DNA of 64,000 nucleotides from Eledone cirrhosa. Taxonomy: Eukaryota. The stretch lies in contig OZ024742.1 of the NCBI GenBank assembly GCA_964016885.1, positions 320,416,001-320,480,000 on the forward strand, given 5' to 3'. The notes below the pieces were generated by a model that worked only from the letters and a program-made list of their open reading frames with translations, was not told where the DNA came from and searched no databases. The translations under genes were made by a program, and so were the position numbers. This document shows positions 1 to 64,000 of the stretch, one piece after another; the stretch's first letter is position 1, and the number at the start of each line of letters is the position of its first letter.

Positions 1-57
1 TGATAGCTGACTTTTCAAAGAATACTTCAAAAGTAACTAGTTGTGACTTCTCTTGAA

Positions 58-570
58 AATGGACAAAATATGGCATCGTAGTGTTATCAAGTACCTGCAA
101 AAAAAGGGTTTAACCCCCACTCCTATCCAAGGACATTCATGCTGACATGGTTGCTACAATTTGGGGATGACGTTCCAGCTTTATCAACAGTGCAAAAGTA
201 GGCAGCTGAATTTAAGAGAAGGGAGAGTTTTGAAGATAACCAAGGTCTGTACGGCCTGCAACAGCCACCACAGGAAAACATTGATCATGTTCACCACATG
301 GTGATGGATGATAGGTGATTGACTAAATCAAATAGCTAATGCTATTAGCATATCCCGCGAAAGAGTTGAGAATATTCTCCACATTGAACTTGGCATGACG
401 AAGGTTTCTGCTCGGTTGGTGCCACGTCTTCCGACACCCGATCAAAAGCGCACCAGGTTGATCACATCACAGGAGAATCTGACATTGTTTGGAGGCAGAC
501 CCAGCTGGTTTCCTCGAACGTTTTCTAATCCAGGACGAGTGTTGGGTTCATCACTGAACCAGAGACAACG
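58..570 (+). pseudogene. Decayed mariner transposase, N-terminal half
   Basis: Frameshifted translation gives RSVIKYLQKKGLTP..DIHADMVAT..LSTVQK*AAEFK..ENIDHVHHMVMDDR..LGMTKVSARLVPRL (WVPxxL-like motif)..QDECW (first catalytic D). Multiple stops. Confidence 0.85.
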
Positions 571-1584
571 AGACAATACATGTAGTAAATTTATATATAT
601 AAAGTCCCGGGTTCACCATGCTTTTCGTGATGATTTCCTACGAATGAAATAGTTCTAGTCCTGTAGAAACCATTTCTATATTAAATTTGTTGTATACACT
701 ACAGTATTGAGTACCTTACTTACTGAGGTCACCCCCGATTGAATCCAGAGCTATATATATATAAGCTAGCTTTGTTACAATTTCGTGGAGAAACCGAATA
801 TTACTGATACCAACTGTATAACAATGTGCCATGTGCGATTAAAGAAATAACATTAATTCAAAATTATGAATATCATTCAAGTATCTTAGCTGATCGATGT
901 CAGTTTAAATTTGAACACTGAAATAAAAACTATTTTGGATTCTAGTCTCATATGTTTGTTCATTAGTTCGAAGAAAATTTGATTTTAGCGTAGACATCGA
1001 TTATTGATTAATTGCACACATGGCAATACAATTAGCTCTTATTTCTCTTGGATCATTTTTATTGCGTGTTCTATTTTCTCTATATATATTATAAAACAGT
1101 CCATTTTTCTGAGATACGCGTGTTATTCAAGAATTAAAGGGACCTGTCCAAATCATCTCGTCCATATAAACATTATATAATGAATATGGTTTTCAAAAGA
1201 AACAAACAAAAATTAATGAGAAAAAAATAGAAAAAGAGACTACCGGATGTATCATTGTGCTAAGGTGAACGGGGCATTTTCCTGCCAAAAAAAAACTTAC
1301 GATGAATTTTTCAAATGTTTAGGGCCTCATAACTTAACTAGCACAGGGCCTCATTTGTCATAAATCCAGCACTGACAAGAGAAGACGTGCATACTCAATG
1401 ACACGCTACAGCGAAGATTACTGGCGTTACTTTCTAAAATTGTTTTAGACAAGTCAAAATTCATAGCATTGCCACGGATGATAAGCGAGGCTTAGGCGAT
1501 GGAATAGCCAAGCACTCTCACGAACTGCAAGGTTCATGACTGAACCAGAGCTAAACGGTGACAAGAAGGAAACACACGTTAGAC

Positions 1585-3440
1585 CAAAAGTGCTCAAGGG
1601 GGGGGGGGGGGCATATGCACCCCGGGGCGTTTGGGAGCAAGGGGGCGTTAGGGAGCTTTGGGGGAGCGCTAGGGGGACAGCCAGTTAGAATTCTGTCTTT
1701 CCTTCACCGATAACAATGTATTTCATGTCTGAAATTACTGATTCAACCGTAACGAGTTAACACTATGTAGATCTATGTTATTCCCTATTGTATAAATAAT
1801 ATTACAAATAAAAAAAAAAAAAAAAAAAAAAAAAAACAGAAGCGGGTAGTACACACATCTAGGACCACATAATCAAATAATACACACATCTAGGACCATG
1901 TACAACACATAAGCAGGTAATACACACATCTTGGATCACATGCAACACATAAGGAAGTAGCACACACATCTAGGACTACATACAACACACAGGCAGGTAA
2001 TACATACATTTAGGACCACATACAACACACAAGCAGGTAATACATACAGCTGGGACCACATGCAATGCATAAGCAGGTAATACATACATCTAGGACTACA
2101 TACAACACACAGGCAGGTAATACATACATCTAGGACCAAATACAACACACATTGTATCATGTGCTACGGACGACGCAAGAGCAATGGTCGGCCAACATAA
2201 GGATTTCGTCACTCTTCTGAAGAGAGAGAATCTGTATTTACTGTTCATTGTGTCATTCATCGACAACACTTGGCTGCGAAGAAACTCAGCGAGCCGCTGA
2301 GCAAGTCCTTGCAGGTGGCCATTGATGTCATCAATTTTATCTAACGCATTCCCTCAATGAACGAATTTTCCGGCAACTGTGCCAAGATAAGGACGAAGAA
2401 TTCGTCAAGTTGCTCCTTCATACTGAAGTGAGGTGGCTTTCAAAGGGCAAGTGCCTTATTCATTTCTTTGAACTGTTCGACTCTATCATTGAGTTTCTTT
2501 GAGGACGCAACACAGAACTGTACAAGAAAACCCTCGATGTGAGGCAAAACTGCGCCTACCTCACCTACATCTTCGACAAATGCAATAGCGTCATTTTGGC
2601 TTTGCAGGGGAAGAAGATCACCTTGCTTAAAGCAAAAAATGCTGTGAAAACATTCCTAGCCAAATTGAATGTCATCAAAAGGAATCTTTGTTGACGGGAA
2701 TTCTATAATTTTCTTAGTGTCGCCAATGTTCAAAACATAGTAAGCGATGACCAACTCCAAATTTATACCGCCCACCTCCGTGCGCTACAAGACATGAGAG
2801 AACGGTTTGTCGACCTTTTGTCGATGGACATCCCAATGTGAGTAGCAGATCCCTTCATAACTAACGTCGATGATTTGGACGTTATATTTCAGGAAGAATT
2901 CATTCAGCTTCAAGCAGATGACATGATCAAAATTAGATTTCCCAAAATAGGTTAACACCTTTTTTGGATGCAAGAGGAAATTCAGCGTCAATTTCCACAC
3001 CTACATGCAGAGGCTAAGAGATTTGCTCGGCCTTTTCCAAGCTCATACTTAGTCAAGAGGAGGTTTGGCGCTGTTTCCAGACTGTACAGTAAGGCTCGCA
3101 ACCACTGCAATGTAATTACACGTGGAGATCTCTGGCTACATCTTACGAAAATTCAGCCTCACGTCAAAGAGTTAGCTAGACTCCATGAAGCTCAAGGGTT
3201 CCAATGAAATGAGGTCAAAGTTAAAGTAAGTTAATCTATCCGAAAACTTGGATATGCTATTGTTACAAAGCAAACTAACAATTTTTTTTATTTGTAGTTG
3301 CAGTCTGACTGAACTGGAAACCATCTACTACAATTCACTTACTCATTTATTGCATATATTTTACCATTTACTAATAAATATACCCCCCCCCCCCTCCCCG
3401 CGTGGTCATGAAAACCCTCTTCCGTGGTCTCTAAGCTCAC
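1585..3440 (+). mobile_element. hAT (Buster/Charlie/SCAND3-like) DNA transposon remnant; decayed transposase at about 2150-3207
   Basis: Motifs SCATDDARAMVG, HCVIHRQHLAAKKL, LLLHTEVRWLSKG and a C-terminal dimerisation motif FPSSYLVKRRFGAV. Stops and frameshifts present; ends approximate. Confidence 0.8.
1843..2150. repeat. 40-bp minisatellite, about 7.5 copies
   Basis: Unit approximately gcaggtaatacacacatctaggaccacatacaacacacaa, head to tail, following a poly(A) run at about 1810-1836. Confidence 0.9.
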
Positions 3441-4149
3441 AAAACAGAGGGGACATCGAGTTAGATATCAACATTTATTGTCCGTTTCATTAAAGGGAAA
3501 ATTGGAAAGCTTTGAAATGATATAATTGCCACTTTCTTCCACTTGGGATAGACAGAGTTGCTCTTATATAAATGTTCAAAATAGCTGGTATCGCCTGGTG
3601 GGAATATAACAAATTCAACTGGTCCTTATTCATAAAAAAAGAACATTTATGTTCCTTTTTTTAAAATTTATATATTTCCTTTCAAAGAATGTATTTAAAC
3701 TCTCAGCTGCCTGCAATGGTATCTTTGGAATATTGTTAATCAATTTTTTAGTATTCTACTGATATCAAAATCAGTAGTATATTGAAAAATGGAAAAATAG
3801 GGTAAGGAAGCGTTTCGTGATTTCGGGGGACAAAAGGGGGCGTTTGGCCTAAATGGGTTGAGAACCTGTGCGTTAGACAATACAGTCCTAAACACATGCC
3901 AGATAAAAAAAACGCAATAGTTACAACTGGAATAATACCTTTGAGAAGAGGTTTGCTGGATCATGGCTGACCTGTGACAAACCAACAACAACGACTTTGA
4001 TAAATAATTCAGATACAAAGACTAACTGAAATACAGAATGTAGTCTGCAGAGTCTTGTCACTCTTCACCTCTTTAGGCACAACTTCAGCAGAAAATTACA
4101 GTTTACAGTGTGATAAGAGAAGTAACTATATGAAAACTGACAATAATAA

Positions 4150-5078
4150 TTGTTTCTACTTTTTGACACAAGGCCAGCAATTTGAAAGGAATGGGAAAGT
4201 CGATTAAATTGACCCCAGTGCGTTACTGGTACTTTATTTTATCGATCCTCGGCAGGATTTTGAACCCAGAATATAAAGAGCCGAACAAATGCTGCTAAGC
4301 ATTGTATCCGACGAAAGCTCTAACGCGAATGCGCGTCGTCTAGTGGCAAAGGTGTTGGAGTTATGATCATAATGTCGTTGGTTCAATTCCTGGACTGGGT
4401 TGTGTGCTGTGTTCTTGAGCAAAACACTGCATTTTACGTTGCTCCAGTATATATAACCAACTGAAAATGAGTATCAGCAATAGCTCTGCGATGGACTGGC
4501 GTCCTATCCAGGGGAAGGCTTGTACTCTCAATCGCTTCACGCCATGAAACCGAGATAAGCATCGGCCTGATCAGCCTCCGGGCTCGAGACAAACTTTAGA
4601 TTCCACCGCCCTTTAAAAAATAAATTTAGGCACCAGGCCAACGATTTGTGGGGAGGAGGAACGTCTATATTGATCCCAGTACTTAACTGGGTTCTATTTT
4701 ATCGACCTCAGAAAGATGAAAAGCAATGTTGACCTTGGCAATACTTAAACTCAGAATGTAATGAGCCGAATAATAATAGAAGTTCAGCCTTACCAAACAG
4801 TAATAGAAACATTGACAGTAATAATGGTTTCTAACAGTCATAAAGTCACGAATTTTGAGAAGGATGAATATTGTCTATTAAATCGTACCTAATATAATTG
4901 TTTCTACTTTTGGCACAAGGCCACAATTACCCAGTGCATTACTGGTACTTTATTTTATCGACCCCCGTATGGATGAAAGGCAAAGTTAACCTCGGCGGGA
5001 TTTGAACTCAGAATAGCAAGGGCCGTAACTATGCGTCAAAGCATGGCGTCTGACTTTCTACCGATACTGCCAATCCAC
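4150..5078. mobile_element. Cluster of tRNA-derived SINE fragments (about 4150-4325 -, 4330-4598 +, 4630-4770 -, 4905-5078 -)
   Basis: Repeated motif ggcacaaggcc..actggtactttattttatcgac..gaaaggcaaagttaacctcggcgggatttgaactcag (minus sense). The + copy has A/B boxes (ctagtgg..ggttcaattcc) followed by gtgttcttgagcaaaacac. Confidence 0.7.
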
Positions 5079-6961
5079 CAATATAGGTACTCTTGGGTCT
5101 CGAATAATCCCCCTTCCCGCTTATTAATTTTTCAGACCCTGCCCCAGAAATTTTATTTTAAGTAGTAACATTTGCGACATTTAATTTTCTTTATACATTA
5201 AAAATCATTATGCATAACAAAAGAAAGTACATTACTAGAAAACCTATACGTTATAAAATAAATAGGATGGGTTGGGGTCTCAATATGTAAACTAAACGAT
5301 TAATTCTGGCTTTTTAAAAAAGAAATCAACGGAGACAACCTAGAAAAATTGGAAAAGTAAAAAGACATAACTAAATACGGCAAGTCATTTGTCCGCTGCT
5401 CTATCACTAACATAAGGAAGTGGGCTGGGTTTAGAAATTGGCTTCATAATTATGTGGATTCCACTAAATCATTGTACGTAAAATTTGTTAGACGGAAATT
5501 GTATGAGGGCGGGGAGGTCCGATAGAGTTGTCAATATCACGGTCGGAATGTCTTTGGTCATAAGACTGGCGCAATCATGGCCGACCTGGTGCTAAACACC
5601 AGTAACAACCACCAGCTACTTACTGGTTCCTGAAATAGGTCTTCGCCACGAATAAATTTCATTTGACATGATATAGAATAAAATAATATAAATAATAACT
5701 CACCGTGCAGCATTTTACGCATACATCTTTTCAAAGTCTGAACAACATTTATATTCCGAGGCATTGGCAGTTAATTTACCAGTATTTCTTCTTAAAACTA
5801 CTTGTATACGATAAAGTTGAGATCAAAACGGATGTACCATGAATGACGAAAAGACCGGACATTGAAAGTATTATATAGTAAATGAGTTTATTTTAACATG
5901 GGGGAAAGGAAGAGGTTAAGTAGTTATTAACTGTTGACTTTTTTTTTTTCGGAATAAGTGGTTAAAGTTGGATGTGATTAATTGAGGTTTCAATGGTACA
6001 TTCCTGTGTTATAGCATGCGTGCCAATAGTTTTCAATTTTTACATAAATATAGGGTTGATAGGAGAGGCAAAACAGAAACTTGTGGCTTTCAAACCTTTG
6101 TCGAGGATATGAATATGAAACAGCTTTTGATGGGAGTCGAAACTAAGCCGTGAGCTTAAAACTACTTCATTGCGCTCGCCATCAATATTAATGGGACTAA
6201 AGCGTTTTAAAGAGACGCTGAAATATAGAAACTCTTTTTAAATTTCTAATCCATTGAATAATACATTTACAATGAGAAGTAATTGGGTATTTAAACATAA
6301 TTTAAAACTTCTGGTACGAAATGTGCGGACACTATTTGGGAATAAAAGAATGTTAGACTTTCTGACTCCTGGGAATGATGTGTATACCGAGAGAAAGATA
6401 CATACCAATGTGCATTAAAAGTAGTTTAATAAAGGGGGATCTTTCACATTAGGTATGTAAAATATAAATCTTTAAAATATGCGTGCATGTGTACCATACT
6501 GTATTACAGAATATATCTATAGTTATTTAGCCAATACTAAAACGCTGATTAACCTTGTTCTATACAAGTTATGAATTTTGTTTCCCATCTTGAGAAACCT
6601 TGTAAGCTTCGAAGTTCCTTTATTTTCATATCTTATATTTCATGTAGAATTTCTTAGTATGTATTAAGATATCTAAGATGTATGCCGTAGCAGAATTTTC
6701 CCCAAATGTTGTGCAATTCAGTCCTTGCCGAATGCTTGTTGGAAAAGGTGTGTAATTTGAACTCAGAAAACAAAGAGCAGGATCAGATACCATAAAGCAA
6801 CATGTCTGTCGTTCTAACAATTCCATAAATCCAACTGGACTAGTATTTTATCAAACCCGAAAATGATCTCGGTGGGATTTGAACTCACAACATAGAGAAC
6901 AACCAACAAATACTGCAAAGTTAGTGCCTTGAGGATTCTTAGTCAATTCGCAGCCTATATG

Positions 6962-7055
6962 TACAGGGTGTGTTCTCCCCCCCCCCCCAATATATATATA
7001 TATATACACTTTGATTAGAATGCTGTTTAAGTGTATACATTTTTTGGACACAAAC
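6962..7055. mobile_element. Short Tc1/mariner-type MITE remnant, same family as 19990-20087
   Basis: tacagggtgt...tatacactttgatt.agaatgctgtt..gtgtatacatttttt.ggacac is shared with the 19990 copy. Confidence 0.5.
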
Positions 7056-7056
7056 A

Positions 7057-7092
<36 letters not shown>

Positions 7093-7629
7093 AGCTAGCA
7101 TTGGTTGAATGGGTTATAGGAGGTTCGAATCAGTTTTTATTTGGAATTTCTATCCTACTAGACTGATTGAAGGACCATATCTCGCTTGTACTTTCCATTT
7201 CTGACATGGTTTCTATGGTTGGATGTGCCTCCTAACATCAATTACTTTAAGAAGTATGCTGGGTGCACTTTATCTTTGCACCAGTATAAAAGAATGTTTT
7301 ATCACCTGCAAGACTAAACATTCGTCTCTATGTTGTTTATGATGGTAGGGGGTTGAGTAATAGAAGAAAGGCTGTGATAGCTACAAGCTGGTTATTGATA
7401 AAAAGACAGAACTGAGGAACAGCATGAGCAGCATGATGAGGTATCACTAAAGATGGGTGATGGTAAGCAAGGTTGGATAATGGATAACACTAAAGATAGT
7501 CACATGGAGGAGATAGAGAGAGTGATCCAAGTCTAGATTTTTCTGTCTTCTACAGACTATAAGAACTAAGTTATCATTGTTATATCATGGTGCGGGGGAT
7601 TAAGACCCGATGGACTCCTACTACCATGT

Positions 7630-8334
7630 TAAATTCATGGCTGAATTCATCACTGACTCTCATTGTGTTGGCTGCACCTCTCTATACGGTTTGTACGTTA
7701 TTCATTAGGTATTTATCCCCTTAAATCCCGTAGCGATGACCAGAATACAGAGCGAGAATCCCTATCAAAGGCCTTTTTCAGGTTCATGTATCTATAAGAG
7801 CTTATTTTCAGTTAATTACTTCTGATAATTATCCTACTAGAAAGATGACATCAGTAGTACCTCTTCTTGGCACACAGCCGAACTGCCTCCCATCTATCAT
7901 AATTCTGTTCCTAATCAGTTGTACAATAATTCTTTATGTGACTTTCATAAACTTGTCCAACAATTTGGCACCTCTGTAACTGACTCTTTCTGTGGCAGTA
8001 AATAAACACTGATACGCTTACGTCAACAATGTACTACCTGATTGACCATGTGAGCTACTAGTAAGTACTCTACTTCGCCAGATATTTTAAGCATTTCAGC
8101 GAGAATTTTTGATGTACCAACTGTTTTCCCTTCATCTACTAAATTCCACTTGCAATCATTATGTTGTCCGTATACAATCCCCCCAGAGCTTCGAAAGAAA
8201 TGATAAAAGTTTATCATTTTACCTCTCTCCTCAATCACGATGGCTGTGTGACGAGGGATTGTATCAATTCTGTTCGTATCTATCTTATACACCTTACCAT
8301 CACTATTCTGTACTTCTAGCAATCGCACCCCCAA
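7630..8334 (-). pseudogene. Old degenerate RTE reverse-transcriptase fragment
   Basis: Minus-strand remnants resembling LAEMLKISGEV..IVNQVV, KLLDKFMKVT, QFGCVPRRGTTDVIFLV and EKAFDRI. Confidence 0.65.
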
Positions 8335-8399
8335 TTCTTTCTCAAATCACTCATTATTGACACCCAACACACTCTCTGGCCATTGCCCATCTCTACTAC

Positions 8400-9500
8400 T
8401 ACCTGTTGTAAACATCTCTCAAACTAGTATCAGTAGGTGCCTGAATTTCAGCCGCATTCTGACCCCGGCCATTCAATAGCCGCAGTTCTTTTAGTAGTAA
8501 AGCCCTCGTATCTTTGGTTGTCTGATAACTTGCCCCGTTCGTTTAGATCAGCTTGATGGTATTTATGTTTCTCAGTACAAGATCAGTAGAACCGTCAGCT
8601 CCCACTTCATGACACGAATATGTCTGCAATGTTGTTCCTGCAGATGAGTTATGTACTCCAGCAAATGCCATCGCCTCGACCGTAGATGGCACCAGCTGTA
8701 AAACCACTTTTCAGGAAACCGCAAATAGGTGCTATCCCGGCCAAATTGCATTCAGTGTATAGCTCCAGAAATTGTCCACTGGAGTTGTGATTTTCTTTTC
8801 CGAAGTGATCTAATGCACGGTCCCATGTTTGGTAATCCCTCTCCACTCTTGCATTAAGATCCCCTAGGACAAGCAGCTTGTCGGCTGGTGGCACTGTCCA
8901 AGTGTCTATGCAGTGACTCGTAAAAATCTTCCTTTTTATTCTGCATATTTCCCCTTGAAGGAGCATAGGTCCTGAAAACAATCATGTTTTGGTTTCCATC
9001 CAGAGTCAATCTCAACTTCATTAGCCTGTCAGATATAGTAATAGGAAGCGACACCAGTTTGCTAACAAGTGTATTTATTAGCAACGGCTATGCTAACTCC
9101 AACCTCGCTCCGTATCATTATTTCCTGACCAGACGGTGAATTAATTGGCAGTATCGGTAGAGGGTCGGACGCCATGCTTTCTAGCATAGTTACGTCCCTT
9201 TACAGTCTGAGTTCAAATCCCGCCGAGGTTAACTTTGCCTTTCATCCTTACGAGGTCGATAAAATAAAGTACCAGTAATGTACTGAGTTGTTGTTGGCCT
9301 TGTGCCTAAAGTAGAAACAATTATTTCCTGACCAGAAGAAGTTGTAGTTTAGCTCTCTTAACACTCATTGTCCTCTCAGTCATGTCTCTGGCAGGGTTGC
9401 GATGCCTATGCCATAACGCATCAGCAGTTCTTCGTTCTGGACTTCAAGAATTGAATATATCCAGCATCGTTCTGACGTTTTAACATGCTAAAACTAAACT
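8400..9500 (-). pseudogene. Degenerate RTE (BovB-like) AP-endonuclease fragment, interrupted by a SINE
   Basis: ISDRLMKLRL, YAP, KEDFYESL, DKLLVLGDLNARV and HFGKENHNSSGQ motifs across frameshifts. Confidence 0.75.
9134..9319 (+). mobile_element. tRNA-derived SINE with target-site duplication
   Basis: B box gagttcaaatcc and body ttcatccttacgaggtcgataaaataaagtaccag. Flanked by the direct repeat attatttcctgaccaga (9117-9133 and 9320-9336). Confidence 0.85.
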
Positions 9501-11531
9501 AATGTGTTTACTTATTTTTTCTTTCCTTAATTTTGACCACAATCATAGAGTGGGTGTATTACCCCATACAATATATATATATATATAGTGGTATACTGTG
9601 TTCAATACATCAAACTTCTGGTCTTTAAGACTTTTAACGGCCCCACTAGATGGTGTCGTAATACAAGGGAGATAACCAAAGAAAAAATTCAACCGTAGAA
9701 TATGAGGGACATAACCAACTGTTTCTACTCTCCAGTCCTGTGTTTATTTTTAATGAAATATACTACCAGTAACAAATTGAAAATTCAGTCTAAAACATTT
9801 TTCTTGCTAACTTTTAACAAAGAGTAGGAGGAAAGAAAGGGTGGCACGTTAAATATAAAAAAATGTATTTACTACATAACCACTGGTTTATAGTTTAATT
9901 CTCTCGATTAAAGTCATAGGGAAACAGCGGCCCGTTTGGCTTTCTGAATGGCATGCCTAACTTCAAAATTGCCTTGAATTTTTTTAATAGTGCGAGTCAC
10001 TTTATGATGAACCGTATTCTATGCAGCCCACCGCGAAAAAAAGAAAAAAAAAGGTCATGCCTGCATTACACTATGCCACCCAGCGTAATCGTTACATGTC
10101 ATAATATCATAAAAACTGCCCTGGTTCGATATGAAACAATAAACGATGTAATTGGAGGAAACAAAATGACAACCGTAATGAAAATAGTTTAAAAAAAAAG
10201 AAAAGGAATATGATCTACTATGAAATAGTGGAAAGTATTGAAACCTAATAGACAAGAGGATGAGTCGTTTACGATCGGTGAAAGGAAACGTGTACAAGAT
10301 GTTTTGCGAGATTCGGTTCACCAAATGCTTAGCACTATGTGTGTACGTATGTGTGATAAAACTGTGATCGTGATTTTGTCGTGAAATAGCTATGGTTTGT
10401 TTTTTAGCCCCAGACCAACCTTGGTCACGCTCCTCTGCTCGACCAAGACTGACTTAGGGCTAAGCCATCGTGGGAGTTTTTATGTGATCGCTTGACTTAT
10501 TAGAGTTAACAATCACATTTCCCTGAAACGAAAGGATATCACGTCAGGGAATTTTGACTGTCATCACGAAAGGATACCATTTCAGGGAATTTTGACTGTT
10601 AATTCTAGCATGTCGAGCGATCACGTAAAAGCTCCCTCGTTGGCCCGTGGTTGTGTTTTATTGTTATTATTTAGCCCTAAGTCAGCCTTGGTCGAGCAAA
10701 CCTATGATCAAAGACATTCCAAACACGACTAGCTCGTCATGCTTGAATATGTATGACTACATTGTCCAATGTGACCTTCTTTTTCGATGACACTAGAGTG
10801 TAATTTTAGGAATATTTAGCTGCTATTTCTAATAGGTCAATGATTTTGTGTCTTTCATCAGCTAAAAACAATAAATGTTACCGTGAAATACGATACTCAC
10901 AATAAAATTAAAGGTAAAAAAAAATACCCAGAAAACAAGAAAGTATGGAACTCACAAAATATTCACAATTTAAATGTAAATCCATTATCGTATTCAATAA
11001 GAAAGAATCCGTCGACCATGTTTCGTTAACCACAAGTTTATCATATATATTATATATTATTGTCTCATATTTGAATTGCAGGAGCTGGTCAATTTGTCTC
11101 TTTGATTTCTCTCCCTAGTTTTCAGTCGAGACTCGAGCTGAATAATCTTTATGTATTTGTGTATTTATTATTTGGCATATTATTGTTTGGTGCACCGTTT
11201 ATTACTTGTCGGTATTTCTAGCTCTTGGCGAATTAAAGCTAAATGTAGCCGACCAGCAACATATATTCGAGTTGTAGAATTTTATTAATAATAGATAGAT
11301 AGACAGTAAGTGATATATATATATATATATAGTTAGAGAGACAGAGAGTCTGTATGTGCTTGTGTAAACCCTTACAACATGTAGAAAAGAATGCATTGAG
11401 ATGGGAAAACAGCTGGCTTATCCGAAAACAATAGCCACTTAGTTCAGCAACAGAGCTAAATCATAAAATCCAAAGAGGGCTCGATAAGGATAAATATATA
11501 TCAAATATATAAGAACCCTAGAGCAAATATT

Positions 11532-11666
11532 TATTAAAATAACAGATTAAAGTTTAAGCAAAGAATTGGTGCTTTCACCCTTAACGGGATCTTCTGAAAC
11601 TGAAGAAGATCCCGTTAAGATGAAAGCAGCGATTCTTTGCTTAAACTTTAATCTGTTATTTTAATA
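11532..11666. repeat. Near-perfect ~63-bp inverted repeat with a hammerhead-like core, abutting (TA)n
   Basis: Arms 11532-11594 and 11605-11666. Core reads ctgaaga(aga)tcccgttaa(gggt/gat)gaaagc. Confidence 0.75.
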
Positions 11667-11869
11667 TATATATATAGTGTTGAACAAACGAGCAACGATG
11701 GTTGCTGGACACTACGGCTTAATGCGGGATGTTTGTTTACAAACACACCGAGCATTATAATAAATGTTCGGTGAATCCATACGTACATATATATACGTGT
11801 GCATGTATGTATATATATATATACATACTACTGTACGTCTGTATACATATATGTATGTACGTGTACATA

Positions 11870-11904
<35 letters not shown>

Positions 11905-11908
<4 letters not shown>

Positions 11909-12349
11909 TTATCATCATCGTTTTACGTCCGTTCTTCCATGCTAACATGGGTTAGACGGGTTGTCTTGTTGTGGGCAGTGTCTGGTTGGTTGACCATGTC
12001 TTGCTCATACAGGAACTGATTTTGGCTTGATTTCTACAGCTGGATGCCCTTCCTAACACCAACCTCATTTACAGTGCGTACTGGGTGCTTTTTTTCCGTG
12101 GCGCCTACACGTCCACTTTATAGTGTGGGCTGGGTGCTTTTTTACCGTGGCACCTCCACGACCACCTTGCAGGGGAGGGTATGGGGAATATTGTCTATAT
12201 GCTTCAGCTTGTACCCTTGGGAGGTCGGGTAGTCTGTATTACTGTGTGACGCCAGAGGTCACGGTCGTGTGTCATCGCCTTTGAGAGGTGTAATTGGGTA
12301 AGGTCGGCTTTTATCACCTCATCCCAGGTCTTCTTGGGTCTTCCCACTC
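11905..12349 (-). mobile_element. RTE family A, 3' fragment
   Basis: (CAT)n tail next to (TA)n, family-A 3' UTR, and ORF end GRPKKTWDEVIKADL. Confidence 0.9.
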
Positions 12350-13881
12350 ATCTAGCGATGAATTTTCTCACTTTTATATGTATAAATAAAGTCACACTTC
12401 ATCTCGATCAGAGACAACATTGGGTGTTAAATAAAAACTATGAGAGAAAATTAAAACATGCTTCAATAAGTTTTCATATCTGTTAATAATAATAATGATA
12501 ATATCAAACAGGAACTTATAAACCAGACAAACATAGGTACGTATATATATATATATATGTGTATACACATGTGTGTGTGTGTATATTAAACAGGAGCATC
12601 TGAACAAATGAACATATGTATGCGTGTGTGCACACACACATATATATATACACATACACACATATCACATATATATATATATATATTAGACAACAACAAT
12701 AAGCAACTAACTAAAAGCGTTAATTATGTTCCTGAAGTTTCTACCTTTGACATCCACAAATGCAAATATACAGACACAAACACTCCAACATCCGACACAC
12801 AGGCAGAAAAATATTTGGCTTTCATTCTTTGTGCCAATACATATATATTTATATTGGGTGTATACACATGTAAACATGTTATATATATATGTACATTGGG
12901 TATATACACATGTAAACATGTTATATATATCTATACATGTCAGAACACAGGTTAACTGAGACTGCAAACATGTGTGTGTCTGTGTGTATATATATCAGAA
13001 TGGATTCAGTTAGACCATTACTCTCCAGAGTACTCAATACTTAGAGTAGTAGAGCATTGTTATATGAATGAGTCAGAACTCCCACTCATTCATATAATAT
13101 ATATACACACACACATATATATATATATATATACACAGACAGACACATTGAGCATATTAGACAGTAAACATGTCAAATTTACGTATTTCCCCATAAATAG
13201 AAAAAATGACAAATATCCCTAATCGACTGACAACCCTTAATGGGGGGGGGGGGTCATCAGAGGATATGTACATAAAACAAGCACAAAGAAATACGTAAGT
13301 GAAGGCCTTATATTTATGTATGTTTTTTTGTTGGTCATGATCAAACAGTTAGGGTTGCCCTATAGAAGGGCTCCCTAAATACATACATACACTCCCCTCC
13401 GCCCTCTATATCAGTTGATCTGATACACCTCCTTCCAATCACTGACATCCAAGACCACATTCAGAATAACTAAATGCCATCCACCGGTCTAATAAACCCC
13501 TAATGGTTATATTGTGTCCATTGTTCTGGCTATCCTATTCCAACTGTAGATGGGACCTGATGCCCTCATCCACAGTCTATATTAACCCTTTACCATCTAC
13601 ATTACTCTATATTTACTATTGTATTTTCACAGTAAAGGCTTTACCTCACATAAATATCAAATCTATGAGATTTTGATATTTATTTTGAGAACACTAGCTT
13701 AACATTGGTATGAGTGGCTGGTTACAGCCAGTTTGAACAGAAATAGGTGAGAGAGTTCTGACCATGCACAATGTTCCTGTGTATGATGATATTTAGAAAG
13801 GCTTAACTCTTTAGTATTTACATTACTCTATATTTACTATCGTATTTTCATGGTAAAAACTATATCTATATATATATATAC

Positions 13882-13925
<44 letters not shown>

Positions 13926-13936
13926 ATATATTAATC

Positions 13937-14208
13937 AGGAAGCTCCAACCGCTAAGGTTGTTTTTTTTTTCCGGGTATGTCAATATTTATGTATAAAACA
14001 AATCTGTATTTTATCTGATGAAAGCGCACCATAATTTGCCTTGGTTGCCCTTGAAATATATATAATAAAATAAATATGGTTTTATAAATATAGTTTCCAT
14101 TTATTAATATATTGTGTATTTACTCCACTAACTTGTTGAGTGCTTTATATCAGTTATAACATTTTTTAAGCTTGTTGAATCCCAACAAATTAAATATAAG
14201 CTCTGCAT
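13937..14208 (+). mobile_element. Divergent, non-inverted copy of the hammerhead-bearing TA-associated element (family H1)
   Basis: Aligns by eye to 26870-27107 (tactccac..ttgttgagtgcttt.atatcagttata..cccaacaa). Flanked by (TA)n. Confidence 0.8.
14007..14072 (+). ncRNA. Minimal type I hammerhead ribozyme
   Basis: tattttat-CTGATGA-aagcgcacca..tggttgccctt-GAAA-tatata-ta-ataaaata, with a perfect 8-bp stem I. Confidence 0.8.
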
Positions 14209-14220
14209 ATATATATATAT

Positions 14221-15159
14221 CAGGCTGTATGATGCCTGCATACGAACAGCAATGTTACATGGCAGTGAGACCTGGGCATTGTGTGCAGAGGATATACGCA
14301 GACTGGAGAGAAACGAAGCTTGCATGCTCCGCTGGATGTGTAATAGTAATATACGTGAACGGCAATGCATAAACGAACTAGGAATAAGAGGGATCAGATG
14401 TTGTTTACTTGAGAGAAGACTACATTGGTACGGTTACGTGATGCGCATGAAAGACGACAGCTGTATAAAAAAGTGCAGGGCGATAAAAATAGACGGTAGC
14501 CACGGAGTAGGCAGACCCAGTAAAACCTGGGACGACTTGATAAATTCCGACCTCACACACTTACACGTCTCCAAGACAATGTCACTGGACAGGGATCTTT
14601 GGCGCTACACAGTTATACAGAAGACCCGCCTTGCCTAAGTACAAAGCGAAACCTACAGTCAATAGGCACCTCTAACAAAATACACCCCCCGTCCCACTAC
14701 CCCCACCCCATCCACACCACCCCCTTAAATGTGAAGTTATGTTGGTACCACAACATCCAGTCCGAAACAAATGAGGTCGTGTAGGTGTCATGACAAAAAA
14801 ACACAGTCCACGCTGTAATGTGGCCGTGTAGGTAACACGGTAAAAACCTCCCAGTACACACTGTAAACGTGGTTGGTGTTGGGCAGGGCACGCAGCCGTA
14901 GAAAACCCGCCAGACGTGTAGGTGTCATGACAATAAAACACACAGTCCACGCTGTAATGTAGCCGTGTAGGTAACACGGGAAAAACCTCCCAGTTCACAC
15001 TGTAAACGTGGTTGGTGTTAGGAAGGGCATCCAGCCGTAGAAAACCCGCCAGACAGTCCTGAGCAAGACAACCAATCTTGCCTCAAGTGGGACAATTCCC
15101 GTCCAGACCCATGCTAGCGTGGAAAATGGACGTTAAACGATGATGATGATGATGATGAT
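14221..15159 (+). mobile_element. RTE family B, 5'-truncated copy
   Basis: MLHGSETWALCAEDIRRLERNE...GRPSKTW, duplicated 3' UTR block, (GAT)n tail; (TA)n on both sides. Confidence 0.92.
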
Positions 15160-15161
15160 AG

Positions 15162-15203
<42 letters not shown>

Positions 15204-15379
15204 TAGACTATATATGTGTTTGTGTCTATATTATATCTGTATTTTTGACCGTTGGTCAGTCAATGGTAAACATTGAGGACCGAATAAATTAACTGATATA
15301 AAAGATACAGAAGCGAAAACCAATCAAACAGTGAGTGTGTTCTGTTATTAATTCTGGCAATATTATAATAACAATATGA

Positions 15380-15890
15380 CCCTCCCCAAGTATAACAATA
15401 TAGGTTTCGGCCAGTATTGGTGTAGGGGTTTTATCCGGGATTTATTGGAGGAATTTGTCCAAAGACTTTTTGAATTTTACTGGATCCATTTCTGTTTTAA
15501 TGTGTTTTGGTGTAATATTAAAGAGAGCGGGACCAGTTGAGGTGAAATAATTGTGCCGTAGATCGTTATGAGATTACGAGTTTGATTTTTGTTGTGGTCG
15601 GATAGCACGGGGCCCAAGCTTTAAATCACCTTTAAAGATGATGTCAACATCATTTGGGCGATGCTGATGGAATATTTTCCACGTCATGCTGATAATGTAG
15701 CGCTCCTGGCAGCGTTGGAGAGAGTAAAGTTTGAGATTTTCTCGACGACTCCCATAGTCAAGGCTTGTCATGCCGTCTATCTGTTTTGTGATTGACCTTT
15801 GTGGTGCTTCAATTTTCATGATATTTTGTTTCGTGTGGGGAGACCACGGTGGGCAACAGTATTCCAGGTGGGGGTCTGGCAAAAGTAGAG
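15380..15890 (-). mobile_element. CR1-clade LINE 3' fragment
   Basis: PHLEYCCPPWSPH..IEAPQRSITKQI.GMTSLDY..R..LKLYSLQR..ERY is a typical CR1 ORF2 C-terminus. Confidence 0.8.
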
Positions 15891-18399
15891 AACAGTAACA
15901 AAAGAATTTCTAGTCTGAATGCTTACAACACAGTGGACGCCTCTAAAAACACCCAGTTGTGGCATTAAACCAGACCATTGATTTAGTCTATACTCCACAA
16001 ACTAGTATACTGCTCACATGTGGGATAGAGAATCTGTCACATAAAGTGACATTCTAAACAGATTGCAGAATTTCAAAGAAGATTATCTGATGGATTAACA
16101 AGCCATCACTCTCACAACTATAACAACCACATAGCACACCAGGCTTCTGTATCCACCTCCTGTTTCTTATATCACTGCCACACCAGTTGTTTTCTCTTCT
16201 GAATGAGCAAGTTTTGTACCATCCAGTCTAAAACCTTACACTTCAAACTGTTGCACTTAACAATTAACACTTCATCTTCTAAATCGATACTCTGATGAAC
16301 CTCTCTGACTTCCTATAGACATTTACCTGCAAAAGTTCAATTTGAACATCAACCAATTCAACCTCATTAGTCATAAGCCAAATATGGTGGATGGGGGCAT
16401 CTACATGGTCACATGAACTGCTAGAAATAGCTGCCAAATCTCCATCAAATCACACTCAGTAGCATTTAAACTCTGAGTACAGAAAATCAGAATAAACACT
16501 GCAATGCATTCTATCCACTCTGCCAATTTTTTACTTGAACTTCCTTGAATTGTATGCTAATGGGGAGGGCAGTGTACTGAACTGATGGGAAAAGTGCATG
16601 TTGTACATTTGAGAAGTGCCATGATTTATGGGTTTGAGACATGGGTGATGACCATGAGACAACAATGAAAACTAAAAAGAATGGAAATTAGACTGGTTCA
16701 GTGGATGAACAGAGTTTCGTTGAGAGAGTGGAATACAAACAATGAATTGCAGAGGAGGATGGGGATAGAGCTTGTGCTGAATGTTGTGAAGAGAAATGGA
16801 ACAAGATGGTTGGGTCATGTGTTGAAGAAGGATGAAAGTGACTAAATGAGAGGAATAGAGCCAGTGATGAATGTTGTGAAGAGAAATGGAAATAGATGAC
16901 TGGGTCATGTGATAAGGAAGGATGAAAATGACGACTGAATAAGAACAGTGATGGAAACGAATGTGGAAGGAAGTAGAATAAGTGAAAGATTAAGAAATAC
17001 ATGGTTAAAGATAATGGAGAAGGAAATGAAAGTGATATGTTTGGTGAGGGGAGATACAGAAGACAGGGCAAAATGGAAAAGCTTGTTATGGAGTCCACGA
17101 CACTAACTCCTGTTTACCAAGGAAAATGGCCTCAAAATGCTTGTTATTGGGTTGTTTCTTTCTTTTGAAAAAATGAAAGACAAAGTCAACTTCAGTGCAA
17201 CTTAAACCGAGAAGATAAATCAACAGATGTAATTAATATTTAGTCCAAAGCTCTAACATTCCTGTCAACTCACAAATCTTTGTGCCATTACATAATTACT
17301 GAATTTAAATAAAATAATCAAACATTTGCTGTAATTTCATATAATCCCCAAAGAATGGTAATGGGCTATTTTTGGAACAAAATAGTTACATTGTGAATAA
17401 TTCTAGTTATGAATGCATTTTAGGAATTTGAAATTGGGAAACGAAAATATTACTTTTCAAGAAGAAATGTATAAATAACAACATTTAATTTTTTTGATAT
17501 TTTCCTGAGAAACCTATGATGTTGGTAGATGGGGGAGGTATTAGTGATGGTAGTGATTTGTTTATAGAGGTGATGATTGGAGTAGTGGTTTTGGTGGGTA
17601 TGGTAGTGAATAGTATTGTTGTTTAGCCCTAGGTCAGTTCTGATTAAGCAGACCGATGGTCAATGGCATTCCTCTTATGACAGTTCTACCTTTTTTGTAT
17701 ATCTAGGTTTACATTGTCCAAAATACTCTGCCTTTCTGAAGATAGCATGGTGGAAGTGGTGGTAAATTGTGTTGGCGTTGTTATCACTGTTCTTGATGTT
17801 TAGCCCTAGGTCAGTTCTGATTGAGCAGTCCTGTGTTCAAAAGCACTCCATGGTCAGTTCTGATTGAGCAGTCCATTATTGAGCACTCCATGATTGCCCT
17901 GTTTTTAAATACTTGTAATCACACTTATACTTGTGGCAGCGTTCACCCAGGGTGGGTTGAGCCAACTCCACTGAAGGAATTCATGGTGTAAGTTCATTTC
18001 AGTGGAGTTTCTTCAGGTGATTGGTTTCACAAACGGTGTTCAGCCGCAAGTATATGCACTTTAGATAATGTCATCCAAGCATTGCATCAGTTATAGCGCT
18101 GAGCTCTCGCTTTCACACCCAACCCAATTTGGTGGAGCCAGTACCATGACAGGGATGCATGGGAGAGACTTTGGCCTGCAGAGATGATAAACACAACCTA
18201 CTTGAGCCATCTTGTAGACCAGCGGGAGCTCACCCCACTGCCCATCTCAGGCATACTGACCCTCTGCATTGTCTAATGCATCCTGTAATGTTTTAACTAA
18301 TTTTCCCATAAAAAAGTATACAGTTTATGCCCTTAATACCAACACAGTAATTTAATATAGGTTCTATTCTGTAACCTAGCAGTTTGACAAAGAGAGAAT

Positions 18400-18660
18400 G
18401 AAAAATAAGTACCAGACTTTTAAAAAATAAATCCTGACATGTAAATACAGATACAGATGGGGGACACATACAAACACACTCACTCACACATATATAATGA
18501 GCTTCCACACTGTCTTTATCTACCAAGTTTCACTCACAAAGCATTGGCCAACTTGAAGCTATAGTAGAAGACACTTATTCAAGGTGCTGTGAAGTGTGAC
18601 TGAACCCAAAGCATTCTGGTTACAGAATGAATCCTTAACCATACAGCCACGCCTCTACCT
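18400..18660 (-). mobile_element. tRNA/CORE-type SINE
   Basis: Minus-strand head ggcgtggctgtatggttaagg...gggttcagtc. The direct repeat catcctgtaatg (18279-18290, 18672-18683) brackets the larger insert. Confidence 0.65.
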
Positions 18661-18853
18661 ATAACTTTTAACATCCTGTAATGATTTAGCAGAAAATATC
18701 AAACATAATTTTTTTTTTTAATAGGGACTTTGTTAATTTAAATATTTGTAGTATCTTTATTAGAGAACAGATTATTAAGAAATTTCCAGTATTAGACAAA
18801 GATTTAAATTTTTAAATTGATACAATCATAGTGCTGGTTTGCAATTTTGAAGC

Positions 18854-19128
18854 ATGTCTTGCTAATGTGGTTTCATGTAGTACAGAATGTTAAGACTTAA
18901 TATTGAACAATGTCTTGCTAATGTGGTTTCATGTGGTACAGAATATTAAGACTTAATACTGAATAATGTGTTGCTAATATGGTTTCATGTGGTACAGAAT
19001 GTTAAGATTTAATTCTGAAAAATGTCTTACTAATGTGGTTTCATGTAGTACAGACTGTTAAGAGTTAATACTAAAGAATGTCTTGCTAATGTGGTTTTAA
19101 GTAGTACAGATGTTAAAAGTTAATATTG
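18854..19128. repeat. 56-bp minisatellite, 5 copies
   Basis: Unit atgtcttgctaatgtggtttcatgtagtacagaatgttaagacttaatattgaaca, starting at 18854, 18910, 18966, 19022 and 19078. Confidence 0.95.
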
Positions 19129-19284
19129 TTTAATCAGAAACTAAGTACCAAACTGACTCCATTGTGTGTAGACCAGTTTCATTGGTAACAAGTATGATTT
19201 TTTTAAATCATACTTATACATATTCAAATTTCACTTTACTCCTTTCAACATGTTCTTTACAAATATCAAATTGTCTCCCTTTAG

Positions 19285-19292
19285 CATGTCTG
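19285..19292 (+). CDS. Candidate 8-nt start-codon micro-exon (C ATG TCT G), possibly the first coding exon of the xylose isomerase gene
   Basis: Long pyrimidine-rich tract followed by tctccctttag|CATGTCTG|gtgagt, with a consensus donor. Confidence 0.45.
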
Positions 19293-19675
19293 GTGAGTAA
19301 TTCCTTTGTTTGATATAGAAAGAAATTTAGAAGAAAGAGAAAAAAATAGATAGGCAGATATAGAAGGAAAAACAGAGAGAGAGAGAGAGAGTAAGAGAGA
19401 GAGACAGAGAGTAACGAATGGTTTCACATATACAATCTAAGATCTCAATACATGTTTCTAAAAATATATAGTGCAATGTTAGTAAATGTTATATTTTCTA
19501 ATATGAGAGTACATTGTGTGAAGCAAAATAGAAATTGTTAATGTACAACTCTCTCACTCTCTCTTACACACACACACACACATATCAGCACTTATATAGA
19601 AGCAATTTATATGTATATATGTATTATCCAATAAATCCAATAAATATGATTATGTAACATATGTCTTAATGTTAA

Positions 19676-19817
<142 letters not shown>

Positions 19818-19899
19818 CATACATATGTGTGTGTGTATATATATATATATATATACATACATACATATGTGTGTGTGTATATATATATATATATGTATA

Positions 19900-19947
<48 letters not shown>

Positions 19948-19989
19948 TATATACGTACATACATATGTGTGTATATATATATATATGTG

Positions 19990-20087
19990 TGTGTCCCAAA
20001 AATATATACACACTTTGATTACCTGTACAGGCAATATTTATTAGAATGCTGTTGAACTGTGTATACATTTTTGAGGGACACTTTGTA
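19990..20087. mobile_element. Tc1/mariner-type MITE
   Basis: TIRs gtgtcccaaaaatatatacaca and tgtgtatacatttttgagggacac, within a TA/TG microsatellite. Confidence 0.65.
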
Positions 20088-20161
20088 AATACATATATAT
20101 ATATATATATATAAATATACTCCAAAGTAAACAGACCTTCCTGCGCACTTCGTCGAGTGCT

Positions 20162-20302
20162 CATTTCTACGGCTGAGTAAACTGGAGCAATGTGTAATAA
20201 AGTGTCTTGCTCAAGGAAACAACACATCACCCGGTCCGAAAATTGAATTCACAACCTTTCGATTGCAAGCCCAATGCTCTAACCACTAAGCCATGTGCCT
20301 CC
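20162..20302 (-). mobile_element. tRNA-head SINE with the same head/core as 28823-28966
   Basis: ggaggcacatggcttagtggttagagc..gaattcaattttc..ccttgagcaagacacttt..gctccagtttactcagc.gtagaaatgag. Confidence 0.85.
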
Positions 20303-20714
20303 AATAATTATTATATTAAATATATTAAAAGGCAGTAAATTGGCATAGTACAAAAGACTTTGAAGTACATGGTGTAGGCTTTTGTGGTCAGAATTCAAAT
20401 CATGCCATGGTCAACTTTGTGTTTATATATATATATATATATATATATAAATGTAAGTATGCATATATACGTACATACATATATGTATACAGACGTACAG
20501 TAGCATGCATATATATATATATATATATATACATATATATATACATATATATATACATATGCATACAGGTACACATACATATATGCACGTATCAGTTTAG
20601 CGGACGCTTATTATAACGCCGCTTTGTTCGTTTGTAAACAAACTGAACAGCCTGAATTTATGCCATACGGTGTTAAGGCAACCATGTCACCTTTTTGTTC
20701 AACACTGACACAGG

Positions 20715-20759
20715 AACGATGTACTAGTTTCAAGCTTGTTAGCTATCATCAGCACCGTT
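20715..20759 (-). ncRNA. Minimal type I hammerhead ribozyme (inverted copy)
   Basis: Reverse complement of 21096-21140. Confidence 0.85.
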
Positions 20760-20994
20760 TACCCATCTGCCAGATAGTTGAACGTTCGAAAGTATATACT
20801 TTCCTTATGAAAATTAACGGCTGAGCAGCCTAATTTGCATATTGAGTGAGTTGAATCGGTAAGGCATACCGAAAACGATAAATTGAAATAAAATGAAAAC
20901 GAAATTTCATTTCTCACTCTTAGTATGGCACTTACTTAAATGTAAGTATGCATGTATACGTACATACATATATGTATACAGACGTACAGTAGCA

Positions 20995-21032
<38 letters not shown>

Positions 21033-21095
21033 TATATACATATGCATACAGGTACACATACATATATGAACGTTCAACTATCTGGCAGATGGGTA

Positions 21096-21140
21096 AACGG
21101 TGCTGATGATAGCTAACAAGCTTGAAACTAGTACATCGTT
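21096..21140 (+). ncRNA. Minimal type I hammerhead ribozyme
   Basis: aacggtg-CTGATGA-tagctaacaagctt-GAAA-ctag-ta-catcgtt. Stem I aacggtg/catcgtt, stem II agct/agct, palindromic CTAG stem III, GUA cleavage triplet. Confidence 0.88.
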
Positions 21141-21305
21141 CCTGTGTCAGTGTTGAACAAAAAGGTGACGTGGTTGCCTTAACACCGTATGGCATAAATT
21201 CAGGCTGTTCAGTTTGTTTACAAACGAACAAAGCGGCGTTATAATAAGCGTCCGCTAAACTGATACGTGCATATATGTATGTGTACCTGTATGCATATGT
21301 ATATA

Positions 21306-21375
<70 letters not shown>

Positions 21376-21486
21376 TGCTACTGTACGTCTGTATACATAT
21401 ATGTATGTACGTATACATGCATACTTACATTTAAGTAAGTGCCATACTAAGAGTGAGAGATGAAATTTCGTTTTCATTTTATTTCA

Positions 21487-21737
<251 letters not shown>

Positions 21738-21787
21738 TCTATATATATAAAATATATATATATATATATATATAAAATATATATATA

Positions 21788-24700
21788 CTACTAGCTGACA
21801 AGTGGGTAGATAAAGTAATCTCAGTGTACAGGGTAAATGCAAGAATCATTAAACTCAGACTAGTCCTGAATAAAACAATTACCACAATAATATCAGCTTA
21901 CGCACCCCAATCGGGGCTGCCAGACGAACTTAATGATAGGTTTTACGAGTCCCTAATGCACACTACTGCTCTAACAGACGACAATGACTTCCTAATCATC
22001 GCAGGAGATTTTAACGGACACGTAGGTAAACACTGCGACGGCTTCAATAGAGTACATGAGGCCATGGAGTTGGCACAAGAAATGAGGAAGGATTCAGACT
22101 TCTAGAATTCTGCGACGCCAATGACATGTCGATATGTAACACAAACTTTAAAAAACCCGACAACCACCTGATCACCTATAGATCAGGGAAGCACTCTAGT
22201 CAGATAGATTTTATCCTCATCAGAGGACGTGACAGATGGACGGTTGTAAACACAAAAGCCTTCCCTAGTGAGGAATGTACATCCCAACATAGCTTAGTTG
22301 TCAGCAACCTCACAGTCAGAACTAGACGAACCTGGAAACAGAGGCCAACCTGGAGAAGAAAGATCTGGAAGCTGAAAAACCCCTCAACCAGTAACAGATT
22401 TAAAGATATTTTACTCAACGCCTACGACAGTAAAGAAGAACAGATAGAGACATTCATTTAGGAACTGGGAGTTCCTAAAAAATAACTTACGAGAGGCGAC
22501 GGATGAGGTCTGTGGCTGGAGTAAGACCTCAAGCAGGAGGAGAGTGACTTGGTGGTGGAACAATAAGGCAGATGAGGCAGTTAAGGCCAAGAGACAGGCA
22601 TGGAAAGAATGGAAGAACGGGGTAGCAGGGTACATTACATAGAGACCAAGAGGGAAGCTAGGCGACAAGTATACTTAGCTAGGAGGGAAGCAGAGGATAG
22701 AAAATTCAAGCATGTTTTGCAACGTGAAGACCAGAAACAGGAGGTGTTCAAGATTGCGAGGCAGTGTGTCAGAGAGAGTTGTGATGTCATTGGAGAGAAG
22801 TGTATCCGGAATGATAAAGGTGAGCTTGCCCTCACAAGTGCTGAGAAGAAAGATGCATGGAAGAGTCATTATGATAGATTACTAAATGAGGAGAATGCAT
22901 GGGAAGAAGAGACCCTACCCCAAGTAGACCCTATAGAGGGGTCAGCAAGGCAATCAAAGATATGAAGATGGGGAAGGCAACCGGTCCATCGGGTATAGCT
23001 GCCGAGATGCTGAAGGCATCTGGGTCTGTAGGTCACACTATAACCACACGTATCGTTAACCAGGTAATACTAGAGGGGGCCATACCAAAAGATTGGTGCA
23101 GTGGCATCATTGTCAACTGCTACAAAGGTAAAGGCGATGCACTAGATAGAGGAAACTATAGAGGTATAAAGTTGATGGACCAGGTCATGAAAGTAACAGA
23201 AAGAGTTATAGCACAGCTGATTAGGGACCGGGTGAAACTAGACGAGATGCAATTTGGGTTTGTACCAGGGAAAGGCACCACTGATGCCCTCTTCCTTGTG
23301 AGGCAATTACAGGAAAAGTACGTAGCTAAAAGTAAGCCACTCTACTTGGCATTTGTCGACCTTGAGAAAGCCTTTGACAGAGTTCCACGTTCTGTAATCT
23401 GGTGGGCTCTTAGAAAACTAGGAGTAGGTGAATGGCTTGTGAAAGCGGTACAAGCCATGTATAGGGGAGCAGTCAGCAAAGTTAGGATTAGCAATGAGTA
23501 TAGCGAGGAATTTAGCGTACAGGTTGGGGTCCACCAGGGCTCTGTTCTTAGCCCTCTCCTGTTCATCATAGTCCTGCAGGCAATAACGGAGGAGTTTAAG
23601 ACCGGATGCCCATGGGAACTCCTGTATGCTGATGACCTCGCACTCATAGCTGAATCTATGGTAGAACTAGAGAATAAATTCCAAACTTGGAAGCAGGGAC
23701 TAGAAAGAAAGGGTCTCAAAGTCAACATGACAAAGACTAAGGTCCTTGTAAGTAGACGAGAAAACAGAACCCAGATCCCCTCAGGGAAATGGCCTTTCTC
23801 AGTATGTAGGAAAGGTGTAGGTAGGAACTCCATTCTCTGCCCCAAATGCAAACAATGGGTACACAAGAGATGTAGCGGGATCTCAGGAAGCTTAATTAAG
23901 AATGTAGGATTCACATGCAGCAGCTGTGCTGAGACAGCAAGCAGCAAACAGCCACAGGAAACAAGTACCACCAATCTCTGGGAGGGCCCTGTAGAAACAG
24001 TAGACAGCTTCTGCTACCTAGGTGACCGAAAGGGGATGGAAGAAGTTTAGGGAACTACTACCACTGCTAGCTGCAAAAGGCTTCTCCTCAGAATGAAAGG
24101 CAGACTGTATGATGCATGTATCCGAACAGCGATGTTGCATGGTAGTGATACCTGGGCGCTGAAGGTGGAAGACTTACGGAGATTAGAGAGAAACGAAGCC
24201 TGCATGCTCCGATGGATGTGTAACAGTAATATACGTGAACGATAAAGCATAAATGAATTGACAGAGAGACTGAGCATAAGAGGAATCAAATGCTGTGTGC
24301 AGGAGAGGCGGTTGCGGTGGTATGGACATGTGATGCGTATGAAGGATGACAGCTGCATAAAAAGGTGCAGAGCACTAGAAGTTGATGGTAACCGCGGAGT
24401 GGGGAGACCAAGATGACCTGGGATGAGGTGATAAAAGCCGACCTTACCCAATTACACCTCTCAAAGACAATGACACACAACCGTGACTTCTGACGTCACG
24501 CAGTAATACAGAGTACCCGACCTCCCATGGGTACAAGCTGAAGCATATAGACAATATGCCCCCACGCCCCCCACCGCAAGGTGGTCGTGGAGGTGCCACG
24601 GCAAAAAAGCACCCAGCCCACACTGTAAAGTGGACGTGTAGGCGCCACGAAAAAGCACCCAGCACTCACTGTAAATGAGGTTGGTGTTAGGAGGGCATCC

Positions 24701-24842
24701 AGCTGTAGAAATCAAGCCAAATCAGTTCCTGTATGAGCAAGGCATGGTCAGCCGACCAGACACTGCCCACAACAGCACAACCCGTCTAACCCATGCTAGC
24801 GTGGAAGAACGGACGTAAAACGGTGATGATGATGATGATGAT
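21788..24842 (+). mobile_element. RTE family A LINE, 5'-truncated within the endonuclease and frameshifted
   Basis: EN motifs (SAYAPQ, GDFNGHVG, SQIDFIL), RT motifs (QFGFVPG, FVDLEKAFD, GVHQGSVLSPLLF, LYADD), PHD finger, (GAT)n tail. Confidence 0.97.
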
Positions 24843-24878
24843 ATATAAAATATATATATAAAATATATATATATATAT

Positions 24879-24948
<70 letters not shown>

Positions 24949-25000
24949 TATATATGTATATATATAAAATATATATATATATAAAATATATATATATATA

Positions 25001-25775
25001 AGGAAAGAATTAAAAATAAGAGGGATCAGATGTTGTTTACTCGAGAGAAGGCTACGTTGGTACGGTCACGTGATGCGCGTGAAAGACGACAGCTGTATAA
25101 CAAAGTGCAGGGCAATAAAGATAGACGGTAGCCACGGAATAGGCAGACCCAGAAAAACCTGGGACGACATGATAAATTCCCACCTCACATGCTTACACCT
25201 CTCCAAGACAATGTCACTGGACCGAGACCTTTGGCGGTACTCAGTAATAGAGAAGGCCCGCCATACCTAAATACAACGTAAAAACCTACTACAGTCAGTA
25301 GGCATCTCTATCAAAACACACCCCCGTCCCACCACCTCCACCCCATCCACACCGCCCCTTTCAATGTAAAGTTATGTTGGTGCCACAACATCCAGGCCGA
25401 AACAAATGAGATCGTGTAGGTGTCACGACAAAAAACACACAGTCCACGCTGTAATGTGGCCGTGTAGGCAACACGTAAAAACCTCCCAGCCCCACACTGT
25501 AAATGTGGTTGGTGATAGGAAGGGCATCCAGCTGTAGAGAACACGCCGGACAGTCCACACTGTAATGTGGCCGTGTAGGCAACACGGTAAAAACTTCCCA
25601 GCCCCACACTGTAAATGTGGTTGGTGTTAGGAAGGGCATCCGGCTGCAGAAAACCCGCCAGACAGTCCTATGCGAGCAAGACAACCACTCTTGCCTCAAG
25701 TGGAAAATCCCCGTCCAAACCCATGTAAGCGTGGGACACGGACGCTAAACCTGATGATGATGATGTTGATGATGA
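25001..25775 (+). mobile_element. RTE family B, 3' fragment
   Basis: RRLRWYGHVMR...GRPRKTW, family-B 3' UTR with an internal duplication, (GAT)n tail. Confidence 0.92.
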
Positions 25776-25965
25776 TATATAAAATATATATATATATATA
25801 TATATAAAATATATATATATATAAAATATATATATATATAAAATATATATATATATATATATAAAATATATATATATATATAAATATATATATATATAAA
25901 ATATATATATATATATATATAAAATATATATATATATAAAATATATTTATATATATATATATAAA

Positions 25966-25997
<32 letters not shown>

Positions 25998-26047
25998 TAT
26001 ATATATATATATAAAATATATATATATATATATATAAAATATATATA

Positions 26048-26078
<31 letters not shown>

Positions 26079-26130
26079 AAATATATATATATATATATAT
26101 AAAATATATATATATATAAAATATATATAT

Positions 26131-26556
26131 CATCATCATCATCATCATCATCACCGTTTTACGTCCGTTCTTCCACGCTAGCATGGGTTAGACGGGTTGT
26201 CCTGTTGTGGGCAGTGTCTGGTCGGCTGACCATGCCTTGCTCATACAGGAACTGATCTGGCTTGATTTCTACAGCTGGATGCCCTTCCTAACACCAACCT
26301 CATTTACAGTGAGTGCTGGGTGCTTTTCGTGGCGCCTACACGTCCACTTTACAGTGTGGGCTGGGTGCTTTTTTGCCGTGGCACCTCCACGACCACCTTG
26401 CGGTGGGGGGGGGGGGGCATATTGTTTATATGCTTCAGCATGTACCATGGGAGGTCGGGTACCCTGTATTACTGCGTGACGCCAGAAGTCACGGTCGTGT
26501 GTCATTGACTTTGAGAGGTGTAGTTGGGTAAGGTCGGCTTTTATCACCTCATCCCA
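26131..26556 (-). mobile_element. RTE family A, 3' fragment
   Basis: (CAT)n tail, family-A 3' UTR, WDEVIKADLTQL. Confidence 0.92.
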
Positions 26557-26638
26557 ATATATATATATATATATATAAAATATATATATATATATAAAAT
26601 ATATATATATATATATATAAAATATATATATATATATA

Positions 26639-27107
26639 CAATATTAAATAAATGGAAAACTATATTTATAAAACCATATTTATTTCATTATATATATTTC
26701 GGGGATATCATATTAACAATATGCTATGCCTTCATCAGACAAAATACAATATAAACAGTTTTATAGATAAATATATTCGACTTACCGTAATAAACATCAA
26801 CTTCATTTGAAGAGGTTTACGCTAGCAGTAATAAACATCAACTTCAAATGAAGTTGATGTTTATTACGGTATGTCGAATATATTTATCTATAAAACTGTT
26901 TATATTGTATTTTGTCTGATGAAGGCATAGCATATTGTTAATATGATATCCCCGAAATATATATAATGAAATAAATATGGTTTTATAAATATAGTTTTCC
27001 ATTTATTTAATATTGTAAATATACTCCAAATATTTGTCGAGTGCTTTTATATCAGTTATAAATATTTACTAGTTGTAACCCAACAATTTTAAATATAACT
27101 TTACATG
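26639..27107 (+). mobile_element. Palindromic hammerhead element, family H1, copy 1
   Basis: Inverted arms at about 26639-26806 and 26848-27015, plus a ~90-nt unpaired 3' tail. Hammerheads at 26908-26973 (+) and 26681-26746 (-). Confidence 0.85.
26908..26973 (+). ncRNA. Minimal type I hammerhead ribozyme
   Basis: tattttgt-CTGATGA-aggcatagcatatt gtt aatatgatatcccc-GAAA-tatata-ta-atgaaata. Stem I is 8 bp with two G-U pairs. Confidence 0.8.
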
Positions 27108-27146
27108 TATATATATATATATATAAAATATATATATATAAAATAT

Positions 27147-27197
<51 letters not shown>

Positions 27198-27600
27198 TAT
27201 ATATATATATATAAAATATATATATATATATAAAATATATATATATATATAAAATATATATATATATATATATAAAATATATATATATATATATATAAAA
27301 TATATATATATATATATATATAAAATATATATATATATATAAAATATATATATATATATATAAAATATATATATATATATATAAAATATATATATATATA
27401 TATATAAAATACATATATATATATATATATAAAATATATATATATATATATAAAATATATATATATAAAATATATATATATAAAATATATATATAAAATA
27501 TATATATATATATATATATAAAATATATATATATAAAATATATATATATATATATATAAAATATATATATATATAAAATATATATATATATATATATAAA

Positions 27601-27632
<32 letters not shown>

Positions 27633-27747
27633 TATATATATATAAAATATATATATATATATATAAAATATATATATATATATATATAAAATATATATAT
27701 ATATATAAAATATATATATATATATATAAAATATATATATATATATA

Positions 27748-28216
27748 CAATATTAAATAAATGGAAAACTATATTTATAAAACCATATTTATTTCATTAT
27801 ATATATTTCGGGGATATCATATTAACAATATGCTATGCCTTCATCAGACAAAATACAATATAAACAGTTTTATAGATAAATATATTCGACTTACCGTAAT
27901 AAACATCAACTTCATTTGAAGAGGTTTACGCTAGCAGTAATAAACATCAACTTCAAATGAAGTTGATGTTTATTACGGTATGTCGAATATATTTATCTAT
28001 AAAACTGTTTATATTGTATTTTGTCTGATGAAGGCATAGCATATTGTTAATATGATATCCCCGAAATATATATAATGAAATAAATATGGTTTTATAAATA
28101 TAGTTTTCCATTTATTTAATATTGTAAATATACTCCAAATATTTGTCGAGTGCTTTTATATCAGTTATAAATATTTACTAGTTGTAACCCAACAATTTTA
28201 AATATAACTTTACATG
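27748..28216 (+). mobile_element. Palindromic hammerhead element H1, copy 2 (identical by eye to copy 1, offset 1109 bp)
   Basis: Hammerheads at 28017-28082 (+) and 27790-27855 (-). Confidence 0.85.
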
Positions 28217-28543
28217 TATATATATATATATATAAAATATATATATATATATATATATAAAATATATATATATAAAATATATATATATATATATATATAA
28301 AATATATATATATATATATATAAAATATATATATATATATATATAAAATATATATATATATATATATAAAATACATATATATATATATATATAAAATATA
28401 TATATATATATATAAAATATATATATATAAAATATATATATATAAAATATATATATAAAATATATATATATAAAATATATATATATAAAATATATATATA
28501 AAACATATATATATATATATAAAATATATATATATATATATAT

Positions 28544-28584
<41 letters not shown>

Positions 28585-28763
28585 TATATATATATAAAAT
28601 ATATATATATATATATATAAAATATATATATATATATATATAAAATATATATATATATATATAAAATATATATCTATATATAAAATATATATTTATATAT
28701 ATAAAATATATATATATATATATAATATATATATATATATATAAAATATATATATATATATAT

Positions 28764-28822
<59 letters not shown>

Positions 28823-28824
<2 letters not shown>

Positions 28825-29126
28825 AGGCACATGGCTTAGTGGTTAGAGCATCGGCCTGGCAATCGAAAGGTTGTGAGTTCAATTCTCAGACCGGGTGATG
28901 TGTTGTTTCCTTGAGCAAGACACTTTATTTCACATTGCTCCAGTTTACTCAGCTGTAGAAATGAGATTTGCAAAGTGGTTGTGGAGGTGCCACGGCAAAA
29001 AAGCACCCAGCACTCACTGTAAATGAGGTTGGTGTTAGGAAGGGCATCCAGCTGTAGAAATCAAGCCAGAATCAGTTCCCGTCCCACCCTTGCAAGCAGG
29101 GAAAAGTGGACATAAAATGAAATGAT
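28823..29126 (+). mobile_element. Composite SINE: tRNA head/core + RTE-A UTR module + RTE-C 3' tail
   Basis: A box tggcttagtgg and B box gagttcaattc. The middle matches the RTE-A 3' UTR; the end cccgtcccacccttgcaagcagggaaaag matches the RTE-C terminus. Confidence 0.88.
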
Positions 29127-29278
29127 ATAAAATATATATATATATATATAAAATATATATATATATATATATATAAAATATATATATATATATAAAAAAT
29201 ATATATATATATATAAAATATATATATATATATATAAAATATATATATATATATAAAATATATATATATATATATAAA

Positions 29279-29310
<32 letters not shown>

Positions 29311-29408
29311 TATATATATAAAATATATATATATATATATATAAAATATATATATATATATAAAATATATATATATATATATAATATATATATATATATA
29401 TAAAATAT

Positions 29409-29444
<36 letters not shown>

Positions 29445-29645
29445 AAATACATATATATATATATATAAAATATATATATATATATATATAAAATATATAT
29501 ATATATATATAAAATATATATATATATATATAAAATATATATATATATATATATAAAATATATATATATATATTTATAAAATATATATATATATATATAT
29601 AAAATATATATATATATATATAAAATATATATATATAAAATATAT

Positions 29646-29677
<32 letters not shown>

Positions 29678-29721
29678 AAATATATATATATATATATAAA
29701 ATATATATATATATATATAAA

Positions 29722-29755
<34 letters not shown>

Positions 29756-29827
29756 TATATATAAAATATATATATATATATATATAAAATATATATATAT
29801 ATATATATAAAATATATATATATATAT

Positions 29828-32800
29828 CATCATCATCATCATCATCATTTTACGTCCGCTTTTCCCTGCTTGCAAGGGTGGGACGGGTCTTATTCAGCAC
29901 AGCATCTCTCCGCTCGTCACGGTCCCTCGTCATCTCCACCGTGAGCTTCAATGATCTGAGGTCTGTTCTCACCACCTCCGCCCATGTTTTTCGTGGTCTA
30001 CCTCTACCACGTCTTCCTTCAACTGGCATTTCCTGGCACTTCTTCACCCATCGGTCATCCTCCATGCGCATCACATGTCCATACCACCTCAGTCTCCTCT
30101 CCCGTATTCTACATTCTATCCCTCTCAGACACAGTTTCTCTCTCAACACATTTATGCTGGGTCGTTCACGCACATTTACACTGCACATCCAACGGAGCAT
30201 GCTTGCCTCATTTCTCTCCAGCCGTCGCATATCCTCTGCGGTTGCTGCCCATGTCTCACTACCATGCAGCATCGCGCTCCTCACACAGGCATCATACAAC
30301 CGGCCTTTCGTACGCAGGGAGAAACCCTTCTTCGTCAACAGAGGAAGCAGCTCCCTAAACTATTTCCAACCCGTCCTTATTCTAGATACTATGGCCTCGG
30401 AACACCCTCCTCCCATGCTAATCTGATCTCCTAGGTACCGGAAGCTATCCACCACTTCTATAGCGCCCTCTCGCATTTGAAATATGTGTCTATCAGTGCG
30501 ACTTCTACTGTCTAATTTCCCTGTACATCTACTGCATACATATTTCTCCCTACCTGTTAGTTTGCCTGCTATCCCGCTACATCTCTTGTGTACCCAGGAC
30601 CTGCATTGTGTGCATTTTATAGAATTTATGCCAGTTCCTTTTCTGCATATCGAACATGGCCATTTCCCTGACGGAATCAGGGGTTTGTCCTCTTTTCTAC
30701 TCATCAACACTTTTGTCTTAGCTAGATTTACTCTCAGTCCTCTTGCTTCCAACTGCTGTTTCCATAGCCGGAATTTATTCTCTAGCTCCTCTACTGATTC
30801 TGCCATAAGAGCCAGATCGTCAGCATAGAGAAGTTCCCATGGACAGCCAGTCTTAAACTCCTCTGTTATGGCTTGGAGGACTATAATGAACAAGAGCGGG
30901 CTGAGGACCGAACCCTGATGTACTCCTACTTGTATCTGGAATTCCTCACTAAACTCCATTCCTACCCTGACTTTACTGAGAGTACCTCTGTACAAATTTT
31001 TCACTGTCCTCACAAGCCATTCCTCAACACCCAGCTTCCTTAGGGACCACCAGATGACAGATCGGGGTACCCTATCAAAGGCCTTCTCTAGGTCAACAAA
31101 GGCTAAGTATAGTGACTTATTCTTCTCTAAGAACCTCTCTTGCATTTGTCTCACCAAGAAGAGGGCATCTGTTGTACTCTTCCCAGGCACAAAACCAAAC
31201 TGCATCTCATCTAGTTTGACCCTTTCTCTAATTAGTTGTGCTAAAATCCTTTCTGCCACTTTCATAACCTGATCTATCAGTTTTATACCCCTATAATTGC
31301 TCTTCTCCAAAGCATCCCCTTTACCTTTGTAGCAATTTATGAGAATACTGCTGCACCTGTCTTTGGGTATGACACCACCATATATAGCCTGATTGATGAT
31401 GCGTGCAACCAGTTTAGTGCCTACGTCCCCTGATGCCTTCAGCATCTCAGCAACTATTCCCGATGGTCCGGCCGCCTTACCATTTTTCATTTCCCTAATC
31501 GCCTCTTGGACCCTATATTCGTCAATCTCAATAGCTGGTCCCTCTGTCGGATCTACCAAGGGTAATTTCTCTCTCTCCCATTCGTTCTCCACATTCATCA
31601 GTCTCTCATAATGACATTTCCAGGCCTCCTTTTTCTGGTCATTCGTGACACTAAGTACACCGGCATCATCCCGGACACATTTATCTCCAACAACATCCTG
31701 ATTTGCATTGACACACTGCCTTGCAATGTGGAACACCGCACGCCTCTTATCTTCCCGTCGCAGAACATTGGCAAACCTCCTACTCTCTGCCTCCCTGCGT
31801 GCTAAGTACACCTGACGTCTAGCTTCTCTCTTAGTGACTGTATATTCTTCCCTACTCCCACCCTTTTTCCAAGCCTTCCATGCTAGTCTTTTGTCTCTAA
31901 TAGCCTTATCTACTGTGCTGTTCCACCACCAGGTCACTCTCTGTCTGGTTGGAGCTCTGCTCCAGCCACAGGTTTCATCAGTAGCCTGCAGCAAGTTGTC
32001 ACGTAAGAACTTCCAGTTATTATCTATGTCATACGTCTCTATAAACAATATGCCCCCCCCCCCCCCCCACCGCAAGGTGGTCGTGGAGGTGCCACGGCAA
32101 AAAAGCACCCAGCCCACACTGTAAAGTGGACGTGTAGGCGCCACGAAAAAGCACCCAGCACTCACTGTAAATGAGGTTGGTGTTAGGAAGGGCATCCAGC
32201 TGTAGAAATCAAGCCAGATCAGTTCCTGTATGAGCAAGGCATGGTCAGCCGACCAGACACTGCCCACAACAGGACAACCCGTCTAACCCATGCTAGCGTG
32301 GAAGAACGGACGTAAAACGGTGATGATGATGATGATGATGATACGTCTCTAAATCGTCTTCTTTTTCGTCATATACATCTTGAAGGGCTTTCCTAAATTT
32401 GAATTTTAGTGAAAGGTCTTTTAGCTTCCAGACCTTTCTTCTCCACACCTTCCTATATGTCTCATTCCATCTCTTGCTTACTGAGATATCACTAACAACT
32501 AACCTATGTTGTGGGGTACATTCTTCCCCAGGGTATGCCTTGGTATTAGACACTATCTGCCTGTCCCGCTGCCTAACTAGCAGGAAGTCAATCTGGCTTA
32601 TGTGCTCACCAGATTTGTAGGTTATTAGGTGATTGGCAGGTTTCTGGAAGTTTGTGTTGCAAATAGTCAATGTACCCGCATCACAAAATTCAAGAAGTCT
32701 CACTCCTTCTTCATTTCTTGAACCGTAACCGTGCCCACCATGTACCCCAGTGTAACCATCCTGGAGCTGTCCAACATGACCATTGAAGTCTCCTGCTAGC

Positions 32801-33421
32801 ATAACGATGTCTCCGTCCTCTGTCATTGTGGTTGTTTGCAAAAGTTGCTCATAAAAGCAGTCTTTCTCATCTTTGCCTAGGCCTGCTTGGGGAGCATAGG
32901 CCGAGATGATTGTCCGTAGTCTCCTACCTACAACTAATCTAAGCTTAATTATTCGATTACTAACTCGAACTACCTCTATTGTCTTATTGATCCATTTCTC
33001 AGCCAGGAAAATGCCTACTCCCCCTAACCCATCATCCTTACCTACCCAGAATAGCTTATAGCTAAGACGCTTGCCTACGACTAGTCTTGCAGAGGCACCT
33101 CTCCATCTCACCTCTTGCACGCAGCACACATCCACCTGCCTTCTCTCCAGCATCTCCGCTATTTCAGCAGATCTACCTCTGAGAGTGCCAACATTAAGTG
33201 TTGCAACTCTGAGATGCGACGTCTTCATATTTTTTTCGATACTGTTTTGTTGCTGTGCTGATAAGCTTTTTGGCATTGATACACTGGTTGGATGCCCTTC
33301 CTAACACCAGCGCCACTTTACAGCATGGACTGGGTGCTTTTATTTGTGCCACCAGCACTAGAGAGGATGTCTTACTAGACTCAAGTGCCCTCTCTACTTC
33401 TCCATTTTACAGCATGGTCAT
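29828..33421 (-). mobile_element. RTE family C LINE, essentially full length (5' UTR, EN-RT-PHD ORF at about 33276-29850), with one nonsense codon and one nested insertion
   Basis: ATLNVGTL, CVQEVRW, GDFNGHVG, LYADD, C4HC3 finger. In-frame TAG at 30360-30362; (CAT)n tail. Confidence 0.97.
32042..32340 (+). mobile_element. RTE-A 3' UTR fragment nested in RTE-C
   Basis: 11-bp TSD atacgtctcta at 32031-32041 and 32341-32351; (GAT)n tail. Confidence 0.95.
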
Positions 33422-33612
33422 TAAAAAAAAAAAAAAAAAAAAACTTATTGACACGACTCACACACCAATACTCATGCATACAAACCACAACCACACATAC
33501 CAACACTCATTCATGCATACAATCACACACACCACTCATATATATATATAAAAAATATATATATATATATATAATAAATAAATAACAAAGAACGCTTATA
33601 GCATATGCATAT

Positions 33613-33670
33613 CTTTACTTGCTAACATTGTTTCATCCGCACTATAAGTGGGACTCATCAGAGCATAAAG
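33613..33670 (-). ncRNA. Hammerhead ribozyme motif, family H3
   Basis: Minus strand: ctttatgct-CTGATGA-gtcc cac ttata gtg c ggat-GAAA-caatg-tt-agca ag taaag. Confidence 0.7.
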
Positions 33671-34228
33671 GTTAATTACATACCATACAGGCAATAACAA
33701 ATCCAAGACATTGAAGAATGAAAGGTAATAATAGACGATAGAGGATAAGAATAAAAATAAAAATAAAAGTAAAAATAAAAATAAAAATAAAAATAAGGGG
33801 TGCTATCAGTCACAGTTGGGCGGGGTGCTGTCAACATATAGTTACATACAAGCATACACATGGATAAGAGAACAGACAAGAGTAGACACATGGATAAGAG
33901 AACAGACAAGAGTAGATAAGATAATGGGATTAGGTAAGAGTAGGTAAAAAATAGGTAAAAAATAGGTGAAAAACAGACTTATAATATATATAAAAAGAAA
34001 TACAAAGAAATACATAACAAACTTACATATAAAATATAAAATATAGGGTAAGGAATGAGATAAAATAATATAAAATTAAAAATTAAAAATTATATACATA
34101 GAACATAATATAGTATAATCGTAAAATAAGATAAAATAAGGTAAACTAAAATCAAATAACATAGACTAAATTAAAATAATATAATATAAGATATAATTAA
34201 ATGTATAATTAAATGTAATTAAATGTAA

Positions 34229-34260
<32 letters not shown>

Positions 34261-34335
34261 AAATTAAATAAATAAATAAAATTTAAATTTAAATTTTAAA
34301 ATTTTTAAATTAAAATTCAAATTTTAAATTTAAAT

Positions 34336-34371
<36 letters not shown>

Positions 34372-35554
34372 ATGGAGTCAAGTAAGTAAATAAATAAAAT
34401 TAGATAACATGAAATGAAATAAAATAAAATGAAATAAAGTAAATTGAGATAAGATATATATTTTTTTAGAATATATCTCTTGAATATATCAGGGGCCCAC
34501 GAAGGCACTAAATGTCACAGTTATGTGTATCACTTGACCAATTTTTTAAAATATATTTCTTGAAAACATCAGGGGCCCACGAAGGCACTAAGTGTCACAG
34601 TCACCAGTATCACTTGACCATTGCAAGGCAATGGAGGCGTCCCAGGTTGGGCAGTCTCGAAAGTTCACTCGAAAGTCATGGGTGTGCATTCACACAGTTG
34701 AGCGGTGGGGTAATCACAAACCGGTTCACACACGGGCAGGAGTCAAATGGTCAGAGAGAGGTGCATCGAAGGAGGTAGAAGAATTCACATGCATTAGCAA
34801 GCGAGGTGAGGTTAAAGCAAGCAGACACAGTTGTAGCGCATACAAAATATATATAAAAAGACAGAAGATATATAAAAAAAATAGCTTCAAGAGCCATTAA
34901 GTCACCGCATTGGGACATCACAAGATTGTACACATCAATATGTTCAGCACGTATATGCACGTATACACACCACATGCATATGCAGAGACGGTATACATAT
35001 ATATATATATATATATTTTTTTTTTTTTATATATACACAGACACATATAACCACCTACACCCATACACATATAAATGTATACACGGACACACACGCACAC
35101 ACACACATATATATATATATATAAAATATATATATATATATAAAATATATATATATATATATAAAATATATATATATATATAAAATATATATATATATAT
35201 ATAAAATATATATATATATATAAAATATATATATATATATATAAAATATATATATATATATATAAAATATATATCTATATATAAAATATATATATATGTA
35301 TATATAATATATATATATATATATAAAATATATATATATATATAAAATATATATATATATATAAAATATATATATATATATAATATATATATATATATAT
35401 AATATATATATATATATATAAAATATATATATATATATAAAATATATATATATATATAAAATATATATATATAAAATATATATATAAAATGTATATATAT
35501 ATATATATAAAATATATATATATATATATATAAAATATATATATATATATATAT

Positions 35555-35597
<43 letters not shown>

Positions 35598-35619
35598 TAT
35601 ATATATATAAAATATATAT

Positions 35620-35651
<32 letters not shown>

Positions 35652-35696
35652 AAATATATATCTATATATAAATATATATATATATAAAATATATAT

Positions 35697-35797
<101 letters not shown>

Positions 35798-35955
35798 TAT
35801 ATATATATAAAATATATATATATATATATATATAAAATATATATATATATATATATAAAATATATATATATATATATAAAATATATATATATATATATAT
35901 AAAATATATATATATATATATATAAAATATATATATATATATAAAATATATATAT

Positions 35956-35987
<32 letters not shown>

Positions 35988-36104
35988 AAATATATATATT
36001 TATATATATAAAATATATATATATATATATAAAATATATAAAATATATAAAATATATATATATATACATAAAATATATATATATATAAAATATATATATA
36101 TAAA

Positions 36105-36138
<34 letters not shown>

Positions 36139-36158
36139 TATATATATAGAATATATAT

Positions 36159-36190
<32 letters not shown>

Positions 36191-36233
36191 AAATATATAT
36201 ATATATATAAAATATATATATATATATATATAA

Positions 36234-36280
<47 letters not shown>

Positions 36281-36338
36281 TATATATATATAAAATATAT
36301 ATATATATATATATCAAATATATATATATATATATATA

Positions 36339-36540
36339 CGATATTAAATAAATGGAAACTATATTTATAAAACCATATTTATTTCATTATATATATTTCA
36401 GGGATATCATATTAACAATATGTTATGCCTTCTTCAGACAAAATACAATATAGACAGTTTTATAGATAAATAGATTTGACATACCGTTCAACATCGACTT
36501 GTATTTGAAAAAGTTGATTTGGCAGTGAAAAATTGTAAAC

Positions 36541-36571
<31 letters not shown>

Positions 36572-38285
36572 AGGAAAGAAAGGAAGAAAACGTAGAAAAA
36601 GAAGAAAAAGAAGAAATGCATGCAACAAAATAGAGAGATGGAAAGATAGATAAAGAGAAGAACTTCATGTAAAGAAACAGAGAGAGATATATAGAGAGAG
36701 GAAATAGATAGAGATAGATATATATAGAGAAAAGTAGGTAGTTGAACGACGTATCAATGATACATTTATTTATTTAGCTCTAGTATTAATGTAAGGGAGA
36801 TATAAGTGGTTAGGAAAGAAACCAGCCGTTATATAGAGAGAAAAATGAAAAGTAACCAGACATAGGCGAGGCTGAATTTAAAAACCCTATGTTTTAATGT
36901 AGAAATATTAGTTCGTATAAAAACCAGGCACTATAATGTAAATATCAGTATTCCTGAATGAGACACGTATCTATAATGTGTGAAAAGTAATGATCTTATG
37001 TCTAGTTTTAAAAATTCATATGTTTATATGATAACTACAAACATCGATGTGAATTTACGTGATCAACTCTGCAAACCCCTATTTCACACGGAGAACATTC
37101 TCATTGTGCTATAAAAATTTAAATATACATATATGTGTATATATACACATATATATAGAGTCTATATTAATTTTAACAATACTATTCTTGTCTTTACTCT
37201 ACATGATTATGTATCAAGCAGAAATAGAGGACAGATTTCAATATATTAATAAAAATATCAGAAACAAAAACAAAAAATAATAATAATAATAATAATAATA
37301 AACAAATAAATAAAATAGAAAACTATAGATAGAAACTAAAGACAAGAATAGTATTGTTAAAATTAATATAGACTCTATATATATGTGTATATATACACAT
37401 ATATGTATACTTAAATTTTTATAGCACAATGAGAATGTTCTCCGTGTGAAATAGGGGTTTGCAGAGTTGATCACGTAAATTCACATCGATGTTTGTAGTT
37501 ATCATATAAACATATGAATTTTTAAAACTAGACATAAGATCATTACTTTTCACACATTATAGATACGTGTCTCATTCAGGAATACTGATATTTACATTAT
37601 AGTGCCTGGTTTTTATACGAACTAATATTTCTACATTAAAACATAGGGTTTTTAAATTCAGCCTCGCCTATGTCTGGTTACTTTTCATTTTTCTCTCTAT
37701 ATAACGGCTGGTTTCTTTCCTAACCACTTATATCTCCCTTACATTAATACTAGAGCTAAATAAATAAATAAATAAATGTATCATTGATACGTCGTTCAAC
37801 TACCTACTTTTCTCTATATATATCTATCTCTATCTATTTCCTCTCTCTATATATCTCTCTCTGTTTCTTTACATGAAGTTCTTCTCTTTATCTATCTTTC
37901 CATCTCTCTATTTTGTTGCATGCATTTCTTCTTTTTCTTCTTTTTCTTCGTTTTCTTCCTTTCTTTCCTTCTTTCTTTCTTTCTTTCTTTCTGTTTACAA
38001 TTTTTCACTGCCAAATCAACTTTTTCAAATACAAGTCGATGTTGAACGGTATGTCAAATCTATTTATCTATAAAACTGTCTATATTGTATTTTGTCTGAA
38101 GAAGGCATAACATATTGTTAATATGATATCCCTGAAATATATATAATGAAATAAATATGGTTTTATAAATATAGTTTCCATTTATTTAATATCGTAAATA
38201 TACTCCAAATACTTGTTGAGTGCTTTTATATCAGTTATAAATATTTACTAGTTGTAACCCAACAATTTAAATATAACTTTCCATG
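36339..38285 (+). mobile_element. Long palindromic hammerhead element H1, copy 3 (about 860-bp arms)
   Basis: Arms 36339-37196 and 37337-38195, ~140-nt spacer, ~90-nt 3' tail. Hammerheads at 38088-38153 (+; CTGAAGA..tGAAA) and 36380-36445 (-). Confidence 0.9.
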
Positions 38286-38775
38286 TATATATATATATAT
38301 ATATAAAATATATATATATATATATATAAAATATATATATATATATAAAATATATATATATATATATAAAATATATATATATATATATAAAATATATATC
38401 TATATATAAAATATATATATATATAAAATATATATATATATATATAATATATATATATAAAATATATATATATATATAAAATATATATATATATATATAA
38501 TATATATATATATATATAAAATATATATATATATATATGATATATATATATATATATATATAAAATATATATATATATATATATGAAATATATATATAAA
38601 ATATATATATATATATATATAAAATATATATATATAAAATGTATATATAAAATGTATATATATATATAAAATATATATATATATATATAAAATATATATC
38701 TATATATAAAATATATATATATATAAAATATATATATATATATATAATATATATATATATATATAAAATATATAT

Positions 38776-38809
<34 letters not shown>

Positions 38810-38819
38810 AAATATATAT

Positions 38820-38854
<35 letters not shown>

Positions 38855-38858
38855 AAAT

Positions 38859-38934
<76 letters not shown>

Positions 38935-39226
38935 TATATATAAAATAAATATATATATATATAAAATATATATATATATATAAAATATATATATATATAT
39001 ATATAAAATATATATATATATATAAAAATATATATATATATAAAATATATATATATATATATAAAATATATATATATATAAAATATATATATATATATAT
39101 ATAAAATATATATATATATAAAATATATATATATATATATATATAAAATATATATATATATATATATATAAAATATATATATATATAAAATATATATATA
39201 TATATATATAAAATATATATATATAT

Positions 39227-39265
<39 letters not shown>

Positions 39266-39281
39266 TATATATAAAATATAT

Positions 39282-39324
<43 letters not shown>

Positions 39325-39451
39325 TATATATATATAAAATATATATATATATATATAAAATATATATATATAAAATATATATATATATATATAAAATATA
39401 TATATATATATATATAAAATATATATATATATATATATAAAATATATATAT

Positions 39452-39523
<72 letters not shown>

Positions 39524-39585
39524 TATTATATATATATATTTTATATATATATATATTTATTTTATATATATATATATATTTATTT

Positions 39586-39617
<32 letters not shown>

Positions 39618-39656
39618 ATATATATATTTATTTTATATATATATATATATTTATTT

Positions 39657-39702
<46 letters not shown>

Positions 39703-39824
39703 TTTTTATATATATATATATTATATATATATTTTATATATATATATTATATATATATATATATATATATTTTATATATATATTTATATATTATATATAT
39801 ATATATATATATATTTTATATATA

Positions 39825-39860
<36 letters not shown>

Positions 39861-39978
39861 ATATATATATATATTATATATATATTTGATATATATATAT
39901 TATATATATATATATATATATTTTATATATATATATATATTATGTATATATATATATTATATATATATATATATATTT

Positions 39979-40012
<34 letters not shown>

Positions 40013-40013
40013 A

Positions 40014-40434
40014 CAATATTAAATAAATGGAAAACTATATTTATAAACCATATTTATTTCATTATATATATTTCGGGGATATCATATTAACAATATGCTA
40101 TGCCTTCATCAGACAAAATACAATATAAACAGTTTTATAGATAAATATATTCGACATACAAAATGAAGTTGATGTTTATTACGGTATGTCGAATATATTT
40201 ATCTATAAAACTGTTTATATTGTATTTTGTCTGATGAAGGCATAGCATATTGTTAATATGATATCCCCGAAATATATATAATGAAATAAATATGGTTTTA
40301 TAAATATAGTTTTCCATTTATTTAATATTGTATTTAATATTGTAAATATACTCCAAGTATTTGTCGAGTGCTTTTATATCAGTTATAAATATTTACTAGT
40401 TGTAACCCAACAATTTTAAATATAACTTTACATG
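40014..40434 (+). mobile_element. Palindromic hammerhead element H1, copy 4
   Basis: Same left end and tail as copies 1-3 but a different inversion junction. Hammerhead at 40223-40288 (+), with an inverted copy at about 40055-40120. Confidence 0.85.
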
Positions 40435-40525
40435 TATTATATATATATATATATTTTATATATTATATATATATATATATTATATATATATATATATTTT
40501 ATATATTATATATATATATATATTT

Positions 40526-40559
<34 letters not shown>

Positions 40560-40662
40560 ATACATATTTATATATATATATATTTTATATATATATATAT
40601 ATATATATTTTATATATATATATATATATTTTATATATATATATATATATATATTTTATATA

Positions 40663-40694
<32 letters not shown>

Positions 40695-40732
40695 TTTATA
40701 TATATATGTTATATATATATATATATATATTT

Positions 40733-40809
<77 letters not shown>

Positions 40810-40895
40810 TTTATATATATATATATATTATATATATACATTTCATATATATATATATATATTTTATATATATATATATACATTTTATATATATA

Positions 40896-40935
<40 letters not shown>

Positions 40936-40941
40936 TATATA

Positions 40942-41026
<85 letters not shown>

Positions 41027-41072
41027 TATATATATATTTTATATATATATATATATATTATATATATATATA

Positions 41073-41112
<40 letters not shown>

Positions 41113-41118
41113 TATATA

Positions 41119-41184
<66 letters not shown>

Positions 41185-41187
41185 ATA

Positions 41188-41244
<57 letters not shown>

Positions 41245-41347
41245 ATATATATTTTATATATATATATATATAAAATATATATATATATTTTATATATATA
41301 TATATATTTTATATATATATATATACATTTTATATATATATATATAT

Positions 41348-42333
41348 GTCTATAGAAATAGTGGACAGCTTACCTGGGCGATAAAATCAGCAGTGGGGGA
41401 GGGTGCTCTGAAAGTACTGTAGCTAGAGTCAGAACTGGTTGGAAAAAGTTCAGAGAGCTTATACCACTATTAGCTGCTAAAGGGTTCTCCCTAAAAATGA
41501 AAGGCAGGTTGTACGATGCCTGCATACGAACAGCCATGTTGCATGGCAGTGAGACCTGGGCATTGTGTGCAGAGGATATACGCAGACTAGAGAGGAACGA
41601 AGCTTGCATGCTCCGCTGGATGTGTAACAGTAATATACGTGAACGGCAAAGCATAAACGAACTAAGGAAAAAATTAGAGATAAGAGGGATCAGATGTTGT
41701 TTACTCGAGAGAAGGCTACGTTGGTATGGACACGTGATGCGCATGAAAGTCGATAGCTGTATAACAAAGTGCAGGGCAATAAAGATAGACGGTAGTCACG
41801 GAATAGGCAGACCTAGAAAAACCTGGGACGAGCTGATAAACTCCGACATCACACACTTACACCTCTCCAAGACAATGTCACTGGACCGAGACCTTTGGCG
41901 GTACTCAGTAACAGAGAAGACCCGCCTTACCTAAATATATAGTAAAACCTACTCCAGCCAGTAGGCATCTCTAACAAAATACACCCCCGTCCCACCCCCA
42001 CCACCCCCACCCCATCCACACCACCCCGTTCTATGTAAAGTTATGTTGGTGCCGCGCCATCGAGGCCGAAACAAATGAGATCGTGTAGGTGTCACGACAA
42101 AAAACACACAGTCCACGCTGTAATGTGGCCGTGTAGGCAACACGGTAAAAACCTCCCAGACCCACACTGTAAATGTGGTTGGTGTTAGGAAGGGCATCCA
42201 ACTGTAGAAAACCTGCCAGACAGTCCTATGCGAGCAAGACAATCACTCTTGCCTCAAGTGGGACTACCCCCGTCCAAACCCATGCAAGCGTGGAACACGG
42301 ACGTTAAACGTTGATGATGATGATGATGATGAT
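41348..42333 (+). mobile_element. RTE family B, 5'-truncated
   Basis: GGGCSESTVARVRTGWKKFREL..GRPRKTW, family-B UTR, (GAT)n tail; (TA)n flanks. Confidence 0.93.
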
Positions 42334-42346
42334 ATATATATATAAA

Positions 42347-42378
<32 letters not shown>

Positions 42379-42442
42379 ATTATATATATATAAAATATAT
42401 ATATATATATATAATATATATATATATAATATATATATATAT

Positions 42443-44199
42443 CATCATCACCGTCATCATCACCGTTTTACGTCCGTTCTTCCACGCTAGCATGGGTTAG
42501 ACGGGTTGTCCTGTTGTGGGCAGTGTCTGGTCGGCTGACCATGCCTTGCTCATACAGGAACTGATCTGGCTTGATTTCTACAGCTGGATGCCCTTCCTAA
42601 CACCAACCTCATTTACAGTGAGTGCTGGGTGCTTTTTCGTGGCGCCTACACGTCCACTTTACAGTGTGGGCTGGGTGCTTTTTTGCCGTGGCACCTCCAC
42701 GACCACCTTGCGGTGGGGGGGGGGGGGGGGGGGGGGCATATTGTTTATATGCTTCAGCATGTACCCATGGGAGGTCGGGTACCCTGTATTACTGCGTGAC
42801 GCCAGAAGTCACGGTCGTGTGTCATTGACTTTGAGAGGTGTAGTTGGGTAAGGTCGGCTTTTATCACCTCATCCCAAGTCATCTTGGGTCTCCCACTCCG
42901 CGGTTTCCATCAACTTCTAGTGCTCTGCACCTTTTTATGCAGCTGTCATCCTTCATACGCATCACATGTCCATACCAGCGTAACCGCCTCTCCTGCACGC
43001 AGCATTTGATTCCTCTTATGCTCAGTCTCTCTCTCAATTCATTTATGCTTTGTCGTTCACGTATATTACTGTTACACATCCATCGGAGCATGCAGGCTTC
43101 GTTTCTCTCTAATCTACGTAAGTCTTCCACCTTCAGCGCCAGGTCTCACTACCATGCAACATCGCTGTTCGGATACACGCATCATACAGTCTGCCTTTCA
43201 TTCTGAGGGAGAAGCCTTTTGCAGCTAGCAGTGGTAGTAGTTCCCTAAACTTCTTCCATCCCGTTCTTACCCTAGTTATTGTACTTTCTGAGCACCCACC
43301 TCCGTTGCTAATTCGGTCACCTAGGTAGCAGAAGCTGTCTACTGTTTCTACAGGGCCCTCCCAGAGATTGGTGGTACTTGTTTCCTGTGGCTGTTTGCTT
43401 GCTGTTTCAGCACAGCTGCTGCATGTGAATCCTACATTCTTAATTAAGCTTCCTGAGATCCCGCTACATCTCTTGTGTACCCATTGTTTGCATTTGGGGC
43501 AAAGAATGGAGTTCCTACCTACACCTTTCCTACATACTGAGCAAGGCCATTTCCCTGAGGGGATCTGGGTTCTGTTTTCTCGTCTACTTATAAGGACCTT
43601 AGTCTTTGTCATGTTGACTTTGAGGCCCTTTCTCTCTAGTCCCTGCTTCCAGGTTTGGAATTTATTCTCTAGTTCTACCATAGATTCAGCTATGAGTGCG
43701 AGGTCATCAGCATACAGGAGTTCCCATGGGCATCCGGTCTTAAACTCCTCCGTTATTGCCTGCAGGACTATGATGAACAGGAGAGGGCTAAGAACAGAGC
43801 CCTGGTGGACCCCAACCTGTACGCTAAATTCCTCGCTATACTCATTGCCAATCCTAACTTTGCTGACTGCTCCCCTATACATGGCTTGTACCGCTTTCAC
43901 AAGCCATTCATCTACTCCTAGTTTTCTAAGAGCCCACCAGATTACTGCACGTGGAACTCTGTCAAAGGCTTTCTCAAGGTCGACAAATGCCAAGTAGAGT
44001 GGCTTACTTTTAGCTAGGTACTTTTCCTGTAATTGCCTCACAAGGAAGAGCGCATCAGTGGTGCCTTTCCCTGGAACAAACCCAAATTGCATCTCGTCTA
44101 TATTCACCCGGTCCCTAATCAGCTGTGCTATAACTCTTTCTGTTACTTTCATGACCTGGTCCATCAACTTTATACCTCTATAGTTTCCTCTATCTAGTG
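42443..44199 (-). mobile_element. RTE family A copy cut by the assembly gap
   Basis: RT (LYADD), PHD finger, 3' UTR and (CAT)n tail; runs into the Ns. Confidence 0.95.
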
Positions 44200-44399
44200 N
44201 NNNNNNNNNNNNNNNNNNNNNNNNNNNNNNNNNNNNNNNNNNNNNNNNNNNNNNNNNNNNNNNNNNNNNNNNNNNNNNNNNNNNNNNNNNNNNNNNNNNN
44301 NNNNNNNNNNNNNNNNNNNNNNNNNNNNNNNNNNNNNNNNNNNNNNNNNNNNNNNNNNNNNNNNNNNNNNNNNNNNNNNNNNNNNNNNNNNNNNNNNNN
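44200..44399. other. Assembly gap (200 N)
   Basis: Run of N. Confidence 1.
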
Positions 44400-45274
44400 G
44401 ATAGAAAGAATGGAAAATGAGAATGGTTTCGGTGAATGTGAAGAATATTACGGAGAGAGAGGATTGCAAACAATAAATTCAGAGAATGTTGGGAACCAAG
44501 TCAGAGATGAATGTTCTGAAGAGAAATGGAATGAGATGGTTGGGTCATATGGGCACGAGGAGTGATGGAAATGAATGCAGAAAGAAATAGAGGAATGGGA
44601 AGGCTAAGAAAATGTATGTAAAAATTATGGAGGAGGAAATGAAGAGAAGGGGATGGAGAGGATGGTAAAGATGATAGGGCAAAATAGAGAAGCTAGCCAT
44701 GAGACCTGTGAGACTAACTTTTACTTTAACAGGGAAAATGGTCTTAACACTCTTGTAGTTGTTAATTACTCCAGTATTTACGATATCATTTTTGAGTGAT
44801 AGGTTCAAATATCTTTGCAAGATAACATTTTGAGATTGACTTTAGTTAGTGTAAAAGCTGTATTATTAACTTTGATAGAAAACTGGGTTGTCGGAAACTG
44901 CATGGAAGCCATTTTAGGTGAAGTGTACATGTAATTTAATGCTTTATCCTTGTTGCATATTGTGTCAGTGTAAAACCTGTATTATTAACTTTGATAGAAA
45001 TTGCATAGAAAGAAGCTGAATTTTGGTCTGAATTTTGGTCTGGCTTCTGAAACAATTGTAAACCAATAAATAAATTTGTTCAAGAATTTGGCACTGTATT
45101 CTCTAATAATAATTTTTATATTAATGCTCTGCCTATACAATTTTTGCATGACATAATTCTCTCACTTACTTTCACTGTTCACTTATCTTGCACTTAATAC
45201 ACATTGAGCACACTGTCCTCTTCACTACTGGCTTATAGTTCTTGATTAGTTTGTGCACCTACTTTATATATACA

Positions 45275-47075
45275 CATCATCATCATCATCATCAACGTTT
45301 AACGTCCGTGTTCCACGCTTGCATGGGTTTGGACGGGGGTAGTCCCACTTGAGGCAAGAGTGATTGTCTTGCTCGCATAGGACTGTCTGGCAGGTTTTCT
45401 ACAGTTGGATGCCCTTCCTAACACCAACCACATTTACAGTGTGGGTCTGGGAGGTTTTTACCGTGTTGCCTACACGGCCACATTACAGCGTGGACTGTGT
45501 TTTTTTTTGTCGTGACACCTACACGATCTCATTTGTTTCGGCTTGGATGTTGTGGCACCAACATAACTTTACATAGAACGGGGTGGTGTGGATGGGGTGG
45601 GGGTGGTGGGATGGGGGTGTATTTTGTTAGAGATGCCTACTGGCTGTAGTAGGTTTTACTATGTATTTAGGTAAGGCGGGTCTTCTCTATTACTGAGTAC
45701 CGCCAAAGGTCTCGGTCCAGTGACATTGTCTTGGAGAGGTGTAAGTGTGTGAGGTCGGAGTTTATCAGCTCGTCCCAGGTTTTTCTAGGTCTGCCTATTC
45801 CGTGGCTACCGTCTATCTTTATTGCCCTGCACTTTGTTATACAGCTATCGACTTTCATGCGCATCACGTGTCCATACCAATGTAGCCTTCTCTCGAGTAA
45901 ACAACATCTGATCCCTCTTATTTCTAATTTTTTCCTTAGTTCGTTTATGCTTTGCCGTTCACGTATATTACTATTACACATCCAGCGGAGCATGCAAGCT
46001 TCGTTCCTCTCTAGTCTGCGTATATCCTCTGCACACAATGCCCAGGTCTCACTGCCATGCAACATTGCTGTTCGTATGCAGGCATCATACAACCTGCCTT
46101 TCATTTTTAGGGAGAACCCTTTAGCGGCTAATAGTGGTATAAGCTCTCTTAACTTTTTCCATCCAGTTCTGACTCTAGCTACTGTACTTTCAGAGCACCC
46201 TCCCCCACTGCTGATTTTGTCACCCAGGTAACGGAAGCTGTCCACTATTTCTATAGAGCCCTCTGTGCAGTTGTAAGAGCTAGTATTTTGTGGGCACTTG
46301 CTGCTACTTATTGCACCAGAGCACCGCCCACATGTAAAATCTATGTTCTTAGTTAGCTTACTTGTGATCCCACTACATCTTTTATGCACCCATACTTTGC
46401 ATTTGGGACATAAAATGGAGTTTCTACCTACGCCTTTCCTACACACTGAGCATGGCCATTTCCCGGAAGGGACCGCCGCCTTATTTTCTTTCCTACAAAC
46501 TAGAACTTTAGTCTTAGCCAGGTTAATTTTAAGGCCTTTTGATTCTAGGCCGTGCTTCCATGTTTGGAATTTCTTCTCTAGCTCGGCCATTGATTCAGCT
46601 ATGAGTGTCAGGTCGTCTGCGTATAGGAGTTCCCATGGGCAGCCGGTCTTGAACTCCTCTGTTATAGCCTGAAGAGCAATAATAAATAGTAGGGGGCTGA
46701 GAACAGAGCCCTGATGGACGCCAACTTTTACGCTAAACTCTTCACTATATTCGTTGTTAATTCTAACCTTGCTGACTGTTTCTTTATACATGGCTTGTAT
46801 AGCTCTCACAAGCCATTCGTCGACACCTAGTTTTCTAAGGGCCCACCAGATAATGGAACGGGGGACTCTGTCGAAGGCTTTCTCCAAGTCGACAAAAGCT
46901 AAGTAGAGGGGTTTACCTTTAGCTAGGTACTTCTCCTGTAGTTGACGTACAATGAAAAGAGCGTCTGTGGTACTTTTGCCTGACACAAACCCGAACTGCA
47001 TTTCATCTAGGTCAATTCTCTCTCTGATTAGTTGCGCTATTACTTTTTCCGTGACCTTCATGACCTGGTCGATTA
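45275..47075 (-). mobile_element. RTE family B, 5'-truncated, with an open RT-PHD-C-terminal frame; intronic
   Basis: LIDQVMKVTEKVIAQL..LYADD..CSVC..IEKTRLT*; (CAT)n tail. Confidence 0.96.
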
Positions 47076-47132
47076 AACACATGTATAAATAAATATATAT
47101 ATATGCATACATATACCTAATCTTTTCTACAG

Positions 47133-47207
47133 GAACGCTACAGTTCTTTTGATTCTGGGATTGGAAAAAAAATTGCTGAATGTAATACAAGTTTTGAGGA
47201 ATTGGAA
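47133..47207 (+). CDS. xylA: Xylose isomerase (class II), penultimate exon
   Basis: ctaatcttttctacag|ERYSSFDSGIGKKIAECNTSFEELE|gtaagt (75 nt, phase 0/0). Matches the class II xylose isomerase C-terminal pattern ERYxSFDSGIGxxI. Confidence 0.88.
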
Positions 47208-47698
47208 GTAAGTATACAACTGGCTTCAAATTATTTAAAAGAGTTTTCAACACTGTAAATACATTTTGATAATCATCATCATCAAGATATATTCAAGTCA
47301 TTTAAATTCTTTGATAAGTAAGGTATCTCTATTAAACCACAATTGGCACCATATCAGCTCTACATAGAATGCCATGGAGTATTTCCTCCAGCTCTTTTAT
47401 ATTCTGAGTTAAAATCTGCTGCGGTCCATTTGAGTGGTAGACTTAGGGTTAGGTTTAACATGCTAGCGTGGAAAATGGATGTTAAACGATGATGATGATG
47501 ATGACTACCACCTGCCTTGCTGCCTTTAGTACTCAAGTTTGAGGATACCTTTCTTCTTCCTTCCCACCAGTCACGGAGGCCTTAAAAAATGTCATGGGTA
47601 CCCTCTTCTCCCTGACTAAATTGTAAAAGACTCATCATACTCAGTTGTTATGTTATTACAATCCAATATACTCTAATATATTTTGTTCTCTGCTTCAG

Positions 47699-47794
47699 GA
47701 ATATATTCATTCACATGGCGAGCCAACAGTCAGCTCTGGACAGCAAGAACACTACCAAAGCATGGTGAATCATTATTTAAAAATTCAACAGTAA
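47699..47794 (+). CDS. xylA: Xylose isomerase (class II), terminal exon
   Basis: ttttgttctctgcttcag|EYIHSHGEPTVSSGQQEHYQSMVNHYLKIQQ*. Matches the GEPxxxSGxQExYExxxNxY pattern and is in frame with the previous exon; AATAAA at 48235-48240. Confidence 0.88.
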   Translation, partial: EYIHSHGEPTVSSGQQEHYQSMVNHYLKIQQ

Positions 47795-48715
47795 CATGTT
47801 TCCATATAATGATTTTTGTTTTGGAATTTTGGCATAGACTTCAAAAAGAAGAAAAAGTGTATTTAAAAAAAAATCTTTTGTTTGGAAAAATAATCATGAT
47901 TATGTGAAAATTCCTACAAATAATTCTTTATATCTTTTAAAAATTTCTCTTAAGATATTCTTGATGTTTCTTTTATTTTATTTAAAAGTGAATGGCTAGT
48001 GTCACTAAATGATAAAAAATGTTCATGTGGAAATTTTCTAAACTTTAATTTCTCATTTTTTGTTTTTTCTTTTATAATCTTTTGATCAGTATATTCTCAA
48101 ATAGTCTTTAAGGTTCAGCCACACCCTTCCCCACAATATATAGGTTCACCACTGCCTTTATTAAAATGTTATTTTTAAAGAGATTATATTCCTACTTTGA
48201 TATTACAATGAAAAAGAAAATCAGCATTTTCATCAATAAATCAATCAAGTTCCTACAACTGATGCAGCCTGTCATGGTGCCACTCTAGTCTTTTGACTGT
48301 GTGTCCTGTGGGTATGGTGTGGTGTGCAGTGGCCGGAAGCTGGGGAGTGCTCGACCAGAAGAGTGCTTGACCGGAAGGGTGCTTGGCCGGAAGGGTGCTC
48401 GACCGGAAGGGCCAGCAGATCGGTCTCTCTCTAGTGGTGACCAGGAACGGTGTGGACGCGAGTTTGGCAGCCAGCTCCCGGGTGTTAATGAGTTGGACGC
48501 ACGTGGAAGAGGAGAAACCAGTCATGGGATTTAGCGGCGCCTATGAAAAGCGGTAAGTGAGATAGCTTTTTCTAACCACAAGCTATTTCGGCACTGGAAA
48601 CAGATCTGATTGAAAAAAAAAAAAAAAAAAAAACTTTCTCGAAAACAAAGCTACTGGAAAAACAGAGAGGAGTCTGTTGTTTTTATTTATTACGTACCGC
48701 AAGACAAATTGGGAT

Positions 48716-50675
48716 ATGGCGACGAGACTACGAACGAGCGAAGCGATTAGGGCATTTACCGGTGAAGGCGATGTTGTCGCTTGGTTGCGAAAAGTCCGGC
48801 TGGTCGCAAGCTTACAGAAGATAGATGTGGCTGGCCTCATGGCACTGTACCTTGAGGGGGATGCGTTGGTACTCTTCCTTGAGTTGGATGAACACAGCCT
48901 AAGGGATGTGCAAAAGATTGAGAGGCGCATGATGGAAGCGTTCGCAGAGGGACTGTTAGCCGCTTTTGCTAAGCTGGCAAGAATTAGATGGAATGGTGAA
49001 CGCGTTGACATTTTCGCAGCAGAAATACGGCGATTGGCCATGTTGGCTGGATATCAGGTGGAATGCGAACGCATGGTGCGGTTGGCGTTCATATAAATTC
49101 CAAACCTGGAAGCAGGGACTAGAGAGAAAGGGTCTCAAAGTCAACATGACAAAGACTAAGGTCCTTGTAAGTAGACGAGAAAACAGAACCCAGATCCCCT
49201 CAGGGAAATGGCCTTGCTCAGTATGTAGGAAAGGTGTAGGTAGGAACTCCATTCTCTGCCCCAAATGCAAACGATGGGTACACAAGAGATGTAGCGGAAT
49301 CTCAGGAAGCTTAATTAAGAATGTAGGATTCACATGCAGCAGCTGTGCTGAGACAGCAAGCAGCAAACAGCCACAGGAAACAAGTACCACCAATCTCTGG
49401 GAGGGCCCTGTAGAAACAGTAGACAGCTTCTGCTACCTAGGTGACCGAATTAGCAACGGAGGTGGGTGTTCAGAAAGTACAATAACTAGGGTAAGAACGG
49501 GATGGAAGAAGTTTAGGGAACTACTACCACTGCTAGCTGCAAAAAACTTCTCCCTCAGAATGAAAGGCAGACTGTATGATGCGTGTATCCGAACAGCGAT
49601 GTTGCATGGTAGTGAGACCTGGGCGCTGAAGGTGGAAGACTTACGTAGATTAGAGAGAAACGAAGCCTGCATGCTCCGATGGATGTGTAACAGTAATATA
49701 CGTGAACGACAAAGCATAAATGAATTGAGAGAGAGACTGAGCATAAGAGGAATCAAATGCTGTGTGCAGGAGAGGCGGTTGCGCTGGTATGGACATGTGA
49801 TGCGTATGAAGGATGACAGCTGCATAAAAAGGTGCAGAGCACTAGAAGTTGATGGAAACCGCGAAGTGGGGAGACCCAAGATGACCTGGGATGAGGTGAT
49901 AAAAGCCGACCTTACCCAACTACACCTCTCAAAGACAATGACACACGACCGTGACTTCTGGCGTCACGCAGTAATACAGAGTACCCGACCTCCCATGGGT
50001 ACAAGCTGAAGCATATAAACAATATGCCCCCACACACCCCACCGCAAGGTGGTCGTGGAGGTGCCACGGCAAAAAAGCACCCAGCCCACACTGTAAAGTG
50101 GACGTGTAGGCGCCACGAAAAAGCACCCAGCACTCACTGTAAATGAGGTTGGTGTTAGGAAGGGCATCCAGCTGTAGAAATCAAGCCAAATCAGTTCCTG
50201 TATGAGCAAGGCATGGTCAGCCGACCAGACACTGCACACAACAGGACAACCCGTCTAACCCATGCTAGCGTGGAAGAACGGACGTAAAACGGTGATGATG
50301 ATGACGATGATGATAGCGGTGAAACTGCAGCAAGTCCCGGGTTACAAAGAAATGGAGATGCGTTCACTGGTGGAGCAAGCCCGTATCATAGCAGAAGATG
50401 CCAAGAAGAGTGTCACGGCGATAGCAACTACAGAGGCTCAAGACAGCTGGCAGCGAAATGGTGAAAGGGAGGCAACCACGGCACGCGGTCGCCCGCGAAC
50501 GTTTAGAGGTCGCTGTTTTAGGTGCCAGGGCCCGCACATGGCGACAGACTGTAGAGAGTCAAGGCCGGAAATAATATGCTACCAGTGTAAGCGACCAGGC
50601 CACATCGCTACTAACTGCGACCAGGAAAATGATGCAAGGGGAACTACTGCGGCGGTAGTTGCCCCTTACGAGTAG
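48716..50675 (+). pseudogene. gag: Gypsy gag interrupted by an RTE insertion
   Basis: MATRLRTSEAIRAFTGEGDVVAWL..RLAFI / IAVKLQQ.. followed by two CCHC knuckles (CFRCQGPHMATDC, CYQCKRPGHIATNC). Confidence 0.88.
49093..50312 (+). mobile_element. RTE family A, 5'-truncated, inserted into Gypsy gag
   Basis: KFQTWKQGLERKGLKVN..PHD..QSTRPPMGTS*, family-A UTR, (GAT)n tail. Confidence 0.96.
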
Positions 50676-53274
50676 AGGTGCTGCCCGTGGTGGAAGTCTT
50701 CGTGAGGGGAAAGCCACAGCTGTGGGGGTGGCGCAGAGGTGGAGAGGGAAGAGCAGTGTAAGGGCAGTCGACGGCAGGAAAATTGAATGCCGAGGCCGCA
50801 GCGAGGTGGAGATGGTGGTACAGGGAAGGAAAATAAGGCTTTCTGCCATCGTAGTTGACAACGTGGTGGATGGGATCGGCGTGGTTATGGGCATGGACGC
50901 AATTGGCCGTCTAGGAGGTGTCACAGTGAACAACGTCGGTGTGTCGTTTGGCGGCGCTGCATCGGTATGCGCTGTGAGTACGCGACAGGAAAACCAGAAG
51001 GCCCACGAGGAGAAATACCCCGCTTACACTCTGCAGGACAAAGACTTCAATGCCGTGTTCGATGGGCAGCGATGGGTTGTTGAGTGGTACTGGAAGGGAG
51101 AACCACCAACACTGAAGACCAAAGTGGGCTGCTATCAACACACATTGAAGGGAGACATTAGGAGCGAGTTCGCGCGAGAGGTAGAGAGATGGATTGAGGA
51201 GAGCATACTGCTTCCCTGGAAAGAGGAGGTGAAGTGCGGAGTATTGTCGTTAATGGCGGTGGCGCAATCCAAGAAGAACAAGGTGAGGCCGGTACTGGAC
51301 TTTCGGGAGCTGAACGAGCACGTGTCATGCCACACGGGTGGCAAGGTCACGGATGTCTGTGGGGAAACCCTGTGTGAGTGGAGACGCATGACGGGGGGTT
51401 CAGCAATAGTTGATCTAAAGTCGGCATACTTGCAATTGCATATAGATGAGAAGCTCTGGCAGTATCAGCTGGTCAGGTATAAGGGCCGGACATATTGCCT
51501 GACCAGGCTCGGTTTCGGGCTGAGCTCCGCACTGAAGATCATGGCGGCGGTCCTCAAGACCATTCTGGGAAAGGCCGACAAGATGAAGAGGGCCACTAAC
51601 TCCTACATTGACGACATCCTGGTGGACGAGTCTGTAGTGTCGGCAGCGGAGGTCACAAGCCATTTACAGGGGTATGGACTGGCTGCGAAACCGTCAGAAT
51701 CGTTGGAGGGAGGAGCCGCGCTGGGACTTAGACTACGGCGAGACAGGACGGGCGTCTTGGTATTCCAGAGGGGAAATGAACTTCCACAACTGGGCCCAAG
51801 TATGAGTAGGCAGGAGCTTTTCTCAGTGTGTGGAAAGTTGGTGGGTCACTACCCGATTGCTGGGTGGCTCTGGATGGCATGCAGCTATGTCAAGAGACGA
51901 GCGGGAGGGGTGACTTGGAGTGACAGAGTGGGAGAGAGGACAGTGGCCATGATGCAGGAGATCGTGGAGAGGGTGAAGGCCGGAGACCCAGTGCGGGGAC
52001 GCTGGTATGTTCCCAAATCGCAGAGCGGGACCGTATGGTGCGATGCCAGCAGCATAGCGCTGGGTGTCACGTTGGAAATAGGAGGTGTTGAGGTCAAGGA
52101 TGCAGCCTGTCTTAGGAAGAAGGACGATTGCAACCACATCAATGTGGCCGAACTGGACGCGGTGTTGAGAGGGGTGAACCTCGCCCTGAGGTGGGGACTG
52201 CGCACCATCGAGATACGCACCGACTCGGCTACTGTATTCGGATGGCTGAGATCAGTGCTCACCAGTGAAAAGAGAGTGCGAACGAGAGGGGCGGCGGAGA
52301 TGCTGATAAAGTGCCGCCTGAGAACTTTAGGAGAGCTGGCCACCGAGTTCGACCTGAGGCTGAGCGTAGTTTTCGTGCCCTCAGAGAAAAATAGGGCGGA
52401 CATCTTAACCAGGGTGAAGAAAGCCTGGATGGAAGCGCCGGAGGAGGTAGAAGAGGAGATAGCTGCCGTGTGTCAGTTGACCGTGTCGGATCTGAAAGGG
52501 TTGCATGATAGGCACCACATGGGAGTGGATAGGACCCTGTTCCTATCCAGGAGAATCGATTCGGACGTTAACAGACACAGTGTTCAAATGGTGGTTAGAG
52601 GCTGCGTCCGATGTCAGTCCATTGATCCCGCCCCGGGTGTGCACGAAACGGGAAGCCTCCTGGTGGATCGCGACTGGAAGCGATTGGCGGTGGATGTAAC
52701 GCACTACCGACAGGAAACGTGCCTCTCGATGGTCGACTGTGGACCAGGACGAATGGCGATATGGAGAGAGATGACGACTGGAACGGCCGAGGAAATCATG
52801 TGGACGTTGAGAGAGGTGTTCTTGGAGTGGGGCCCTATGGACAACAGCGCAGCGTTCCGCTCGGAGGCGCTGAGGGAGATGCTCGATGGATGGAAGGTGG
52901 ATCGTTTCTTCAGAGCAGCGCACAGGCCGAGTGGGAATGGAATTGTGGAGCGACACCACCGGACGATCAAGGCTATGGCGGAGCGGAGCCATATCTCACC
53001 AATGGAGGCAGTGTTCTGGTACAACATGTCCCCTCGAGTGGGACAGGTTGAGGAATCGGTGCCACACAGAGCAGTATTCAGATACGAGTGGCGGCACCCG
53101 TGCATGCCACCACAACGGCCAGTGGGGAGAGAGAATGCATTCGTGCAGGTGGGCGAAGAAGTCTGGGTTAAGACCCCAGATGCACGTTGCACATCTCAAT
53201 GGGGAAGGGGAACGGTGACGGCCGTACAATGTGTCCGTGGACGGAGTACCACGTCATGTCCTGGATGTTCGTAG
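50659..53274 (+). CDS. pol: Gypsy pol (RT, RNase H, integrase; protease active site missing)
   Basis: VRPVLDFRELN, DLKSAYLQ, RLGFGL, YIDDIL, WCDASS, AELDAV, TDSATV, HHCC (HDRHH..CVRC), and D-D-E (VDVT, DNS, IVER). Confidence 0.92.
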   Translation: MPLTSRGAARGGSLREGKATAVGVAQRWRGKSSVRAVDGRKIECRGRSEVEMVVQGRKIRLSAIVVDNVVDGIGVVMGMDAIGRLGGVTVNNVGVSFGGAASVCAVSTRQENQKAHEEKYPAYTLQDKDFNAVFDGQRWVVEWYWKGEPPTLKTKVGCYQHTLKGDIRSEFAREVERWIEESILLPWKEEVKCGVLSLMAVAQSKKNKVRPVLDFRELNEHVSCHTGGKVTDVCGETLCEWRRMTGGSAIVDLKSAYLQLHIDEKLWQYQLVRYKGRTYCLTRLGFGLSSALKIMAAVLKTILGKADKMKRATNSYIDDILVDESVVSAAEVTSHLQGYGLAAKPSESLEGGAALGLRLRRDRTGVLVFQRGNELPQLGPSMSRQELFSVCGKLVGHYPIAGWLWMACSYVKRRAGGVTWSDRVGERTVAMMQEIVERVKAGDPVRGRWYVPKSQSGTVWCDASSIALGVTLEIGGVEVKDAACLRKKDDCNHINVAELDAVLRGVNLALRWGLRTIEIRTDSATVFGWLRSVLTSEKRVRTRGAAEMLIKCRLRTLGELATEFDLRLSVVFVPSEKNRADILTRVKKAWMEAPEEVEEEIAAVCQLTVSDLKGLHDRHHMGVDRTLFLSRRIDSDVNRHSVQMVVRGCVRCQSIDPAPGVHETGSLLVDRDWKRLAVDVTHYRQETCLSMVDCGPGRMAIWREMTTGTAEEIMWTLREVFLEWGPMDNSAAFRSEALREMLDGWKVDRFFRAAHRPSGNGIVERHHRTIKAMAERSHISPMEAVFWYNMSPRVGQVEESVPHRAVFRYEWRHPCMPPQRPVGRENAFVQVGEEVWVKTPDARCTSQWGRGTVTAVQCVRGRSTTSCPGCS

Positions 53275-54068
53275 AGTCATTGTGTCAACGGACTCCGAGG
53301 AAGAGGAAACCCAAAGTGCCGCCCCAACACTGCGGAGATCGCAAAGAAGTCGTAAACCACCAACCTGGACAGCAGACTTTCATATGCAGAAGGACGAGGG
53401 GGAAATTGATCCTTGAGATCAGGGGGGGGGGGGTATGGTGTGGTGTGCGGTGGCCGGAAGCTGGGGAGTGCTCGACCGGAAGAGTGCTTGACCGGAAGGG
53501 TGCTTGGCCGGAAGGGTGCTTGACCGGAAGGGCCAGCAGATCGGTCTCTTTGTAGTGGTAACCAGGAACGGTGTGGACGCGAGTTTGGCAGCTCCCGGGT
53601 GTTAATGAGTTGGATCGTACGCACGTGGAAGAGGAGAAACCAGCCATGGGATTTAGCGGCGCCTATGAAAAGCGGTAAGTGAGATAGCTTTTTCTAACCA
53701 CATGTCCATCATGACATTTCATTGGGCCTTAGAAGTGTTTGACAAAACCCATCTCCTCTCCAAGTGTCTAGTCCTTCACTAAGTTTTACTTGTCAGCAAA
53801 AGCAGTAAATGCCATGTGGTCGACAAATGTCCCGGTGTCAGAAGCAAGAGTCAGGGGAAAACCAGTGTACTCCTCTGTCACTAAGGATGCAGCTGCCAGA
53901 TACCAAGATGTTCTCTCTATTCAAAAACACTTCTTTTAAGATAATCTTTCTTTAAATCCCGAATAACTGTACATCTGGTATTGCAATAACATTTCTTTAC
54001 ATTAATTCACTTTGTTTTAAAGGACCTTTAGATAATGCTAAATAGACATCTTATCAACGGTGCTATGT

Positions 54069-54099
<31 letters not shown>

Positions 54100-54535
54100 C
54101 TTAAGAATAAATTATTAATTTACAATTCATTTTGTTTTGTTTTATCTCATTTCTGTATCAAAATTGCAACTCAACAATATATAGTTGATTTTTTCCAATT
54201 GTTTTATATTCACTTTTACCTGTTCACTGTTTATATATATTGAGAGAGGAGAAGAGGTGAAGACCTGGCTGTCTGGTTAAGAAGTTCACTTTTGAATCAT
54301 ATCTTTCAGTAGATGATAGTCTTCTCAAGCCTGATTTGATCATCAGATAGATTTTTACATCTAGAAAAAAGTGTTGCAAAAAACCTTTGGCTACTATAAT
54401 TAGCATAATTACAAAAGTTAGATAAGGGCCAAATATACTGATCCAAAATTTTTGTAACTCTTTTCTCCATAAACCGGCCATATCCGCCAGAATTCTCTCT
54501 CCTCTTTCTGTTCAAACCTGTCATAACTGGCTGCT

Positions 54536-56150
54536 CATCATCATCATCATTATCATCATCATCGTTTAACGTCCATATTCCACGCTTGCATGGGTTTGGA
54601 CGGGAATTTTCCCACTTGAAGCAACATTGGTTGTCTTGCTCGTATAGGACTGTCTGGCGGGTTTTCTATGGCTGGATGCCCTGCCCAACACCAACCACGT
54701 TTACAGTGTGGACTGGGAGGTTTTTACCGTGTTACCTACACGGCCACATTACAGCGTGGACTGTGTGTTTTTTTGTCGTGACACCTACACAACCTCATTT
54801 ATTTCGGACTGGATGTTGTGGTACCAACATAACTTTACATCGAAAGGGGTGGGGGGGGGTGGGGGGGGGGGGGTTATTTTTGTTAAGAGGTGGGACGGGG
54901 GTGTATTTTTGTTAAGAGGTGCCTACTGACTGTAGGTTTCGCTTTGTACTTAGGCAAGGCGGGTCTTCTGTATAACTGTGTAGCGCCAAAGATCCCGGTC
55001 CAGTGACATTGTCTTGGAGACGTGTAAGTGTGTGAGGTTGGAATTTATCAGCTCGTCCCAGGTTTTTCTGGGTCTGCCTACTCCGTGGCTACCGTCTATT
55101 TTTATCGCCCTGCACTTTTTTATACAGCTATCGTCTTTCATGCGCATCACGTGACCATACCAACGTAGTCTTCTCTCGAGTAAACAACATCTGATCCCTC
55201 TTATTCCTAATTTCTCCCTTAGTTCATTTATGCTTTGCCGTTCACGTATATTACTATTACACATCCAACGGAGCATGCAAGCTTCGTTCCTCTCCAGTCT
55301 GCGTATATCCTCTGCACACAATGCCCAGGTCTCACTGCCATGTAACATTGCTGTTCGTATGCAGGCATCATACAGCCTGCCTTTCATTTTTAGAGAGAAC
55401 TCTTTAGCGGCCAATAGTGGTATAAGCTCTCTGAACTTTTTCCATCCCGTTCTGACTCTAGCTACTGTACTTTCAGAGCACCCTCCACCACTGCTGATTT
55501 TGTCACCCAGGTAACGGAAGGTGTCCACTATTTCTATAGAACCATCTGTGCAATTGAATGAGCTAGTATTTTGTGGGCACTTGCTGCTACTTATTGCACC
55601 TGAGCACCGGCCACATATAAAATCTATATTCTTAGTTAGCTTACCTGTGATCCCACTACATGTTTTATGCACCAATACTTTGCATTTGGGACATAAAATG
55701 GAGTTTCTGCCTACTCCTTTCCTACACACTGAGCATGGCCATTTCCCAGATGGGACCAGTGCCCTATTTTCCTTCCTACAAACTAGAACTTTAGTCTTAG
55801 ACAGGTTAATTTTAAAGCCTTTTGATTCTAGGCTATGCTTCTATGTTTGGAATTTCTTCTCTAGTTCAGCCATTGATTCAGCTATGAGCGTTAGATCATC
55901 TGCGTATAGGAGTTCCCATGGGCAGCCGGTCTTGAACTCCTCTGTTATAGCCTGAAGGGCAATAATAAATAGTAGGGGGCTAAGGACAGAGCAATGATGA
56001 ACACCAACTTTTACGCTAAACTCTTCACTATATTTGTTGTTAATTCTAACCTTGCTGACTGTTTCTTTATACATGACTTGTATAGCTCTCACAAGCCATT
56101 CATCAACACCTAGTTTTCTAAGAGCCCACCAGATAATGGAGCAGGGGACT
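54536..56150 (-). mobile_element. RTE family B, 5'-truncated
   Basis: LYADD, PHD finger, IQKTRLA*, family-B UTR, (CAT)n tail; one internal stop. Confidence 0.95.
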
Positions 56151-56211
56151 CATACCAACGTTAAGGTATTGTTCTCAAAATAATAATATCAAAATCTTGT
56201 AGATTCGATAT

Positions 56212-56437
56212 TATAATAATAATAATAATAATGAAATTATTGTGTAAAGTGCTCAGGTGCACTACAACTCGTCAAAGGTGTATGTCAGGGAAGTGAATAG
56301 TGTATGAGTCATGGTATACATGTGTGTATGTGTATGGAGGGGGAACATTAGCTGTAGTGTTGGCGGATCTCGGGGAACATGGAGGCCTTAAAGGATGCAG
56401 TGTCTCGACAGCTAACAACCGATGCAGGTAGTTTGTG
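56212..56437 (-). mobile_element. CR1/L2-like LINE 3' end
   Basis: Minus strand KLPASVVSCRDTASFKASM followed by a (TTA)n tail. Confidence 0.6.
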
Positions 56438-56481
56438 AGATAAAGCCTTTTCTGTAAAAATACAATAGTATATATAGAGTA

Positions 56482-58450
56482 ATCATCATCATCATCAACG
56501 TTTAACGTCCGTGTTCCACGCTTGCATGGGTTTGGACGGGGGTAGTCCCACTTGAGGCAAGAGTGATTGTCTTGCTCGCATAGGACTGTCTGGCAGGTTT
56601 TCTATGGCTGGATGCCCTTCCTAACACCAACCACATTTACAGTGTGGGTCTGGGAGGTTTTTACCGTGTTGCCTACATGGCCACATTACAGCGTGGACTG
56701 TGTGTTTTTTTGTCGTGACACCTACACGATCTCATTTGTTTCGGCCTGGATGGCGCGGCACCAACATAACTTTACATAGAACGGGGTGGTGTGGATGGGG
56801 TGGGGGTGGTGGGACGGGGTGTATTTTGTTAGAGATGCCTACTGGCTGTAGTAGGTTTTACTATGTATTTAGGTAAGGCGGGTCTTCTCTGTTACTGAGT
56901 ACCGCCAAAGGTCTCGGTCCAGTGACATTGTCTTGGAGAGGTGTAAGTGTGTGAGGTCGGAGTTTATCAGCTCGTCCTAGGTTTTTCTAGGTCTGCCTAT
57001 TCCGTGGCTACCGTCTATCTTTATTGCCCTGCACTTTGTTATACAGCTATCGACTTTCATGCGCATCACGTGTCCATACCAACGTAGCCTTCTCTCGAGT
57101 AAACAACATCTGATCCCTCTTATTTCTAATTTTTTCCTTAGTTCGTTTATGCTTTGCCGTTCACGTATATTACTGTTACACATCCAGCGGAGCATGCAAG
57201 CTTCGTTCCTCTCTAGTCTGCGTATATCCTCTGCACACAATGCCCAGGTCTCACTGCCATGCAACATTGCTGTTCGTATGCAGGTATCGTACAACCTGCC
57301 TTTCATTTTTAGGGAGAACCCTTTAGCAGCTAATAGTGGTATAAGCTCTCTGAACTTTTTCCAACCAGTTCTGACTCTAGCTACTGTACTTTCAGAGCAC
57401 CCTCCCCCACTGCTGATTTTATCGCCCAGGTAACGGAAGCTGTCCACTATTTCTATAGAACCCTCTGCGCAATTGAAAGAGCTAGTATTTTGTGGGCACT
57501 TGCTGCTACTTATTGCACCAGAGCACCGGCCACATGTAAAATCTATGTTCTTAGTTAGCTTACCTGTGATCCCACTACATCTTTTATGCACCCATACTTC
57601 GCATTTAGGACATAAAATGGAGTTTCTACCTACGCCTTTCCTATACACCGAGCACGACCATTTCCCAGAAGGGGCCGCCGCCTTATTTTCTTTCCTACAA
57701 ACTAGAACTTTAGTCTTAGCCAGGTTAATTTTAAGTCCTTTTGATTCTAGGCCGTGCTTCCATGTTTGGAATTTCTTCTCTAGCTCGGCCATTGATTCCA
57801 CTATGAGTGTCAGGTCGTCTGCGTATAGGAGTTCCCATGGGCAGCCGGTCTTGAACTCCTCTGTTATAGCCTGAAGAGCAATAATAAATAGTAGGGGGCT
57901 GAGAACAGAGCCCTGATGGACGCCAACTTTTACTCTAAACTCTTCACTATATTCGTTGTTAATTCTAACCTTGCTGACTGTTTCTTTATTCATGGCTTGT
58001 ATAGCTCTCACAAGCCATTCGTCAACGCCTAGTTTTCTAAGAGCCCACCAGATAATGGAGCGGGGGACTCTGTCGAAGGCTTTCTCCAAGTCGACAAAAG
58101 CTAAGTAGAGGGGTTTACCTTTAGCTAGGTACTTCTCCTGTAGTTGACGTACAATGAAAAGAGCGTCTGTGGTACTTTTGCCTGACACAAACCCGAACTG
58201 CATTTCATCTAGGTCAATTCTCTCTCTGATTAGTTGCGCTATTACTTTTTCCGTGACCTTCATGACCTGGTCGATTAATTTAATGCCTCTATAGTTACTC
58301 CTATCTAGGGCGTCTCCTTTACCCTTATAACAGTTAACGATGATGATGCTATGCCAGTCCTTCGGAACAACCCCATTCTGTACGACTTGGTTAACTATGC
58401 GGGTGACCATGGTGTGTCCCACCGTGCCAGATGCCTTCAGCATCTCAGCA
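56482..58450 (-). mobile_element. RTE family B, 5'-truncated
   Basis: 488-aa ORF MLKASG..QFGF..LYADD..GRPRKT* (premature TAG), family-B UTR, (CAT)n tail. Confidence 0.96.
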
Positions 58451-60629
58451 ACTAAAACTAATGTAAATGTTAAAGCATTAAAGAGTCATAGTCAATATAT
58501 TTCTTTAATTACACAATATTTTAGTTACGTACTAGGCATATTTCTTTTCTTCTTTTGTGTGATTCCTGATACTGATGAAATACACAATATTTTAACCCTT
58601 TCGTGTATAACTTATCAAAAGGTTCTCATATAAAATTTTGTTGGAAGATTTTAATTTAATTAGAAAATGGTCAATTTTGTTTCATAGAAACAAGCAGTTT
58701 TAGAAGGAGTGGTATCAAAAGGGTTAAATACCTGAACTTTTTTCTGTTTTAAGATCTTGAAACAAGTCTCAAGGAGAAGCTCTTTGTTGACACAATGTTT
58801 CATTGGTATCAGTTCTACCCATAATATTTTCATCTTTCTCATCCATCACTCTGGTCTTTTTCCTGTTATTGCTCTCTCTTCTATTCACTTTCATGGCCAT
58901 GTTGCCTTGAATATATAGAGAGATTGTAGAGTAGTGACAACTCTTTAGCCTTGCAGGACATAGGGTTGGTGCCACAATAGAATGCACCCACTACACTCTG
59001 TAAAGCAGTTGATATGTGAGTGGAGGTAATGTAAAGTTGAACGAACCCTTATGACTGAAGATATGATAATCTCTAGTACTGATGCCATGATAAAATGCAC
59101 CCAGTACACTCTGAAATGTAGTTGATATTAAGAAGAATATTTAGTTGTATAAACCATGCCAAAAATAGATGTAGTCCTCCAACCTGTCTAGAAGAACTGA
59201 TCTGGACTGTAATGACATATCCATACCTGCATGGAAAACAAATGTAAAATGATGATAAAAAAATAAAGAAAAATCTGAAAAGAGAAAGTTATTAAACATT
59301 TTATTTGTAGACTAAATTCCACTGCTTTTAGCATCTTTGTCAACTGAACAAATCTCAAAATACCTGTATTCTCACTGGACACAGAATTATAATACATCGA
59401 ACCCTATAGACCAGTAATGGAGTTTCTAGCTGGTCACTCAGTATGCTAAAAATAACAGTCAAATCACACATACTTGGACAATGTAATCATAGATAGACAA
59501 ACAAGTTGGGTGGTCATGGTTAGAATGCCTTTTGTCAGTCATTGATCTGCTTGATGGGACTGATCTGAGGATAACAACAGCAACACATTGGTCAGTAAAT
59601 AAATTAAGGTTTTTTATGATACATGGTTATATGATGATTTGTTAGAAGAAGCAGCTAAATCACATCCTACCTTCTTAAAACATGGATACATTGGATAATA
59701 TAGACCTAGAAACATATCAAAATAAATAAATAAATAAAACTCATAGTAAGAATGGAATTGATCTTAGGTCTGCTTAATGCTGATATAAGGCTAAATAATA
59801 TGGAACCCAATTGAAAAATGAATGACTAAACAGCAACAATTTTGAAACCTATTGTAAAATGTAAGATAAAATCCCTTTTTGGTCAAGTATTTCAGTGGTA
59901 ATTGTCTCACCTACAATCCATCATCTGTGGTTCCATAATTCACACAGTGGAAAAAGTCAACTGTTTCAGAAGAAAATAAAAATCTTATTACTGGGCTGCA
60001 AAACTACAAATGAGAAAATGAAAGTGCTGATGTGGGATCAAGAGACAGATTTAGAAAAAGAGTGTTGAGAGAAAGCCAGAAAAAAATAGTGTAAGTAGTG
60101 TAGGAGATATTTATGCATGGACTTGTAGCTCCTAATGGAGTCATAGGGAAACCATAATGACATATAGTGTTTTCTAGGTATTTTAAGCCTGGCAGAGCCC
60201 ATCACCCATCTATGTCTGAATATAACCGATTTCTTCCAAAGGAGTTAGAATGATAGAGAGGAAGTGTGAAAGAGATATAATGGAAGAATCAACCACAGTA
60301 CTGGATTGGTTCTCTATTTATTAACCTCAAAGGGATGAAAGGCAAAGTTGAACTCAGAGCACAATGAGTTGGAACAAATACTGAGGCATTTTTAATCCAT
60401 CCCCCTAACAACTCAGCTATTTCCTTGTAAAGATGATGGAAACATGGATATACATGTGTTGAATGTTGGTTATTTCAAGAGTGTATTTTGTGGTGTTTCA
60501 ATCAAAGTATGTAGAGAATAGTAATAATCCAATAAATGAATGGCTCATATTCTCCTAGTCAGATATATGTGTATGTAAATATATATGTGTGTGTTTGTGT
60601 ATATGGATGATTGTGTATATGTATGTGAC

Positions 60630-60867
60630 ACAGTAAAAAGCACCCAACCCACACTGTTAAGTGGTCGTGTAGGTATCTCGACAAAAAGCACCCAGTACTC
60701 ACTGTAAATGAGGTTCCCATTAGGAAGGGCATCCAGCTGAAGAAACCAAGCCAAAATCAGTTCTATATGAGCAAGACATGGTCACATGACCTAACATTGC
60801 CATCAGCAGGGCAACTCATCTAACCCATGCCAGCATGGAAAAATGGATGTAAAACGATTATGATGAT
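60630..60867 (+). mobile_element. Diverged RTE-A 3' UTR fragment
   Basis: aaaagcaccca..ggaagggcatccagctg..taacccatgccagcatggaaaaatggatgtaaaacgat. Confidence 0.8.
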
Positions 60868-61039
60868 TATATATATATATATATATGATTATATATATAT
60901 ATATAATCGAGAGAGAGAGATACAAGCTCTTCTGAGTAGGTAATGACTAATTGAGAAGTGGATAGATAAGGTAATTAAGGTAGTTAAAGTAAATGACAGA
61001 ATTATCAAACTTAGAATACTCAGAGGCAATAGAAAGAAT

Positions 61040-61400
61040 GACAGCTATTATCTCTAGCTATGCACTAAAGGTGGGACTAAGGAACAAAGGGGCTGCTTTT
61101 ATGAATAACATCTACAGACAAGCTCAGAGACCTTATCACCCTTGCGAGCAACTTTAATGGACATGTTGGACAGCACAAAGATAGCTACACTATGGCTATG
61201 GCTCAAGAATTGAAGAGAGTATGAGACTCCTGGAATTCTGTGATGCAAAAGATTTAGCCATTTGCAATCAGGTGAAGACATGAGCCAGATGACTTCGCAC
61301 TTGTTAGAAAAATGAGACAGATGTTTAAAAATATTAAAACTTTCCCTGGAGAGGAATGCACAACATAAGTTAGTTATTAGCGACATCAAAATAATTACAA
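61040..61400 (+). pseudogene. Degenerate RTE endonuclease fragment
   Basis: AIISSYA..CFYE..FNGHVG..LLEFCDA..FPGEEC remnants. Confidence 0.65.
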
Positions 61401-61412
61401 CAAAGTAGAAGC

Positions 61413-61720
61413 AGGCAGAACTGAGTGGTTAAGAAGTTTGCTTATCAATCATAATGTTCTGAGTTTTATTCCACTGAGTGACATCTTATGCAAGTATGTT
61501 AACATTAGCCTCAGATCAGCCTTGTGAATAAAATTGCATAGACTGTAACTGTGTGGAAGCCCATTGGGTGGACTGTATCTAATTCAAAGGTCTAGCCTTG
61601 TCACATATTGTGTCACATGAATCTGGTTTGGGAATTAAGTTAATGGCACACTTGTTTCTGGAATATTCAGCTACTAATATATTAATTCAAGTTGATTGAA
61701 CAACTGAATATTCATTGTTG
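61413..61720 (+). mobile_element. tRNA/CORE-type SINE (related copy at 62533-62725)
   Basis: ctgagtggttaagaagtttgct head and a shared body (tgtgtggaagcc..tcaaaggtctagccttgt). Confidence 0.6.
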
Positions 61721-62725
61721 AAACCAATCCATGATTACAACAAAAAAACTACTTCTAATCCATCTTTGTGGACCTACATTTATAAGATATAATACTGGTT
61801 ATCAAAAACAAAAAACAAACAACAGACATGTATGGGTGTTTATTTGAAGGACATTTGTACTTGAATGCCTGTCTGTAGCAGCCATTGCTGTGATTTTTGA
61901 AATCTTTGTGTAGGAATCTTATCTTTAGACTTGTAATAAATTTTTTGATTAACTTTACCTATATTATAAAGGGTGTCAAATTTTACTGAAATCCATGATG
62001 TAAATACAATGTGATTAGATAACATAGAGGTGTATATATAACACAAAAGTAAATAAATGTATATATGTATGTGTGTGTGTGTGTGTGTGTGTATGTATTT
62101 GATTATATGTGATGTGAGCAAGAGGGAAAATGTTTTTAACAGTTAAATAAGTTAATGTCAGAAAGTGGGTCACTTATACAATATAATTCACAGCTTTTAT
62201 ATCATTATTTCTTGTAAAACCTTTTGTCCTGTAGATGAAATATTCGTGCTGTCAAACAGTTTTATTTTTTTTTTGCATACAAAAAAAAAAAATTAAACTG
62301 TTTGACATTTCATTAAAATTATTAACTAGATAATTGAAGAAAATATATGTTAAAAAACTCCCCAAAATAACAATAACATAAGCTGTTTGAGAATTAGAAA
62401 GTTTGCTGGTGGAAATATGAGAGACAGAGACAGTTGTAGTGATCAAGCAAGTTAATTATATAGTGGGTCTTTTGACCCTACCTGCATTAAATATATTGCT
62501 TCACTAGCTTAACAATAAATGATATATTTAGCAGGTATGGCTGAGTGGTTAACAAGTTTGATTCACAATCATAAGTTCAGTCCCATTGTATGGCATTTGC
62601 GGAAAGTGTCTTTATGATAGTCTAAAGTCAACCCAAGTTTTGTGAGGGGAAATTGGATTGATGTAAACTGTATGGAAGCCTGCTCGATAGATTGTACCTA
62701 CAATCAAAGGTCTAGCCTTGTTACA

Positions 62726-63075
62726 TACAGGCTGTCTGAAAAAAAAACAGGCTCATTTTTATTTTTGTATTTTTGTTTATATTATTCATCTTTTGACAAA
62801 AACTGGCAAAACTCTGAATATATTTAGTTCAAACTGTTAAAAACAACATATAAAAAATTTACTATCTTTTGATGTTTCTGTCTTAAGTTACAGCACATGT
62901 TCAAAGTGATTCCCACTTGAACCCATGCATTTTTTTAGGTGCATGGTGAAGTTTTGCATAACATCTATACAAACAGACCTAAGGATGGCTCTAATCTCCA
63001 CCCTGATGTTTTCCTTTAGTTTAGTAAGGATCCTGGGTTTGTTGACATATACCCTATCTTCACATAGTCCCACAT
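62726..63075 (-). mobile_element. Tc1/mariner-superfamily transposase C-terminal remnant with TIR
   Basis: DRVYVNKPR.L.KLKENIR.EIRAI..VMQNF..LKKC..SSGNHFEHVL*; TIR-like tacaggctgtctgaaaa at 62726. Confidence 0.7.
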
Positions 63076-63914
63076 GATTTGGCTCACTGCCCTCTGAATT
63101 CAAAATCCATCAACATTAATTTTATCTTTTATCTTTTCATGGTTGATGAAAAGAGTACTGATCCGGGGGTGGTGGATTGGTGGGATTGTTAAAGAGTTGA
63201 TGACATTCTTTATGGTATCTGATTTGGCTCTGTGTATTTTGAGTTCAAACCCTGCCTCCTTCTGCTAGGAGTTACAATCAGCTGTGGAAAAAAACAAAAC
63301 AGTGGAAACATTGGTTCCTTGGTTTAATCTGACCATCTGGTTATTTTCCTTTTAAAGGAGAAAATATTAAAATAAGTTTTATATTAACCATTTTAAATCT
63401 ACATTAAGATTTAAACTGAATCGAACTAGTAAACAAATGAACTGCAGCCACAGATGGTATCTGTTAAACTGTGTCATTGAAATTTGAGTCACCTTTGTTA
63501 GAAACATTACTCTGCTGTTGATAGGACACAGACTGTTGTCACTTCACAGTCACTAAAATTCTAATTACACTATACACTTGACCAGATGTGACTACTTTTA
63601 TATTAATTATATTATATATTAATTATTATTCAGAATTTTTCTTTTTTTTCACTATCTTCAATCTGTCATGATAAGGTTTTAAAAACATATGATTTGAGTA
63701 TATATCTGCTTGCTGTAGGAATGTTGCCGATTGGTTAAGGTGCTGCTCTTCCAATCATGTCATTGGTGGTTCATTGTGACTTTGAAAAAAATAGTTCTTT
63801 TAATAATAAGTTGGTGGGTGGGGGGTTTGGAATAAAAGTGGGGGTGCTGAAAAATTAATAAGCGGGAGTGAAGGGCCTTATTCAAAACCTGAGAGTAGTT
63901 ACCTTTCTCTTACC

Positions 63915-64000
63915 TGACTCCTTTGTTCTTGTAGCAGTTGACAATGATACATCTATGCCAGTCATTAGATATGGCATCTCCTTACTCTACCTCATTAACT
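63915..64000 (-). pseudogene. RTE RT fragment running off the window edge
   Basis: AISNDWHRCIIVNCYKNKG. Confidence 0.6.

Follow-up and report, generated by a model that had tools for sequence, protein, structure and literature searches.

Paired stem changes in a hammerhead motif of a truncated, probably Penelope-like repeat of Eledone cirrhosa

A stretch of 64,000 nt from the genome of Eledone cirrhosa (hereafter, the window) holds several copies of a hammerhead motif, one of which, at 14007-14072, departs from its relatives in the sequence of its stems. An earlier note on this DNA read the differences as compensatory changes that preserve the fold, took them as a sign of selection on RNA structure and concluded that the ribozymes are functional. 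The locus thus raises two questions: whether the changes are indeed paired and, if so, on which RNAs the selection acted, those of the copies that now sit in the genome or those of the mobile parents from which they descend.

A hammerhead motif in nine window copies

The window is animal-like and rich in repeats, with long (TA)n runs, LINE-type frames carrying RVT_1 and PHD, and one gap of 200 N. Within it, 14007-14072 is a type I hammerhead motif composed of CUGAUGA, a 31-nt stem II region, GAAA and the palindrome AUAUAUAU. Its parts are as follows.

13992-13999 (+): outer helix, 5' strand, pairing with 14079-14086
14007-14014 (+): stem I, 5' strand, tattttat
14015-14021 (+): catalytic core box CUGAUGA
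14022-14052 (+): stem II region, 31 nt
14053-14056 (+): core box GAAA
14056-14063 (+): stem III palindrome AUAUAUAU, giving 2 bp in a monomer and 8 bp when two copies pair
14064 (+): H17, with the predicted cut 3' of it
14065-14072 (+): stem I, 3' strand, ataaaata
14079-14086 (+): outer helix, 3' strand

The strands of stem I are present as the earlier note had quoted them, both here and at 26908-26915/26966-26973. Stems I and II close the junction, the open end lies in stem I (8 bp in the 14015 copy), and stem III arises, in computation only, through the dimer palindrome AUAUAUAU. The stem II region comprises a short basal helix, a conserved C/C(C) internal loop and a 10-nt variable loop (14032-14041), with a variable bulge at 14045/14046; its pairs 14026-14048 and 14027-14047 are changed on both sides relative to the other window types. 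For the canonical contact between loop 1 and loop 2 there is no 4-bp stem II with a short loop, and the C/C(C) internal loop occupies the place of loop 2. The outer helix is unchanged among the window types in 8/8 pairs. Cleavage is predicted 3' of A14064, the A of an AUA triplet, which is numbered H17 after the consensus for Penelope-like elements (PLEs) printed in PMC4209133.

A core-box scan, BLAST and a covariance model agreed on nine copies: 14015+, 26916+, 26738-, 28025+, 27847-, 38096+, 36437-, 40231+ and 40112-. The covariance model yielded no tenth copy in the window, its next scores falling on the opposite strands of known copies and on TA-rich runs. From stem I to stem I, three sequence types are present (14015 alone, one with six copies and one with two), and the type I core CUGANGA...GAAA...NUH, with 12 conserved positions, is found in 9/9. 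The core boxes had been described as invariant. This is so for GAAA and TATATATA, identical in all nine window copies, but CTGATGA is found in 7/9, the remaining two (38096+ and 36437-) having the CTGAAGA that had been recorded for a third copy, and in the wider family A14060G varies TATATATA.

A hammerhead descriptor that demands the core, a stem I of at least 5 pairs, a folded stem II and NUH gave nine matches in the window, all of one family, against a mean of 0.04 per shuffle (100 shuffles of 500-nt blocks, four of them with one match). Sequence boxes alone are not evidence of a hammerhead, since 23 box matches in metagenome contigs lack the stems and were dismissed as chance: of the 22 that were parsed, none combined a stem I of at least 4 pairs with a closed stem II, the remaining one contains ambiguous bases, and the covariance model scored no metagenome match at the motif and two weak ones elsewhere. 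The family pattern had 0 matches in viral and prokaryote genome contigs. An inverted pair within the window (arms 20478-20787 and 21068-21377, 95% alike) also carries CTGATGA..GAAA boxes, at 20728-20752 (-) and 21103-21127 (+), without evident stem I, and the descriptor gives no match there.

No Rfam family reached its gathering score anywhere in the window, and around 14015 and 33661 no Rfam hammerhead appeared even at E 10. Because a simpler second motif at 33661 was missed as well, the Rfam hammerhead models appear to lack coverage of these variants. This second motif (33661-33620, minus strand) is an unrelated, single-copy, hammerhead-like one with CUGAUGAG, a short stem II, GAA and a GUU triplet; the descriptor missed it too. 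Its stem III is of a 4-bp type and near-palindromic, its insertion extends from about 33575 upward and adjoins the (TA)n run 33538-33574, no ORF was found upstream, and its layout resembles Hydra-clade motifs in the compared part of the PMC8557442 supplement.

Hammerheads are carried by the pseudo-LTRs (pLTRs) of metazoan PLEs, among them 'atypical' variants with a small palindromic helix III, which show weak cleavage in vitro (Cervera and De la Pena 2014, PMC4209133). The window motif fits the consensus published there, CUGANGAH / G..C / GAAAN-palindrome-NUH. It differs from the motifs of that paper that were compared in its longer, interrupted stem II region (31 nt), its 8-bp stem I with an outer helix, its 8-nt palindrome of pure AU and its AUA triplet, and it was not among the supplement motifs included in the comparison. 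A literature search returned nothing on the activity of A10.1-U11.1 or AUA hammerhead variants.

Truncated insertions in (TA)n runs

The 14015 copy belongs to one of five insertions of similar build, listed here with its flanks and its sisters.

13885-13919: (TA)n microsatellite, left side of the insertion, the likely target
13921-13935 (-): 15-nt inverted piece, the reverse complement of 14103-14117
13936-14117 (+): forward 5'-truncated body
14118-14207 (+): tail of about 90 nt
14208-14220: (TA)n, right side of the insertion
26639-27107 (+): sister insertion, motifs 26738- (inverted arm) and 26916+ (forward copy), with tail
27748-28216 (+): exact 469-nt repeat of 26639-27107, motifs 27847- and 28025+
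36340-38285 (+): longest sister insertion, arms of about 860 nt, 98% alike, motifs 36437- and 38096+
40014-40437 (+): sister insertion, motifs 40112- and 40231+

In 5/5 insertions the order is (TA)n, an inverted 5'-truncated piece beside the 5' end, a forward piece, the tail of about 90 nt and (TA)n again, so that the microsatellite target stands on both sides without a poly(A) tail. The 15 inverted nucleotides at 13921-13935, which the earlier note had missed, share their starting point, the body/tail junction, with the long inverted arms elsewhere (155-860 nt, 98-99% identity). The tail is present on the five forward copies and on 0/5 inverted pieces.

Ten public sequencing runs contain part of the stretch, and contigs of four were compared, one run per organism (7089 contigs in X1; 65, 4 and 5 in the three others), those less than 80% alike being left out. 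That thousands of different contigs fall on 277 bases speaks for a large repeat family, depth not being a copy number. Many of them lack the tail as the inverted arms do and pass from 14119 into (TA)n (54 contigs of X1 and one of X4), and read depth falls more than tenfold between 14072-14081 and 14122-14131. One X4 contig continues upstream of 13936 with (CT)n-rich sequence.

Several details of the insertions deserve record. Three of the four distinct forward copies (13936, about 26842 and about 40160) start 71-79 nt upstream of the core box, and the fourth (38096) extends some 760 nt further upstream; the shared start may be a preferred stop or a template start. The 10 nt that open the inverted remnant (13921-13930) occur once more in the (TA)n run, 41 nt upstream at 13880-13889, and in the 40231 forward copy 12 nt are duplicated in tandem exactly where body and tail meet (40311-40340). 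Three hairpins, of which one has an AC-rich loop, are shared by the tails of all types (14118-14207, 27017-27107 and 38196-38285); they are no more stable than those of shuffles. The longest insertion, 36340-38285, has low-complexity frames only and no protein family. The insertions 26639-27107 and 27748-28216, identical over 469 nt, lie 1109 nt apart, and the (TA)n run behind each carries an identical TAC interruption, the pair being either a recent tandem duplication or an assembly artefact. From 21490 to 41350, AAAA breaks the (TA)n runs every 15-25 nt, with TTTT instead from about 39525; a genuine satellite that includes an inversion might explain this, as might a pattern of long-read error.

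This build has been described for PLEs, in which an inverted, 5'-truncated copy adjoins the 5' end, the tail is optional, insertion is biased towards (TA)n and the hammerheads lie near the 3' end; in one Hydra-clade consensus both strands carry the motif (Craig et al. 2021, PMC8557442). With the endonuclease-bearing (EN+) PLEs of that account the window insertions share (TA)n targets (Hydra clade; Neptune and Naiad for target bias), the inverted 5'-truncated copy, the optional tail, a hammerhead near the 3' end and a near-palindromic stem III; they differ in a tail of about 90 nt against the 30-40 nt given there. An exact-word search over the wrapped lines of the consensus set in its supplement gave, for seven short motifs of the present family (H1), one incidental match in a Naiad ORF only. 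An octopus Naiad with half a core is listed in the same supplement, and a link to Naiad was rejected, neither the 3' end of Naiad_Obim nor the seven short motifs having a match in that exact-word search.

The Poseidon element of Anolis carolinensis (PAc), in the account of Frangieh et al. (2024, PMC11167929), has a tail tied to two internal start sites of reverse transcription and a ribozyme that requires protein and is dispensable for insertion in vitro. The window insertions resemble it in that a tail delimited by two end points follows the hammerhead, and in tail hairpins with an AC-rich loop, which in PAc stand at the reverse-transcription start. The ORF of PAc starts at stem II, whereas the core-box ATG in the window closes after 16 codons in the 14015 copy and after 3 in the 26916 type.

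In all likelihood, 13921-14207 is a 5'-truncated high-copy repeat, probably the pLTR end of an EN+ PLE or a non-autonomous derivative of one, with any cleavage predicted for the tandem or dimer form of the parent. We infer the PLE membership of the hammerhead family and claim no more for it, since no reverse transcriptase of the family was found. Neither a PLE reverse transcriptase nor a GIY-YIG domain occurs in 118 window frames scanned (20 + 98, the scan of 98 leaving out 130 further frames in LINE-rich stretches). The reverse transcriptases of the window are RVT_1 + PHD with an Exo_endo_phos frame, and belong to another, LINE-type family. All window copies are truncated, and a full-length parent with flanking pLTRs is absent from the 64,000 nt. 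A PHD finger follows the reverse transcriptase in the same LINE-type frame at 22899-24050, 30360-33276, 43133-44473, 45667-47253, 48966-50009, 54950-55729 and 56977-58443, and the GC-rich frames at 50262-53274, with zinc knuckle, DUF7047 and RVT_3 (RNase H-like) matches, are probably another retroelement.

A different origin was considered, in which the unit is the monomer of a tandem non-LTR retrozyme spread by circular RNA and rolling circle, and not a truncated pLTR. The size of about 270 nt, the low GC, the type I hammerhead and the want of coding capacity would suit it, as they match the small, non-coding, perhaps dimer-dependent elements of Cervera and De la Pena (2020, PMC7229834), and there is one exact two-unit tandem, at 26639 and 27748. 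Yet the units of that tandem carry inverted arms and are separated by 640 nt of (TA)n-type sequence, and the window, whose units stand hundreds of bases of (TA)n apart, has none of the head-to-tail arrays of retrozymes. Nor do the insertions end at the predicted cleavage site; one copy has about 760 nt of additional upstream sequence, and inverted arms and tail are PLE features. We hold such an origin to be quite unlikely; the two kinds of element have themselves been proposed as related in a preprint (bioRxiv 10.64898/2026.07.22.740005). Our literature search found no account of this hammerhead family, which Repbase and Dfam may well list.

Paired changes between types and among reads

Over the 31 nt of stem II the types align without gaps and fold into hairpins of -6.0, -4.9 and -5.5 kcal/mol, in agreement with the statement of the earlier note that this stem differs in sequence yet pairs; these folds are no more stable than those of shuffles (z -0.37, -0.46 and -0.84). 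The compensatory changes that it announced are found in stem II, as three pairs changed on both sides, but not in stem I, where there are two one-sided changes from A-U to G-U. Double-sided changes are limited to the seven core-proximal pairs of stem II, in which 6/14 positions differ between 14015 and the 38096 type and form three matched pairs (G-C to A-U, A-U to G-C and U-A to C-G). In simulation, six random substitutions form three pairs with a probability of 0.0067 if all are transitions and 0.0009 if two-thirds are (full range, 0.00025-0.0067). Three double pairs were reached by 10/500 column shuffles, a control that ignores relatedness and uses three window types, and structures slid out of place gave 0-1.

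Other parts of the fold are less constant. Held in register, 4/6 pairs of the distal stem II of other copies are broken in the 14015 copy, which makes a 3-bp helix of its own in a shifted register, and a 5-bp helix that extends stem I in other copies is lost in it (4-nt gap). The A-T pair said to close stem II had to be given up, as it becomes A.C in 6/9 copies; an alternative register, with one extra unpaired A after the core, is closed by G-C, G.U and A-U in the three types and is the register reported for PLE hammerheads in the compared part of PMC4209133. Core invariance among the window types alone has a P of about 0.08 at 19% divergence. With all window types, RNAalifold prefers a fold in which the 5' strand of stem I pairs with the GAAAUA core and one pair covaries; with three types, this off fold may be chance or AU-richness.

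The public reads carry a larger sample of the family, in contigs so short that linkage of changes is mostly invisible. Across the four runs, 14 positions between 13992 and 14086 have substitutions of at least 3%: 0/12 core, 2/50 paired and 12/33 unpaired positions (Fisher 3.5e-5). Both varied paired positions, 14048 C>T and 14068 A>G, yield G.U. X1 alone gives 10/33 unpaired against 1/62 core or paired (7.6e-5). Position 14046 was assigned to the bulge after the table had been seen; under a worst-case assignment, with 14046 and all of stem III taken as paired, the counts are 10/27 against 4/68 (p 3.7e-4), and without loop II 4/17 against 4/68 (p 0.047). Substitutions thus favour unpaired positions over core and stems, but the comparison that the earlier note had set, core against flank, shows no significant difference with the tail as flank (0/12 against 11/89, p 0.35).

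Within the palindrome, A14060G makes up 27% of X1 depth; a dimer carrying it would form G.U pairs (duplex -2.2 against -3.2 kcal/mol). The loose ends of 52 X1 contigs before 14048 have a majority sequence that forms a further stem II (agreement 0.69, median length 14, far part thin), with U-A at pair 6 and, once joined to the reference, G-C at pair 5; taken at face value, it would read as an intermediate between window types.

These observations bear on whether the paired changes could be a by-product at the DNA level, arising when one arm of a quasi-palindrome serves as template for the other in repair or strand switching, without any selection on RNA. The element readily makes inverted repeats, and the three double changes lie close together and split only one type from the other two. 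Templating, however, would erase the mismatches at stem II positions 4 and 8, which persist in all three types; the G.U intermediate at 14048 points to stepwise change, as does the loose-end variant with one double change and not the other; all five one-sided changes at paired or dimer-paired positions are wobbles, tolerated only in RNA (P 0.03 if transitions are random); and the unpaired core is likewise spared. We therefore consider this origin very unlikely. Selection on the RNA fold is supported at the level of the family, and strengthened by the avoidance of core and stems by read substitutions.

Parent RNAs and inserted copies

The inference of the earlier note thus stands for the fold, through the three double changes and the read variation, and does not carry over to the function of the genomic copies. 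Common variants of a repeat family would have been selected in the parents before insertion, and in 8/9 copies the motif falls within inverted arms, which would base-pair across it, so function in place does not follow. The covariation, seen among only three independent types in the window, is most likely a record of selection on mobile parent RNAs, not of the function of inserted copies; it is attributed to the parents and not to the 14015 copy because the latter has no tandem partner, its nearest same-strand partner being 12.9 kb off.

Folding energies, which omit core and tertiary contacts, put the strand-swapped dimer at -20.6 kcal/mol, against -4.0 for the active monomer and -8.0 for two active monomers. 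The active monomer lies 3.7 (14015), 5.3 and 4.3 kcal/mol above the free minimum in the three types, and the strand-swapped double hammerhead 1.9 (14015), 6.5 and 4.5 kcal/mol above the dimer minimum. Free folding of the 26916 and 38096 types favours inactive pairing. The 26639 insertion folds as one long duplex over the motif, and the 13921 insertion leaves its motif free.

A mechanism can be proposed on these grounds. In the parent elements, tandem transcripts would bring two motifs together, their AUAUAUAU palindromes would form an 8-bp stem III between them, and the resulting double hammerhead would cut after AUA, the protein of the element probably helping. Selection on these parent RNAs would have produced the covariation. 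The segment 13921-14207 was likely reverse-transcribed into a (TA)n run, and the inserted 14015 copy would be a passive relic, left with a 2-bp stem III alone.

The strongest claim for the copies themselves is that 14015 and its sisters are active ribozymes under host selection, for example by cutting a host transcript that runs through the copy. Alone among the nine, 14015 has an inverted piece (15 nt) that does not reach the motif, and its fold survives in that of the whole insertion; its core and stems are intact, and its type comes nearest to the active dimer in energy. Nevertheless, its stem III has 2 bp and its active monomer lies 3.7 kcal/mol above the minimum; a change at 13991 private to this copy (T in 99% of family depth) breaks an outer-helix pair; its neighbours on the two sides are a microsatellite and a LINE fragment; and descent from selected parents explains its conservation. 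We give host selection little credence, regard function of the 14015 copy as unlikely, and predict that on its own it would cut itself poorly.

As an alternative to the passive relic, the family might be a mass-amplified PLE derivative whose hammerhead acts as a conserved two-state switch. The 5' strand of stem I would pair either with its proper partner or, in the off fold that RNAalifold prefers, with the GAAAUA core, and the active state would be reached only through AUAUAUAU pairing between transcripts or through binding of the reverse transcriptase. This we judge improbable; if it were true, copies scattered over the genome could cleave each other's RNAs in trans, and those of the host as well. 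The flanking (TA)n-AAAA satellite was considered as a further target of such cutting and dropped, no NUH triplet being seen in register by eye.

The locus offers a motif that Rfam misses, and it shows neither a new mechanism nor a host function. It is a clean case of a known pattern, in which PLE hammerheads are kept by selection on RNA structure even though, in PAc, the ribozyme is dispensable for insertion in vitro. With its great size, its several subfamilies, its G.U intermediates and its dimer palindrome of pure AU, the family is a usable natural data set for the role of the hammerhead in the transposition of these elements.
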